From assembly GCA_944386175.1 (NCBI GenBank), contig CALXAB010000004.1, positions 900 through 64,899 of the forward strand: a stretch of DNA of 64,000 nt. The letters run 5' to 3'. This DNA comes from an uncultured Clostridia bacterium (GTDB lineage Bacteria > Bacillota > Clostridia > TANB77 > CAG-508). A program made the position numbers and the translations under genes. The notes beneath the pieces are model-generated. The model worked only from the letters and a program-made list of their open reading frames with translations, was not told the origin of the DNA and made no database searches. Position 1 is the first letter of the stretch. Every line of letters begins with the position of its first letter. Of the stretch, positions 1-64,000 are shown piece by piece.

Positions 1-26
1 GATATTTTGAACCTATATCTTGTTAT

Positions 27-311
27 ATGGATTATTTATCAGAAATGCACCGTTTAGTTTATAACTTATCTTATGATAATAGATTGTTAGAAAAAACCTT
101 AGAGCAAATTTTTTATAGAACTGGTGGAATTAGAAAACGTTTTATAAAAATTGATTCCGGTGAAATTGTAGAAAGCATTTCTTATAAATCTTTACTTTCT
201 TTGATGTATTATGAATTGTTTTTGGATATAAAAAATGGTAATATTCCAAATTATTGTTTTGAGTGCAATAAATTTTATTTGCCTGACAGTAAGCATAAAT
301 GTAAAAAATAA
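27..311 (+). CDS. hypothetical protein. The frame stays open to the window start, so it may be 5' partial.
   Basis: ORF track only; Cys-containing C-terminus CFECNKF..HKCKK; no recognisable family motif. Confidence 0.3.
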   Translation: MDYLSEMHRLVYNLSYDNRLLEKTLEQIFYRTGGIRKRFIKIDSGEIVESISYKSLLSLMYYELFLDIKNGNIPNYCFECNKFYLPDSKHKCKK

Positions 312-330
312 GTTTGAAAGGAGCTTTTAT

Positions 331-1086
331 ATGAGTATAATTAATACATTTGATAATAAAACAAAAGAAATTTTAAGTCCTAAAAATTTAGTAGATAAAA
401 TAGAAAATTTTCCAGAAGTTGCTATTCTAATTTTTAAAGAAAGATTTTTCAACTACTTACAAGAAGAATATGGAATGAAAATTATAGGTCATGTTAATGC
501 TGGTTTATTTATTCCTATTTACAAATTAAATTTTCATGGGAAAGAATTTGCAATAACAAGAACTACTATAGGTGGCGCTGGTACTGCTGGAACAGCTGAA
601 GAATTAATTGCTATGGGCGCTAAAAAAATATTAATATATGGAACTTGTGGTACTTTAGATAAAGATATTTTAAAGGGACATTTTATAATTCCTACTGCTG
701 CTTATAGAGATGAAGGTACTAGCTATCATTATGTTGAACCTAGTGATTATATTGAAGTGAAAACGGCAAATAAACTTTGTTCAATTTTTGATGAATTAAA
801 TATTCCATATGTAAAAGGTAAAACATGGACAACTGATGCTATTTATAGAGAAACGGTAGGAAACATGAAAAAAAGAAAAGAAGATGGTTGTATTGTCGTT
901 GAGATGGAATGTGCTTCAATAATGGCTGTTAGCCAATTTAGGAATATACCAATATATCAATTCTTATATGGTGATGATACATTAGATGGAACCGAATGGG
1001 ATAGAAGAAAAATTGATGATAGTTCAAAAGAACTTATGGAAAGAAATATATTAGATTTAGGATTTAAAATTGCAGAAAGATTATAA
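331..1086 (+). CDS. nucleoside phosphorylase, PNP/UDP family (uridine phosphorylase-like)
   Basis: GAAAGGAG RBS 7 nt upstream of ATG 331 (internal Met of ORF 235..1086); motifs GGAGTAGTAEEL, YGTCGTL, VEMECASIM. Confidence 0.7.
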   Translation: MSIINTFDNKTKEILSPKNLVDKIENFPEVAILIFKERFFNYLQEEYGMKIIGHVNAGLFIPIYKLNFHGKEFAITRTTIGGAGTAGTAEELIAMGAKKILIYGTCGTLDKDILKGHFIIPTAAYRDEGTSYHYVEPSDYIEVKTANKLCSIFDELNIPYVKGKTWTTDAIYRETVGNMKKRKEDGCIVVEMECASIMAVSQFRNIPIYQFLYGDDTLDGTEWDRRKIDDSSKELMERNILDLGFKIAERL

Positions 1087-1101
1087 GGAGGCTTTAGATA
1101 T

Positions 1102-1866
1102 ATGCAAGAATTAGAATATAAAAGATATGAAGAAATTGGAAATTGGGATTTTTCTAACATAGAATATACTGTAAAACAAGATAGCAATTGGAATTTTTAC
1201 AAAGAAATATCAAATTATTCTAGTAAAAGTTCATTAATTTTGGATTTAGGTACTGGTGGTGGTGAAAAAGCTTTATCACAAATGCCAGATGCAGGAATGA
1301 TAATTGCAACTGACTTTTCTCCTAAAATGATTGAGAGCGCTAATATAAATAAGAAAAATTATCCTAATAAAAAAATTAAATTTGTAACAATGGATAATCT
1401 TAATATGAAATTTCCTAATAATTTATTTGATATTATAACAGCAAGACATACTATTATTGATGCTAAACAAATATATAATTGTTTAGCTAATAATGGAATA
1501 TTAATCATTGAAGGAGTAGACAAATATGATTGCTGGGAACTTAAGACACTCTTTAATAGAGGTCAAGCATTTAAGGATAATATTTCGATTAGTCAAAAAG
1601 ATTACAATGATTTAAAAGAAGCTGGATTTTCTGAAATAAATCTACAAGAAATAGTACAATATGAATATTATAAAACTGATAATGACTTACTTGCTTTACT
1701 TCTTAAAACTCCTATTTTAGATGACTTTTCAGAATTAGATACTTTAAGTAATACTCATAAAAATCAAATTGAAGAAGATTTATTTAACAAATATATTTCT
1801 CAACATACTACCGATAAGGGAATAGAATTAAAAAGAGTCCTATATGGAATAGTTGCTAAGAAATAA
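1102..1866 (+). CDS. class I SAM-dependent methyltransferase
   Basis: AGGAGG RBS; motif I LDLGTGGGE, then acidic ATDFS and DIITARH. Confidence 0.75.
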   Translation: MQELEYKRYEEIGNWDFSNIEYTVKQDSNWNFYKEISNYSSKSSLILDLGTGGGEKALSQMPDAGMIIATDFSPKMIESANINKKNYPNKKIKFVTMDNLNMKFPNNLFDIITARHTIIDAKQIYNCLANNGILIIEGVDKYDCWELKTLFNRGQAFKDNISISQKDYNDLKEAGFSEINLQEIVQYEYYKTDNDLLALLLKTPILDDFSELDTLSNTHKNQIEEDLFNKYISQHTTDKGIELKRVLYGIVAKK

Positions 1867-1894
1867 CTAATTATCAATAAATAAGGAGGTCAAT

Positions 1895-2317
1895 ATGGAC
1901 AAATTTAAAGAAATAAGACCAATTGCTTTAGGTCTTGCTATCAAAAACAATAAGCTATTAGTTTCAGAAGGTTTTGACAAAGTAAAAAACAAAACATTTT
2001 ACAGATGCTTAGGTGGAGGTATCGAGTTTTTAGAAAAAGGGGAAGAAGCTCTAAAACGTGAGTTTTTAGAAGAAATCAATGTTGATATTATGGTCAAAGA
2101 TTTCTTAGGAATATCAGAAAATATCTTTACATATCAAGGAAAAAAAGCTCATGAATTGATTTTATTTTACTCAATCGAAATATCCGATGAAAATTATCAA
2201 GAAGAATATAAAGTAATAGATGATCATGGTGAAACTATTGCAAAATGGATTGATATTGATAAATTTAAAAATAAAAGCAAAATACTTTATCCTGAAGAAG
2301 TATTTAAATATATTTAA
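1895..2317 (+). CDS. NUDIX hydrolase
   Basis: AAGGAGG RBS; Nudix box GGGIEFLEKGEEALKREFLEEINV. Confidence 0.75.
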   Translation: MDKFKEIRPIALGLAIKNNKLLVSEGFDKVKNKTFYRCLGGGIEFLEKGEEALKREFLEEINVDIMVKDFLGISENIFTYQGKKAHELILFYSIEISDENYQEEYKVIDDHGETIAKWIDIDKFKNKSKILYPEEVFKYI

Positions 2318-2338
2318 TTCATAGCTATTCCCTACCAC

Positions 2339-3515
2339 ATGAAAGGAGGTGATGAAGGTGTGGTAGGAAATATCGAAAAACGTAGAGAGAATTCTTATAG
2401 ATTAAGAGTTTCTGGTGGATATACAGGAGAAGGGAAAAGAATTTTCTATAAAAAGACAGTTCAAGCAAAAAATAAAAATGAAGCTAGAAAAGAATTAGCA
2501 TTATTTATATCAGAAATAGAAACTGGACAAGCTTTATTCTGCAACAAAGATGCGTTTTAGGGATTATGCTGACTTTTGGATTAACAATTATGCTGTTCCA
2601 AATTTATCTCCTAAAACCTATGAAAGATATAAAAGTATGTTAAGATCAAGGATTCTCCCCTATCTCGGCAGCATGTATTTAGACAAAATCCAACCAATGC
2701 AATTAATGTATTTGTACCAAGAATTAAGTGAATCAACATATATTAGAAAAAATATTAAACATAAGTTATCTTCAAAAACTGTACTAGAACATCACAGATT
2801 ATTACATTCTATGTTACAACAAGCAGTATATTGGCAAATGATTCCATATAATCCTGCATCAAGGGTAAGACCACCTAAAGCTAAAAAGCCAAGTATTAAT
2901 TTCTATGATGATGTACAAACAATTGCATTAATTAAGGCATTAGAAGGTGAAGAATTAAAATTTCGAGTCATTATCCTTTTAACAATTTTTACAGGATTAA
3001 GACGTGGAGAAGTTTTAGGATTAGAATGGCAAGATGTAGATTTAAAAAATTCTTCAATTACAGTAAGACAAGCTAGTCAATATGTTTCTTCTATTGGAAT
3101 TTATACAAAAGATCCCAAAACAGAAACATCAAACAGGGTCATTAGTATCCCTGATTCAATTACTAAATTATTAAAAGAATACAAAAGAAAACAATCAGAA
3201 AAAAGATTAAAATTAGGAGACAAATGGATTAATACTAATCGTTTATTTGTACAATGGGATGGTTCTCCTATGCATCCAGATACAATTACAAAATGGTTTA
3301 GGCAGTTCCTAGAAGATAAAAACTTGCCACATATTACATTTCATGGCTTACGCCATACACATGCAACTTTGCTTATTGCACAAGGATTAGATGTTAGAAC
3401 TGTTAGTAATAGATTAGGACATGCTCAAACATCTACAACATTAAATATCTATGCCCATGCATTTGCGAGAATGGACAGAGAGGCATCAGATAAACTTGAT
3501 AATCTTTTTTTATAG
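2339..3515 (+). pseudogene. tyrosine-type site-specific integrase (phage integrase family) with an arm-binding N-terminal domain, broken by a +1 frameshift near 2530-2550
   Basis: ORF 2339..2560 (GNIEKRRENSYRLRVSGGY..GKRIFYKKTVQAKNKNEARKEL) continues in the next frame as LYSATKMRFRDYADFW. The C-terminal ORF carries GLRRGEVLGLEW, HGLRHTHATLL and LGHAQTSTTLNIYAH (R..HxxR..Y catalytic set). Confidence 0.8.
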
Positions 3516-3637
3516 AGAAGATACAAAAAATATTTTAAAGCTAATTAAAAGCTTATCACATAAATTTATACCAAGAATTGAAAGGAAAAAAATTCTATGA
3601 AAAATTATAATAATAAAGAAGTAAATCAAGACATGAT

Positions 3638-3707
3638 AGTTTCTGCTTAAATACTTTTTATTAATTTTACAATTTTATATTTTATAATTTAAGCAGAAAC
3701 TTTTTAA
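3638..3707 (+). terminator. long-loop hairpin plus T-run downstream of the integrase
   Basis: 15-nt arms AGTTTCTGCTTAAAT / ATTTAAGCAGAAACT followed by TTTTT; the loop is ~35 nt, so it is atypical. Confidence 0.4.
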
Positions 3708-3790
3708 TTTTATTTCAAATAGAAGTTAATCAAATATATTTATAAATATCGAAAATTCAAGGTTTACCAAAAACCTTTTTATATAGATTT

Positions 3791-3809
3791 GTGCCCAAAT
3801 GGTGCCCAA
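3791..3809. repeat. direct repeat GTGCCCAA x2 with 11-bp periodicity, a possible integrase arm-type site
   Basis: GTGCCCAAATGGTGCCCAA stands out in AT-rich spacer between the integrase and the tRNA. Confidence 0.3.
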
Positions 3810-3880
3810 TTCATTTTATGTAATGTAAAATGAGCAAAAAATAAAGAGTCCACAATCTCTTGCGACTCTAATAAAATTTG

Positions 3881-3956
<76 letters not shown>

Positions 3957-4133
3957 ATGTTAAACTTTTTTTATTATACATCATATGTAACGTTTTTGTC
4001 AAGAAATTTTTAAAAATAGTAAAATTTTCTGCTATAGATATATTTATAGTATATGCCGATTTTTTCAAAATATTACTATTTTAATTCTTATAGTCAAATA
4101 TCTATAATATAGAGAATAACCAAAATTAAAATT

Positions 4134-4778
4134 TTACTTTCTTCCAATATATTTTATAACGCCAGAATAATGTGGATTAGGCCTAATTAATTCTAAAGAA
4201 TACTCATCAGAGATATAGATAGTCTCAAAATCTTTAAAAATATCCAAAATTTCTTCTCTAGTAAAAAAGCTAATATAAGTATCATTAATTATATTATGAA
4301 ACACATTATTATCCAAAAGTTCAAAATCAAGTAAACTTTTATTCTTTTTAAACTTAGGATCTTCAATAGAAAAAACTTGCAAATAAATCAATCCGTTTAA
4401 ATTTATAGTTTCTTTTATAGAATTCATAATTTTATAGCTATCCTCTTTATGAAGAAAATGCAAAACATAAGAAGAAAGTATTAGATCATATCTATTTTTT
4501 TCAATTTCAAAAGTTCTAATATCGCTTCTAATCAAATTTAAATTAGAACAATTATTTTTACAAATTTCTAAGCATTTAGAAGAATAATCAACACCAGTAA
4601 CATTAAAGCCCAAATTTGATAAAGGAATAGAATTCCTACCTTGACCAATCCCCAAATCTAAAACTTCTTTACCAGGTATTAATTCCAAATATTTCTTTAA
4701 TTCAAAGTCTAATTTGGCTGGATATATAGGAAAGTCATCTTTAAATTTTTTATCATAATCTACTGGATTACCAATCAT
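4134..4778 (-). CDS. class I SAM-dependent methyltransferase (TehB-like)
   Basis: GGAGG RBS before the internal ATG (MIGNPVDY); motif VLDLGIGQGRNS, VTGVDYS. Confidence 0.75.
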   Translation of the reverse strand: MIGNPVDYDKKFKDDFPIYPAKLDFELKKYLELIPGKEVLDLGIGQGRNSIPLSNLGFNVTGVDYSSKCLEICKNNCSNLNLIRSDIRTFEIEKNRYDLILSSYVLHFLHKEDSYKIMNSIKETINLNGLIYLQVFSIEDPKFKKNKSLLDFELLDNNVFHNIINDTYISFFTREEILDIFKDFETIYISDEYSLELIRPNPHYSGVIKYIGRK

Positions 4779-4811
4779 ATAAATTCCTCCAATTTTATTT
4801 ATAAACACAAT

Positions 4812-5318
4812 TTAAAATTTATTATCTTTTAACCAATCCAATAAAACTTCAAAATCGTCATAATGACTAGAAAAAAATTTATTTTCTTTCATTAATTTTT
4901 TAATTTCATCTGTTGAAAGCCAACAAACAAACTCAACTTCTGACTTTTGTAATCTCAAACTACTAATATCAAGAATATCCATTTTTAAATAATAAGAATC
5001 ACATATAACTCTAGATTTAGAAGATTTATTAGAAAAAAATAATTTAATATCTTTATTACTTATATCTAATCCAAGTTCTTCTTGAACTTCTGTTATAGCA
5101 CCTTCAATACTAGTTTGACCAGATTTAGGATGACCACCAGTAGTTGCAAACTTCCCATTTTTTAATTTACTTCTTTTTTGAATTAAAAACTTTCCATCAG
5201 AATTTTGAATAAATATCAAAACAACAATAATATAATAGCCTTTAGGTATAGGGAAATTTTTAAAAATTGTTTTACCAGTTAAATTCCTATTTACATCATA
5301 TAAATCTCTTTTTTCCAT
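4812..5318 (-). CDS. NUDIX hydrolase
   Basis: AAGGAG RBS before MEKRDLYDV; Nudix box GGHPKSGQTSIEGAITEVQEELGL. Confidence 0.75.
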   Translation of the reverse strand: MEKRDLYDVNRNLTGKTIFKNFPIPKGYYIIVVLIFIQNSDGKFLIQKRSKLKNGKFATTGGHPKSGQTSIEGAITEVQEELGLDISNKDIKLFFSNKSSKSRVICDSYYLKMDILDISSLRLQKSEVEFVCWLSTDEIKKLMKENKFFSSHYDDFEVLLDWLKDNKF

Positions 5319-5492
5319 TATATAACAGAACTCCTTTACTTTATACATAGCAAATTTATATAATAAATTATAAAATAAATAGAAAAGTTTGTAAATAAAA
5401 ATTAATTAAAAAAATAAAAATAGAACATGAAACATTTTTATATAAAAATATAAAAAAATAGATATTTTAATTGTTCAAATCAATTAATTTAG

Positions 5493-8400
5493 TTGTTAAA
5501 AACAAGAAAATGTGATAAAATAGAACAAAATGAAAAAAACAGGAGTAAAAAATTGGATAAAAATATAATATACGACAATGATAATTTAATAAAAAATATA
5601 AACAAAAATCTAAAAATACTTTCAAAAAAACAAGTAAATATAGTAAATGATAAATTAACATTATCAGTTTTTGAACTATTAAAAGACAATATAAAAAAAG
5701 TATCTGACATAAATTTTGTTATTAGAAGTCCAATATACAATGGTAATAAAGAAATAGCAAGAGAATTTGAAATAGAAAAAGATACAGACAATATACTTTT
5801 CAACTCATTTGATATAATACAAAAAAACAAGTTAACACATTTAAGCTCAGCAAAAAAAATGTACAATTTTATAAAAGATAATGTTAATGTAAAAAGGGTA
5901 AAAAACTCAAATACAATAAAAAGTAATTTGCTAACAGTAGGTAATAATTATGCAGTACTTGGGGATTCATCTTTAGAAGTAGTAAAAAAGAAAGAACAAT
6001 CTTTTAACTTTAACACAGAATTTTCAAATATTGAACAAGTTAAGCAAATAAAAGAAAAATTTGACATGTTATGGAATACACCTCAATATACGGAAGAGTT
6101 TAAAGAACAATTATTAGAAAAATTAAAATTTGTTTATAAAGATTATAGCCCAGAGTTTTTATATTATTTTACTCTATTTTCAATATTTGAAAATACAATA
6201 AATGATGAAGACTTAGAAAAATTTGAGAATGATAAAATTAAGTTTAAAGAAACTATAGTATGGAATAAATTATATAAATTCCAAAAAGATGCAGTTGTTT
6301 CAGCCATTAATAAAATAGAAAAATTCAATGGATGTATTATAGCAGATAGTGTAGGGTTAGGAAAAACTTTTGAAGCATTAGCAATAATTAAATATTACGA
6401 AATGAAAAATTCAAAAGTTTTAGTATTGACACCTAAAAAATTATATGAAAATTGGGCTACATATAAAAACGATTATATTGATAACCCAATTGCAGAGGAT
6501 AGACTACATTATGATATTTTATATCATAGTGATTTATCAAGAAAAAAAGGTAAAACAATTGAAGGTAAAGACTTAGAGAGGATGAATCTAGGTAATTATG
6601 AATTATTAGTAATAGATGAAAGCCATAATTTTAGAAACAGAGATGCTAGAAAAGCTCATGAAACAAGATATTCTAAATTAATAAATGAAATAATAAAAAA
6701 GGGGTATAGAACAAAAGTATTATTATTATCAGCAACACCAGTAAATAATACATTAAATGATTTAAAAAACCAATTAAGTATCATAACAGTTGATAATGAT
6801 CATGCATTTATAGATGAAGGTATTGCAAGTGTAGAACAACTACTTCGAAAATCTCAAACGGTTATAAATGAATGGTCAAGAGAAGACAATAAAAATAAAG
6901 AAAAACTGCTAGATAGGTTACCAGCTAACTTTTTTAAACTGTTAGAAATGATAACAATAGCTAGAAGTAGAAAACATATAACTACATATTATGGAACAAA
7001 AGATGTTGGAACATTTCCAGAAAAAAAAGAGCCATTAACAATAAGGAATAAAATAGATACTAAAAATGAAATGGTAACATTTAAAGAAATAAATGACTTA
7101 TTAGATATGCTAAATTTATCAATATATTCTCCAATGAAATATATATTACCAGAATATAAACAAGAATATAGACAAAAGTTTAGTCTTGATGTAAAAGAAG
7201 GAAGTTCAACATTTTATCAAGAAGATAGAGAAGAAAGCATAAAAAAGTTATATAAATTTAATATTTTAAAAAGGATGGAAAGTTCTTTAGTAGCACTAAA
7301 TTTAACATTGCAAAGACTAAAAGAACAAATTGAAAATAGAAAAAAATTATTACAGGAATCAGTAAAAGAAAAAAATAAAATTAATAAAATAAAAGAATAT
7401 ATTGAAGATATAGATATTGAAGAAGAAGAAAACGAATTAGATGAAGAAGAAAATGTAAAAAACATAAATATATCACATTTAGATAAATCAACATATATTT
7501 ATGATTTAAATAAAGATCTAGAATTGATTAATCCAATATTAGAAGAAATAGATGTATTATTAAAAGAAAAAAGAGACGAAAAGATTAAAAAGTTAAAAGA
7601 AATAATAGTAAACAAAGTAACTAATACACCATATAACAATAAAAATAAAAAAATATTGATTTTTAGTGCTTTTGCTGATACAGTAAAATACCTATATAAA
7701 GAATTAAGTATAGAGTTAAAAGAAAAATATAAAGTAGATTCAGCTATTATTACAGGAAGTGAAGAACCAAAAACAACTAATAAAAAAGTAAAAAATGAAT
7801 TTAATAATATATTAGCACATTTTTCACCAATATCTAAAGAGATACAAATAAATGAAGATGAGCAAATTGATATTATTTTTGCAACAGATTGTATTTCAGA
7901 AGGTCAAAATCTTCAAGATTGTGATACTGTTATTAATTTTGACATACATTGGAATCCTGTTAGGTTAATCCAGAGATTTGGACGTATAGATAGAATAGGA
8001 AGCAAAAATAAGTTTATAAAAATGATTAATTTTTTTCCAGATATGGAACTAAATGAATATTTAAACCTGGAAAGAAGAGTTAAGGGAAAAATGGTAATTA
8101 CAAATATGACAGGAGCGGGAGATGATGATCAATTATCACCAGATATGAATGACTTTAATTTTAGAAAAAAACAATTAGAATCAATACAAAAAGAAGTTGT
8201 GGATTTAGAAGAAGCCAAAAATTCAATATCATTAACCGACTTAAATCTAAATGATTATAAATATGATATCAAAGAATACCTAAAAACAAATGAAGACATA
8301 AAAAAAATACCAAAAGGAATTTACTCTATAACATCTAATGGAGACAAAAAAGGGGTAATCTTTTGTTTCAAAAGAAATGAACAATTAGAAGTAAAACCAA

Positions 8401-8747
8401 AAGAAGAAAGTTCAATAGATCCTTATTATTTAGTATATGTAACAAATGAAGGAGACATTTATTTTGATATAAAAAAAGTAAGAGACGTTCTTAATGAATA
8501 CAGAAAAATATGTTATGGAAAACAAGAAATAAATCATGAATTAGTCAACAAATTTAACATTGATACAAAGGAAGCAACAGATATGAAAAAATATTCGGAG
8601 CTTTTAACCAAAGCTATTAATTTTATCAATGGAGATTTGAAAGAAGATAATATGCATAGTTTATTTAGTTTTGACGGTTTACTAAGTAAAAATGAAGAAA
8701 CAACATCAGAAGACTTTGAGCTTATATCAATGTTAATATTAGATTAG
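5493..8747 (+). CDS. SNF2-family (SWI2/SNF2) helicase; first gene of a four-gene R-M/defence operon. The start is uncertain: TTG at 5493, or an internal TTG after AGGAG.
   Basis: Helicase motifs ADSVGLGKT (I), VIDESHNFRN (II), LLLSATPVNN (III), ATDCISEGQNLQ, and NPVRLIQRFGRIDRIGS (VI). Confidence 0.85.
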   Translation: MLKTRKCDKIEQNEKNRSKKLDKNIIYDNDNLIKNINKNLKILSKKQVNIVNDKLTLSVFELLKDNIKKVSDINFVIRSPIYNGNKEIAREFEIEKDTDNILFNSFDIIQKNKLTHLSSAKKMYNFIKDNVNVKRVKNSNTIKSNLLTVGNNYAVLGDSSLEVVKKKEQSFNFNTEFSNIEQVKQIKEKFDMLWNTPQYTEEFKEQLLEKLKFVYKDYSPEFLYYFTLFSIFENTINDEDLEKFENDKIKFKETIVWNKLYKFQKDAVVSAINKIEKFNGCIIADSVGLGKTFEALAIIKYYEMKNSKVLVLTPKKLYENWATYKNDYIDNPIAEDRLHYDILYHSDLSRKKGKTIEGKDLERMNLGNYELLVIDESHNFRNRDARKAHETRYSKLINEIIKKGYRTKVLLLSATPVNNTLNDLKNQLSIITVDNDHAFIDEGIASVEQLLRKSQTVINEWSREDNKNKEKLLDRLPANFFKLLEMITIARSRKHITTYYGTKDVGTFPEKKEPLTIRNKIDTKNEMVTFKEINDLLDMLNLSIYSPMKYILPEYKQEYRQKFSLDVKEGSSTFYQEDREESIKKLYKFNILKRMESSLVALNLTLQRLKEQIENRKKLLQESVKEKNKINKIKEYIEDIDIEEEENELDEEENVKNINISHLDKSTYIYDLNKDLELINPILEEIDVLLKEKRDEKIKKLKEIIVNKVTNTPYNNKNKKILIFSAFADTVKYLYKELSIELKEKYKVDSAIITGSEEPKTTNKKVKNEFNNILAHFSPISKEIQINEDEQIDIIFATDCISEGQNLQDCDTVINFDIHWNPVRLIQRFGRIDRIGSKNKFIKMINFFPDMELNEYLNLERRVKGKMVITNMTGAGDDDQLSPDMNDFNFRKKQLESIQKEVVDLEEAKNSISLTDLNLNDYKYDIKEYLKTNEDIKKIPKGIYSITSNGDKKGVIFCFKRNEQLEVKPKEESSIDPYYLVYVTNEGDIYFDIKKVRDVLNEYRKICYGKQEINHELVNKFNIDTKEATDMKKYSELLTKAINFINGDLKEDNMHSLFSFDGLLSKNEETTSEDFELISMLILD

Positions 8748-8756
8748 GAGAGGAAT

Positions 8757-9473
8757 ATGTTTTTAGATATAAAATATAATTTAGAAAAAAATAAACAAGA
8801 ATGTACAAATTTTGTATTAAAAGTATTGCCACAATATTTAGAATTAAAAGAAAGAAAAAAACTTAAAGAGGAAATAGTTAGTATAAAATTGCTAGCTCAA
8901 ATGAATGATACTTCAATACCAAATTTGGAAAACAAAGAATTTATTTATAGAAATATAATGTATATAGAATTTATGGTTAAAAATATAAAAAAGATACAAC
9001 CTTATATAGAAACATTACATAAATTATTTAAAGCACCTACTATTTTAAAAATATCTGATGAAAAGTTAAATAGTATATATTCATTATGTATAAAAAGACT
9101 TAGTAAAATAAATAAAGGTGAGATTGTAGTAGAAAATATAGTTACAACTAAAGAATTTAGTGATGTTATAAATGCAAAAACCAGAAATGAATATATAGAT
9201 ATAATAAGTAAAATTTATAATAGAAATAATAAATTTGATTATTATTATGAATTACTTATAAAAACAAAAATTTATAATTTGAAAAAAGAATTAAAGGATA
9301 ACTATATAAAATTATTAGATTCAAAAATATTTTATAATTTAGAAAAAATGCAATATAATATGGAAAAATTAAATTCATTTGAAGAATATATAAAACAATA
9401 TGAAAGTGAGACTAATATGGCAGAAAAAATAAAATTAAAAAATAAAATAGATAATATTATATTTATATTTTAG
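8757..9473 (+). CDS. hypothetical 238-aa protein between the helicase and the methylase. From memory this may be the DUF4391 type of context; unverified.
   Basis: GGAGAGG RBS; 9-nt gap to the upstream gene and 11-nt gap to the downstream gene; no motif recognised. Confidence 0.5.
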   Translation: MFLDIKYNLEKNKQECTNFVLKVLPQYLELKERKKLKEEIVSIKLLAQMNDTSIPNLENKEFIYRNIMYIEFMVKNIKKIQPYIETLHKLFKAPTILKISDEKLNSIYSLCIKRLSKINKGEIVVENIVTTKEFSDVINAKTRNEYIDIISKIYNRNNKFDYYYELLIKTKIYNLKKELKDNYIKLLDSKIFYNLEKMQYNMEKLNSFEEYIKQYESETNMAEKIKLKNKIDNIIFIF

Positions 9474-9484
9474 GAGGAAATATA

Positions 9485-11467
9485 ATGGGACAAAAATTTA
9501 TTAGTAAGGAAATAGAAGGAATAAAAGAAAGTAATTTAGAAAAATTAAAATTATTATTTCCAAGCGTATTTAAAGATGGACAAGTAGATTTTGAAGAATT
9601 AAAGAATCAGTTAGGAATTTTTGAAGAAGTAGAACAAGAAAAATATGAATTCAACTGGGTAGGAAAACAAGAGGCTAAACAAAATGCTATTAGCACAATT
9701 AGTGGAGTAACTATAAAATATTATCCAGAAGAAAGTAAAAATAATGATACTACAGAAAACTTATATATAGAAGGAGATAATTTAAAAGTTTTAAAATTAT
9801 TAAGAAATAATTATGCTAATAAAATAAAAATGATTTATATAGATCCTCCATACAATACAGGAAATGATACATTTGTATATCCAGATAGTTTTAAAAAATC
9901 AGACAAAGAAATTAAAGAGGATATTGGAATTACAAATGATGGTGAAAAAGTAATAAATGTACTAAAAGATAATATGTACAAAAATACAAAAGATTCAAAT
10001 AAATACCATTCAACTTGGCTTTCAATGATGTATTCTAGATTAAAAATTGCACAAGAACTACTAGCAGAAGATGGTGTTATTTTTATATCAATTGATGATA
10101 ATGAGCAAGAAAATTTGAAAAAAATATGTAATGAAATATTTGGAGAAGAGAACTTTATTGGTTGCGCTGGAAGAATAACTAAAAAAAGTAATAACAAAGG
10201 AGATTTTTGGGCTCCAAATTTCGATTATATACTTACTTATACAAAGGTTAGAGAATGTGCTAATCCATTTTTAGGAGGAACAAACGAAAAAGCATATAAT
10301 TTAATAGAAACAGAAGGCAAACGTAAAGGTGAACGTTATCAACTAGTTAGATTATATATGTCAACATTACAAAATAGAAATCCAGAACAAAGATTCTGGA
10401 TAGATTGTCCAGATGGTAGCAAAATAATACCTCCAGGAACAACATTCCCACCAGAAAGACCGAATTTAGGAGATGGAATATGGAGATGGACAAGAAAGAA
10501 ATTTGAAGAAGAAAAAGATAAAATAGTAATAAAAGAAGTGCAATCATCTAATTTGATAAATGAAAATTTTGAGCCTGCTAAATGGAATGTATATACAAAA
10601 ACATACTTAAATGATGTAATCAATAATTCTACAGCTAAACCAAATAGTTTCATAGAAGATCATATAAACCAAATTGGATCTCATGAATTAAGAAATTTAG
10701 ATATACCTTTTGACTACTCAAAACCAACAACTCTAATAAAATATCTTATGAAAATTGCTAAAATAGATAAAGATGCAATTGTTATGGACTTTTTCTCGGG
10801 TTCTGCAACAACAGCAGATGCAGTTTTTCAGTTAAATGCTGAAGATAATGGGAATAGAAAATTCATAATGGTGCAAATACCAGAATTATGTGACGAAAAT
10901 TCAGAAGCATATAAAGCAGGTTACAAAAATATCTGTGAAATTGGAAAAGAAAGAATTCGCAGAGCAGGAGATAAAGTAAAAAAGGAAACAAATGCAGAAA
11001 TAGACTATGGATTTAAAGTTTTTAAACTAGATGAAACAAATATAAATTGGGAAAAAGAAGAATATAAGAAAAATATAGATGACTATATATTAAGGAATGG
11101 ATTTATTGACGAAAAACAAAGAGAAAGCCTAATGAAAGATTTTGTAGATGGAGCTAAAGATATAGATATAGTTTATGAAATATTATTAAGATATTATGGT
11201 ATGCCACTATCAGCCAAAATTGAAAAATTAACTGACATAGGAGAAAGGGTATATAGTGTAGGAGGAGTAATCATAATATGTTTAGAAGATATAGTAACAA
11301 ATGAAATTATAGATAAATTATCAAATACAAATTTTGCAAAATTATATTTTCGTGATAGTAGTTTTAAGGGAGAAAATAGTTTAGAATTAAAGCAAAATTT
11401 AATGACAAGACTGAATTTAAAAAAAGAATATAAAGATGAAAAAACATATAAAGTAGAATTTATTTAA
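9485..11467 (+). CDS. mod: Type III-like DNA methyltransferase (Mod, N6-adenine/N4-cytosine, beta-class motif order)
   Basis: IYIDPPYNTG (motif IV) precedes VMDFFSGSATTADA (motif I); AGGAGG RBS. Confidence 0.85.
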   Translation: MGQKFISKEIEGIKESNLEKLKLLFPSVFKDGQVDFEELKNQLGIFEEVEQEKYEFNWVGKQEAKQNAISTISGVTIKYYPEESKNNDTTENLYIEGDNLKVLKLLRNNYANKIKMIYIDPPYNTGNDTFVYPDSFKKSDKEIKEDIGITNDGEKVINVLKDNMYKNTKDSNKYHSTWLSMMYSRLKIAQELLAEDGVIFISIDDNEQENLKKICNEIFGEENFIGCAGRITKKSNNKGDFWAPNFDYILTYTKVRECANPFLGGTNEKAYNLIETEGKRKGERYQLVRLYMSTLQNRNPEQRFWIDCPDGSKIIPPGTTFPPERPNLGDGIWRWTRKKFEEEKDKIVIKEVQSSNLINENFEPAKWNVYTKTYLNDVINNSTAKPNSFIEDHINQIGSHELRNLDIPFDYSKPTTLIKYLMKIAKIDKDAIVMDFFSGSATTADAVFQLNAEDNGNRKFIMVQIPELCDENSEAYKAGYKNICEIGKERIRRAGDKVKKETNAEIDYGFKVFKLDETNINWEKEEYKKNIDDYILRNGFIDEKQRESLMKDFVDGAKDIDIVYEILLRYYGMPLSAKIEKLTDIGERVYSVGGVIIICLEDIVTNEIIDKLSNTNFAKLYFRDSSFKGENSLELKQNLMTRLNLKKEYKDEKTYKVEFI

Positions 11468-11485
11468 AGAATAGGAGTAAAAACT

Positions 11486-14400
11486 GTGAAAACGTGGAAA
11501 TTTGATCCAAATTTAAAGTATCAAAAAGATGCTATAAACGCTGTATTAGATTTATTTGAAGGACAAAATAAAATTAGTGACACTAATACAATTAGATATT
11601 ATAGAAATGAATTAAACATTCCAAGAAGTAAGATAGCAGAAAACTTAATGAAAATTCAAAAAAATCCAGTTAATAATGTAGGATACTGGGATGATGAGCT
11701 ATTACCAGATAATAAATTTACTATAGAAATGGAAACAGGAACAGGAAAGACATATGTATATCTTAGAACTATTTTAGAATTATATACTAAATATGGATTT
11801 TCAAAATTTATTTTAGTAGTACCATCTATACCAATTAGAATGGGAGTAGAAAAAACAATTATGCAATTAAGAGAACATTTTATGAGTTTATATAATGGCT
11901 TAGATATTGCTAATTGTTACTTTGTATATGATTCTAAAAAAACAATAAATAAATTAAATTTATTCACACAGCTAGGTGGATTAAAAATAGCTATAATGAA
12001 TTATCAAGCATTTGACAAATCTACAAATAAAATAAAAAATAGAAAAGAAGATGGCAAAATATATTGGGAAGAAATAAGAAAAACAAATCCAATAGTAATA
12101 ATAGATGAACCACAAAAAATAATAGGAGCAGGTAATAAAAAAAGTAAAGCATTAAAATCTATAGAAGAATTAAAACCAATGGCAACATTTATGTATTCTG
12201 CTACACATACAAATTATTATAATTTAATATATAAATTAGATTCTTTTGATGCATTTAAAAAACATTTAGTAAAGCAGATAAGAGTATCAACAATATATAG
12301 TGAAGTTGATAGAAACTATCCTTATTTTAAATATATAAAATTTAACAAGGATTTATCTGCAACTATAGAAATATTAAAAAACGAAAATGGTGGAATAAAA
12401 ATCAGACAATTAAGAATAGATAGACCATGTGATTTATATGAAAAAACAGGGCTAGAACAATATAAAGAATTTAAAATTCTTAATGCACCACATAAGTTTA
12501 AAGGAATAAATACAAACTTTTATAAAGAAGTAGTAAATGAGCAATATTCATTCAAAGAAGGTGAAAGTAATTATAATCTTTATGAAGATGAAATGGCAAG
12601 AATTCAAATGAAAATTACAATAAAAAAACATCTAGATAAACAAATAGAATTGTTAAAAGAAAATGTGAAAGTATTAAGCTTATTTTTTATTGACGAAGTA
12701 AACAAATATAGAGATTATAATAATGAAAATACAAAAGGAATTTATGCTAAAATGTTTGAAGAAACATATAACGAAATAATTAATACTGACATTAGATATA
12801 TAGAATTAGTAAATAAAATGCCAAGCTTAGCAAATCCAGCAAAAGTTCATGAAGGATATTTTGCAATAGATAAAAATAAAAAAATATTAATGGATGAAAA
12901 GGCATATATATCTAAAAGTGAAAAAACTATGGGAGATATCCAAAGAGGAATAAAGAAAATTCTTGATGGAAAAGAAAAATTAATTCAGCTAGATGAACCA
13001 ATATCATTTATATTTGCACATTCAGCATTATCAGAAGGGTGGGATAATCCTAATGTATTTCAATTATGTTTTTTAAGACAAACAAAATCAGAAATTAGAA
13101 AAAAACAAGAAATTGGAAGAGGTTTAAGACTTGCTCGTGGTAGTGGAGAAAATAGTGATATAAAAAGAGATGAAAATATAAATCAACTAACAGTAATAGC
13201 AAATGAAAATTATGAAGAATTTGCAAAATCATTGCAAAAAGAATTTAATGAAGAAAACAAATATAACAAAGAATCAATTACAATCGAAGATACAAAACAA
13301 ATTCAATTACTTATAGAAAATAAAATAGGAAGAAATTTAAATAATGATTTCTTTATAAAATTACATAGAGAATTGATTAATGGGGGATTTATAAAAGTCA
13401 AAAACAACATTATTGACAAAACGAAAATAAAAAAAGTAGAAGACTATTATTTTGAAGATAGAGAATTGAATGACAACAGAGATAGAATTTTAGAAGCACT
13501 TAAAAAAGTAATGACAGAGAAAGAAAGTAATATAATAGAAAAATATCTAATTAATGATGATGAAATGATTCAAAATAATTGGCAAACATATATATCAGAT
13601 AATGATTTTCAAGAAATGATATTAGAGTTAGAAGAAAAATTAAATAAAAAAACAGTATATCAAATAAAATATGATGAACAAGATTTAATTAATAATATAA
13701 TATGTTCCGCATCACAAAATATAAGGAATTTTGATCAAGAAGTAATTGAAAAAAATGGGATTTTGCAGGGAGAAAATAGACAAAAGGGTGTAACTATACA
13801 AGAAGATCCTTCTAAAAATCAAATACATAAAATAGAAGAAAAATTACCAATAACAAAATCTTTTGTAGATATTATTAATTATATTGTAAATAAAACTAAT
13901 TTTACAAGACAAAGCATTATTAAAATAATAACACAATTAAGAAATCCTAGTTTATTGCAAAGACAGGATAATGTAGATATTTTAATTAAAGTAATAAAAG
14001 AGCAAAAAATAAAAGAATGTTATAAGAATATAAAGAATATAACATATACTGTAATTAATGAAAGCAATAACTTAAATGCAAGTAATATGTTTTTAATTAA
14101 TGAAGTATCATCGAAAAAAATAGGAGAAACAATATTTGAGACTAAAGTAAGTAAAAGAAAAGCTTTATGCAAATACTATGTAACAGACAGTGAAGGGGAA
14201 TATACCTTTGCACAGGAATTAGAAAAAGATGAGGATGTGTTGATGTATTCTAAATTAAAAAAAGGAAGTATTGTTATTGAAAATCCTATAGAAAATTATT
14301 CTCCAGATTGGGTAGTAGTTTGTAAAGGAAAAGAAGAAAAAAGAAGAAAATATTTAATTATAGAAACAAAATGGGATAAAAAATGGGAAGATTTATCAGA

Positions 14401-14563
14401 AAAAGAACAAACTAAAATAATATGTGCTAAAAAACATTTTGAAGCAATTAATAATGATATAGAATATAGCGTAATAAATTCAATAGATGGAGAAAATCTT
14501 CAAAATGATGAATATATGAATAATTGGAAAATGTTTAAGGAAAAAATAATAAAAAAATTATAA
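11486..14563 (+). CDS. res: Type III restriction enzyme Res subunit (helicase plus C-terminal PD-(D/E)xK nuclease)
   Basis: GTG start after GGAG; METGTGKTYVY (Walker A), VIIDEPQK (DExx), SALSEGWDNPNVF, QEIGRGLRL; C-terminal SPDW...LIIETKWD nuclease motif. Confidence 0.85.
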   Translation: MKTWKFDPNLKYQKDAINAVLDLFEGQNKISDTNTIRYYRNELNIPRSKIAENLMKIQKNPVNNVGYWDDELLPDNKFTIEMETGTGKTYVYLRTILELYTKYGFSKFILVVPSIPIRMGVEKTIMQLREHFMSLYNGLDIANCYFVYDSKKTINKLNLFTQLGGLKIAIMNYQAFDKSTNKIKNRKEDGKIYWEEIRKTNPIVIIDEPQKIIGAGNKKSKALKSIEELKPMATFMYSATHTNYYNLIYKLDSFDAFKKHLVKQIRVSTIYSEVDRNYPYFKYIKFNKDLSATIEILKNENGGIKIRQLRIDRPCDLYEKTGLEQYKEFKILNAPHKFKGINTNFYKEVVNEQYSFKEGESNYNLYEDEMARIQMKITIKKHLDKQIELLKENVKVLSLFFIDEVNKYRDYNNENTKGIYAKMFEETYNEIINTDIRYIELVNKMPSLANPAKVHEGYFAIDKNKKILMDEKAYISKSEKTMGDIQRGIKKILDGKEKLIQLDEPISFIFAHSALSEGWDNPNVFQLCFLRQTKSEIRKKQEIGRGLRLARGSGENSDIKRDENINQLTVIANENYEEFAKSLQKEFNEENKYNKESITIEDTKQIQLLIENKIGRNLNNDFFIKLHRELINGGFIKVKNNIIDKTKIKKVEDYYFEDRELNDNRDRILEALKKVMTEKESNIIEKYLINDDEMIQNNWQTYISDNDFQEMILELEEKLNKKTVYQIKYDEQDLINNIICSASQNIRNFDQEVIEKNGILQGENRQKGVTIQEDPSKNQIHKIEEKLPITKSFVDIINYIVNKTNFTRQSIIKIITQLRNPSLLQRQDNVDILIKVIKEQKIKECYKNIKNITYTVINESNNLNASNMFLINEVSSKKIGETIFETKVSKRKALCKYYVTDSEGEYTFAQELEKDEDVLMYSKLKKGSIVIENPIENYSPDWVVVCKGKEEKRRKYLIIETKWDKKWEDLSEKEQTKIICAKKHFEAINNDIEYSVINSIDGENLQNDEYMNNWKMFKEKIIKKL

Positions 14564-14577
14564 AATATAGTAAGATG

Positions 14578-14937
14578 TTAAAAAACCTGTTTTACATGAT
14601 TAAGATAAGTATGCCCACTTTTAATAAAAATCTCAATAACATCAATACGAACAAAAAGATTATTAATATGATTTTTATACAAATAATAGCTACAAGCTTT
14701 AAATAGATGATGTTTTTTATAAGAATTCACACCATCAATAGGATATCCATATTTAAAGCTTGTACGCGTTTTAACCTCAATAAAAACAAGTTCGTTTCTA
14801 GAAGTATCTCTAGCCACAATATCAATTTCACCCTGATAACAAGAAAAATTTCTTTCAAGAATAATATAATTATTTTTTTCTAAATACTCACAAGCATAAT
14901 CCTCACCATATTTACCAGTCAATTGTTTAAAATACAT
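14578..14937 (-). CDS. yraN: YraN family (UPF0102) endonuclease-like protein
   Basis: GEDYACEYLEKNNYIILERNF..GEIDIVARD..LVFIEVKTR; overlaps the dprA 3' end by 19 nt. Confidence 0.85.
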   Translation of the reverse strand: MYFKQLTGKYGEDYACEYLEKNNYIILERNFSCYQGEIDIVARDTSRNELVFIEVKTRTSFKYGYPIDGVNSYKKHHLFKACSYYLYKNHINNLFVRIDVIEIFIKSGHTYLNHVKQVF

Positions 14938-15917
14938 ATATAACCACCTGCAACTTTCTTTATATAGCCTTCCAATTCAAGAGAAAACAAAATACTAGAA
15001 ACATCAGCAATAGATTTAGAAGTTTTTTTACAAATCTCATTTATAGAAATAGGTGTAGTAGATATCAAATCATAAACAGATTGAAAATTAGAATTATCAC
15101 AAAGTTTCTTTTTTAAAATGTGTTGATCTTCAAAAAAAATATTATCATTTTTATATGAGGCATTTGATAATTCAGAAAAACCAATATAATTAGAGGAATC
15201 GGTAAAATCAGGAATAAAATAAAAATTACTTAAATCTTTAGAAAAGTTAACATCTAAATTATTAAACAAACTGTTAAGATTTTTTGATTCAATACAAAAA
15301 GTGTTTAACTTGACTTTATCAATATTTGCAGATTTATTAATTAAACATTTAAGATTTTCAAATTCTAATAAAATATCATCAGTATCAGTAACAGCAATAG
15401 CTCCATTCTTAATTAATTTATTAGTTCCAACACCATTAGAATTCCAAATTTCATGAGGTATAGAAAAAACCTTTCGACCTTGTAAATTAGCTAAACTTGC
15501 AGTAACACTAGTTCCACTTCTATATTGAGCTTCTACAACCAATATTCCTAATGAAAGACCACTAACAATACGATTTCTTTCTAAGAAATATTTAGGTTGA
15601 TGTTTAGTATCTGGAGGATATTCACTTACAATAAGACCATCATTATCTAAAATTTTTTTATATAAATTCATATTTTCTTTTGGAAAAATATGATTAAAAC
15701 CACATCCAAGAACAGCAATAGTTTTTCCTTTTTGATTAAATGAACCCAAGTGTGCAAAAGTATCAATTCCTACAGCTAAACCACTTGCAATAGTAATTCC
15801 ATATTGCGAAAGTTCATAAGAAAATTTATAAGATAAAGCCTTTCCATTTTCAGTACACTTGCGTGAACCTATAATTGATATTATATTGTTATTTAATAAA
15901 CTTATATTACCTTCCAA
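14919..15917 (-). CDS. dprA: DNA-processing protein DprA (Smf). The conserved sequence continues upstream of the first canonical start.
   Basis: IIGSRKCTENG..GLAVGIDTFAH..Rossmann core and a C-terminal winged-helix tail. The frame is open up to the comM stop and encodes YPPQLRNIPKPPNILYLEGN, but it has no ATG/GTG/TTG before the TTG at 15917. Confidence 0.8.
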   Translation of the reverse strand: MEGNISLLNNNIISIIGSRKCTENGKALSYKFSYELSQYGITIASGLAVGIDTFAHLGSFNQKGKTIAVLGCGFNHIFPKENMNLYKKILDNDGLIVSEYPPDTKHQPKYFLERNRIVSGLSLGILVVEAQYRSGTSVTASLANLQGRKVFSIPHEIWNSNGVGTNKLIKNGAIAVTDTDDILLEFENLKCLINKSANIDKVKLNTFCIESKNLNSLFNNLDVNFSKDLSNFYFIPDFTDSSNYIGFSELSNASYKNDNIFFEDQHILKKKLCDNSNFQSVYDLISTTPISINEICKKTSKSIADVSSILFSLELEGYIKKVAGGYICILNN

Positions 15918-16037
15918 ATATAAAATGTTAGGAGGTTTAGGTATATTTCTTAATTGAGGAGGGTAGAGTTTATCATTTATATTTATTTTTTCTATAAAAT
16001 CAGTCCTTTCTTTATAAATAATAAAAATGAATACAAA

Positions 16038-17571
16038 TTACTTTGACCAATATTTTCTATCCAAGTTTCTATATTGAATTGCTTCTGCTAAATGGGGAGT
16101 TTCTATATTAGTAGAATTATCAAGATCTGCAATAGTTCTAGCTACTTTTAAAATTCTACTATAAGCTCTAGCACTTAACCCAAGGGTATTGAAAGCAGTT
16201 TCTAAAATTTTCTTACTACTATTAGAAAGTTTACAATATTTAGAAATTAAACTTGGAGTTAACTCAGAATTAGAAAAGATATTATAACTATTATATCTAT
16301 CTAATTGAATATTTCTAGCCATATTCACTCTTTTTCTTATATCAATCGAGGCTTCAGAATTAGTATCATTTTCTAATTTTTGATACTTAACACTCTCTAC
16401 TTCAATATGAATATCTATTCTATCTAAAAGAGGGCCACTTATTCTATGTATATATTTCTGGATTTGTTCTTGGCTACATGTACACTGTTTATCATTAGAT
16501 CCATAATAACCACAAGGACAGGGGTTCATACTAGCAATAAATATGAAATTAGAAGGATAAGTAATAGACGAGTTAATTCTACTAATAGTTACAAATTTAT
16601 CTTCTAAAGGGCCTCGTAAAACTTCTAAAGTAGACTTTTTAAATTCAGGTAATTCATCTAAAAATAGAACGCCGTAATGAGCCAAACTAATTTCACCGAG
16701 GTTTAGGAATTCTACCTCCGCCAACTAATGATGTTTCAGTAATAGTATGGTGAGGGCTTCTAAAAGGTCTTTTAAATATGAATGGAATATCTTCAGAAAG
16801 AAGACCAGAAACACTATGAATTTTAGTTATTTCTAAGGCTTCTTCGAAAGTTAAATCAGGTAAAATACTAGGAAGGCGTCTAGCTAACATAGTTTTACCA
16901 GATCCAGGACTACCAATTAAAAGACAGTTATGACCGCCAGCAGCTGAGATTTCTAATGCTCTTTTAACATTTTCTTGACCTTTTACTTCAGAAAAATCAA
17001 AATTATAGGAAGAATTAACATTTGAAAAAAAGTCAATATTTTTTTCTTTAGGAATAGAAATATGACCATTTAGATAATTGATTACTTCATTTAAACTAGA
17101 AACAGGAATAATTTCAATATCAGTAATTATTGAAACCTCTTTAGCATTACCCTTAGGTAAAACAATTCTTTTAATCCCCAAATTCTTGGCCTCTATACAA
17201 ATAGGTAAAGCACCTTTTATAGTCTCGATAGAGCCATCCAAAGAAAGCTCACCCATAAAAATAGTATTATCTAAAGAAACATTAGAAACAATATTACTAG
17301 CAATTAAAATTCCAACAGCAATTGGCAAATCAAAAATAGAACCTTCTTTTCGTGTATTGGCAGGAGCTAAATTAACAACGATTTTCCTGCTTAAAAATTC
17401 AAAAGTAGAATTCCTAATAGCAGTTTTAACCCTTTCTTTTGATTCTTTAATGCTAGTATCAGGCAAACCAACAATTTCAAAAGATGGCATACCAGAAGAA
17501 ACATCAACTTGAATATTCACTAAATAACCTTGCAATCCATGCAAAGCAATACTTTTAACAATAGATAACAT
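16038..17571 (-). pseudogene. comM: comM/yifB Mg-chelatase-like competence ATPase, broken by a 1-nt insertion at about 16696
   Basis: The N-terminal ORF ends ..LVGGGRIPKPR*. The next frame continues GEISLAHYGVLFLDELPEF. On the minus strand the sequence reads CCT AAA CCT C GGT GAA. Walker A is GSPGSGKT. Confidence 0.85.
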
Positions 17572-17833
17572 ATAATCCTTTCTACTTATATAATAAAAAA
17601 TTGGTAAAAATAGAATAAAAACTATTAAATATAAATTATATAAGATTAAAAATAGTTGAATAAAAAATTTATTAGTGTGAGTATATATAATCAGAAAGCG
17701 TTTGTCAATACTTTTAAAAAAAATTTTTAATTTAAATAAAAATATTATTCACAGTGATATAACAAACGCAAATAAAAAACTAACTTAAAAAAATTAGAAT
17801 CCAATAACATTAATTAATTTAAACACATATAAA

Positions 17834-18019
17834 CTAAAATTTCTCTAAAAATTTTTGAAAAAACTTATTTTTAATTTTATCTTTAAACTTTAATTTTAAA
17901 AATAAAATAATTCCACATATAATAAATAAGACAGAAACAGATATCAATAATATAATTAATTGATTAACTTGTTCTTCTTTGGGTAATGAGATTAAATAAA
18001 TCCAATAATTTGCAAACAT
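17834..18019 (-). CDS. small (61 aa) single-pass membrane protein, hypothetical
   Basis: ORF track; hydrophobic core LIILLISVSVLFIICGIILFL and a basic tail. Confidence 0.35.
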   Translation of the reverse strand: MFANYWIYLISLPKEEQVNQLIILLISVSVLFIICGIILFLKLKFKDKIKNKFFQKFLEKF

Positions 18020-18177
18020 ATATTATTCCACCTTTTAATACTAATAATATCATATATGGAATATTTTACCAGAATAAAAAATACAAGTCAATACAATATG
18101 TTTAAAATAATGTAAAAAATACAAAATCTGTTACGATTAACAAGTAGGGATATACTTACTTATTAATCGTAACAATA

Positions 18178-18534
18178 TTATCTATTTCTTAATGATAGAG
18201 TTAAAGTTTTAATGATATCAATATAGGAAATAAGTTCTTTACTAGTAAATTTTTTTAGATATTTTTTAGTTTCAGAAATAACACTATCATCAAGACCAAA
18301 TAAAATATAATCAGAGGAATGACCACTTAAATCCATAAGTTTTTTAATACTTTTATATACTAAATTACCATTACCAGCCTCAACCAAACCCAAAAATTGT
18401 CCAGATACTCCAATCTCTTTAGCTAATTGAGTTTTATTCATTTTTAATTCATTTTCTCGAATATATTTAATTCTCTTACCTCTTTCAATTCGTTCAATAT
18501 TTTCTAAATCTAATTTATCATTATTAGCAATCAT
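18178..18534 (-). CDS. XRE-family HTH transcriptional regulator
   Basis: MNKTQLAKEIGVSGQFLGLVEAGNGN helix-turn-helix; GGAGGGG RBS. Confidence 0.75.
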   Translation of the reverse strand: MIANNDKLDLENIERIERGKRIKYIRENELKMNKTQLAKEIGVSGQFLGLVEAGNGNLVYKSIKKLMDLSGHSSDYILFGLDDSVISETKKYLKKFTSKELISYIDIIKTLTLSLRNR

Positions 18535-18662
18535 ACTTACCCCTCCATCTCAATACTAAATATATTTTACAATATAAAAAATACAAAAAAATAGTAAAAA
18601 AATTATAAAAATATAGAGAAAAATAGGGAAATATGGTATATTATGAAAAAGGAGGAATAAAA

Positions 18663-19445
18663 ATGAAACCAATGAAAATATTGATAATAGAAGATGATAT
18701 AAATGAATGTAATAATTTTATTAAAGCAATCAAAAATAGAGAAGATATAGAATTAGTCAAAATAACAGATTCTGATATTAAAGGATTAAATTATGTTAAA
18801 ACACTCCATCCAGAAGGAATAGTATTAGATATAGAATTAAATAACAGTACAACTGGAAATACAAATTCATTAGGATTTATGGATAGTTTAAAAAAGTTAA
18901 ATCTTAATTATCATCCAGTAGTTATTGTAACAACTCATATATACTCAAAAAGAACATATGATAAACTACATGCTAGTGGTGTTGATTTAATATTATATAA
19001 AAAACATCCTAAATATTCATGTGAACAAGTATTAAATAATTTTATAAGTTTAAGAGAAATGACACCTAAGAAAACAGTTGAAACGTTAGAAGAAGAATTA
19101 AAAGATGAGGAAAGCAAAATTTCTGATTATATAAATAATGAATTAGAGTTAATTGGAATCAGTTCTAAATTAAAAGGTAGGAGATATGCCCATGATGCAA
19201 TATTATATTTAATACAAAATGATGGAAAAGATGTAAATCCAACGAAATATTTAACTAAAATATATAATAAACCAGAAACAACAATTACAAATGGAATACA
19301 AAATGCTATAATTCATGCTTGGAAATATACTGCTTTAGAAGATTTATTAGAACATTATAAAGGAGTGATAAATGCTGGTAGAGGTATGCCAACAGTTATG
19401 GAATTGATATATTATTATGCAAGGAAAATAAAAAGTATGTTGTAA
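18663..19445 (+). CDS. response regulator with a receiver domain and a Spo0A-C-like DNA-binding domain (Spo0A paralogue, not bona fide spo0A)
   Basis: AAGGAGG RBS before MKPMKILIIEDD. Receiver residues are present: DD, VLDIEL, VTTH, LYKKH. The C-terminus LIGISSKLKGRRYAHDAILYLIQND..TTITNGIQNAIIHAW..GRGMPTVMELIYYYARKI parallels Spo0A IGVPAHIKGYxYLREAI..TASRVERAIRHAIEVAW..KPTNSEFIAMxADKL. Confidence 0.65.
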   Translation: MKPMKILIIEDDINECNNFIKAIKNREDIELVKITDSDIKGLNYVKTLHPEGIVLDIELNNSTTGNTNSLGFMDSLKKLNLNYHPVVIVTTHIYSKRTYDKLHASGVDLILYKKHPKYSCEQVLNNFISLREMTPKKTVETLEEELKDEESKISDYINNELELIGISSKLKGRRYAHDAILYLIQNDGKDVNPTKYLTKIYNKPETTITNGIQNAIIHAWKYTALEDLLEHYKGVINAGRGMPTVMELIYYYARKIKSML

Positions 19446-19480
19446 CTTTGGAGTTCTAAAATATAAATGAATAAAAAGTA

Positions 19481-19530
19481 AAATAGTAGGAATTTTCTAA
19501 TTAAGAAAATTTGACCTACTATTTTTTTTA
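19481..19530 (+). terminator. rho-independent terminator after the response regulator gene
   Basis: AAATAGTAGGAATTTTCT..AGAAAATTTGACCTACTATTT hairpin followed by a T-run. Confidence 0.7.
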
Positions 19531-19634
19531 ATTTTTTGCCATTTTTTTCTATCAATAAATACCGTTTATTCATAACGAATAGATGGTATTTTTTGCTTGT
19601 ACTAAAGGTAAAAAAAGAAAAGGTGGTGATAGTA

Positions 19635-19679
19635 ATGTTTGATTTACTACTAGCTTGGATAAGAAAATGGGCTGGATAA
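19635..19679 (+). CDS. 14-codon ORF MFDLLLAWIRKWAG; candidate signalling or leader peptide
   Basis: AAAGGTGGTGA Shine-Dalgarno 5-7 nt upstream of the ATG; sits alone between a terminator and a second hairpin, directly upstream of the 7-TM kinase. Confidence 0.35.
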   Translation: MFDLLLAWIRKWAG

Positions 19680-19704
19680 AAAACTGCAAAATATATAGTA
19701 TAGT

Positions 19705-19762
19705 AAAGAAGATAGTCAATTCTATAAGTGTATAGAAATAATTTATATTGATTATCTTTTTT
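19705..19762 (+). terminator. compound hairpin (16-bp outer stem with 2 G-U pairs, plus an inner hairpin) ending in a T-run; terminator or attenuator after the mini-ORF
   Basis: AAAGAAGATAGTCAAT ... ATTGATTATCTTTTTT; inner TTCTATA-AGTG-TATAGAA. Confidence 0.4.
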
Positions 19763-19776
19763 CTATAATATATAAT
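19748..19776 (+). promoter_or_regulatory. sigma-A-type promoter for the kinase gene
   Basis: TTGATT, 17-nt spacer, TATAAT; the -35 box lies in the 3' arm of the preceding hairpin. Confidence 0.4.
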
Positions 19777-19789
19777 ATTGGCATAAAAA

Positions 19790-21298
19790 ATGGAGGAGAA
19801 AAATTTGCCAATAGAAAGTGATTTAATAAATATAAATGATATAAATATACAAATTTATGTATTAAAATTATTTTTTATTAGTATGTGTACATATTTTTTA
19901 TTAATAAAAATTACTAATACCACTAAGAAAAAGAATACATTTTTAGTATCAATGTTAATATTCATCATAGTATCAATATCAAGCATAATAAAATATGAAA
20001 CAAATTCATTTATAGGTATAGCATGTTTGATTATATTGTTAAGTCTTATAGCTTCTAAACACATAAATAATGGTATAGGATTTACTATGCTAGGAATTAT
20101 TATCTCACTTAGCATAAATTATATTATATTTTTTATAGCTATAATAATCAGTTTTATACCAAATATTATTCTAAAAATAAATAATGATTATACAAGTTTA
20201 TTGGTTTTAGTAATCATACATAGTTTAATATTATATATGCTATTTAAAGTAGAAAAGATAAAATATGGTTTTTCCTTTTTAAGATATAATTCAAAAAATG
20301 AATTTATAGAAATAGTAATTCTTAATATTAGCATTATAATAATATTTTCATTTATTATATTTACAAATATGAATATAGAACTATCAAGAAACATATTTTT
20401 TGGATTTATTATTTTTTCAATACTAATGTTTATCACAATCCAAAAATCATTACAACTATATTACAAGCAAGAGTTATTAAAACGAAATATAGAAGAAAAG
20501 GAAAAAGAAGTAAAAAATAAAAACAAAGAACTCCAAGAAAAAGACAAAAAACTAGAAGAATTAGAAAAAGAAAATCTAAAACTAAATAAAAAAATACACT
20601 CAATAAATCACAGGCAAGACTCACTAGAATACAAACTAGATACCTTAACACAAAAAAGTGAAATATCAGAAGAAATAGACATAAGAGACAGAATAAACAA
20701 AATATCAAAAACAATAGAAGAAGATGAAATAGCAATAGAGCTAACAAAAACAAACATAGAAATAATTGATGATATGTTAAAATACATGCAAGCAAAATGC
20801 ACAAAAGATAATATAGATTTTGACTTAAAAATAAATGGGAATATAAAAAATATGACAAAAAATATTGTATCAAAAGAAGATTTAGAGATATTAATATCAG
20901 ACTTAATAAAAAATGCTATAATAGCAATAAACTATTCAAACAACATTAATAAAAGTATACTAGTAAGGCTAGGAATAATAGATGGCATTTACAGTTTATA
21001 CGTATATGATACAGGTATTGAATTTAAAATAGAAACCTTATTAAATCTAGGAATAAAACCAAGTACAACACATGCAGATAATGGAGGAACAGGCATGGGA
21101 TTTATGAATACTTTTGATACATTAAATAAATACAAAGCAAGCATAATTATTAAAGAATATGGAAAAGAAAGTAAAGATAATTATACAAAAGCAATAATAA
21201 TAAAATTTGACAAAAACAATAATTACAAAATTAATTCATATCGTTCAGATAAAATAAAAGAAAAAGAGCCTAAAAACATAATTATAGAAAAATTATAA
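19790..21298 (+). CDS. membrane sensor histidine kinase: about 7 TM helices, a coiled coil and a GHKL ATPase (AgrC/ComD-like architecture). The start may instead be the TTG at 19804.
   Basis: Seven hydrophobic segments in aa 20-215; coiled coil KEKEVKNKNKELQEKDKKLEELEKENLKL; candidate H-box IHSINHRQDS; N-box LIKNAIIAI; G1 VYDTGIEF; G2 GGTGMGFMN. Confidence 0.75.
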   Translation: MEEKNLPIESDLININDINIQIYVLKLFFISMCTYFLLIKITNTTKKKNTFLVSMLIFIIVSISSIIKYETNSFIGIACLIILLSLIASKHINNGIGFTMLGIIISLSINYIIFFIAIIISFIPNIILKINNDYTSLLVLVIIHSLILYMLFKVEKIKYGFSFLRYNSKNEFIEIVILNISIIIIFSFIIFTNMNIELSRNIFFGFIIFSILMFITIQKSLQLYYKQELLKRNIEEKEKEVKNKNKELQEKDKKLEELEKENLKLNKKIHSINHRQDSLEYKLDTLTQKSEISEEIDIRDRINKISKTIEEDEIAIELTKTNIEIIDDMLKYMQAKCTKDNIDFDLKINGNIKNMTKNIVSKEDLEILISDLIKNAIIAINYSNNINKSILVRLGIIDGIYSLYVYDTGIEFKIETLLNLGIKPSTTHADNGGTGMGFMNTFDTLNKYKASIIIKEYGKESKDNYTKAIIIKFDKNNNYKINSYRSDKIKEKEPKNIIIEKL

Positions 21299-21392
21299 AT
21301 AAAATATGCCAAAGCAGACAAAATAACTAGTGCAGTTTAATATATTAAATCGTATAAAAATTTATTCAAATAGCCTGTCTCTTTGGCATAAA

Positions 21393-22664
21393 TTATAATT
21401 TACCAATTTTGGACGCGTCCCCAAAATGGTAATTTTCATATTTTTGCTTTGCTGTGTCTGGATTGTAAATGCTTGTAAAATCTTTAATAGGAGCAAATTC
21501 TTCATCAGGATTTACCCTTAAAAGAAGCATGTCATCAAATTTACTAAAAGCATCAAAAATAAATTTTTCAAATTTAAAAGTATTAGGTTGTTCAGGTACT
21601 TGTTTTACGCCTTCAGCGTTGACAAAAGTGTTCTTTTTAAAAGCTCTATGGTATGGAAGTTGTACTTTTGAAACTTTTTTTACCGCATTTAAGCTCATCA
21701 AATGTGCTAATATATTAGCTTCTCTATATAAATATTTACCATCTGAATTTTTTAATTCAGAGATTTCTAAGTTAATGTTCTCATAATACAAAATTGATGG
21801 TTTTCCCATATCTCTACAATATACAGCTATTTTGTCTAAAGCTTTTTCTTTAAATACCGATTTGGAAGCAATTTCATTGTTACTAGCAATAGTCAAACCT
21901 AATAACAACGGATCTACATTTTTTAATAATACATTGTCTATACCACCAAAGAAAATCCACTTAATATTATTTTTCTCTAAATCCTCTATAATTCCATTTT
22001 CTAACATAGAATTAAAAACATCACCATTACCATTTGAAGCTTCTTTTATCATATAAGGTTCTTTTAGTATTAATTTTCCATTTATATCTATGAGTGGTAA
22101 TTTTTTTTGTTTAAAAAATTTAATTTTATTCATAGGATAGTCAAAATAATTATTTTTTTCAAAAAATGATTTAGTAGCAGTATCATTTTCTTCACTTGTC
22201 ATTATATACCAAGGAATTATAATATCATATTTTAAATTTGCTTGTTTTATATCTTCACACATTATTTGAAATAATGACTTTTTTTGAGGTTTTAAATCTA
22301 ACAAATACGTGCCTTTTGGTCCTTTATATCCAAGCCTTGTACCTTGCCCACCAGCCATTGTAACTACTGCGTAATGCTCATTTTGTAATTCATTTTCACC
22401 AATAGAAATATAATGATTTAATTCACTATTAGAAAAATCGCTTTTTTCTAAATGTTCTAATGGCGTAATAGTATCGAATGAAAAATAATCTCCTTTTATT
22501 GAATTTTTATATAATGCAAGTATATGTTCAAAATCTGTATTTAAAATTTGATTTAACAAAAATTCTTTTTTATTTTCAGATAACATATCATATAAGTATA
22601 ATAAATGTTCTTGGTGATATTTTTTTAAGATATTTGTGGCATCACACAAATTCTTTGAATTCAT
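21393..22664 (-). CDS. UDPGP-family uridylyltransferase (UDP-sugar / UDP-GlcNAc pyrophosphorylase-like)
   Basis: MAGGQGTRLGYKGPKGT signature. The last 12 codons (YHFGDASKIGKL) and the stop are encoded by a palindromic repeat copy. Confidence 0.75.
   Translation of the reverse strand: MNSKNLCDATNILKKYHQEHLLYLYDMLSENKKEFLLNQILNTDFEHILALYKNSIKGDYFSFDTITPLEHLEKSDFSNSELNHYISIGENELQNEHYAVVTMAGGQGTRLGYKGPKGTYLLDLKPQKKSLFQIMCEDIKQANLKYDIIIPWYIMTSEENDTATKSFFEKNNYFDYPMNKIKFFKQKKLPLIDINGKLILKEPYMIKEASNGNGDVFNSMLENGIIEDLEKNNIKWIFFGGIDNVLLKNVDPLLLGLTIASNNEIASKSVFKEKALDKIAVYCRDMGKPSILYYENINLEISELKNSDGKYLYREANILAHLMSLNAVKKVSKVQLPYHRAFKKNTFVNAEGVKQVPEQPNTFKFEKFIFDAFSKFDDMLLLRVNPDEEFAPIKDFTSIYNPDTAKQKYENYHFGDASKIGKL
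21400..21432. repeat. GC-cored palindromic repeat, copy 1
   Basis: TTACCAATTTTGGACGCGTCCCCAAAATGGTAA. Confidence 0.85.
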
Positions 22665-22715
22665 TAATAATCACAATCCTTTCAATAGATAAAATATTTT
22701 AAAGTAAAATAAGTT

Positions 22716-23528
22716 CTATCTCATTTCATAAGTAGTTGGAAAAGCATATTTTAAAGTTCTAATAGAAATATCTTTATTAGGCATATCAGAAGCAATTAAA
22801 TCTTCAATTTCCTTTTCTATATTATATGGAACTCTTACAATATTAAAAGAGATTCCAGCAAAATCTTTAGATTGATAATTTCCTTCTATTATTATATAAG
22901 ATGCCATAGTTGAAAATTTGTTACTATCATCATCCAAACTAGAATTCAACATTTCTACTGGAGAACCAACACTGCCAGGATTAAATACAGTCTTATTTTT
23001 ATATCTTATTAAACAAGGTGTATGTATATGACCATATCCTATAACATCAGGAACTTTATCATATTCAGTTTTTCCTAAAAATTCAGTGTTTTCAAATAAC
23101 TGGCTAGCATTTGCTAATTCAACACCAGAATATATAGTTCCTTTATTTGAAAACGTAGGATTAAAAATATGTTCTAAACTAAAAGGTGAAGCATAAAAAA
23201 GTCTAATAAAATGACCACTCATATAAAATTCATGAAAAACAGGTAAATTAAATATAAAGTTAGCTCTTTCTTCACCAATTTTAACTCTTGACCAAAAGTT
23301 TTTATTTTTTGCTTCAGGACGACAAATAGAGTAATCAGTATTACCAATAAGTATAACATCACATACTTCTCTTAATTTGTCAATCACTAAATCTGGATGA
23401 GTGCATTTAACAATACTATCACCCAAACAAAATATTTTATCTACATTACGTTTTTTTATATCATCTAATACTGCATTTAATGCAGTGATATTACCATGTA
23501 CATCAGAGATAATAGCTACTTTATCCAT
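22716..23528 (-). CDS. metallophosphoesterase (calcineurin-like, YfcE/MPP family)
   Basis: ISDVHGN, CLGDS, GNTD, GHIHTP motifs. Confidence 0.8.
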   Translation of the reverse strand: MDKVAIISDVHGNITALNAVLDDIKKRNVDKIFCLGDSIVKCTHPDLVIDKLREVCDVILIGNTDYSICRPEAKNKNFWSRVKIGEERANFIFNLPVFHEFYMSGHFIRLFYASPFSLEHIFNPTFSNKGTIYSGVELANASQLFENTEFLGKTEYDKVPDVIGYGHIHTPCLIRYKNKTVFNPGSVGSPVEMLNSSLDDDSNKFSTMASYIIIEGNYQSKDFAGISFNIVRVPYNIEKEIEDLIASDMPNKDISIRTLKYAFPTTYEMR

Positions 23529-23662
23529 AATTAATCACATTCCTTTCGAATAATAATATATAAATTTAGATTATTTATTAAATCAATGAATTCTTAGCTA
23601 TACAAGTTATCAAGTTTATTACAAAACAAACATATTTGCCTGTATAAGCTAATTTTCAAAAA

Positions 23663-23694
23663 TTCCAATTTTGGACGAGTCTCCAAATTGGTAA
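23663..23694. repeat. GC-cored palindromic repeat, copy 2 (diverged core)
   Basis: TTCCAATTTTGGACGAGTCTCCAAATTGGTAA, 1 nt after the stop of the HD-domain gene. Confidence 0.8.
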
Positions 23695-23695
23695 A

Positions 23696-24901
23696 TTAGA
23701 AACTTATAATTTCGTTATAAATTTCAATTGCAAAATTATCAGTCATACCAGAGATATAGTACAAAATACATTTGTAATAATCATGAGGATTATTAATATC
23801 AAAAATTACTTTATTTTTTAATCTAAGATTTTTTCTGTTTCCAAAATCATAGTAATTATTAATAAAAGAAATAAAACTTTTAGATAATTTAGGAAAAGAT
23901 TTATATAAAATATTTAAATTATTTAAAGTATTATTTCCATCATAAGTATTTTTTAATACGTTATATATCTCAGAAATTATAAGTTCAAAATATCTAATAG
24001 AAGGTAAAAGTCTATTAGAATTGTAGATATTATCATAATTAAATTGCTTAATCTTATTAAGCAATAAAAAGGCTTCTTCAGAAAAACATAAACCATTTTC
24101 AGGAGAAGAATTTTTACATAAATCTGAGATTAGATAATTAATAATAATAGTATTATTAATTTCATTTTTTACATCAGCATTATTTATTAGTTTATATAAA
24201 TCATCTAAATGGTCATCAATAATTCCTAAAGTAATAGCATCTTCAATATCTCTACCAATATAAGAAATCTTATCAGATATTTTAACTACACAAGCTTCCC
24301 AAGTATAAGGAGAATACTCATTAGGGTAAGAATATTTAGACAAATCAATATATTCTTTTCTAGGTTTTAAGCCATTTTCGTCAATCTCACCACAATGAGA
24401 AATAATACCATCTCTAACGCCATAAGTAATATTTAGATTTTGAAGATATTTTTGATTATCTTCTAGTAATTCAATGGAATCTACAAAATCTAAACCATTT
24501 TTTTCATGCCAAAAAGGGTACCCTAAATCTCGTTCAGAAATCTTAGATAATATTTTTTCTCCACTATGACCAAAAGGGCTATGTCCCAAATCATGTGAAA
24601 CTGAAATAGCTTTAGTAAGTTGAGTATTTAAGCCTAAATAATTTGCAATAGTATAGCTGATAGACTCAACATGCATAACGTGTTCAACTCTTGTACATAT
24701 ATGGTCATTTTCAGGAGAAAAGAAAACCTGAGTCTTATGTTTTAACCTCCTAAAAGCCGTAGAATGAATAATTCTAGTATAATCACGTTCAAAATCTGTA
24801 CGAAAGTCATTTTCTCTACTATATAAAGGAGAAGTTCTTTGTATAATATTTTCCCATTTAGGATTATTCACATTTGCAGATAAAAGCTCAAATTTTTTCA
24901 T
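23696..24901 (-). CDS. dGTP triphosphohydrolase-like HD-domain protein
   Basis: DFERDYTRIIHSTAFRRLKHKTQVF, TRVEHVMHV, HDLGHSPFGHSGE. Confidence 0.8.
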   Translation of the reverse strand: MKKFELLSANVNNPKWENIIQRTSPLYSRENDFRTDFERDYTRIIHSTAFRRLKHKTQVFFSPENDHICTRVEHVMHVESISYTIANYLGLNTQLTKAISVSHDLGHSPFGHSGEKILSKISERDLGYPFWHEKNGLDFVDSIELLEDNQKYLQNLNITYGVRDGIISHCGEIDENGLKPRKEYIDLSKYSYPNEYSPYTWEACVVKISDKISYIGRDIEDAITLGIIDDHLDDLYKLINNADVKNEINNTIIINYLISDLCKNSSPENGLCFSEEAFLLLNKIKQFNYDNIYNSNRLLPSIRYFELIISEIYNVLKNTYDGNNTLNNLNILYKSFPKLSKSFISFINNYYDFGNRKNLRLKNKVIFDINNPHDYYKCILYYISGMTDNFAIEIYNEIISF

Positions 24902-25051
24902 ATTTAATATTCAATCCCTTCTAAAAAATAAATTTATAAAATTTTACTTAATTTCTTTTTAAAATATTTTACTATAAAACGACACAAAAGTAAATTAAAG
25001 TTTACAATAAAAAAATAAAGTAGTATAATATCCAAAAAAGGAGGAATAGAA

Positions 25052-25174
25052 ATGTTACATGTAATGAAAGATGACTTTGACGAAAGTCCAGAAGACATAC
25101 TAAATTCAATAAATAATATGTTAAAAGAAAAAGAAAAAAGTAAAGACAATGACGAAAAAGAAGATAAAAAATAA
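25052..25174 (+). CDS. small acidic 40-aa protein, hypothetical
   Basis: AAGGAGGA RBS 7 nt upstream of the ATG; MLHVMKDDFDESPEDILNSINNMLKEKEKSKDNDEKEDKK; below the ORF-track size cut-off. Confidence 0.35.
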   Translation: MLHVMKDDFDESPEDILNSINNMLKEKEKSKDNDEKEDKK

Positions 25175-25268
25175 AGTATTTTTTAAGTTGTATTAAAAAA
25201 AATAATATTATAATAGATATATAACTAAATATTAAAAGTTAAATATAAGAAAAAAGGAATGAGTAAAA

Positions 25269-25946
25269 ATGGGGAAATTATTTGTAATTGATGGAACAGA
25301 TGGAAGCGGAAAACAAACACAACTAGAAAAATTGAAAGAAAGATTAGAAAGAGAAAAAATAGACTATAAAAGTGTAAGTTTTCCAAATTATGAGAGCGAA
25401 AGTTCAGCATTAGTAAAAATATATTTAAATGGAGAATTGGCAGAAGATCCAAAAGAGATTAGCCCATACATAGCATCTACATTTTATGCAGCAGATAGAT
25501 ATATAACATATAAAAAAGAATATGAAAAATACTATAAATCAGGAGGAATTATATTAGCAGATAGATATACAACATCAAATATGGTTCATCAAGCAGGAAA
25601 AATAAAAGATGATACAGAAAGAGAAAAATTTTTAAACTGGCTATGGGACTTTGAATTTAATTTATATGGATTACCAGTTCCAACACAAGTATTTTTTCTA
25701 AATATGCCAACAGAATATGCTCTAAAATTAATGGAAAATAGAAAAAATAAAATAACTCAAGAAGAAAAAAAAGATATACACGAGAGAAATCCAGAACATA
25801 TGATAGACGCATATAATGAGGCATGTAAGTTATCAAAAAAATATAATTGGAAAGAAATACAATGCGTGAAAAATAAAGAAATAAGAACTATAGAAGATAT
25901 ACACGAAGAAATATATCAAGAAATAAAAACATATCTAAATAAATAG
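25269..25946 (+). CDS. tmk: thymidylate (dTMP) kinase
   Basis: FVIDGTDGSGKQTQ P-loop, DRYTTSN. Confidence 0.9.
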   Translation: MGKLFVIDGTDGSGKQTQLEKLKERLEREKIDYKSVSFPNYESESSALVKIYLNGELAEDPKEISPYIASTFYAADRYITYKKEYEKYYKSGGIILADRYTTSNMVHQAGKIKDDTEREKFLNWLWDFEFNLYGLPVPTQVFFLNMPTEYALKLMENRKNKITQEEKKDIHERNPEHMIDAYNEACKLSKKYNWKEIQCVKNKEIRTIEDIHEEIYQEIKTYLNK

Positions 25947-25980
25947 TATATCAAAAATTAAAATAAAAATATAGTTACAA

Positions 25981-26203
25981 TTAAAAGCTCTATCAGGAAT
26001 AATACATCAATAAATATAGTATTTTGAATGTGATTGGAGTAATTTTAGAAATTCTTTATTAATTTTTTGGGGAATGTTCACGTCGAGCTTTAGCTCGGAC
26101 TAAGTGAAAGGGGCCCAAAAAATTAATTTAGAATTTCTTAAATTATGTATTGAGCCGAAAAATACTATATTTATTGATGTATTATTCCTGATAGAGCTTT
26201 TAA
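25981..26203. repeat. 223-bp near-perfect long inverted repeat (hairpin/cruciform)
   Basis: 45-bp perfect arms TTAAAAGCTCTATCAGGAATAATACATCAATAAATATAGTATTTT / reverse complement. The inner ~33-bp arms are also nearly complementary. Centre is CGAGC-TTTA-GCTCG. Confidence 0.85.
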
Positions 26204-26339
26204 TCATAGAAAATACATTAATACAAAAATGAGAGATTTTAAGAGAAAAAAAGAGAATAAGTATAATAACTATAAAAAAAGTAGTTTCATAAATCTAACA
26301 AAAACTAAACAAGTCCAAAATAATTCTAAATAAAATTTG

Positions 26340-26960
26340 GAATAAAAGGCAAATTTTAGTATAATATTTAACGATGGTGCATTATTCTAGTCATACAAGT
26401 TTTACGAGGGTGGGGCTAAAAATCCACTAAAGGGCATATCGTTGAAGTTCTTTGAATGTGCGCGAAACGCCAAGTTTGTGTGTGTTCAGGGAGTAAGAAA
26501 TTTGGGTATTATATAATGGCATATATAAGATTCCCTGGTTTCGCGGAGGCTTAGATTTATGATAAATGAATCTTTTTATACATAATTTAAGAGTAACCTG
26601 TGATGAGTGCCAAGACACAAAAAGCACAGAGTAGCCTGTCTTGAGTGAATGTATTGGGATTAAATCATTAGTAAAATATAGTTTTGGCCAAATTAGTTTT
26701 ACTGTACTTATGAAATTTCATTTGCAAAAGAGACTAGTAAAACACAACTGTATGTAAAGGAAAACTTCTAGAATGTTTGTTTCGAAAGAGACATAGGAGT
26801 CTGGGGATTAAGGTACAGATTTAAGTGGCGATCTGGTGTCTATTAAAACTAATAGATATTTTCCTTAAACGGAAACGGCTCTAACAGTAATGTTAAGTGG
26901 AAAATAGAGAAATTCGACTAGACCTAAACTGTAAAATTTACTTAGGCTTTTACCATCTAG
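26340..26960 (+). ncRNA. large structured non-coding RNA, candidate OLE RNA (ends approximate)
   Basis: About 600 nt with no credible ORF and locally higher G+C. Long-range helices CGCGAAAC/GTTTCGCG and CAGGGAG/TTCCCTG; GAAA-tetraloop hairpin TGTTTC-GAAA-GAGACA; hairpin TCTATTA-AAAC-TAATAGA. A 4-TM protein gene follows directly on the same strand. Confidence 0.45.
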
Positions 26961-27099
26961 TTTCGTTTTTATATAAAATATTTTAAAATAAAAAATTAAA
27001 ATGTAATAAAAGGCAAGATAAAGATAAATTTTAAATGACAAATATATCAATATAATTACTAGACAATTATAAAAAGGCAAGGAGGAAGATAAATTAAGA

Positions 27100-27654
27100 A
27101 TGAAAGAAAAAAAGGACAATAAAAAAGAACACTCGGAACTCAATTGGTTTATAAAAGTATCAATTATGACATTTATACTATCAATCACATTTTCATATAT
27201 ATCAGCTAATGGAGTTTCAAATTTAAATTTGATATCTGCTATATTAATACTAATATTAGTAATAGCAATAGGTATCTTTTTTGATATAGTAGGAGTAGCA
27301 GTAACAGTAGCAAACGAAGAAGAATTCCATGCAAAAGCAACAAAAAAAGTAAAAGGCTCAAAAAACTCAATCAAATTAATTAGAAATGCACCTAAAGTAG
27401 CTAATATATGCGCAGATGTTATAGGAGACATATGTGGAGTATTAAGTGGTGCAATAAGTGCTTTAATTTCTGTAAAAATAACAGAACAATTTAGTTTATC
27501 TTTTGATATACAATTTATACTTAGTGCAGTTGTAGCCTCATTAACAGTAGGAGGAAAAGCACTAGGAAAAGGAATAGCAAACAAAAATGCAACACGAATT
27601 GTTCATGCAGTAGGAAAAACTTTTACAATTTTAGGGACGCGTCCAAAAAGATAA
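27100..27654 (+). CDS. 4-TM ~20 kDa membrane protein, candidate OapA (OLE-associated protein A)
   Basis: AAGGAGGA RBS; four hydrophobic helices with DIVGVAV and DVIGDICG. The last 10 codons and the stop lie in a palindromic repeat copy. Confidence 0.55.
   Translation: MKEKKDNKKEHSELNWFIKVSIMTFILSITFSYISANGVSNLNLISAILILILVIAIGIFFDIVGVAVTVANEEEFHAKATKKVKGSKNSIKLIRNAPKVANICADVIGDICGVLSGAISALISVKITEQFSLSFDIQFILSAVVASLTVGGKALGKGIANKNATRIVHAVGKTFTILGTRPKR
27623..27654. repeat. GC-cored palindromic repeat, copy 3 (inverted orientation)
   Basis: TTACAATTTTAGGGACGCGTCCAAAAAGATAA. Confidence 0.8.
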
Positions 27655-27686
27655 TTCCAATTTTGGACGCGTCCCCAAATTGGTAA
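27655..27686. repeat. GC-cored palindromic repeat, copy 4; forms a head-to-head doublet with copy 3
   Basis: TTCCAATTTTGGACGCGTCCCCAAATTGGTAA, abutting the stop of the convergent HTH gene. Confidence 0.85.
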
Positions 27687-27893
27687 TTATGCATTTTTAT
27701 CTATCTTAATTAATTCATCTATTGAACAATCTAAAAACTTACAAAGATCTTCTAAATACTTGAAAGAAATAGAAGTTGTCTCACCATGAATCACTCGATT
27801 TAAGTTATGAGAAGTAATATTCATATTTTGGCAAAGCCAATATTTAGATTTTTTCTTTTTTTTCAATAATTCTTCAATTCTAAAATAAATCAT
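27687..27893 (-). CDS. small XRE/Cro-type HTH regulator
   Basis: KSKYWLCQNMNITSHNLNRVIHGETTSISFKYLEDLCKFLDCSIDELI. Confidence 0.7.
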   Translation of the reverse strand: MIYFRIEELLKKKKKSKYWLCQNMNITSHNLNRVIHGETTSISFKYLEDLCKFLDCSIDELIKIDKNA

Positions 27894-28091
27894 AATTTCA
27901 CCTCAAAAATATTGTAAGCGATATTATTCTAAGAAATAAGATATTTACACATACCTTGAATTATCAACTATTAAAAAGTTATAGAATAAAATTTGTAACA
28001 AAAGAAAAAATATAATAAAATAAACAAAAAATATATAAATGACAATACAATATAGAAATTCAATCATAGAAAGAAAGGAAAGTGATTAAAT

Positions 28092-28862
28092 ATGAAAGCA
28101 TTAATTACGGGAGCATCTTCAGGAATAGGAAAAGACATGGCAAAAATCATGGCAAAAAAAGGATATGATTTAGCAATAGTAGCTAGAAATGAAGAAGAAC
28201 TAAAAAAATTAGCAAAAGAATTAGAGGAAAAAAACAAAATAAAAATAGAAGTAATAGCAACAGATTTATCTAATGAAGAAAATTGCAAAGAAATCCACAA
28301 AAAAGTACAAAATGTGGATATCTTAATTAATAATGCAGGATTTGGGGATTGTGGAAACTTTACAAAAACATCTTTGCAAAAAGAATTAAACATGATACAA
28401 ACAAATATTATTGCATATCACATATTAACAAAATTATATCTAATAGATATGAAAGCAAAAGGTAGTGGAAAAATATTAAATGTTGCATCTATCGCAGGAT
28501 TTATGCCAGGACCATTAATGGCAACATATTATGCCACAAAAGCATATATAGTAAAATTATCTGAAAGCATAAGAGAAGAATTAAAAAAAGAAAAATCAGA
28601 TATACAAATCAGCATTTTATGCCCAGGACCTGTAAATACAAATTTTAATAACATAGCAAATGTAGACTTTAAAATAAGAGAAGCAAATAGCATGGATGTC
28701 GCGAAATATGCTATAAACAAATTAGAACAAGGTAAATTTTATATAATTCCAGGAATAGATGTTAAATTAGCAAAAATAGGTGCAAAAATATTTCCCGCAA
28801 ACCTAGTTAGTAAAGTAACATATATGGTTCAGAAAAGAAAAATATCACAAGAAAAACATTGA
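28092..28862 (+). CDS. SDR-family oxidoreductase
   Basis: ITGASSGIG, NNAG, YxxxK (YYATKAY). Confidence 0.85.
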   Translation: MKALITGASSGIGKDMAKIMAKKGYDLAIVARNEEELKKLAKELEEKNKIKIEVIATDLSNEENCKEIHKKVQNVDILINNAGFGDCGNFTKTSLQKELNMIQTNIIAYHILTKLYLIDMKAKGSGKILNVASIAGFMPGPLMATYYATKAYIVKLSESIREELKKEKSDIQISILCPGPVNTNFNNIANVDFKIREANSMDVAKYAINKLEQGKFYIIPGIDVKLAKIGAKIFPANLVSKVTYMVQKRKISQEKH

Positions 28863-28902
28863 CATAATTAAACAGATGTTCTATAATAATACTGGTGGTA
28901 AT

Positions 28903-30120
28903 ATGGAAAAACAAATATTACATGTAGATGTTAACAATGCATTTTTAAGTTGGACAGCAGTAGAGATGCTAAAAAATGGAAGTAAAATAGATATTAGAGA
29001 AATACCTTCAATTATTGGAGGAGACGAGACAAAACGATCTGGTATAGTACTAGCAAAAAGTATGAAAGCCAAAGAATGTGGAATAAAAACAGCAGAAACA
29101 ATATATCAAGCAAGAATAAAATGTCCAAATATAAAAATATTTTCATCAGACTTTAAAATATATAAAAAATATTCAGAACAGTTATATAAACTCTTATTAG
29201 AATATACAGACAAAATTGAAAGATTTAGCATAGATGAATGTTTTTTAGATATGACAAATTATTTAATGAAAGACACATTATTAAATAAGGCAATAGAAAT
29301 AAAAGAAAGAGTAAAGCAAGAGCTAGGATTTACAGTAAATGTAGGAGTTGCTAATAATAAATTATTAGCAAAAATGGCATCAGATTTTACAAAACCAGAT
29401 AAAGTACATACATTATATAAAAATGAAATTCCTCAAAAAATGTGGAATTTAAATATATCAGATTTATTTATGCTAGGTAAAAAAACAGTTCCCAAATTAT
29501 ATAATATGCAAATAAAAACAATAGGAGACTTAGCAAAAGCAGATGTAAAAATATTAGAAAAAAAATTTGGTAAACATGGAATACAAATGTGGGAATATGC
29601 CAATGGAATAGATAAATCAGAAGTGAAATATATACCAGAAAAGCCAAAAGGAGTAGGAAACTCAATTACACTACCTCAAAACATCAATGACATAGAAAAA
29701 TTAGAAGAAATATTATTAGCATTAGCAGAGCAAGTATCATATAGACTAAGAAGATACGATTTATTAGCAAATACAGTAAATGTACAATTAAGAACAAAAG
29801 ACTTTGAAGACACAAGTCATCAAGGAAAATTAATGTCAGCAACAGCTTCAACAAAAGAAATATATACAAAAGGAAAACAACTACTAGAACAATTATACAA
29901 AAAAGGAATGAGTATAAGGCTAATAGGACTAAGAGTCGACAATTTAGTAGAAAAAGAACAATTACAACTTTCCTTATTTAATGAAAACAATAATGAAAAA
30001 CAAGAAAAATTAGATAAAGTGATAGATAATTTAAAACAAAAATATGGCTATAATTCAATAACTAGAGCAGGAAAAATGAATTTGCCAAATGGAATAATAA
30101 ACTTAAAAAAATTGGAGTAA
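28903..30120 (+). CDS. dinB: DNA polymerase IV (Y-family)
   Basis: ILHVDVNNAFLS, FSIDECFLD, VGVANNKLLAKMASDFTKPD; RBS GGTGG before the internal ATG at 28903. Confidence 0.9.
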   Translation: MEKQILHVDVNNAFLSWTAVEMLKNGSKIDIREIPSIIGGDETKRSGIVLAKSMKAKECGIKTAETIYQARIKCPNIKIFSSDFKIYKKYSEQLYKLLLEYTDKIERFSIDECFLDMTNYLMKDTLLNKAIEIKERVKQELGFTVNVGVANNKLLAKMASDFTKPDKVHTLYKNEIPQKMWNLNISDLFMLGKKTVPKLYNMQIKTIGDLAKADVKILEKKFGKHGIQMWEYANGIDKSEVKYIPEKPKGVGNSITLPQNINDIEKLEEILLALAEQVSYRLRRYDLLANTVNVQLRTKDFEDTSHQGKLMSATASTKEIYTKGKQLLEQLYKKGMSIRLIGLRVDNLVEKEQLQLSLFNENNNEKQEKLDKVIDNLKQKYGYNSITRAGKMNLPNGIINLKKLE

Positions 30121-30374
30121 TTAAAAAAATTGAAAATACTGATGTTCATGTGAACTTCAGTTACTAGATAATGGTTTTTTAAAAGAAAACCAATGAAACC
30201 CACTAGATGTAATAGTTTTGAATTACACAAAGTTTTTTAGAAAAATCTTGATATTAGAAAAATAATATAGTAAAATATAAGCGTAAAGTAAAAAACAAAG
30301 AAACAAGTAAAAAAATAAACATGCAATAATAAAAATAAAATAATAAAGGTATAAAGAAGAAGGAGGTAAACAAA

Positions 30375-32057
30375 TTGAAAAAATTACCATATGGAATAAG
30401 TGATTATGAAAGGCTAATAGAAAATGAATATTACTATGTAGATAAAACAAAATATATAGAAAAGCTAGAAAATATAGCAGAACCATATATAATGTTTTTA
30501 AGACCAAGAAAATTTGGAAAAACATTATTTACAAGCACGTTAGAAAATTACTATGACATAAAAAAAACAGAAAAATTTGAAAAGCTATATGGAGAAACAT
30601 ATATAGGGAAAAATCCAACAAAACTAAAAAATAGTTATCATATATTAAAATTCAATTTTTCAGGAATAGACACAACAAACGAAGAAACAACCATAAATGG
30701 ATTTAAAGAAAAAGTATCTATATCAATAGGAGGGTTTGTAGTAAAATACGGACTAGACTTCTATGTAAATCCAGAATTAACAGCAGAAGGATTATTAAGT
30801 AGTGTAATAGAAGCATTCAAAAATCAAAGGCAAGGAGAAAAAATATATATAATAATAGATGAATACGATCACTTTGCAAATGAATTACTAGGATTTAACA
30901 CAAACCAATTTAAAAGTTTAGTATCAAAAAATGGAAAAGTAAGAAAATGGTATGAAATATTAAAAGAAGGAACAGAAAGTGTAATAGACAGAATATTCAT
31001 AACAGGAGTAGCCCCAATAACATTAGATAGCTTAACATCAGGATTTAATATAGGATTAGACATAACGCAAGATAAAGATTTTAACGAGATGATGGGATTT
31101 ACGAAAGAAGAATTATTAAAGATAATGGAAGAGGAAGAAATAACAAAAAAAGGGCAAGAAGAAATAATGCCAATAATGAAAGAAAACTATGATGGATATA
31201 GATTTTCAATAAAAGGAGAAGAAAAAATATATAATTCAAATATGTGTTTATATTTCTTAAACAGATACTTAAGATTTGAAGAAGTACCAACACAACTAAT
31301 AGACATGAATATAGCAAGTGATTACAGCAAATTAGGAAAAATGTTAGACTTATGCAAAGGAGAAGAAAGAGAAAAAGTAATAGAAAAAACAGTATCAGGA
31401 GAAGGAATAGTAAGTGAAATAACACAAAAGTTCAACCCAGCGATAGAATTCACAGAAACAGATTTAATATCAATGTTATATTACTTAGGATATTTAACAA
31501 TAGCAGGAGAAGTATTCGAAAAACCAGAATTAAAAATACCAAACAGAGTAATGAAAGAAATATATTCAGAATATTTTATGCAAATATTAAACAAAACAAC
31601 AGAATTACAAATAACACAAAGTGATTATAACGAAATATTGCAAGAAATAGCAATAGAAGGAAAAATAGACAAAATAATAGAAATGTTAGAAAAATATTTA
31701 AAAAACTTATCAAACAGAGATTATATAAAATTTGACGAAAAATATGTAAAACTAATATTTTTCTGTATAGCAATGAACTTAAAAATATTTAGACTAAAAT
31801 CAGAAATGGAAATAGAAAGAAAATATCCAGACATATTACTAATACCAAAAGACCAAAGCAAAGGATATAAAGGAGTAATGATAGAATTTAAATACTTAAA
31901 AAAAGGAGAAGAAGAAAAGCTAAAAGAAAAACAAGAAGAAGCAAGAAAGCAAATAGAAGAATATGGAGAAATGGAAGAAATAAAAGAGTTAAAAAATATA
32001 GAAAAATACACAGTAGTAGCAGTAAATGACAAAATACATGTAGAAAATATAAAATAG
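30375..32057 (+). CDS. AAA-ATPase-like / PD-(D/E)xK nuclease family protein (AAA-ATPase_like N-terminus with PDDEXK_9-type C-terminus)
   Basis: TTG start after GGAGG; KKLPYGISDYERLIENEYYYVDKTKYI..FLRPRKFGKTL; C-terminal YPDILLIP..VMIEFKYLK. Confidence 0.7.
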   Translation: MKKLPYGISDYERLIENEYYYVDKTKYIEKLENIAEPYIMFLRPRKFGKTLFTSTLENYYDIKKTEKFEKLYGETYIGKNPTKLKNSYHILKFNFSGIDTTNEETTINGFKEKVSISIGGFVVKYGLDFYVNPELTAEGLLSSVIEAFKNQRQGEKIYIIIDEYDHFANELLGFNTNQFKSLVSKNGKVRKWYEILKEGTESVIDRIFITGVAPITLDSLTSGFNIGLDITQDKDFNEMMGFTKEELLKIMEEEEITKKGQEEIMPIMKENYDGYRFSIKGEEKIYNSNMCLYFLNRYLRFEEVPTQLIDMNIASDYSKLGKMLDLCKGEEREKVIEKTVSGEGIVSEITQKFNPAIEFTETDLISMLYYLGYLTIAGEVFEKPELKIPNRVMKEIYSEYFMQILNKTTELQITQSDYNEILQEIAIEGKIDKIIEMLEKYLKNLSNRDYIKFDEKYVKLIFFCIAMNLKIFRLKSEMEIERKYPDILLIPKDQSKGYKGVMIEFKYLKKGEEEKLKEKQEEARKQIEEYGEMEEIKELKNIEKYTVVAVNDKIHVENIK

Positions 32058-32420
32058 AAAGAATATGATAAAAGGACTAAAAATAATGAACTAAAATAAA
32101 CAATAATAAATAATAAAAAATAATACAAGAAAAGTAAAAATAGAATAAAAATAGAAAATAATTATAAAGCAAAAAATTTATAGCTATTTTTTGTTAGTAA
32201 AAAATTTTGTATAAGAATAACAAAAACAAAAAACTAAGCTTAAAAATAAAATTATGTCAACAATAACATATATAAATAAAAAAAAGAGAAATAAGATTGA
32301 AATAAGAATAAAAGAAAAATATAATAAAAGAAAAGCATGAAATAAACGAAAACAAAATAAATAATAAAATGTTTATAGTGGGCAAAAATCCAAAAGAGAG
32401 TTTTACTTAGTACCATTCAT

Positions 32421-32449
32421 AGTAGTACAATTACGTACTACTTTTTTTA
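32421..32449 (+). terminator. orphan rho-independent terminator in an ORF-free A-rich region
   Basis: AGTAGTAC-AATTAC-GTACTACT followed by T7. Confidence 0.6.
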
Positions 32450-32582
32450 TTGTAGTTGTATAAGAAAAATCGAAAATTTTACATATATAACAAAATCAGA
32501 ATTCACAAAAAAGGCATAAAAAACAAATCAAAAAGAAACAATATCAATATATAATTCACAAAAAAAGAAAGAGTGATAATAA

Positions 32583-33191
32583 TTGCAAAATTCATTTTAT
32601 AAAGATTCAATAGTCTTATTAGAAGGAGTAATAGCAGAAATAATGGCAAGACTAGATATAATAAGAAAATACAAAATAGTACATAATGATAGAGACCCAA
32701 TAGAATACATAACAAGTAGAGTAAAAACAGAAGAAAGCACAAAAGAAAAATTAAAAAGAAAAAAGTTACAAGTTAATTTAGAAACAGCATTAACAAAAAT
32801 TTATGATGTAGCAGGAATACGAATAATATGTGCATACATAGATGATGTATATAGTGTAGTAAAAATGTTAAAACAATTTAAAGACTTAAAAATTTTAAAA
32901 GAAAAAGACTATATAAAAAATCCTAAACCAAATGGATATAGAAGCTATCATATAGTATTTCAAGTGCCATTAGATATAGCAGGACAAATGCATCCAGTAA
33001 ATATTGAAATACAAATAAGAACAATTGCCATGGATTTTTGGGCAAGCTTAGAACATGAAATGAAATACAAAAAAAATATAAAAAACCAAAAAATGATAGG
33101 AGAAGAACTAAAAAGATGTGCAGATGAAATAGCCACAACAGATATAAATATGCAAGCAATAAGAAATATGATAAATGGCAAAGAACAGTAA
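32583..33191 (+). CDS. small alarmone synthetase (RelQ/RelP-type GTP pyrophosphokinase); start uncertain (TTG)
   Basis: DPIEYITSRVK, DVAGIRIICAYIDD, GYRSYHIVF, IEIQIRTIAMDFWASLEH. Confidence 0.8.
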   Translation: MQNSFYKDSIVLLEGVIAEIMARLDIIRKYKIVHNDRDPIEYITSRVKTEESTKEKLKRKKLQVNLETALTKIYDVAGIRIICAYIDDVYSVVKMLKQFKDLKILKEKDYIKNPKPNGYRSYHIVFQVPLDIAGQMHPVNIEIQIRTIAMDFWASLEHEMKYKKNIKNQKMIGEELKRCADEIATTDINMQAIRNMINGKEQ

Positions 33192-33274
33192 TGAAAAATT
33201 AAAAAGCATATAAAAAGGTACAAGAGGTTATAGGTGAATCCTATATAAAAACCTAAATATAATATAAAAGGAAA

Positions 33275-33958
33275 GTGATAAACTTGAAAGAAAAATTAAA
33301 AATATTATTAGCAGATGATGAAAAGGAATTATCAAGAGCAATTGCTACAATTTTAAAATATAGCAATTATGAAGTAGATATAGTATTTAATGGAAAAGAA
33401 GCAATAGACAAAGTAAAAGAAAATATATATGATTTAATAATATTAGATGTAATGATGCCAGTAATGGACGGAATACAAGCACTAAAAGAAATAAGAAAAG
33501 ATAATATAAAAACACCCATAATGTTATTAACAGCCAAGGCACAAATTGATGATAAAGTAGAAGGGCTAGACTCAGGCGCAAATGATTATTTGACAAAACC
33601 ATTTGATAAAAAAGAACTATTAGCAAGAATAAGAGCATTAACAAGAGAGCAAGAAGAAAATAAAGAAAAATATAAAATAGGTAATATAACATTTAATAAA
33701 GAAACATCAGAAATATCAAATAAAAATACATCATTACATTTAAATAATAAAGAATGTGAAATAATGGAATTTTTAGTAAAAAATCAAGAAAGAAATATAA
33801 CTAAAAAAGAATTAAAAAAACGTATATGGGTAAAAGAAAATAAAGACGAAAATATCGTAACAATGTATATATCATACTTACAAGAAAAATTTTTAGCATT
33901 AGGAGCAAACATAAAAATAAATGATAAAAATGGATATGTTTTGGAGAAAATATTATGA
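33275..33958 (+). CDS. OmpR-family response regulator
   Basis: ILLADDE, ILDVMMP, LTAK receiver; winged-helix C-terminus. Confidence 0.85.
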   Translation: MINLKEKLKILLADDEKELSRAIATILKYSNYEVDIVFNGKEAIDKVKENIYDLIILDVMMPVMDGIQALKEIRKDNIKTPIMLLTAKAQIDDKVEGLDSGANDYLTKPFDKKELLARIRALTREQEENKEKYKIGNITFNKETSEISNKNTSLHLNNKECEIMEFLVKNQERNITKKELKKRIWVKENKDENIVTMYISYLQEKFLALGANIKINDKNGYVLEKIL

Positions 33959-35166
33959 TAAAAAAATTGCAAAAAAAATTTATAATAATTTCAATGCTAT
34001 CAATTATATTAGTAACAGGAAGTATATTTGGAATAATAATAATAGAAAATTATACTAGAACAAATAAAGAAGTAGATGGAATATTAAATTTGATAGCAGA
34101 AAATGATGGAAAAATTCCAGAGTATAAACCAAGAAACGACGAATTAGCAGACATCATAACTCAAGAAACACAATTTTCCACAAGATATTTTACAATAAAA
34201 GTAAATAATCAACAAGAAATAATAGAAACAAACATGAAACATATTGCATCAGTGGGACAAGAACAAGCAGAACAAATATTAAAAGAAGTATTAGAAAAAA
34301 ATGAAGAAACAGGATACTATAATAATTACAGATACAAAATAATGTCAAATGAAAATGGAAAAACCATGATATTTTTAGACTGTACAATACAACTAAACAA
34401 TCTAAAAAAACTAATAAGTCAATCAATAATAATAATAACAATAAGTTTAATAATAGTATTTATCTTTGTATCAGTATTATCAAAAAAAGCACTAACACCA
34501 ATAATAGAAAATATAGAAAGACAAAAACAATTTATAACAAATGCAGGACATGAACTAAAAACCCCAGTAGCAGTAATAATGGCAAATGCAGACGTAATGG
34601 AAATGACATCAGCCGAAAATACTGAATGGATAAAAAGCATAAAAAAGCAAGCATCAAGACTAGATGTACTAATAAAAAGTCTATTAAATTTAGCAAATAT
34701 AGAAGAAAATAAACTAAAGACAAATTATACACAATTTTCCATAACAGAATTAATAAAAGAACAAATAGAAGACTTTAAAGCAATAACAAAAAATAGAACT
34801 ATTATATATAAGAAGAATGAAAATATTTTTATATATGCAGATATAAATAGAATAAAAGAATTAATAACAATTTTATTAGACAATGCACTAAAATACACAC
34901 AAGAAAATGGAAAAATAGAAATAAAAGTTGAAAAACAAGGGAAAAATGTCAAAATTCAATTTGCAAACACATGTGAAAACATAAAAAATATAAACACAAA
35001 GAAAATATTTGATAGATTTTACAGAGTAGACAAATCAAGAAACAAATCAAAAGAAGGATATGGTATAGGACTATCAATTGCAAAATCAATAGTAGACTCA
35101 CACAAAGGAAAAATAACAGCAGAAATAAACAAAGACAACATGATATGTTTTACAATAATAATATAA
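33955..35166 (+). CDS. two-TM sensor histidine kinase (HisKA plus HATPase_c)
   Basis: H-box FITNAGHELKTPV, N-box LLDNALKY, G-box GYGIGLSI; 4-nt overlap with the response regulator gene. Confidence 0.85.
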   Translation: MIKKLQKKFIIISMLSIILVTGSIFGIIIIENYTRTNKEVDGILNLIAENDGKIPEYKPRNDELADIITQETQFSTRYFTIKVNNQQEIIETNMKHIASVGQEQAEQILKEVLEKNEETGYYNNYRYKIMSNENGKTMIFLDCTIQLNNLKKLISQSIIIITISLIIVFIFVSVLSKKALTPIIENIERQKQFITNAGHELKTPVAVIMANADVMEMTSAENTEWIKSIKKQASRLDVLIKSLLNLANIEENKLKTNYTQFSITELIKEQIEDFKAITKNRTIIYKKNENIFIYADINRIKELITILLDNALKYTQENGKIEIKVEKQGKNVKIQFANTCENIKNINTKKIFDRFYRVDKSRNKSKEGYGIGLSIAKSIVDSHKGKITAEINKDNMICFTIII

Positions 35167-35181
35167 TTACCAATTTGGTAA
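35167..35181. repeat. 15-bp palindrome equal to the outer arms of the repeat family without the GC core
   Basis: TTACCAATTTGGTAA immediately after the kinase stop codon. Confidence 0.6.
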
Positions 35182-35240
35182 ATTTTTGACAATTAAAATA
35201 TTTTATTCTATAATTTACAAAAAGAGGAAAAGAGTGAATT

Positions 35241-36320
35241 ATGGAAATAAATATGAAAGATTTAAGTATAGAAGAAAAAATAGGGCAAATGATAATTGTC
35301 GGTTTAGATACAACAGATCCATATGCAAAACTTGAAGATTTAATAATAAAACATAAAGTAGGAGGAATTTTACTTTACAGAAAAAATTATAAAACATATG
35401 AACAAATGGTGAATTTAATAAATTATATAAAAAAATTAAATTCTATTAATAAAATACCAATTTTAATATGTATAGACCAAGAAGGTGGAAGAGTAAATAG
35501 AATGCCAAAAGAGTTTCTAAATTTACCATCAGCTAATGCACTTTCAAACTATCAAAACGAAGAGTTAATAAAGAATTCAGCTAAAATAACAGCAGAAATG
35601 CTTTCAAGTACAGGAATAAATTTGAATTTTGCACCAGTTCTAGATATAAAAAGATTTAACAATAATCATGCTATAGGAGATAGAGCATTTAGCGAAAATA
35701 TAGAAAAAATAAAAAAAGATACAACAATAATAATAAAAGAGCTACAAAATAAAAATATAATTCCAGTAGTTAAACACTTTCCAGGACATGGTTTAACATT
35801 AAGTGATACTCACTTTAAAATACCAGTTATAAAAAAGAAGATAAAAGATATAGAAAATCAAGACATGAAACCGTTTGAAGAGGCGATCAGACAAGGAGCA
35901 GATGCAATATTAATAAGTCATATGAAAATAAAAGATATAGATACAAAAAATCCAGTATCAATATCAAGAAAATTTATATGCAAATACTTACGAAAGAAAT
36001 ATAGATATAATGGAGTAATACTGACAGATGATATGAGAATGAAGTCAATGAGATTAAAATATGGAGAATATAAAGCAATACAAAGAGCATTTCAAGCAGG
36101 AAATGATATCATAGTTTTTAAAAATATAATCAATGATAAAATCTACGAAAAAATTCTAAAAGACATCAAAATGCACAAAATAAAACAATCAAGAATAAAT
36201 AAAAGTGTAGCAAGAATATTGAAAATGAAAGAAAAATATAAAATAACAGACAAAGAAATAGATATTGACAACAATTTAATAAAAAGAATAAATGACCAAA
36301 TAAAAAATTTACCAATTTAG
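35241..36320 (+). CDS. nagZ: glycoside hydrolase family 3 N-terminal domain protein (beta-N-acetylhexosaminidase, NagZ-like)
   Basis: IGQMIIVGL, IDQEGGRVNR, KHFPGHG. The last codons (..NLPI) and the stop lie in repeat copy 5. Confidence 0.75.
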   Translation: MEINMKDLSIEEKIGQMIIVGLDTTDPYAKLEDLIIKHKVGGILLYRKNYKTYEQMVNLINYIKKLNSINKIPILICIDQEGGRVNRMPKEFLNLPSANALSNYQNEELIKNSAKITAEMLSSTGINLNFAPVLDIKRFNNNHAIGDRAFSENIEKIKKDTTIIIKELQNKNIIPVVKHFPGHGLTLSDTHFKIPVIKKKIKDIENQDMKPFEEAIRQGADAILISHMKIKDIDTKNPVSISRKFICKYLRKKYRYNGVILTDDMRMKSMRLKYGEYKAIQRAFQAGNDIIVFKNIINDKIYEKILKDIKMHKIKQSRINKSVARILKMKEKYKITDKEIDIDNNLIKRINDQIKNLPI

Positions 36321-36340
36321 GGACGCATCCAAAATTGGAA
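36309..36340. repeat. GC-cored palindromic repeat, copy 5 (inverted orientation)
   Basis: TTACCAATTTAGGGACGCATCCAAAATTGGAA. Confidence 0.8.
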
Positions 36341-36374
36341 ATGTGAAAATTTTGTGAATTTTAGCAATCTACTA

Positions 36375-36402
36375 TTGACTTTGCTAAAATCAGGTATATA
36401 AT
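36375..36402 (+). promoter_or_regulatory. sigma-A-type promoter upstream of hsp20
   Basis: TTGACT, 16-nt spacer, TATAAT; embedded in the inverted repeat TTAGCAA-N13-TTGCTAA (36361-36387). Confidence 0.45.
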
Positions 36403-36506
36403 ATTACTGTAAAAAGATAAAAGTACTTTTAGTCTAAATTATTTTATATGTGCTAACTTCAAAGAGTGTCAACACATAAATATATTAATTAAAGGAGTTG
36501 ATAATT

Positions 36507-36923
36507 ATGATGATGATACCAAGAAGACATGATTTTGATTTATTTGATGATATGTTTAGAGACCCATTTTTTAATGAAAGTGAAAGTAAATTGATGAAAA
36601 CAGACATAAAAGAGAAAAAGGACAAATATATAGTAGATATTGATTTACCAGGATATAACAAAGAAGGAATAAAAATTGAAATTCAAGACGGATATTTAAC
36701 AGTACATGCAAAAGTAAATAAAGAAGACAAAGAAGAAGAAAAAGGAAAATTTGTGCGTAAAGAAAGATACATGGGAGAGTGCTCAAGAAGCTTTTATATA
36801 GGATATAACATAAAAGAAGAAGATATAAAAGCAAAATTTAATAATGGAACATTAACCCTTGAAATACCTAAAAAGGAAGATAAAGAAAAATTACCAGAAA
36901 AGAAATATATACCAATCGAATAA
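36507..36923 (+). CDS. Hsp20/alpha-crystallin small heat-shock protein
   Basis: AAAGGAG RBS 9 nt before ATG 36507; DIKEKKDKYIVDIDLPGYNKEGIKIEIQDGYLTV..GTLTLEIPK. Confidence 0.9.
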   Translation: MMMIPRRHDFDLFDDMFRDPFFNESESKLMKTDIKEKKDKYIVDIDLPGYNKEGIKIEIQDGYLTVHAKVNKEDKEEEKGKFVRKERYMGECSRSFYIGYNIKEEDIKAKFNNGTLTLEIPKKEDKEKLPEKKYIPIE

Positions 36924-36982
36924 TATGATGATTGGCGAAGAAGGACGGAATAAAAAAATAAACGCCCTTCTTATTTTTAGTA

Positions 36983-37252
36983 AAAAAAGGAATAAGAGTA
37001 AATGCAATATTACCAGGATATATAATGACACCAATGGTTGAAGGAATAGCCAATGACTCAGATAGTAACAATCCAGATGGAGTAGTAAAAGGAATTGCAA
37101 ATGGAATACTAATGGGAAGGCTTGGAACTATAGAGGAACTAGGAGAATTAGCCGCATTTTTAGCTAGTGATGAAGCTTCATATATAACAGGACAAGGATT
37201 TGTAATAGATGGAGGTTCAACACTTCCAGAAACAATGAGTGTTGGAGTCTAA
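36983..37252 (+). pseudogene. 3' remnant of an SDR (3-oxoacyl-ACP reductase-like) gene
   Basis: KGIRVNAILPGYIMTPM...GRLGTIEELGELAAFLASDEASYITGQGFVIDGG is only the C-terminal ~90 aa of an SDR. No N-terminal Rossmann part or RBS. Locally higher G+C. Confidence 0.7.
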
Positions 37253-37420
37253 ACATAATATTTTAAATTATGTATAAGACTAAAGATATTTTGAAACAGT
37301 ACATTTATATTGCTCTAAATTGTATTAACTAAAATTTATAAAAAATTTAAAAATAATATATTGTAAATAACTACCATATGATTTATAATAGTTATATAAT
37401 ATAATTTAGGAGTTACATAA

Positions 37421-38347
37421 ATGTGGAAAAGAAAAGAATTAAAAGCAAAAGCTAAGCAAGTAGTAAAAAAGAATTATTGGACAGCAATTTTAGTATGTTT
37501 TATAATAGCATTACTTACTGGAGAATTTGGAACATCAATAATAGGAATATGGCAAGGTGAAGATACAATAGATCCAAATTTCATTTCACATACTCAAAAA
37601 ATTATTGAAGAAAACATAGACTTGCCAAAAATAAATAGAATAGATCAAATATCAATAATAGCGGAAGAAAAATTTCAAAAAACATTGAACGATTTTCAAT
37701 TAAATATAATACAGGCACTAGATGCAAACTTAAATAGCATTACAAAACCACAAAAATTTATATTAAAAATTTTTGATGCAGTACAGTCATTTAGAATAGA
37801 TAAAAATAAATTAGCAGTAAGTTTAATTATAATGGCAATATTATCATATGCATTTACTATATTTATTGCAGATCCATTAATAGTAGGGGGAAGAAAATAC
37901 TTTTTAAAAGCACGAACTTCAAAAGAAACAAAAGTTACAATATTAAGTAATATATTTAAAAAAGGCAAATGGCTAAATATAACACAAATAATGTTTTTAA
38001 GAAATATATATAATGCTTTATGGTATTTAACAATAGTAGGTGGAGTCATAAAAACATATGAATACAGAATGATACCATATATAATAGCAGAAAATCCAAC
38101 TATACAAAGAAAAAAAGCTTTTAAATTATCAAAACAAATGATGAAAGGAAACAAGTGGAAAACTTTTGTATTAGATTTATCGTTTTTTGGATGGAACTTT
38201 TTATCAGTCCTAACATTTGGAATACTTAGTTTATTATATGTAAATCCATACAATTCAGCAACATTTGCAGAGCTATATATTACCTTAAAAAATAATGCAA
38301 TAAAAAATAAATATGAATATTATCAAGAATTAAAAGAGATAGAATAA
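37421..38347 (+). CDS. DUF975-family integral membrane protein
   Basis: N-terminus MWKRKELKAKAKQVVKKNYWTAILVCFI and multi-TM layout typical of DUF975 (from memory). Confidence 0.65.
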   Translation: MWKRKELKAKAKQVVKKNYWTAILVCFIIALLTGEFGTSIIGIWQGEDTIDPNFISHTQKIIEENIDLPKINRIDQISIIAEEKFQKTLNDFQLNIIQALDANLNSITKPQKFILKIFDAVQSFRIDKNKLAVSLIIMAILSYAFTIFIADPLIVGGRKYFLKARTSKETKVTILSNIFKKGKWLNITQIMFLRNIYNALWYLTIVGGVIKTYEYRMIPYIIAENPTIQRKKAFKLSKQMMKGNKWKTFVLDLSFFGWNFLSVLTFGILSLLYVNPYNSATFAELYITLKNNAIKNKYEYYQELKEIE

Positions 38348-38735
38348 TAATATTATTTTTTCATTTCAAAAAAAGAATAAAATGTAGATTAAAGAAAGAT
38401 TTTAGGAAAATATAAAAGGGAAAAAATATCATAAAAAATCATTATATAATATAAAAAGCAAATATATAGCAAAAAAAGTAAAAAAATAAAAAGTGTTGTA
38501 TAAAAATGTAATTTGAAACCAATATATTTTAATAGTATTATAAGAAAAGTGTAATAGAATTATTATAGCTTTTCTTTTTTTGTGGTATAGAAAAATCACT
38601 TTTTCCTATTCAAGAACATCGCTTAGCTCTAACAAATGCAATTATCATTCTGCAATACGAAAGATAAAGTAAAAAAGTAGATATAACTAAAATACTTTCT
38701 AAACAAGTGTCTACTTAAAAAGAAAGGGGTTAAAA

Positions 38736-39053
38736 ATGAACAGTTTTTATGGAGGAATTTTTATAGATAGAAAAAAATTAAAAGAAGAAGGAAAAGGTTA
38801 TCCAATAAAAATAGAATATTATAAAAAAATTAATGAAGATGAAATATTAAATAAACAGAAAGCAAAATATGGTATAAGTATAGTAAAAACAGAATATATA
38901 CCAAACAACACAAAAGTTGAACGTAAAGACATAAAATATTTGTCAAATGATGAGTTGAAAATAAATAATATATTAAAATTATTCAAAGAAAATGAAGTAA
39001 CGCCAATATCAGTAGAAGAGATAATAACAGACTTATCAAGAAAATTTTTCTGA
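38736..39053 (+). CDS. hypothetical protein (105 aa)
   Basis: AAAGGGG RBS; no motif recognised. Confidence 0.45.
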   Translation: MNSFYGGIFIDRKKLKEEGKGYPIKIEYYKKINEDEILNKQKAKYGISIVKTEYIPNNTKVERKDIKYLSNDELKINNILKLFKENEVTPISVEEIITDLSRKFF

Positions 39054-39200
39054 GTAAATAAAAAATAAAATTGTAAATCTAAAAATTTCAAATTGCAAAA
39101 ATTTACATTTCTTACAATAGTATATATTAAAAGTATATAAGAAGTTTAGAAAAATTAGATTTATTTTTTGTGAAAAATATGTTTTAATTTAGCAAAAAGC

Positions 39201-39229
39201 TTGCAAAATATACGATTTTACGCTAAAAT
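39201..39229 (+). promoter_or_regulatory. candidate sigma-A promoter for topA
   Basis: TTGCAA, 17-nt spacer, TAAAAT. Confidence 0.4.
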
Positions 39230-39284
39230 ACAATGAGAATTAATAAAAATAATTAAGTAGAAATAAATTTTAAGGAGGCCAATA

Positions 39285-41351
39285 ATGGCAGATAAATTAG
39301 TAATTGTAGAATCACCAGCTAAAGCAAATACGATAAAAAAATTTTTAGGTGGAAGTACAAAAGTTGTAGCGTCAATGGGACATATAAGAGATTTACCAAA
39401 ATCAAAACTAGGAATTGATGTTGAACACGACTTTGAACCAAATTATATAAATATAAGAGGAAAAGGAGACTTAATAAAAAGTCTAAAAAAAGAGGCAAAA
39501 CAAGCAAAAAAAGTATATATTGCAACTGACCCTGACCGTGAGGGAGAAGCAATAGCATGGCATTTAGCTAATATATTAGAAGATGAAAAAGAAAAGATAA
39601 CAAGAGTAACATTTAATGAAATAACAAAAAATGCAGTACAAAAAGCAATAAAAAAACCAAGAGATATAGATGTAAACTTAGTAGACGCACAACAAGCAAG
39701 AAGAGTACTAGACAGGATAGTAGGATATAAAATAAGTCCTGTACTTTGGAAAAAGGTAAAAAGAGGCTTATCAGCAGGAAGAGTTCAATCAGTTGCAGTA
39801 AAACTAATTGTAGACAGAGAAGAAGAAATAAATAAATTCATACCAGAAGAATATTGGAATATATATGCAAATTTACAAGATGAAGAATCAAAAAAGAAAT
39901 TTGAAGCTAGATTTTATGGTAAAAATGGAAAGAAACAAGAAATACATTCAGAACAAGAAGTAAAAGAAATATTAGAAAATATCAAAGGTAAAAAATACAT
40001 CATAAATGAAGTAAAAAAAGGAGAAAGAAAAAGAACACCAGCACCGCCATTTACAACAAGTACAATGCAACAAGAAGCCTCAAGAAAACTAGGATTTACT
40101 CTAAAAAAGACAATGTCAATTGCACAAGGACTATATGAAGGTGTAAAAATACCAGAAAGAGGAACAATAGGTTTAATAACATATATGAGAACAGACTCAA
40201 CGAGAATATCAGAAGAGGCAAGAGCGTCAGCAAAAGAGCAAATTATAAAAACATATGGTGAAAAATACTATGAAAATAGATATTATAGAACAAATAAAGA
40301 TTCACAAGATGCACATGAAGGTATAAGACCTACATATGCAGATATAGAACCAGAAACACTAAAAGATGTATTAACAAAAGACCAATATAAATTATATAAA
40401 TTAATATATAACAGATTTATGGCAAGTCAAATGGCTGGAGCTATATATGACACAATGGCTATAAATATTAAAGCAGGGGACTATGACTTTAAAGCAAATG
40501 GTCAATCTATCAAATTTAAAGGATTTATGACACTATATGTAGAAGGAACAGATGAAAAAGAACAAGAAGAAGGAATGTTACCAAACTTAGAAAAAGACCA
40601 AGAAGTAAAACTTATAAAATTAAATCCAAAGCAAAGTTTTACAGAACCACCACCAAGATATACAGAAGCAAGTTTAGTAAAAGCATTAGAAGAAAAAGGA
40701 ATAGGAAGACCAAGTACATATTCTCCAATAATAACAACAATTTTAGATAGAAGATATATAGAAAAAGAACAAAAACAATTAATTCCAACAGAACTAGGAA
40801 AAGTAGTAAATAAATTGCTAACAGAAAACTTTACAGATGTAATAAATGTAAAATTTACAGCTGATATAGAAAATGAATTTGACGAAATTGCAGAAGGAAA
40901 AGAAGAATGGAAAAAAATGATTAGAGAATTTTATGGACCATTCGAAAAAGAAATTGATAAAGTAGAAAAAGAATTAGAACATGTAAAATTAGAAGATGAA
41001 GTATCAGATGTTCAATGCGAAAAATGCGGAAGAATGATGGTATATAAATACGGAAAATTTGGAAAATTTTTAGCATGTCCAGGATATCCAGAATGCAAAA
41101 ATACAAAACCTATTGTAGAAACAATAGATGTACCTTGCCCAAAATGTGGGGGAATAGTACAAGTAAGAAAAACAAAAAGAAGAAAAAATTATTATATATG
41201 TGAAAATAATCCTAAAAGCTGTGATTATATATCATGGAACAAGCCAAAAAAAGGAGAAAAATGGAATTCAGAAGAAAATGCAGATTTAAATAAAAAAGTC
41301 GAAAAAAAGACAAAAAAGACCACAACATCTAAAAAGAAGGCAAAAAAGTAA
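39285..41351 (+). CDS. topA: DNA topoisomerase I
   Basis: KLVIVESPAKA, TOPRIM DPDREGEAIAWH, active-site region ITYMRTDS, C-terminal CxxC zinc ribbons, Lys-rich tail. Confidence 0.95.
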   Translation: MADKLVIVESPAKANTIKKFLGGSTKVVASMGHIRDLPKSKLGIDVEHDFEPNYINIRGKGDLIKSLKKEAKQAKKVYIATDPDREGEAIAWHLANILEDEKEKITRVTFNEITKNAVQKAIKKPRDIDVNLVDAQQARRVLDRIVGYKISPVLWKKVKRGLSAGRVQSVAVKLIVDREEEINKFIPEEYWNIYANLQDEESKKKFEARFYGKNGKKQEIHSEQEVKEILENIKGKKYIINEVKKGERKRTPAPPFTTSTMQQEASRKLGFTLKKTMSIAQGLYEGVKIPERGTIGLITYMRTDSTRISEEARASAKEQIIKTYGEKYYENRYYRTNKDSQDAHEGIRPTYADIEPETLKDVLTKDQYKLYKLIYNRFMASQMAGAIYDTMAINIKAGDYDFKANGQSIKFKGFMTLYVEGTDEKEQEEGMLPNLEKDQEVKLIKLNPKQSFTEPPPRYTEASLVKALEEKGIGRPSTYSPIITTILDRRYIEKEQKQLIPTELGKVVNKLLTENFTDVINVKFTADIENEFDEIAEGKEEWKKMIREFYGPFEKEIDKVEKELEHVKLEDEVSDVQCEKCGRMMVYKYGKFGKFLACPGYPECKNTKPIVETIDVPCPKCGGIVQVRKTKRRKNYYICENNPKSCDYISWNKPKKGEKWNSEENADLNKKVEKKTKKTTTSKKKAKK

Positions 41352-41469
41352 AAAGATATAAAAGAACGACAAAAATCAGAATACAAAAAACATAAAAGAG
41401 CCATAAAAAGGAAAAACAAAGACCGTAAAAATAAGGGAACAGAGGTTTAAGGAGAAAAAGTGATAAGAA

Positions 41470-42927
41470 ATGAAAAAATATAAATTAGAAATAACCGTAT
41501 TTTTATGTGGTGCACTTACAATGATGTTAGAATTAGTTGCAGCAAGAGTATTAGCACCTTATGTAGGAAGTTCAAACCTGATATGGACAACAATTATAGG
41601 AATAATGTTAATAGGAATGAGTCTAGGATATTGGATTGGAGGAAAATTAGCAGACAAAAATCCAAATATAAATACAGTATCAGAATTTTTATTCATTGCA
41701 TGTATAACAACTAGTATAATACCAATATCAGAAGTAATAATAATAGACAATTTAGTAAAAATATGTAATGAGCTAATAATTGTGGCAATAATATCAGCAA
41801 CACTAATATTTGGAATACCAAGTTTTATGTTAGCAGCAATATCCCCAATGGCAGTAAAAATAAAGAATGAAGAAGAAAAAGCAGTAGGAAAGATATCAGG
41901 AAAAATATCATCATTATCAACAATAGGAAGTATAATAGGAACATTTGTAGCAGGATTTATACTAATACCTAATATGGGAGTTAAAAACATAATACTAATA
42001 AGCTCAATATTACTATGGATATTGGGGGGATGCTTATATAACAATAAAAATAAAAAAACAGTATCAATCATGATAGCAATATTGATAGTGATAATAGGAA
42101 TTAATATATATAGCTATAAATTATTTCAAGATAAAAACCCAGATATAGTAAAAGATATTGATTCAGAATATAGTAGAATATGGGTAAAAGAAATAGAAAA
42201 TCAAGATAACAATTATAAAACATTACAAGTTGACACAGGACTTGAATCATATATAAATCAAAATACTGGAGAAATGGGAGCAGAATACTTAAAGTATTTT
42301 GATTTATTTGATTATTATAATAAAGATGCAAATAGTGTGTTAATGATTGGAGGAGCAGCATATACATATCCTATACACTATTTAGATAAATACCAAAACA
42401 AAACCATAGATGTAGTAGAAATAGACGATAAGATGACAGAAATTGCCCAAGAAGAATTTGGATTAGATACTAGTAATCCAAACTTAAAGATACACCACCA
42501 AGATGGAAGAAGTTTTTTAAATTATAATAATACAAAATATGATGCAATATTAATAGATGCATTTAAAGGACTTAATGCACCATTTGAATTAACAACATAT
42601 GAAGCAATGCAAAAAGTAAGGAATAATTTAAGAGATAATGGAATAGTAATTACTAATATCATTTCAGCTTTAGAAGGCGAAGAAGATGACTTTATAAAAT
42701 ATGAATATAGCACATATAAAGCAGTATTTGATGATGTTAAGCTTTTTAAAGTAAAAGATATTGATAATAACCAAAAACAAAATATAATATTATTAGGAAT
42801 AAAAGGAAAAACAAATATAGATGATAATAAAAATAGCGAGTATGAAGAATTGTTACAAAGAGAAATAACAGAATTTGAAAGTAATAAACAAGTCATTACA
42901 GACAATTATGCACCTATAGGAGATTAA
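41470..42927 (+). CDS. fused multi-TM / spermidine synthase-like protein
   Basis: About 7 N-terminal TM helices; C-terminal VLMIGGAAYTYP..VVEIDDKMTEIA..YDAILIDAF (SAM/aminopropyltransferase fold). Confidence 0.7.
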   Translation: MKKYKLEITVFLCGALTMMLELVAARVLAPYVGSSNLIWTTIIGIMLIGMSLGYWIGGKLADKNPNINTVSEFLFIACITTSIIPISEVIIIDNLVKICNELIIVAIISATLIFGIPSFMLAAISPMAVKIKNEEEKAVGKISGKISSLSTIGSIIGTFVAGFILIPNMGVKNIILISSILLWILGGCLYNNKNKKTVSIMIAILIVIIGINIYSYKLFQDKNPDIVKDIDSEYSRIWVKEIENQDNNYKTLQVDTGLESYINQNTGEMGAEYLKYFDLFDYYNKDANSVLMIGGAAYTYPIHYLDKYQNKTIDVVEIDDKMTEIAQEEFGLDTSNPNLKIHHQDGRSFLNYNNTKYDAILIDAFKGLNAPFELTTYEAMQKVRNNLRDNGIVITNIISALEGEEDDFIKYEYSTYKAVFDDVKLFKVKDIDNNQKQNIILLGIKGKTNIDDNKNSEYEELLQREITEFESNKQVITDNYAPIGD

Positions 42928-42945
42928 AAATTAGTAATTCAAATA

Positions 42946-42974
42946 TTGACAATAACGAAAAAATTTGTTATTAT
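42946..42974 (+). promoter_or_regulatory. strong sigma-A promoter for the tRNA pair
   Basis: TTGACA, 17-nt spacer (ending TGT), TATTAT. Confidence 0.5.
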
Positions 42975-43011
42975 ATAAAATGCATTTAGGAAAGATATTA
43001 AATGCATAAAT

Positions 43012-43087
43012 GCGGGAATAGCTCAGTTGATAGAGCGCTGCCTTGCCAAGGCAGAGGTCGCGGGTTTGAGCCCCGTTTCCCGCTCCA
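43012..43087 (+). tRNA. tRNA-Gly (GCC)
   Basis: GCGGGAA/TTCCCGC acceptor stem, anticodon loop TTGCCAA, T-arm GCGGGTTTGAGCCCCGT, CCA end. Confidence 0.95.
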
Positions 43088-43133
43088 TAAAAAAATAGTA
43101 ATATTTTTTACAAATAAACATATTATTAAATAT

Positions 43134-43208
43134 GGCGACATAGCCAAGTGGCTAAGGCACGAGTCTGCAAAACTCTGATCCCCGGTTCGAATCCGGGTGT
43201 CGCCTCCA
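43134..43208 (+). tRNA. tRNA-Cys (GCA)
   Basis: GGCGACA/TGTCGCC acceptor stem, anticodon loop CTGCAAA, T-arm CCGGTTCGAATCCGG, CCA end. Confidence 0.95.
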
Positions 43209-43212
43209 ACGA

Positions 43213-43256
43213 AAAAACGAGAAAATATTGATATCCCAATATTTTCTCGTTTTTTG
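43213..43256 (+). terminator. rho-independent terminator of the tRNA operon
   Basis: AAAAACGAGAAAATATTG..CAATATTTTCTCGTTTTT. Confidence 0.8.
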
Positions 43257-43482
43257 TCTACTTTTTATCTCAAAATAAGAATGCAGTATTTTCAAGAAAA
43301 ATATTATAGTAGCATATGAATATGATATGTACTTGTTTTTTTTAGAAAGGATTATTTTGTGAATTATGTTATGTTCGCTTGAAATATGAAGAAAATTGTT
43401 GTATAGTATTGATTGTAGAAAATGAGATAAAAGCAGATGTAGGTGTTACCTCTAAACCTCAACTTTTGTTGAGAGCAAAGAG

Positions 43483-43596
43483 GTGATAGTTTATGGCTAT
43501 TTTGTACTATTTTTAATATATGAATTTATGATTTCAATTACTATAAACATTGCCTTATTATTTGTCATATATATAATGTGGACTAATAAGCAATAA
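43483..43596 (+). CDS. 37-aa very hydrophobic peptide, candidate type I toxin (GTG start, uncertain)
   Basis: VIVYGYFVLFLIYEFMISITINIALLFVIYIMWTNKQ. Upstream promoter TTGAAA-17-TATAGT (43379-43407). A 5' hairpin ACCTCT..AGAGGT covers the SD-like region. A 3' hairpin ACACCAC..GTGGTGT follows. Confidence 0.3.
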   Translation: MIVYGYFVLFLIYEFMISITINIALLFVIYIMWTNKQ

Positions 43597-43783
43597 AAAA
43601 TACACCACATACGCTTTCACAGAACTAGTGGTGTAATTCAATTATATTGGGTAACACACATTATTTGTGTTCTCAGTTTCTATTTATATTATACACAGAT
43701 TTTTATAAAATGCCAAATAAAAAATAAATAAAAATAGTATGCACAGAACAAGAAGAAAAATATAAATAAGGAGGAAAAATAGG

Positions 43784-44272
43784 ATGGATTTAACCTTAGA
43801 TATTGAAGAACATAGACTAAATATAAGAGCAGGAGCAGTAATTATTCACAACAATAAAATTTTAGTACATAGAAATATAAATAAAGATCATTGTTGCCTT
43901 CCAGGAGGAAGAGTAGGAATTGGAGAAACATCAGAAGAAACAATTAAAAGAGAAATAAAAGAAGAATTAGGAAAAGATATAAAAATAATTAAATATATTA
44001 CGACAATAGAGAATTTTTTTAAAATGGACAATAAAAAATACCATGAAATATATTTCTTATATAAAATAGAATTCATGGATGAAAAGGATCAAAAAATAGA
44101 ATATAAAATGCATAATGCAGAAGGAAAAGATTATTTACAATATGAATGGATAGACTTAAAGCAAATAGATAACTTCAATCTATTGCCAATATGTTTAAAA
44201 AATATTTTAAAAGTGCAAGAAGTCCCACCACATATAATAAATGAAGACATAATAAATAATAAAAATAAATAA
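43784..44272 (+). CDS. NUDIX hydrolase
   Basis: AAGGAGG RBS; Nudix box PGGRVGIGETSEETIKREIKEELG. Confidence 0.75.
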   Translation: MDLTLDIEEHRLNIRAGAVIIHNNKILVHRNINKDHCCLPGGRVGIGETSEETIKREIKEELGKDIKIIKYITTIENFFKMDNKKYHEIYFLYKIEFMDEKDQKIEYKMHNAEGKDYLQYEWIDLKQIDNFNLLPICLKNILKVQEVPPHIINEDIINNKNK

Positions 44273-44596
44273 TAAGAATAAATAATAAGAATAAATAATA
44301 ATATAAAAAATTATATACACAAAACTAAAAAGGAAAATAATATTATGGGAATTCAAAAAACAAATTGATATAAAATATGCACCTTACATATACTTATTAC
44401 AATTAATTAGTAGTACATATGGATATAAAGAATATAATAATGATTTTAGTCAAATAGAGCTTATAGAATTTGCATTTTTTAGAACAAAGACATGTAAAAG
44501 GTTATACGAAAATGCAGAAGAAATCAGTTCAAAACTTATAAAAAATATACAAATAAAAAACTGATAAAAAGCTAAAACAAATAAGGAGAATTATTT

Positions 44597-45265
44597 ATGA
44601 TTAAGTCAAAAGGCTGGAATTGGAATCTAGTAAAAGAAGAAAAAAATTCTATTTGGAAAAATCCAAGTATAGAATCTTATTATTTATTAAACAGATGGAA
44701 AAGTCAAGGAAAAACAGAATTTTTAGATTTAGGATGTGGCTTAGGTAGACATTCAATTTTATTTGCAAAAAATAGTTTTAATGTTTATTGTTTTGATATA
44801 AGTAAAGAAGCAATTGATAGAACAAGAAGATGGGCGGAGGATGAAAATTTAAAATTAAAATATAATATAGGAGATATGTTAAGTCTACCATATAGTGATG
44901 AAAGCATAGAAGCAATATTTTGCAGAAATGTAATATCACATACAGATACAGAAGGAATTAAAAAAATAATTAAAGAAATAAAAAGAGTATTAAAAAAAGA
45001 TGGGGAATGCTATTTAACTTTGGGTTCTAAATCTACATGGGGATATATTAAAACAAATTGGCCAATGATAGATGAAAATACAAAACTAAAAATGGAGGAA
45101 GGACCAGAATATAAAATGCCACATTTTTATGCAGATTATGAGTTAATAAAAAAATTATTTCAAAAATTTAAGATTGAATTCATTAAACATATTCAAGAAT
45201 TTTACGAAAAAGAGGAAAAAATTTATTCTTCATATCATTATCACATATTAATTAAAAAAATATAA
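44597..45265 (+). CDS. class I SAM-dependent methyltransferase
   Basis: AAGGAG RBS; FLDLGCGLGRHS, CFDIS. Confidence 0.75.
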   Translation: MIKSKGWNWNLVKEEKNSIWKNPSIESYYLLNRWKSQGKTEFLDLGCGLGRHSILFAKNSFNVYCFDISKEAIDRTRRWAEDENLKLKYNIGDMLSLPYSDESIEAIFCRNVISHTDTEGIKKIIKEIKRVLKKDGECYLTLGSKSTWGYIKTNWPMIDENTKLKMEEGPEYKMPHFYADYELIKKLFQKFKIEFIKHIQEFYEKEEKIYSSYHYHILIKKI

Positions 45266-45282
45266 AAATAGGAATTGAAAAT

Positions 45283-45372
45283 ATGGAATTAGTAGATATA
45301 GTAGATGAGAATAATAAATTAACAGGACGAGTTGAAGAAAGATGGATAGCATATAAAAAGGGATTAATGTAG
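45283..45372 (+). pseudogene. 29-codon 5' remnant of a NUDIX gene (copy A of a dispersed ~85-bp repeat)
   Basis: MELVDIVDENNKLTGRVEERWIAYKKGLM*; about 88 percent identical by eye to 48208-48290; stops before any Nudix box. Confidence 0.5.
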
Positions 45373-45421
45373 AATAATTAAAAATGTAATATAACAGTAA
45401 GTATTAAATTATAAGGAGATT

Positions 45422-46466
45422 ATGATGAATGAAATCAATATTTTAAAAGATTTAGTAAGTTTTAATACCATAAAAGATAAAGAAAATAAAAAATTTTTAA
45501 ATTATGTTGAACAATTTTTATCTAAATTAGGATTTAAAACATTAAAAAAAGAAAAATACTTAATAATGAGTATTGGAAAAAATCCTAAATTAGCTTTTTT
45601 AGGACATAGCGATACGGTTGATTTTACAAATGGTTGGGATACTAACCCTTTTGAATTAACCAAAAAGAATGAAAAATTATATGGACTAGGTTCATGTGAT
45701 ATGAAAGGATCAATTGCAGCATTTTTACAAGCACTTAGTGAAATTGATCTACAATCTTTAAACAATGGAATAAAAGTATATATAACCTATGATGAAGAAA
45801 TAGGTTTTAGAGGTATAACAGAAATATTGGAAACTAATGAGTTTTTTCCAGAATATGCTATAATAGGAGAGCCAACAGATAATAAAATAATAACTGGTTG
45901 TAAAGGGCTATTTGCTATTAAAGTTTATACTTATGGAGATAAAGTTCATTCGAGTAGACCAGATAAAGGAAAAAATGCTAATTCTATCATGATAAAATTA
46001 TTAAATGAGTTAGAAAATTTTTATGAATCTATTATAAAAAAACAAACAAATTACAAATTTGAAGTCCCATATACCACAATGAATATTGGTTTAATAAATG
46101 GCGGAAATTCAATAAATTCCTTATCAGATAAATGTGAGACATATATAGATTTTAGAATAATGAAAGATGAACATATAGCAATTATCAAAGAAAAACTACA
46201 AAATTTGTGTAAAAAATATGATGCAACATTTAAAGTAGACTTTGAGATTTTACCATTTTTTAATCATATAGACTTTATTAGCAAACAAGAAACAGCTGGA
46301 TTTATGACAGAGGCCAGTTTTATAAAAACAAAAAGAATTATTTTAGGACCTCGGACCAGTTGTAGCTCATGAAGTTAATGAGTATATAACAATTAGTTCT
46401 TTTAAGAAAACAATCGAACAATATAAAGAATTTATTTTTAAAATTTGTAATTCTAAAGATTATTGA
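45422..46466 (+). pseudogene. M20-family peptidase / ArgE-DapE-like deacylase, broken by a 1-nt insertion at 46352
   Basis: GHSDTVD, GLGSCDMKGS. The ORF ends ..ILGPRTSCSS*, but the next frame continues GPVVAHEVNEYITISSFKKTIEQYKEF..*. The sequence reads GGA CCT C GGA CCA. Confidence 0.75.
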
Positions 46467-46634
46467 TATGGAAAAGTATGTTCCGTAGAGGGAATATTTG
46501 AAGATACTAGAAAGATCTTGGCAAATAAAAATGGAAGTTCTGTCATTATTAAAAATATACAAATAAAAAAATCATAAAAACCAAAGTAAAACATATAGTA
46601 ATAATAAATAATATATAGAATTAGAGCATATAAA

Positions 46635-46850
46635 ATGCTCAACTGGAGGTTTTTATTGGTAGTAATAAGCAAAAAAAGAATTCAAGTAATAATAATGGTA
46701 ATAATGATAGGAATTCTAACATTTACCATACAAGTAGGAGGAAGTCTAAACAAAACAAAAGTAGTAAATTCCAATATAGATAATGAAAAGATAATAGTTT
46801 TAGATGCAGGACATGGAACGCCAGATGGAGGGGCTAGCTTACTGCATTAA
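46635..46850 (+). pseudogene. cwlD: cwlD 5' segment (codons up to GHGTPD; likely start TTG 46656 after GGAGG), interrupted by an inserted element
   Basis: Signal/TM segment then IIVLDAGHGTPDGGA, matching the CwlD-type amidase_3 N-terminal motif. It then diverges (SLLH*). Confidence 0.8.
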
Positions 46851-46956
46851 TAAAAACCATTATCCAGTAACTAAAAAATTGATAAAAGTTTAAAAAATCA
46901 ACAAAATTTAGTAAAAGTATGGTGTAATATTAATATAAGTCCAAAAAAGGAGATGG

Positions 46957-47211
46957 ATGATTATGACAATGAAACAAAAAGAATTATATAATGTAATTGA
47001 AAGTTTACCAGAAGAATTATCAAATAAAGTTGTAGATTATATAGAATATCTTAAATTTTCTTATATGACAAAAGCTCCAGATGATTTAATTATAAAAGAT
47101 GATAAAGATCTATTGGAAAAATTAAAAAAAGGTATGGAAGATACTGATAATGGAAAAGTATGTTCTGTTGAAGAAGCATATGAAGAAGTTAAGGGAATTT
47201 TAGCAAATTAA
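46957..47211 (+). CDS. type II antitoxin-like protein (DUF2281/RelB-like), in the element
   Basis: AAGGAG RBS; small acidic protein directly upstream of a ParE/RelE-like frame; which of the ATGs at 46957, 46963 or 46969 is the start is unclear. Confidence 0.5.
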   Translation: MIMTMKQKELYNVIESLPEELSNKVVDYIEYLKFSYMTKAPDDLIIKDDKDLLEKLKKGMEDTDNGKVCSVEEAYEEVKGILAN

Positions 47212-47223
47212 AATGTGGAGGTT

Positions 47224-47583
47224 TTGACATTAGAAGAATATAAGGTATAATTATCTATTCAAGCAAAAGAGGATTATAAAAGTATTATTAGTTATATAAA
47301 ATACAAATTATTAGAGTCTAATATTGCAGAAAGATATGCTGAACTAATAAAGAATAAAATTAATACTTTGAAATATAATTCGCAAAAATTTGCTATTATT
47401 GATTATGATATGATAAAAAAATATAAATTTAGAAAACTAACTATTAAAAATTATATTGCTTTTTATAGAATTAATGAAGATGAAAAAATAGTAAATGTAG
47501 AAAGAATCTTGTATGATGCAACTGACTGGAAAATAGGTTATAAATTAAATAATTGCAGATGTAAAAGTTTGCAATTTTTTTAA
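47224..47583 (+). pseudogene. RelE/ParE-family toxin with an in-frame TAA at codon 9 (47248-47250)
   Basis: LTLEEYKV*LSIQAKEDYKSIISYIKYKL..FRKLTIKNYIAFYRINEDEKIVNVERILYDATD fits the ParE/RelE pattern. Confidence 0.55.
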
Positions 47584-47645
47584 TTTTTGTTGAAAGAATA
47601 TAACTAAGATGGTAAAATGAAGTAAATATGTTAAGGAGAAAAATT

Positions 47646-64000: not shown

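Follow-up and report, generated by a model that had tools for sequence, protein, structure and literature searches.

The window, i.e., the whole 64-kb stretch of DNA that was analysed, contains a signalling module made of a response regulator gene, a very short peptide gene and a membrane histidine kinase gene. The original prediction had paired a regulator with a Spo0A-type output domain with an AgrC-like kinase, and its four open reading frames all lie where it placed them. As it described, the pair is flanked by a divergent gene for an XRE/Cro-type HTH protein (18178–18534, minus strand; 118 aa), whose HTH_3 match is weak (22.1 bits, E 1.6e-4), and by a gene for a 61-aa single-TM protein (17834–18019, minus strand). 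The latter protein has no significant Pfam match and a same-position tblastn homologue in 14/57 modules, i.e., it is an accessory, clade-restricted neighbour; its gene is also present in the loci L012–L014. An XRE homologue is located divergently upstream of the regulator in 27 modules and on the minus strand between regulator and peptide gene in 9 modules, while 23 modules of one species group lack the gene.

The regulator (18663–19445, plus strand; 260 aa) starts with an ATG behind the ribosome-binding site AAGGAGGA and is composed of a receiver domain and a Spo0A_C-type DNA-binding domain. Within Pfam, Spo0A_C (PF08769) is matched with 41.7 bits (cut-off 25; E 1.2e-10), such that residues 157–256 span the entire profile (1–104 of 104). 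The receiver domain scores 22.8 bits, which is under its cut-off of 30.2 (E 1e-4). Its predicted completeness is borne out at the level of residues: E10, D11 and D12, D56 (in VLDIEL), T90/T91 and K113 are invariant among 57 homologues. A PDB profile search with the regulator family returned the Spo0A C-domain structures 1LQ1 and 1FC3 (E ~2e-6). The HMMER alignment to 1FC3 reproduces the three matches to Spo0A that had been seen by eye, and the AF2 model (pLDDT 81) has a C-terminal domain with six helices. Judging by the sequence, the phospho-acceptor pocket is intact and the Spo0A_C domain bona fide.

For the kinase gene (19790–21298, plus strand), the ATG at 19790 gives 502 aa. The start is probably the TTG at 19805, which follows the ribosome-binding site GGAGGAG and yields the 497 aa given by gene callers. 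The about seven TM helices foreseen by the original prediction are found both as seven hydrophobic segments and as seven helices in the AF2 model. They form a sensor of residues 1 to ~212 (plus strand, to ~nt 20425), and the last of them continues as a single long helix to residue 290. His270 (codon 20597–20599, plus strand) sits on this long helix (196–290) and is followed by a GHKL ATPase (residues 324–500). H270 and the G1 and G2 boxes (D407xG409 and G432–G437) are invariant among 91 homologues, and N375 of the N box is nearly invariant (at least 90% of the 91). A Foldseek search with the kinase model matched the DHp-CA regions of HK853, DesK and KinB (E 1e-4 to 1e-3). Given conserved residues and fold match, it is plausible that the protein is an active histidine kinase.

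The label AgrC-like holds for the architecture of this kinase (seven TM helices, GHKL) but not for its family. HATPase_c_5 (HPK10 class), a profile by which the domains were to be confirmed, has no match in the window kinase and weak matches in only 2/91 homologues, and the Pfam search gave no HisKA-type match. With the kinase's own profile, just 1409 of 1.84 billion representative proteins are retrieved, i.e., it does not reach other kinase families. By these profile comparisons, the kinase represents a new family whose likeness to AgrC is confined to the layout. Of the 75 loci with sufficient downstream sequence, 61 have regulator, peptide gene and kinase side by side (the other 14 have a regulator without downstream kinase), and it is from this adjacency that we infer phosphotransfer between kinase and regulator.

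The peptide gene lies on the plus strand inside the 344-bp gap between regulator and kinase. It consists of a strong ribosome-binding site GGTGGTG (19622–19628) and a 14-codon ORF (19635–19679) that encodes the candidate signalling peptide MFDLLLAWIRKWAG. The original prediction had noted the lack of an agrB or agrD-like gene; agrB is indeed absent, but this conserved ORF had been overlooked. Neither agrB nor an AgrD-type precursor of ~45 aa with ring-closing Cys/Ser was found in or beside the module. No module has a ComQ isoprenyl transferase gene, and genes for an exporter, a protease or a modifying enzyme are not a conserved component of the module either, considering both the window and the relatives' neighbourhoods.

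All 61 related modules that were examined carry an ORF of 13–20 codons at this fixed position with the same ribosome-binding site. The resulting 29 distinct peptides share the motif [DE]-x-phi-x-x-W-phi-x-[KRY]-W in 61/61 modules. Each peptide has two to six Trp with a conserved W-x3-W core, whereas Cys is present in only 2/29, so a thiolactone is not expected. Of 24 peptides, 16 are amphipathic beyond their own shuffles. Compared to the locus L007, the window's peptide is identical and both nucleotide differences within the ORF are synonymous. Reading frame, ribosome-binding site, length class and the amphipathic W-x3-W are kept even where the regulators are only 46–49% identical to that of the window. 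The predicted product is leaderless and Trp-rich, too short to span the bilayer and without signal sequence.

The three genes are separated by conserved non-coding elements, all given for the plus strand. The regulator gene is followed by a terminator-like hairpin with T-run (19482–19533; -16.8 kcal/mol, z -4.3 vs. shuffles) and then by a conserved leader box CCATTTTTTTCTATCA (19539–19554), which is a candidate promoter or regulator-binding region. This box keeps its register across most of the 38 distinct loci, and T-rich boxes with a 10–11-bp period precede it in relatives; the exact 16-mer has no second copy in the window and is confined to the peptide leader in the fetched loci. About 25 nt 5' of the peptide gene's ribosome-binding site ends a conserved, terminator-like RNA hairpin with U-run (19557–19597; -17.9 kcal/mol, z -6.9). 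The hairpin is supported by covariation: its pairing is kept in 82% of cells (vs. 40–55% when slid), and it shows 43 double-change cells where 17 are expected, a value reached by 0/500 shuffles. A G.U pair is kept in 20/24 sequences. Candidate roles of this hairpin are that of a 5' stabiliser, an attenuator or a terminator. Classical Trp attenuation is at odds with this layout, since the hairpin is upstream and not downstream of the ORF and the Trp codons are spaced, not tandem.

Another terminator-like hairpin with T-run follows directly 3' of the peptide ORF (19706–19762). The respective stretch 19680–19804 folds with -27.8 kcal/mol (z -5.0), and at least 26 of the 34 distinct spacers have a hairpin with T-run at this place. 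The peptide gene would therefore be a small transcription unit of its own. For the kinase gene, we find the sigma-70-type promoter TTGATT-N17-TATAAT (19748–19776; 10/12 matches), whose -35 hexamer lies inside the 3' arm of the preceding hairpin; the pattern TTGNNN-N16-18-TATAAT is present in 34/34 distinct peptide-kinase spacers. A promoter of the peptide gene was not located at the locus. Regulator, peptide and kinase are apparently three transcription units in that order.

Peptide gene, spacer and kinase TM domain form a hypervariable cassette (19564–20420, plus strand) between conserved flanks. Between the window and the locus L006, nucleotide identity is ~95% on either side of the cassette but 47–68% within. 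With this pair included, four independent pairs of close strains show the same (flanks ~95–100% identical on nucleotide level, cassette 21–77%), with a drop of identity that starts at the peptide gene and stops where the kinase TM domain ends or close to that point. The pattern is also visible at the protein level. Co-variation was assessed for 182 module pairs whose regulators share at least 93% identity. Here, identical peptides come with kinase TM domains that are 97–100% identical, while for peptides below 50% identity the TM domains are 24–38% identical, with the cytoplasmic part of the kinase averaging 88%. Over all 182 pairs, peptide and TM-domain identity correlate with a Spearman rho of 0.95. 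One species-level cluster alone contains 8 peptide alleles in 9 modules, with sensors down to 24–38% identity beside flanks of 99–100%.

The hypervariability is centred on TM helices 1–5 of the kinase. In one species, two peptides differ only in their last residue (V/G) while TM helices 1–5 are only ~40% identical. That is, either a single residue decides specificity or a non-peptide factor also drives the divergence of the sensor. Since peptide gene and sensor DNA are adjacent, the co-variation could also be linkage within one recombining block instead of functional coupling. By analogy, the pattern corresponds to the 'pherotype' signature of agr and comQXP and points to a peptide-receptor signalling cassette.

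The module family is large and was found in uncultured Clostridia only, mainly from the human gut. Its chromosomal surroundings, although rearranged, remain similar between species with kinases of only ~55% identity, and no matches were found in viral contigs. The module is thus chromosomal, contrary to the accessory status that had been considered. In the literature searched, a Spo0A_C regulator combined with such a kinase is not described, which agrees with the expectation of an undescribed combination. New here are the kinase family, the leaderless Trp-rich peptide, the lack of a processing gene and the Spo0A-type output.

Among known systems, agr (AgrB-AgrD-AgrC-AgrA of staphylococci and the clostridial agr-like systems) also places a small peptide gene beside a polytopic kinase (6–7 TM) and a regulator. 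Its specificity groups likewise result from a hypervariable block over peptide and sensor, with the cytoplasmic part of the kinase and the regulator conserved. In contrast to agr, the module has no AgrB, its peptide is leaderless and of 13–20 aa (AgrD ~45 aa), and its kinase is outside HPK10/HATPase_c_5. Furthermore, the output domain is Spo0A_C instead of LytTR, and the order is regulator-peptide-kinase in what are apparently three transcription units. ComQXPA of Bacillus subtilis is similar in its variable signal and N-terminal sensor next to a conserved regulator and kinase C-terminus, in its multi-TM kinase and, possibly, in a signal with a central Trp. However, it depends on the ComQ prenyl-transferase, whose gene is absent here, its signal ComX is processed out of a ~55-aa precursor, its kinase ComP belongs to HisKA_3 and its regulator ComA is of the NarL/LuxR type. 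The streptococcal ComCDE/BlpCHR systems use an unmodified linear peptide, as presumed here, that is sensed by a membrane kinase, and they also have allelic pherotypes. Their peptides, however, start with a double-glycine leader and rely on an ABC exporter-protease dedicated to them, and the systems use HPK10 kinases and LytTR regulators. With MgrB and SafA, small membrane proteins that modulate sensor kinases, the peptide has in common its very small size and a proposed target in the kinase's membrane domain; unlike the peptide, they have 47–65 aa and a TM helix and show no allelic hypervariability together with their kinase.

With Spo0A and its Clostridiales paralogues, the regulator shares length and two-domain architecture, including a Spo0A_C domain above the Pfam threshold. 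Canonical Spo0A, however, is an orphan regulator that receives its input through a phosphorelay or from orphan kinases, while a dedicated kinase is adjacent here. As for the paralogues, the literature gives no more than their numbers (two in 10 genomes, three in Anaerostipes hadrus), with no function assigned. Spo0A_C outside canonical spo0A is also known from gut Firmicutes in the form of proteins without a receiver, encoded by phages and mobile elements of the gut (PMC10294663, PMC6907783). In contrast to these, the regulator has an intact receiver and a cognate kinase and belongs to a chromosomal, vertically inherited module without viral-contig matches.

Taken together, we consider it fairly likely that the module is a pherotype-type peptide-receptor two-component signalling cassette. 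The 14-codon gene (19635–19679) would be expressed from its own small transcript and give a leaderless, amphipathic, Trp-rich peptide. The peptide would exit the cell or enter the membrane and be recognised by the seven-helix sensor of the kinase encoded downstream. The kinase, which has a promoter of its own that looks constitutive, would autophosphorylate on His270 and pass the phosphate to Asp56 of the adjacent regulator. The Spo0A-type helix-turn-helix of the latter may then switch a promoter set on or off, probably including the conserved leader of the peptide gene, i.e., autoinduction. Since near-identical strains differ by a joint allele swap of peptide and sensor, the signal would be strain-group specific and may serve kin or pherotype discrimination alongside cell-density sensing. 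The original idea of a peptide-responsive two-component system is thus much better supported now, because there is a very small, conserved peptide gene whose sequence varies together with that of the kinase sensor in a hypervariable cassette; this does not extend to its proposed output via 0A boxes.

Alternatively, the peptide could be a cell-autonomous modulator that binds the TM domain of its own kinase within the producer's membrane and sets a feedback loop, in the manner of MgrB/SafA on PhoQ, instead of being secreted. This would fit its amphipathic character, a length too short for a bilayer span, the missing signal or leader sequence and the lack of a conserved exporter or processing gene nearby, and it still explains adjacency and peptide-sensor match. 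We nevertheless regard it as unlikely, since it is not obvious why a purely intracellular pair should maintain many ancient alleles within one species, such as the 8 alleles in 9 modules with their divergent sensors beside near-identical flanks, a picture familiar from the social signals agr, comQXP and comCD. We give very little credence to a diversification of the kinase's surface TM domain as a phage or bacteriocin receptor, with the small ORF hitch-hiking or acting as a translational-coupling leader. The focus on TM helices 1–5, the V/G pair with its large sensor divergence at an almost unchanged peptide, and the linkage of peptide gene and sensor DNA would all be in line with it. Yet ORF features and W-x3-W are kept over 29 sequences and down to the most distant regulators (46–49%), and an ORF with its own terminator next to a kinase with its own promoter is not a coupling leader.

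Two further alternatives concern the relation of the regulator to Spo0A. The original prediction held that it is not the genuine Spo0A, and indeed the NCBIfam Spo0A equivalog TIGR02875 is matched with 58.9 bits where its cut-off demands 200. When aligned to 1FC3 by HMMER, the recognition helix reads TTITNGIQNAIIHAW instead of the ASRVERAIRHAIEVAW of Spo0A; it differs at most positions, and TTITNGIQNAIIHAW is kept within the regulator family. The DNA-contacting ..SRVERAIRHAIEVAW.. by which Spo0A recognises the 0A box TGNCGAA is not found. The three base-contacting residues of Spo0A (E, R and R) are T, N and Q here. In Spo0A, the positions changed here are reported to be fully conserved from Bacillus to C. 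difficile (PMC3485338). With a helix so diverged, it is most improbable that the regulator binds canonical 0A boxes and feeds into or competes at Spo0A-controlled promoters, as first proposed, even if both proteins share the Spo0A_C fold. Exact TTCGNCA boxes (the reverse complement of TGNCGAA) do occur in tandem with 10-bp spacing 5' of the peptide gene in L001, L012 and 4 other relatives, but these are only 6 of 38 distinct loci; the window has no exact box there, just a single relaxed TTTGCCA.

The regulator might instead be the lineage's own highly derived Spo0A orthologue and not a paralogue, such that the start of sporulation would be under direct control of the cassette. Its alignment with TIGR02875 runs from one end to the other (residues 3–256 to model positions 2–255 of 262), and it behaves like a vertically inherited core gene of the clade, in which spore genes exist given the Coat_F and SleB/CwlJ-type genes beside relatives. 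Moreover, no canonical spo0A was found in the 64-kb window or any fetched flank, which is a small fraction of each genome and weakens this argument. We rate the orthologue as quite improbable in view of the equivalog score and the altered helix. The usual context of spo0A is a spoIVB/recN neighbourhood, whereas no spoIVB or recN surrounds the regulator; its neighbours are comM, dprA and a UDPGP gene, and with a kinase gene 344 bp downstream it is no orphan. In addition, Spo0A paralogues are known in Clostridiales (preprint 10.1101/2022.02.25.481979).

Under the preferred reading of a pherotype-type cassette, the three-part unit resembles strain-specific pheromone types yet is built from undescribed components. 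There is a small chance that the regulator is the lineage's only Spo0A-type protein, i.e., a re-tooled Spo0A, and that a strain-specific secreted peptide directly gates sporulation or its replacement programme. If so, cells would decide socially, and only within their pherotype, on entering dormancy and on transmission.

The four ORFs of the original prediction are all found in the window, whose G+C content is about 24%. The 344-bp interval between the regulator gene (18663-19445, ribosome-binding site AAGGAGGA) and the kinase gene (19790-21298), which had been taken for a gap, is not empty, i.e., it holds a peptide ORF, hairpins and a promoter. The peptide ORF (19635-19679) comprises 14 codons, encodes MFDLLLAWIRKWAG and is preceded by a strong ribosome-binding site (GGTGGTG, 19622-19628). 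For comparison, we gathered 99 related loci in MAGs and metagenomes, the majority of which have a human-gut label. All loci with a regulator and a downstream kinase (61/61) carry an ORF of 13-20 codons at the same position, each behind the same ribosome-binding site. The 29 distinct peptide sequences of these 61 loci roughly follow the pattern M-x-W-[YWF]-[DE]-x-[FL]-x-x-W-phi-x-[KRY]-W-x(1-3), which is still present next to regulators that are 46-49% identical to that of the window (L010, L011). For 16/24 peptides, the helical hydrophobic moment ranks among the highest 5% when compared with shuffled versions of the same peptide. In L007, the peptide is identical to that of the window with both nucleotide differences being synonymous, and the regulators are 85% identical.

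The regulator gene is followed by a hairpin with T-run (19482-19533; -16.8 kcal/mol, z -4.3), the conserved box CCATTTTTTTCTATCA (19539-19554) and a second hairpin with U-run (19557-19597; -17.9 kcal/mol, z -6.9) that precedes the peptide's ribosome-binding site. A third hairpin with T-run (19706-19762) comes after the peptide ORF, and its 3' arm contains the -35 hexamer of the kinase promoter (TTGATT-N17-TATAAT, 19748-19776). Since the distinct peptide-kinase spacers carry both TTGNNN-N16-18-TATAAT (34/34) and a hairpin with T-run just 3' of the peptide stop codon (at least 26/34), the peptide gene appears to be a small transcription unit of its own, with the kinase transcribed from its own consensus promoter. 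No convincing -10/-35 was located for the peptide gene. Concerning the covariation of the 19557-19597 hairpin, 82% of cells are paired compared to 40-55% in slid controls, and 43 double-change cells are observed versus 17 expected, with 0/500 shuffles attaining the observed value. Its G.U pair is kept in 20/24 sequences, which points to plus-strand RNA; the hairpin may serve as 5' stabiliser, attenuator or terminator. The regulator-kinase interval has no Rfam match, even for E-values up to 1, and a regulon search found no further copies of the leader motif in the window or in flanks. Classical Trp leader-peptide attenuation was rejected, both because the conserved hairpin is located upstream of the ORF and because the downstream hairpin precedes a separate consensus kinase promoter.

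At 5000-5081 of L099, an additional ribosome-binding site with the initial ~8 codons of a peptide gene (MNWYEDF...) leads directly into the conserved leader box and hairpin of the intact peptide gene; this partial copy looks like a remnant of a tandem duplication or of an allele replacement of the peptide unit. In L001 (8961-9965; also in L002 and L003), a gene for a 334-aa, toxin-antitoxin-like SocA/Panacea-domain protein is inserted between regulator and peptide leader and leaves the peptide-kinase unit undisturbed.

The kinase probably starts at TTG 19805 (ribosome-binding site GGAGGAG), which is also the start picked by gene callers. It shows seven hydrophobic segments. Seven TM helices are likewise seen in its AF2 model (pLDDT 77); the seventh continues unbroken to residue 290 and is followed by an alpha/beta ATPase domain. 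H270, D407xG409 and G432-G437 are the same in all 91 homologues, and N375 is almost invariant. Within Foldseek comparisons, the cytoplasmic part aligns with the DHp-CA regions of HK853, DesK and KinB, among others. The proposed AgrC-like nature thus stands with regard to architecture but not with regard to family membership: HATPase_c matches are weak, HATPase_c_5 is matched in 2/91 homologues, and no match to a HisKA-type domain was found in the kinase. Its profile yields only a marginal match to the KinB ATP lid among PDB sequences (E 0.04). As far as profiles and alignments can tell, no described kinase family includes this kinase at sequence level and no Pfam model describes its family. 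An internal contrast is provided by the window's region 32583-35166, where an ordinary OmpR-type two-component pair comes after a gene for a small alarmone synthetase of RelA/SpoT type; the kinase of this pair matches HisKA, HATPase_c and HATPase_c_5.

Window and L006, which encodes the peptide MGNWYEELMKWLKEWLT, share ~95% nucleotide identity from 17765 to 19560 and again 90-100% beyond 20420, while the interval in between (19564 to 20420; peptide gene, spacer and kinase TM domain) is only 47-68% identical. The same interval is 21-77% identical within the pairs L021/L024, L051/L052 and L056/L066, whose flanks are 99-100% identical. On the protein level, we tested 182 module pairs with regulators at least 93% identical. 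Here, pairs with identical peptides have kinase TM domains of 97-100% and cytoplasmic parts of on average 99% identity; for peptides 80-99% identical, the respective means are 59% and 99%; and for peptides below 50%, TM domain identity is 24-38% with a cytoplasmic mean of 88%. Peptide and TM-domain identity correlate with a Spearman rho of 0.95 over the 182 pairs. Many loci stem from few abundant species, so that locus counts overstate the independent observations; a fairer measure is given by the 29 peptide types and the four comparisons of strain pairs. The 9 modules of one species-level cluster carry 8 peptide alleles. The cassette breakpoints vary by pair, one pair having it behind TM5 and another behind TM7, which indicates that old alleles recombined as mosaics and did not arise by local mutation. 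Variation of this kind between alleles is what agr specificity groups and comQXP pherotypes are defined by. Since peptide and sensor are physically linked, their co-variation is no independent proof of interaction. Within one species, the peptides of L051 and L052 (gene at 5104-5154) differ solely at the C-terminal residue (V versus G), and TM helices 1-5 of their kinases (residues 1-157) are only ~40% identical. This leaves two readings: specificity is set by that one residue, or the peptide gene contains a recombination breakpoint.

The evidence, computational throughout, shows how the module is built, that its catalytic residues and its tiny ORF are conserved, and that peptide and sensor diversify together as a block. 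We consider it moderately probable that the module is a peptide-receptor two-component cassette. The peptide would be made and reach the outer face or the membrane, presumably via a general export system because the module encodes no exporter. The seven-helix sensor would bind it, the kinase would phosphorylate D56 of the regulator, and the regulator would then act on promoters, possibly including the peptide leader. The peptide could also be a cell-autonomous membrane modulator of the kinase, which is hard to reconcile with many old alleles per species and which we regard as unlikely. Alternatively, phage or bacteriocin pressure might diversify the sensor, with the tiny ORF being incidental. 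The V/G pair, with its single peptide difference next to strongly divergent TM helices, speaks for such pressure, but the deep conservation of the tiny ORF and its own terminator render this very unlikely.

Two further alternatives to a peptide-receptor cassette concern its output, i.e., the regulator. The regulator matches the entire Pfam Spo0A_C profile (41.7 bits, cut-off 25), and its receiver domain scores slightly below the respective Pfam cut-off with E10, D11 and D12 (acidic pocket), D56, T90/T91 and K113 invariant among 57 homologues. Since receiver domains dominate the Foldseek matches of the full-length model, the C-terminal domain was probed by sequence profile instead. Among PDB sequences, the profile of the 57 homologues matches two structures of the Spo0A C-domain, 1LQ1 and 1FC3 (E ~2e-6), and no other DNA-binding family. 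That the regulator is the lineage's true, derived Spo0A is quite unlikely: in line with the original prediction, it is no Spo0A in the narrow sense, given 58.9 bits for the TIGR02875 equivalog (cut-off 200) and its altered recognition helix. The alignment gives TTITNGIQNAIIHAW for the regulator and ASRVERAIRHAIEVAW for Spo0A. In true Spo0A, DNA-contacting residues are kept from Bacillus to C. difficile (PMC3485338). No canonical spo0A was found in the fetched DNA, which covers a small part of each genome, using B. subtilis Spo0A as query. Competition of the regulator for canonical 0A boxes is highly improbable. Upstream of the 19557-19597 hairpin, T-rich boxes recur with a 10-11-bp period; the original prediction was that the regulator may compete for 0A boxes, yet exact copies of TTCGNCA, which is the 0A-box consensus in reverse complement, occur among these boxes in only 6/38 distinct loci and not in the window's leader. 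0A-box counts across the whole window are uninformative. We treat the boxes as a weak lead for autoregulation.

Spo0A_C is generally regarded as marking Spo0A alone (PMC6136694), Clostridiales Spo0A paralogues have been counted without study of their function (preprint 10.1101/2022.02.25.481979), and Spo0A_C proteins without receiver domain are known from gut phages and mobile elements (PMC10294663, PMC6907783). In 14 loci the regulator is kinase-less, i.e., no kinase follows within at least 2.2 kb downstream; these regulators form separate clusters and are 72-75% identical to module regulators. One is located beside Coat_F and M23 peptidase genes (L088, 3992-6509) and another beside a SleB/CwlJ-type Hydrolase_2 gene (L038, 3995-5627). 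Such orphan regulators next to spore-related genes suggest that the clade has, or lately had, sporulation genes.

Concerning distribution, we found 1177 significant clusters (90% identity) for the regulator family and 2452 clusters among 8000 scored candidates for the kinase family. An exhaustive kinase-profile search of 1.84 billion representatives gave only 1409 relatives, and 707 of these have E-values of 1e-30 or below; kinase clusters number at least 700 at 50% identity and thousands at 90%. By these searches, the kinase family is large yet closed, without shading into ordinary kinases. The sampled members are all metagenomic, with proteins unnamed or generically labelled ('response regulator', 'Spo0A C-terminal domain-containing protein', 'signal transduction histidine kinase', 'hypothetical protein'). 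The nearest match in genome collections is an 'uncultured Clostridium sp.' MAG (regulator 97% identical), and no cultured carrier is among the matches, which all come from MAGs or metagenomes that bear the label 'Clostridia bacterium' or 'uncultured Clostridium sp.'.

The module had been suspected to be accessory. In the related species L012-L015 (kinase 56% identical), it is found near comM, dprA, UPF0102, UDPGP, Metallophos, HD and tmk as in the window, with the comM-dprA block on the opposite side and in opposite orientation. Given this retained neighbourhood, we take the module to be chromosomal and inherited vertically rather than accessory. A phage or mobile-element origin was rejected, given no relative on IMG/VR viral contigs and a similar, rearranged chromosomal neighbourhood across species. 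The XRE-type gene accompanies 36/59 modules in two different positions, and the 61-aa protein is clade-restricted. The window's comM, a competence gene of Mg-chelatase-like type (16038-17571, minus strand), is split into two ORFs overlapping by 32 nt, of 292 aa and, from the first TTG, 228 aa (gene caller: 215 aa); in L012-L015 it is in three pieces (L012, 12651-14197). This could reflect a lineage-wide pseudogene or a recoding site.

Elsewhere in the window, a full-length OLE (ornate large extremophilic) RNA is encoded at 26358-26972 on the plus strand (343 bits to Rfam RF01071, covering positions 1-616 of the 616-position model), followed by a 184-aa ORF without Pfam match (27100-27654) that might be an OLE-associated protein. 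Within 2550-14563, a tyrosine integrase gene (2550-3515) adjoins tRNA-Met (3881-3956) and is followed by a defence-type block of SNF2-family helicase (5493-8747), DUF4391, N6/N4 methyltransferase (9485-11467) and ResIII/endonuclease protein (11486-14563); a methyltransferase and ResIII pair is near the module in L001, too. In region 50297-56671, a seemingly truncated radical-SAM ORF (197 aa) precedes two large serine recombinase genes (51479-53041, 53097-54770), an AAA_14/DUF4143 ATPase gene and an Amidase_3 gene; here, an integrated element has probably interrupted a gene.

The module's signalling logic is like that of agr, comQXPA and comCDE, but the component families that define those systems (HPK10-class kinase, LytTR-type regulator, AgrB and AgrD precursor, ComQ) were each looked for and not found in it, and the literature searched holds no earlier description of it. 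As we read it, the module is peptide-pherotype two-component signalling built from different components. With their strain-specific alleles, agr, comQXP and comCD are central models of bacterial social behaviour and kin discrimination. To our knowledge, all such pheromone systems come from cultured pathogens or Bacillus and draw on few component families. If the cassette is peptide signalling, it would add a large gut-associated family made of other parts, i.e., a leaderless, Trp-rich peptide of 13-20 residues without dedicated maturation gene and a Spo0A-type DNA-binding output. It would provide a testable case of signal diversification within species of uncultured human-gut Clostridia, where short synthetic peptides would offer a handle on their behaviour. 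The regulators also amount to a natural experiment on re-use of the Spo0A DNA-binding domain, and they warn that Spo0A_C domain counts in metagenomes overestimate Spo0A.
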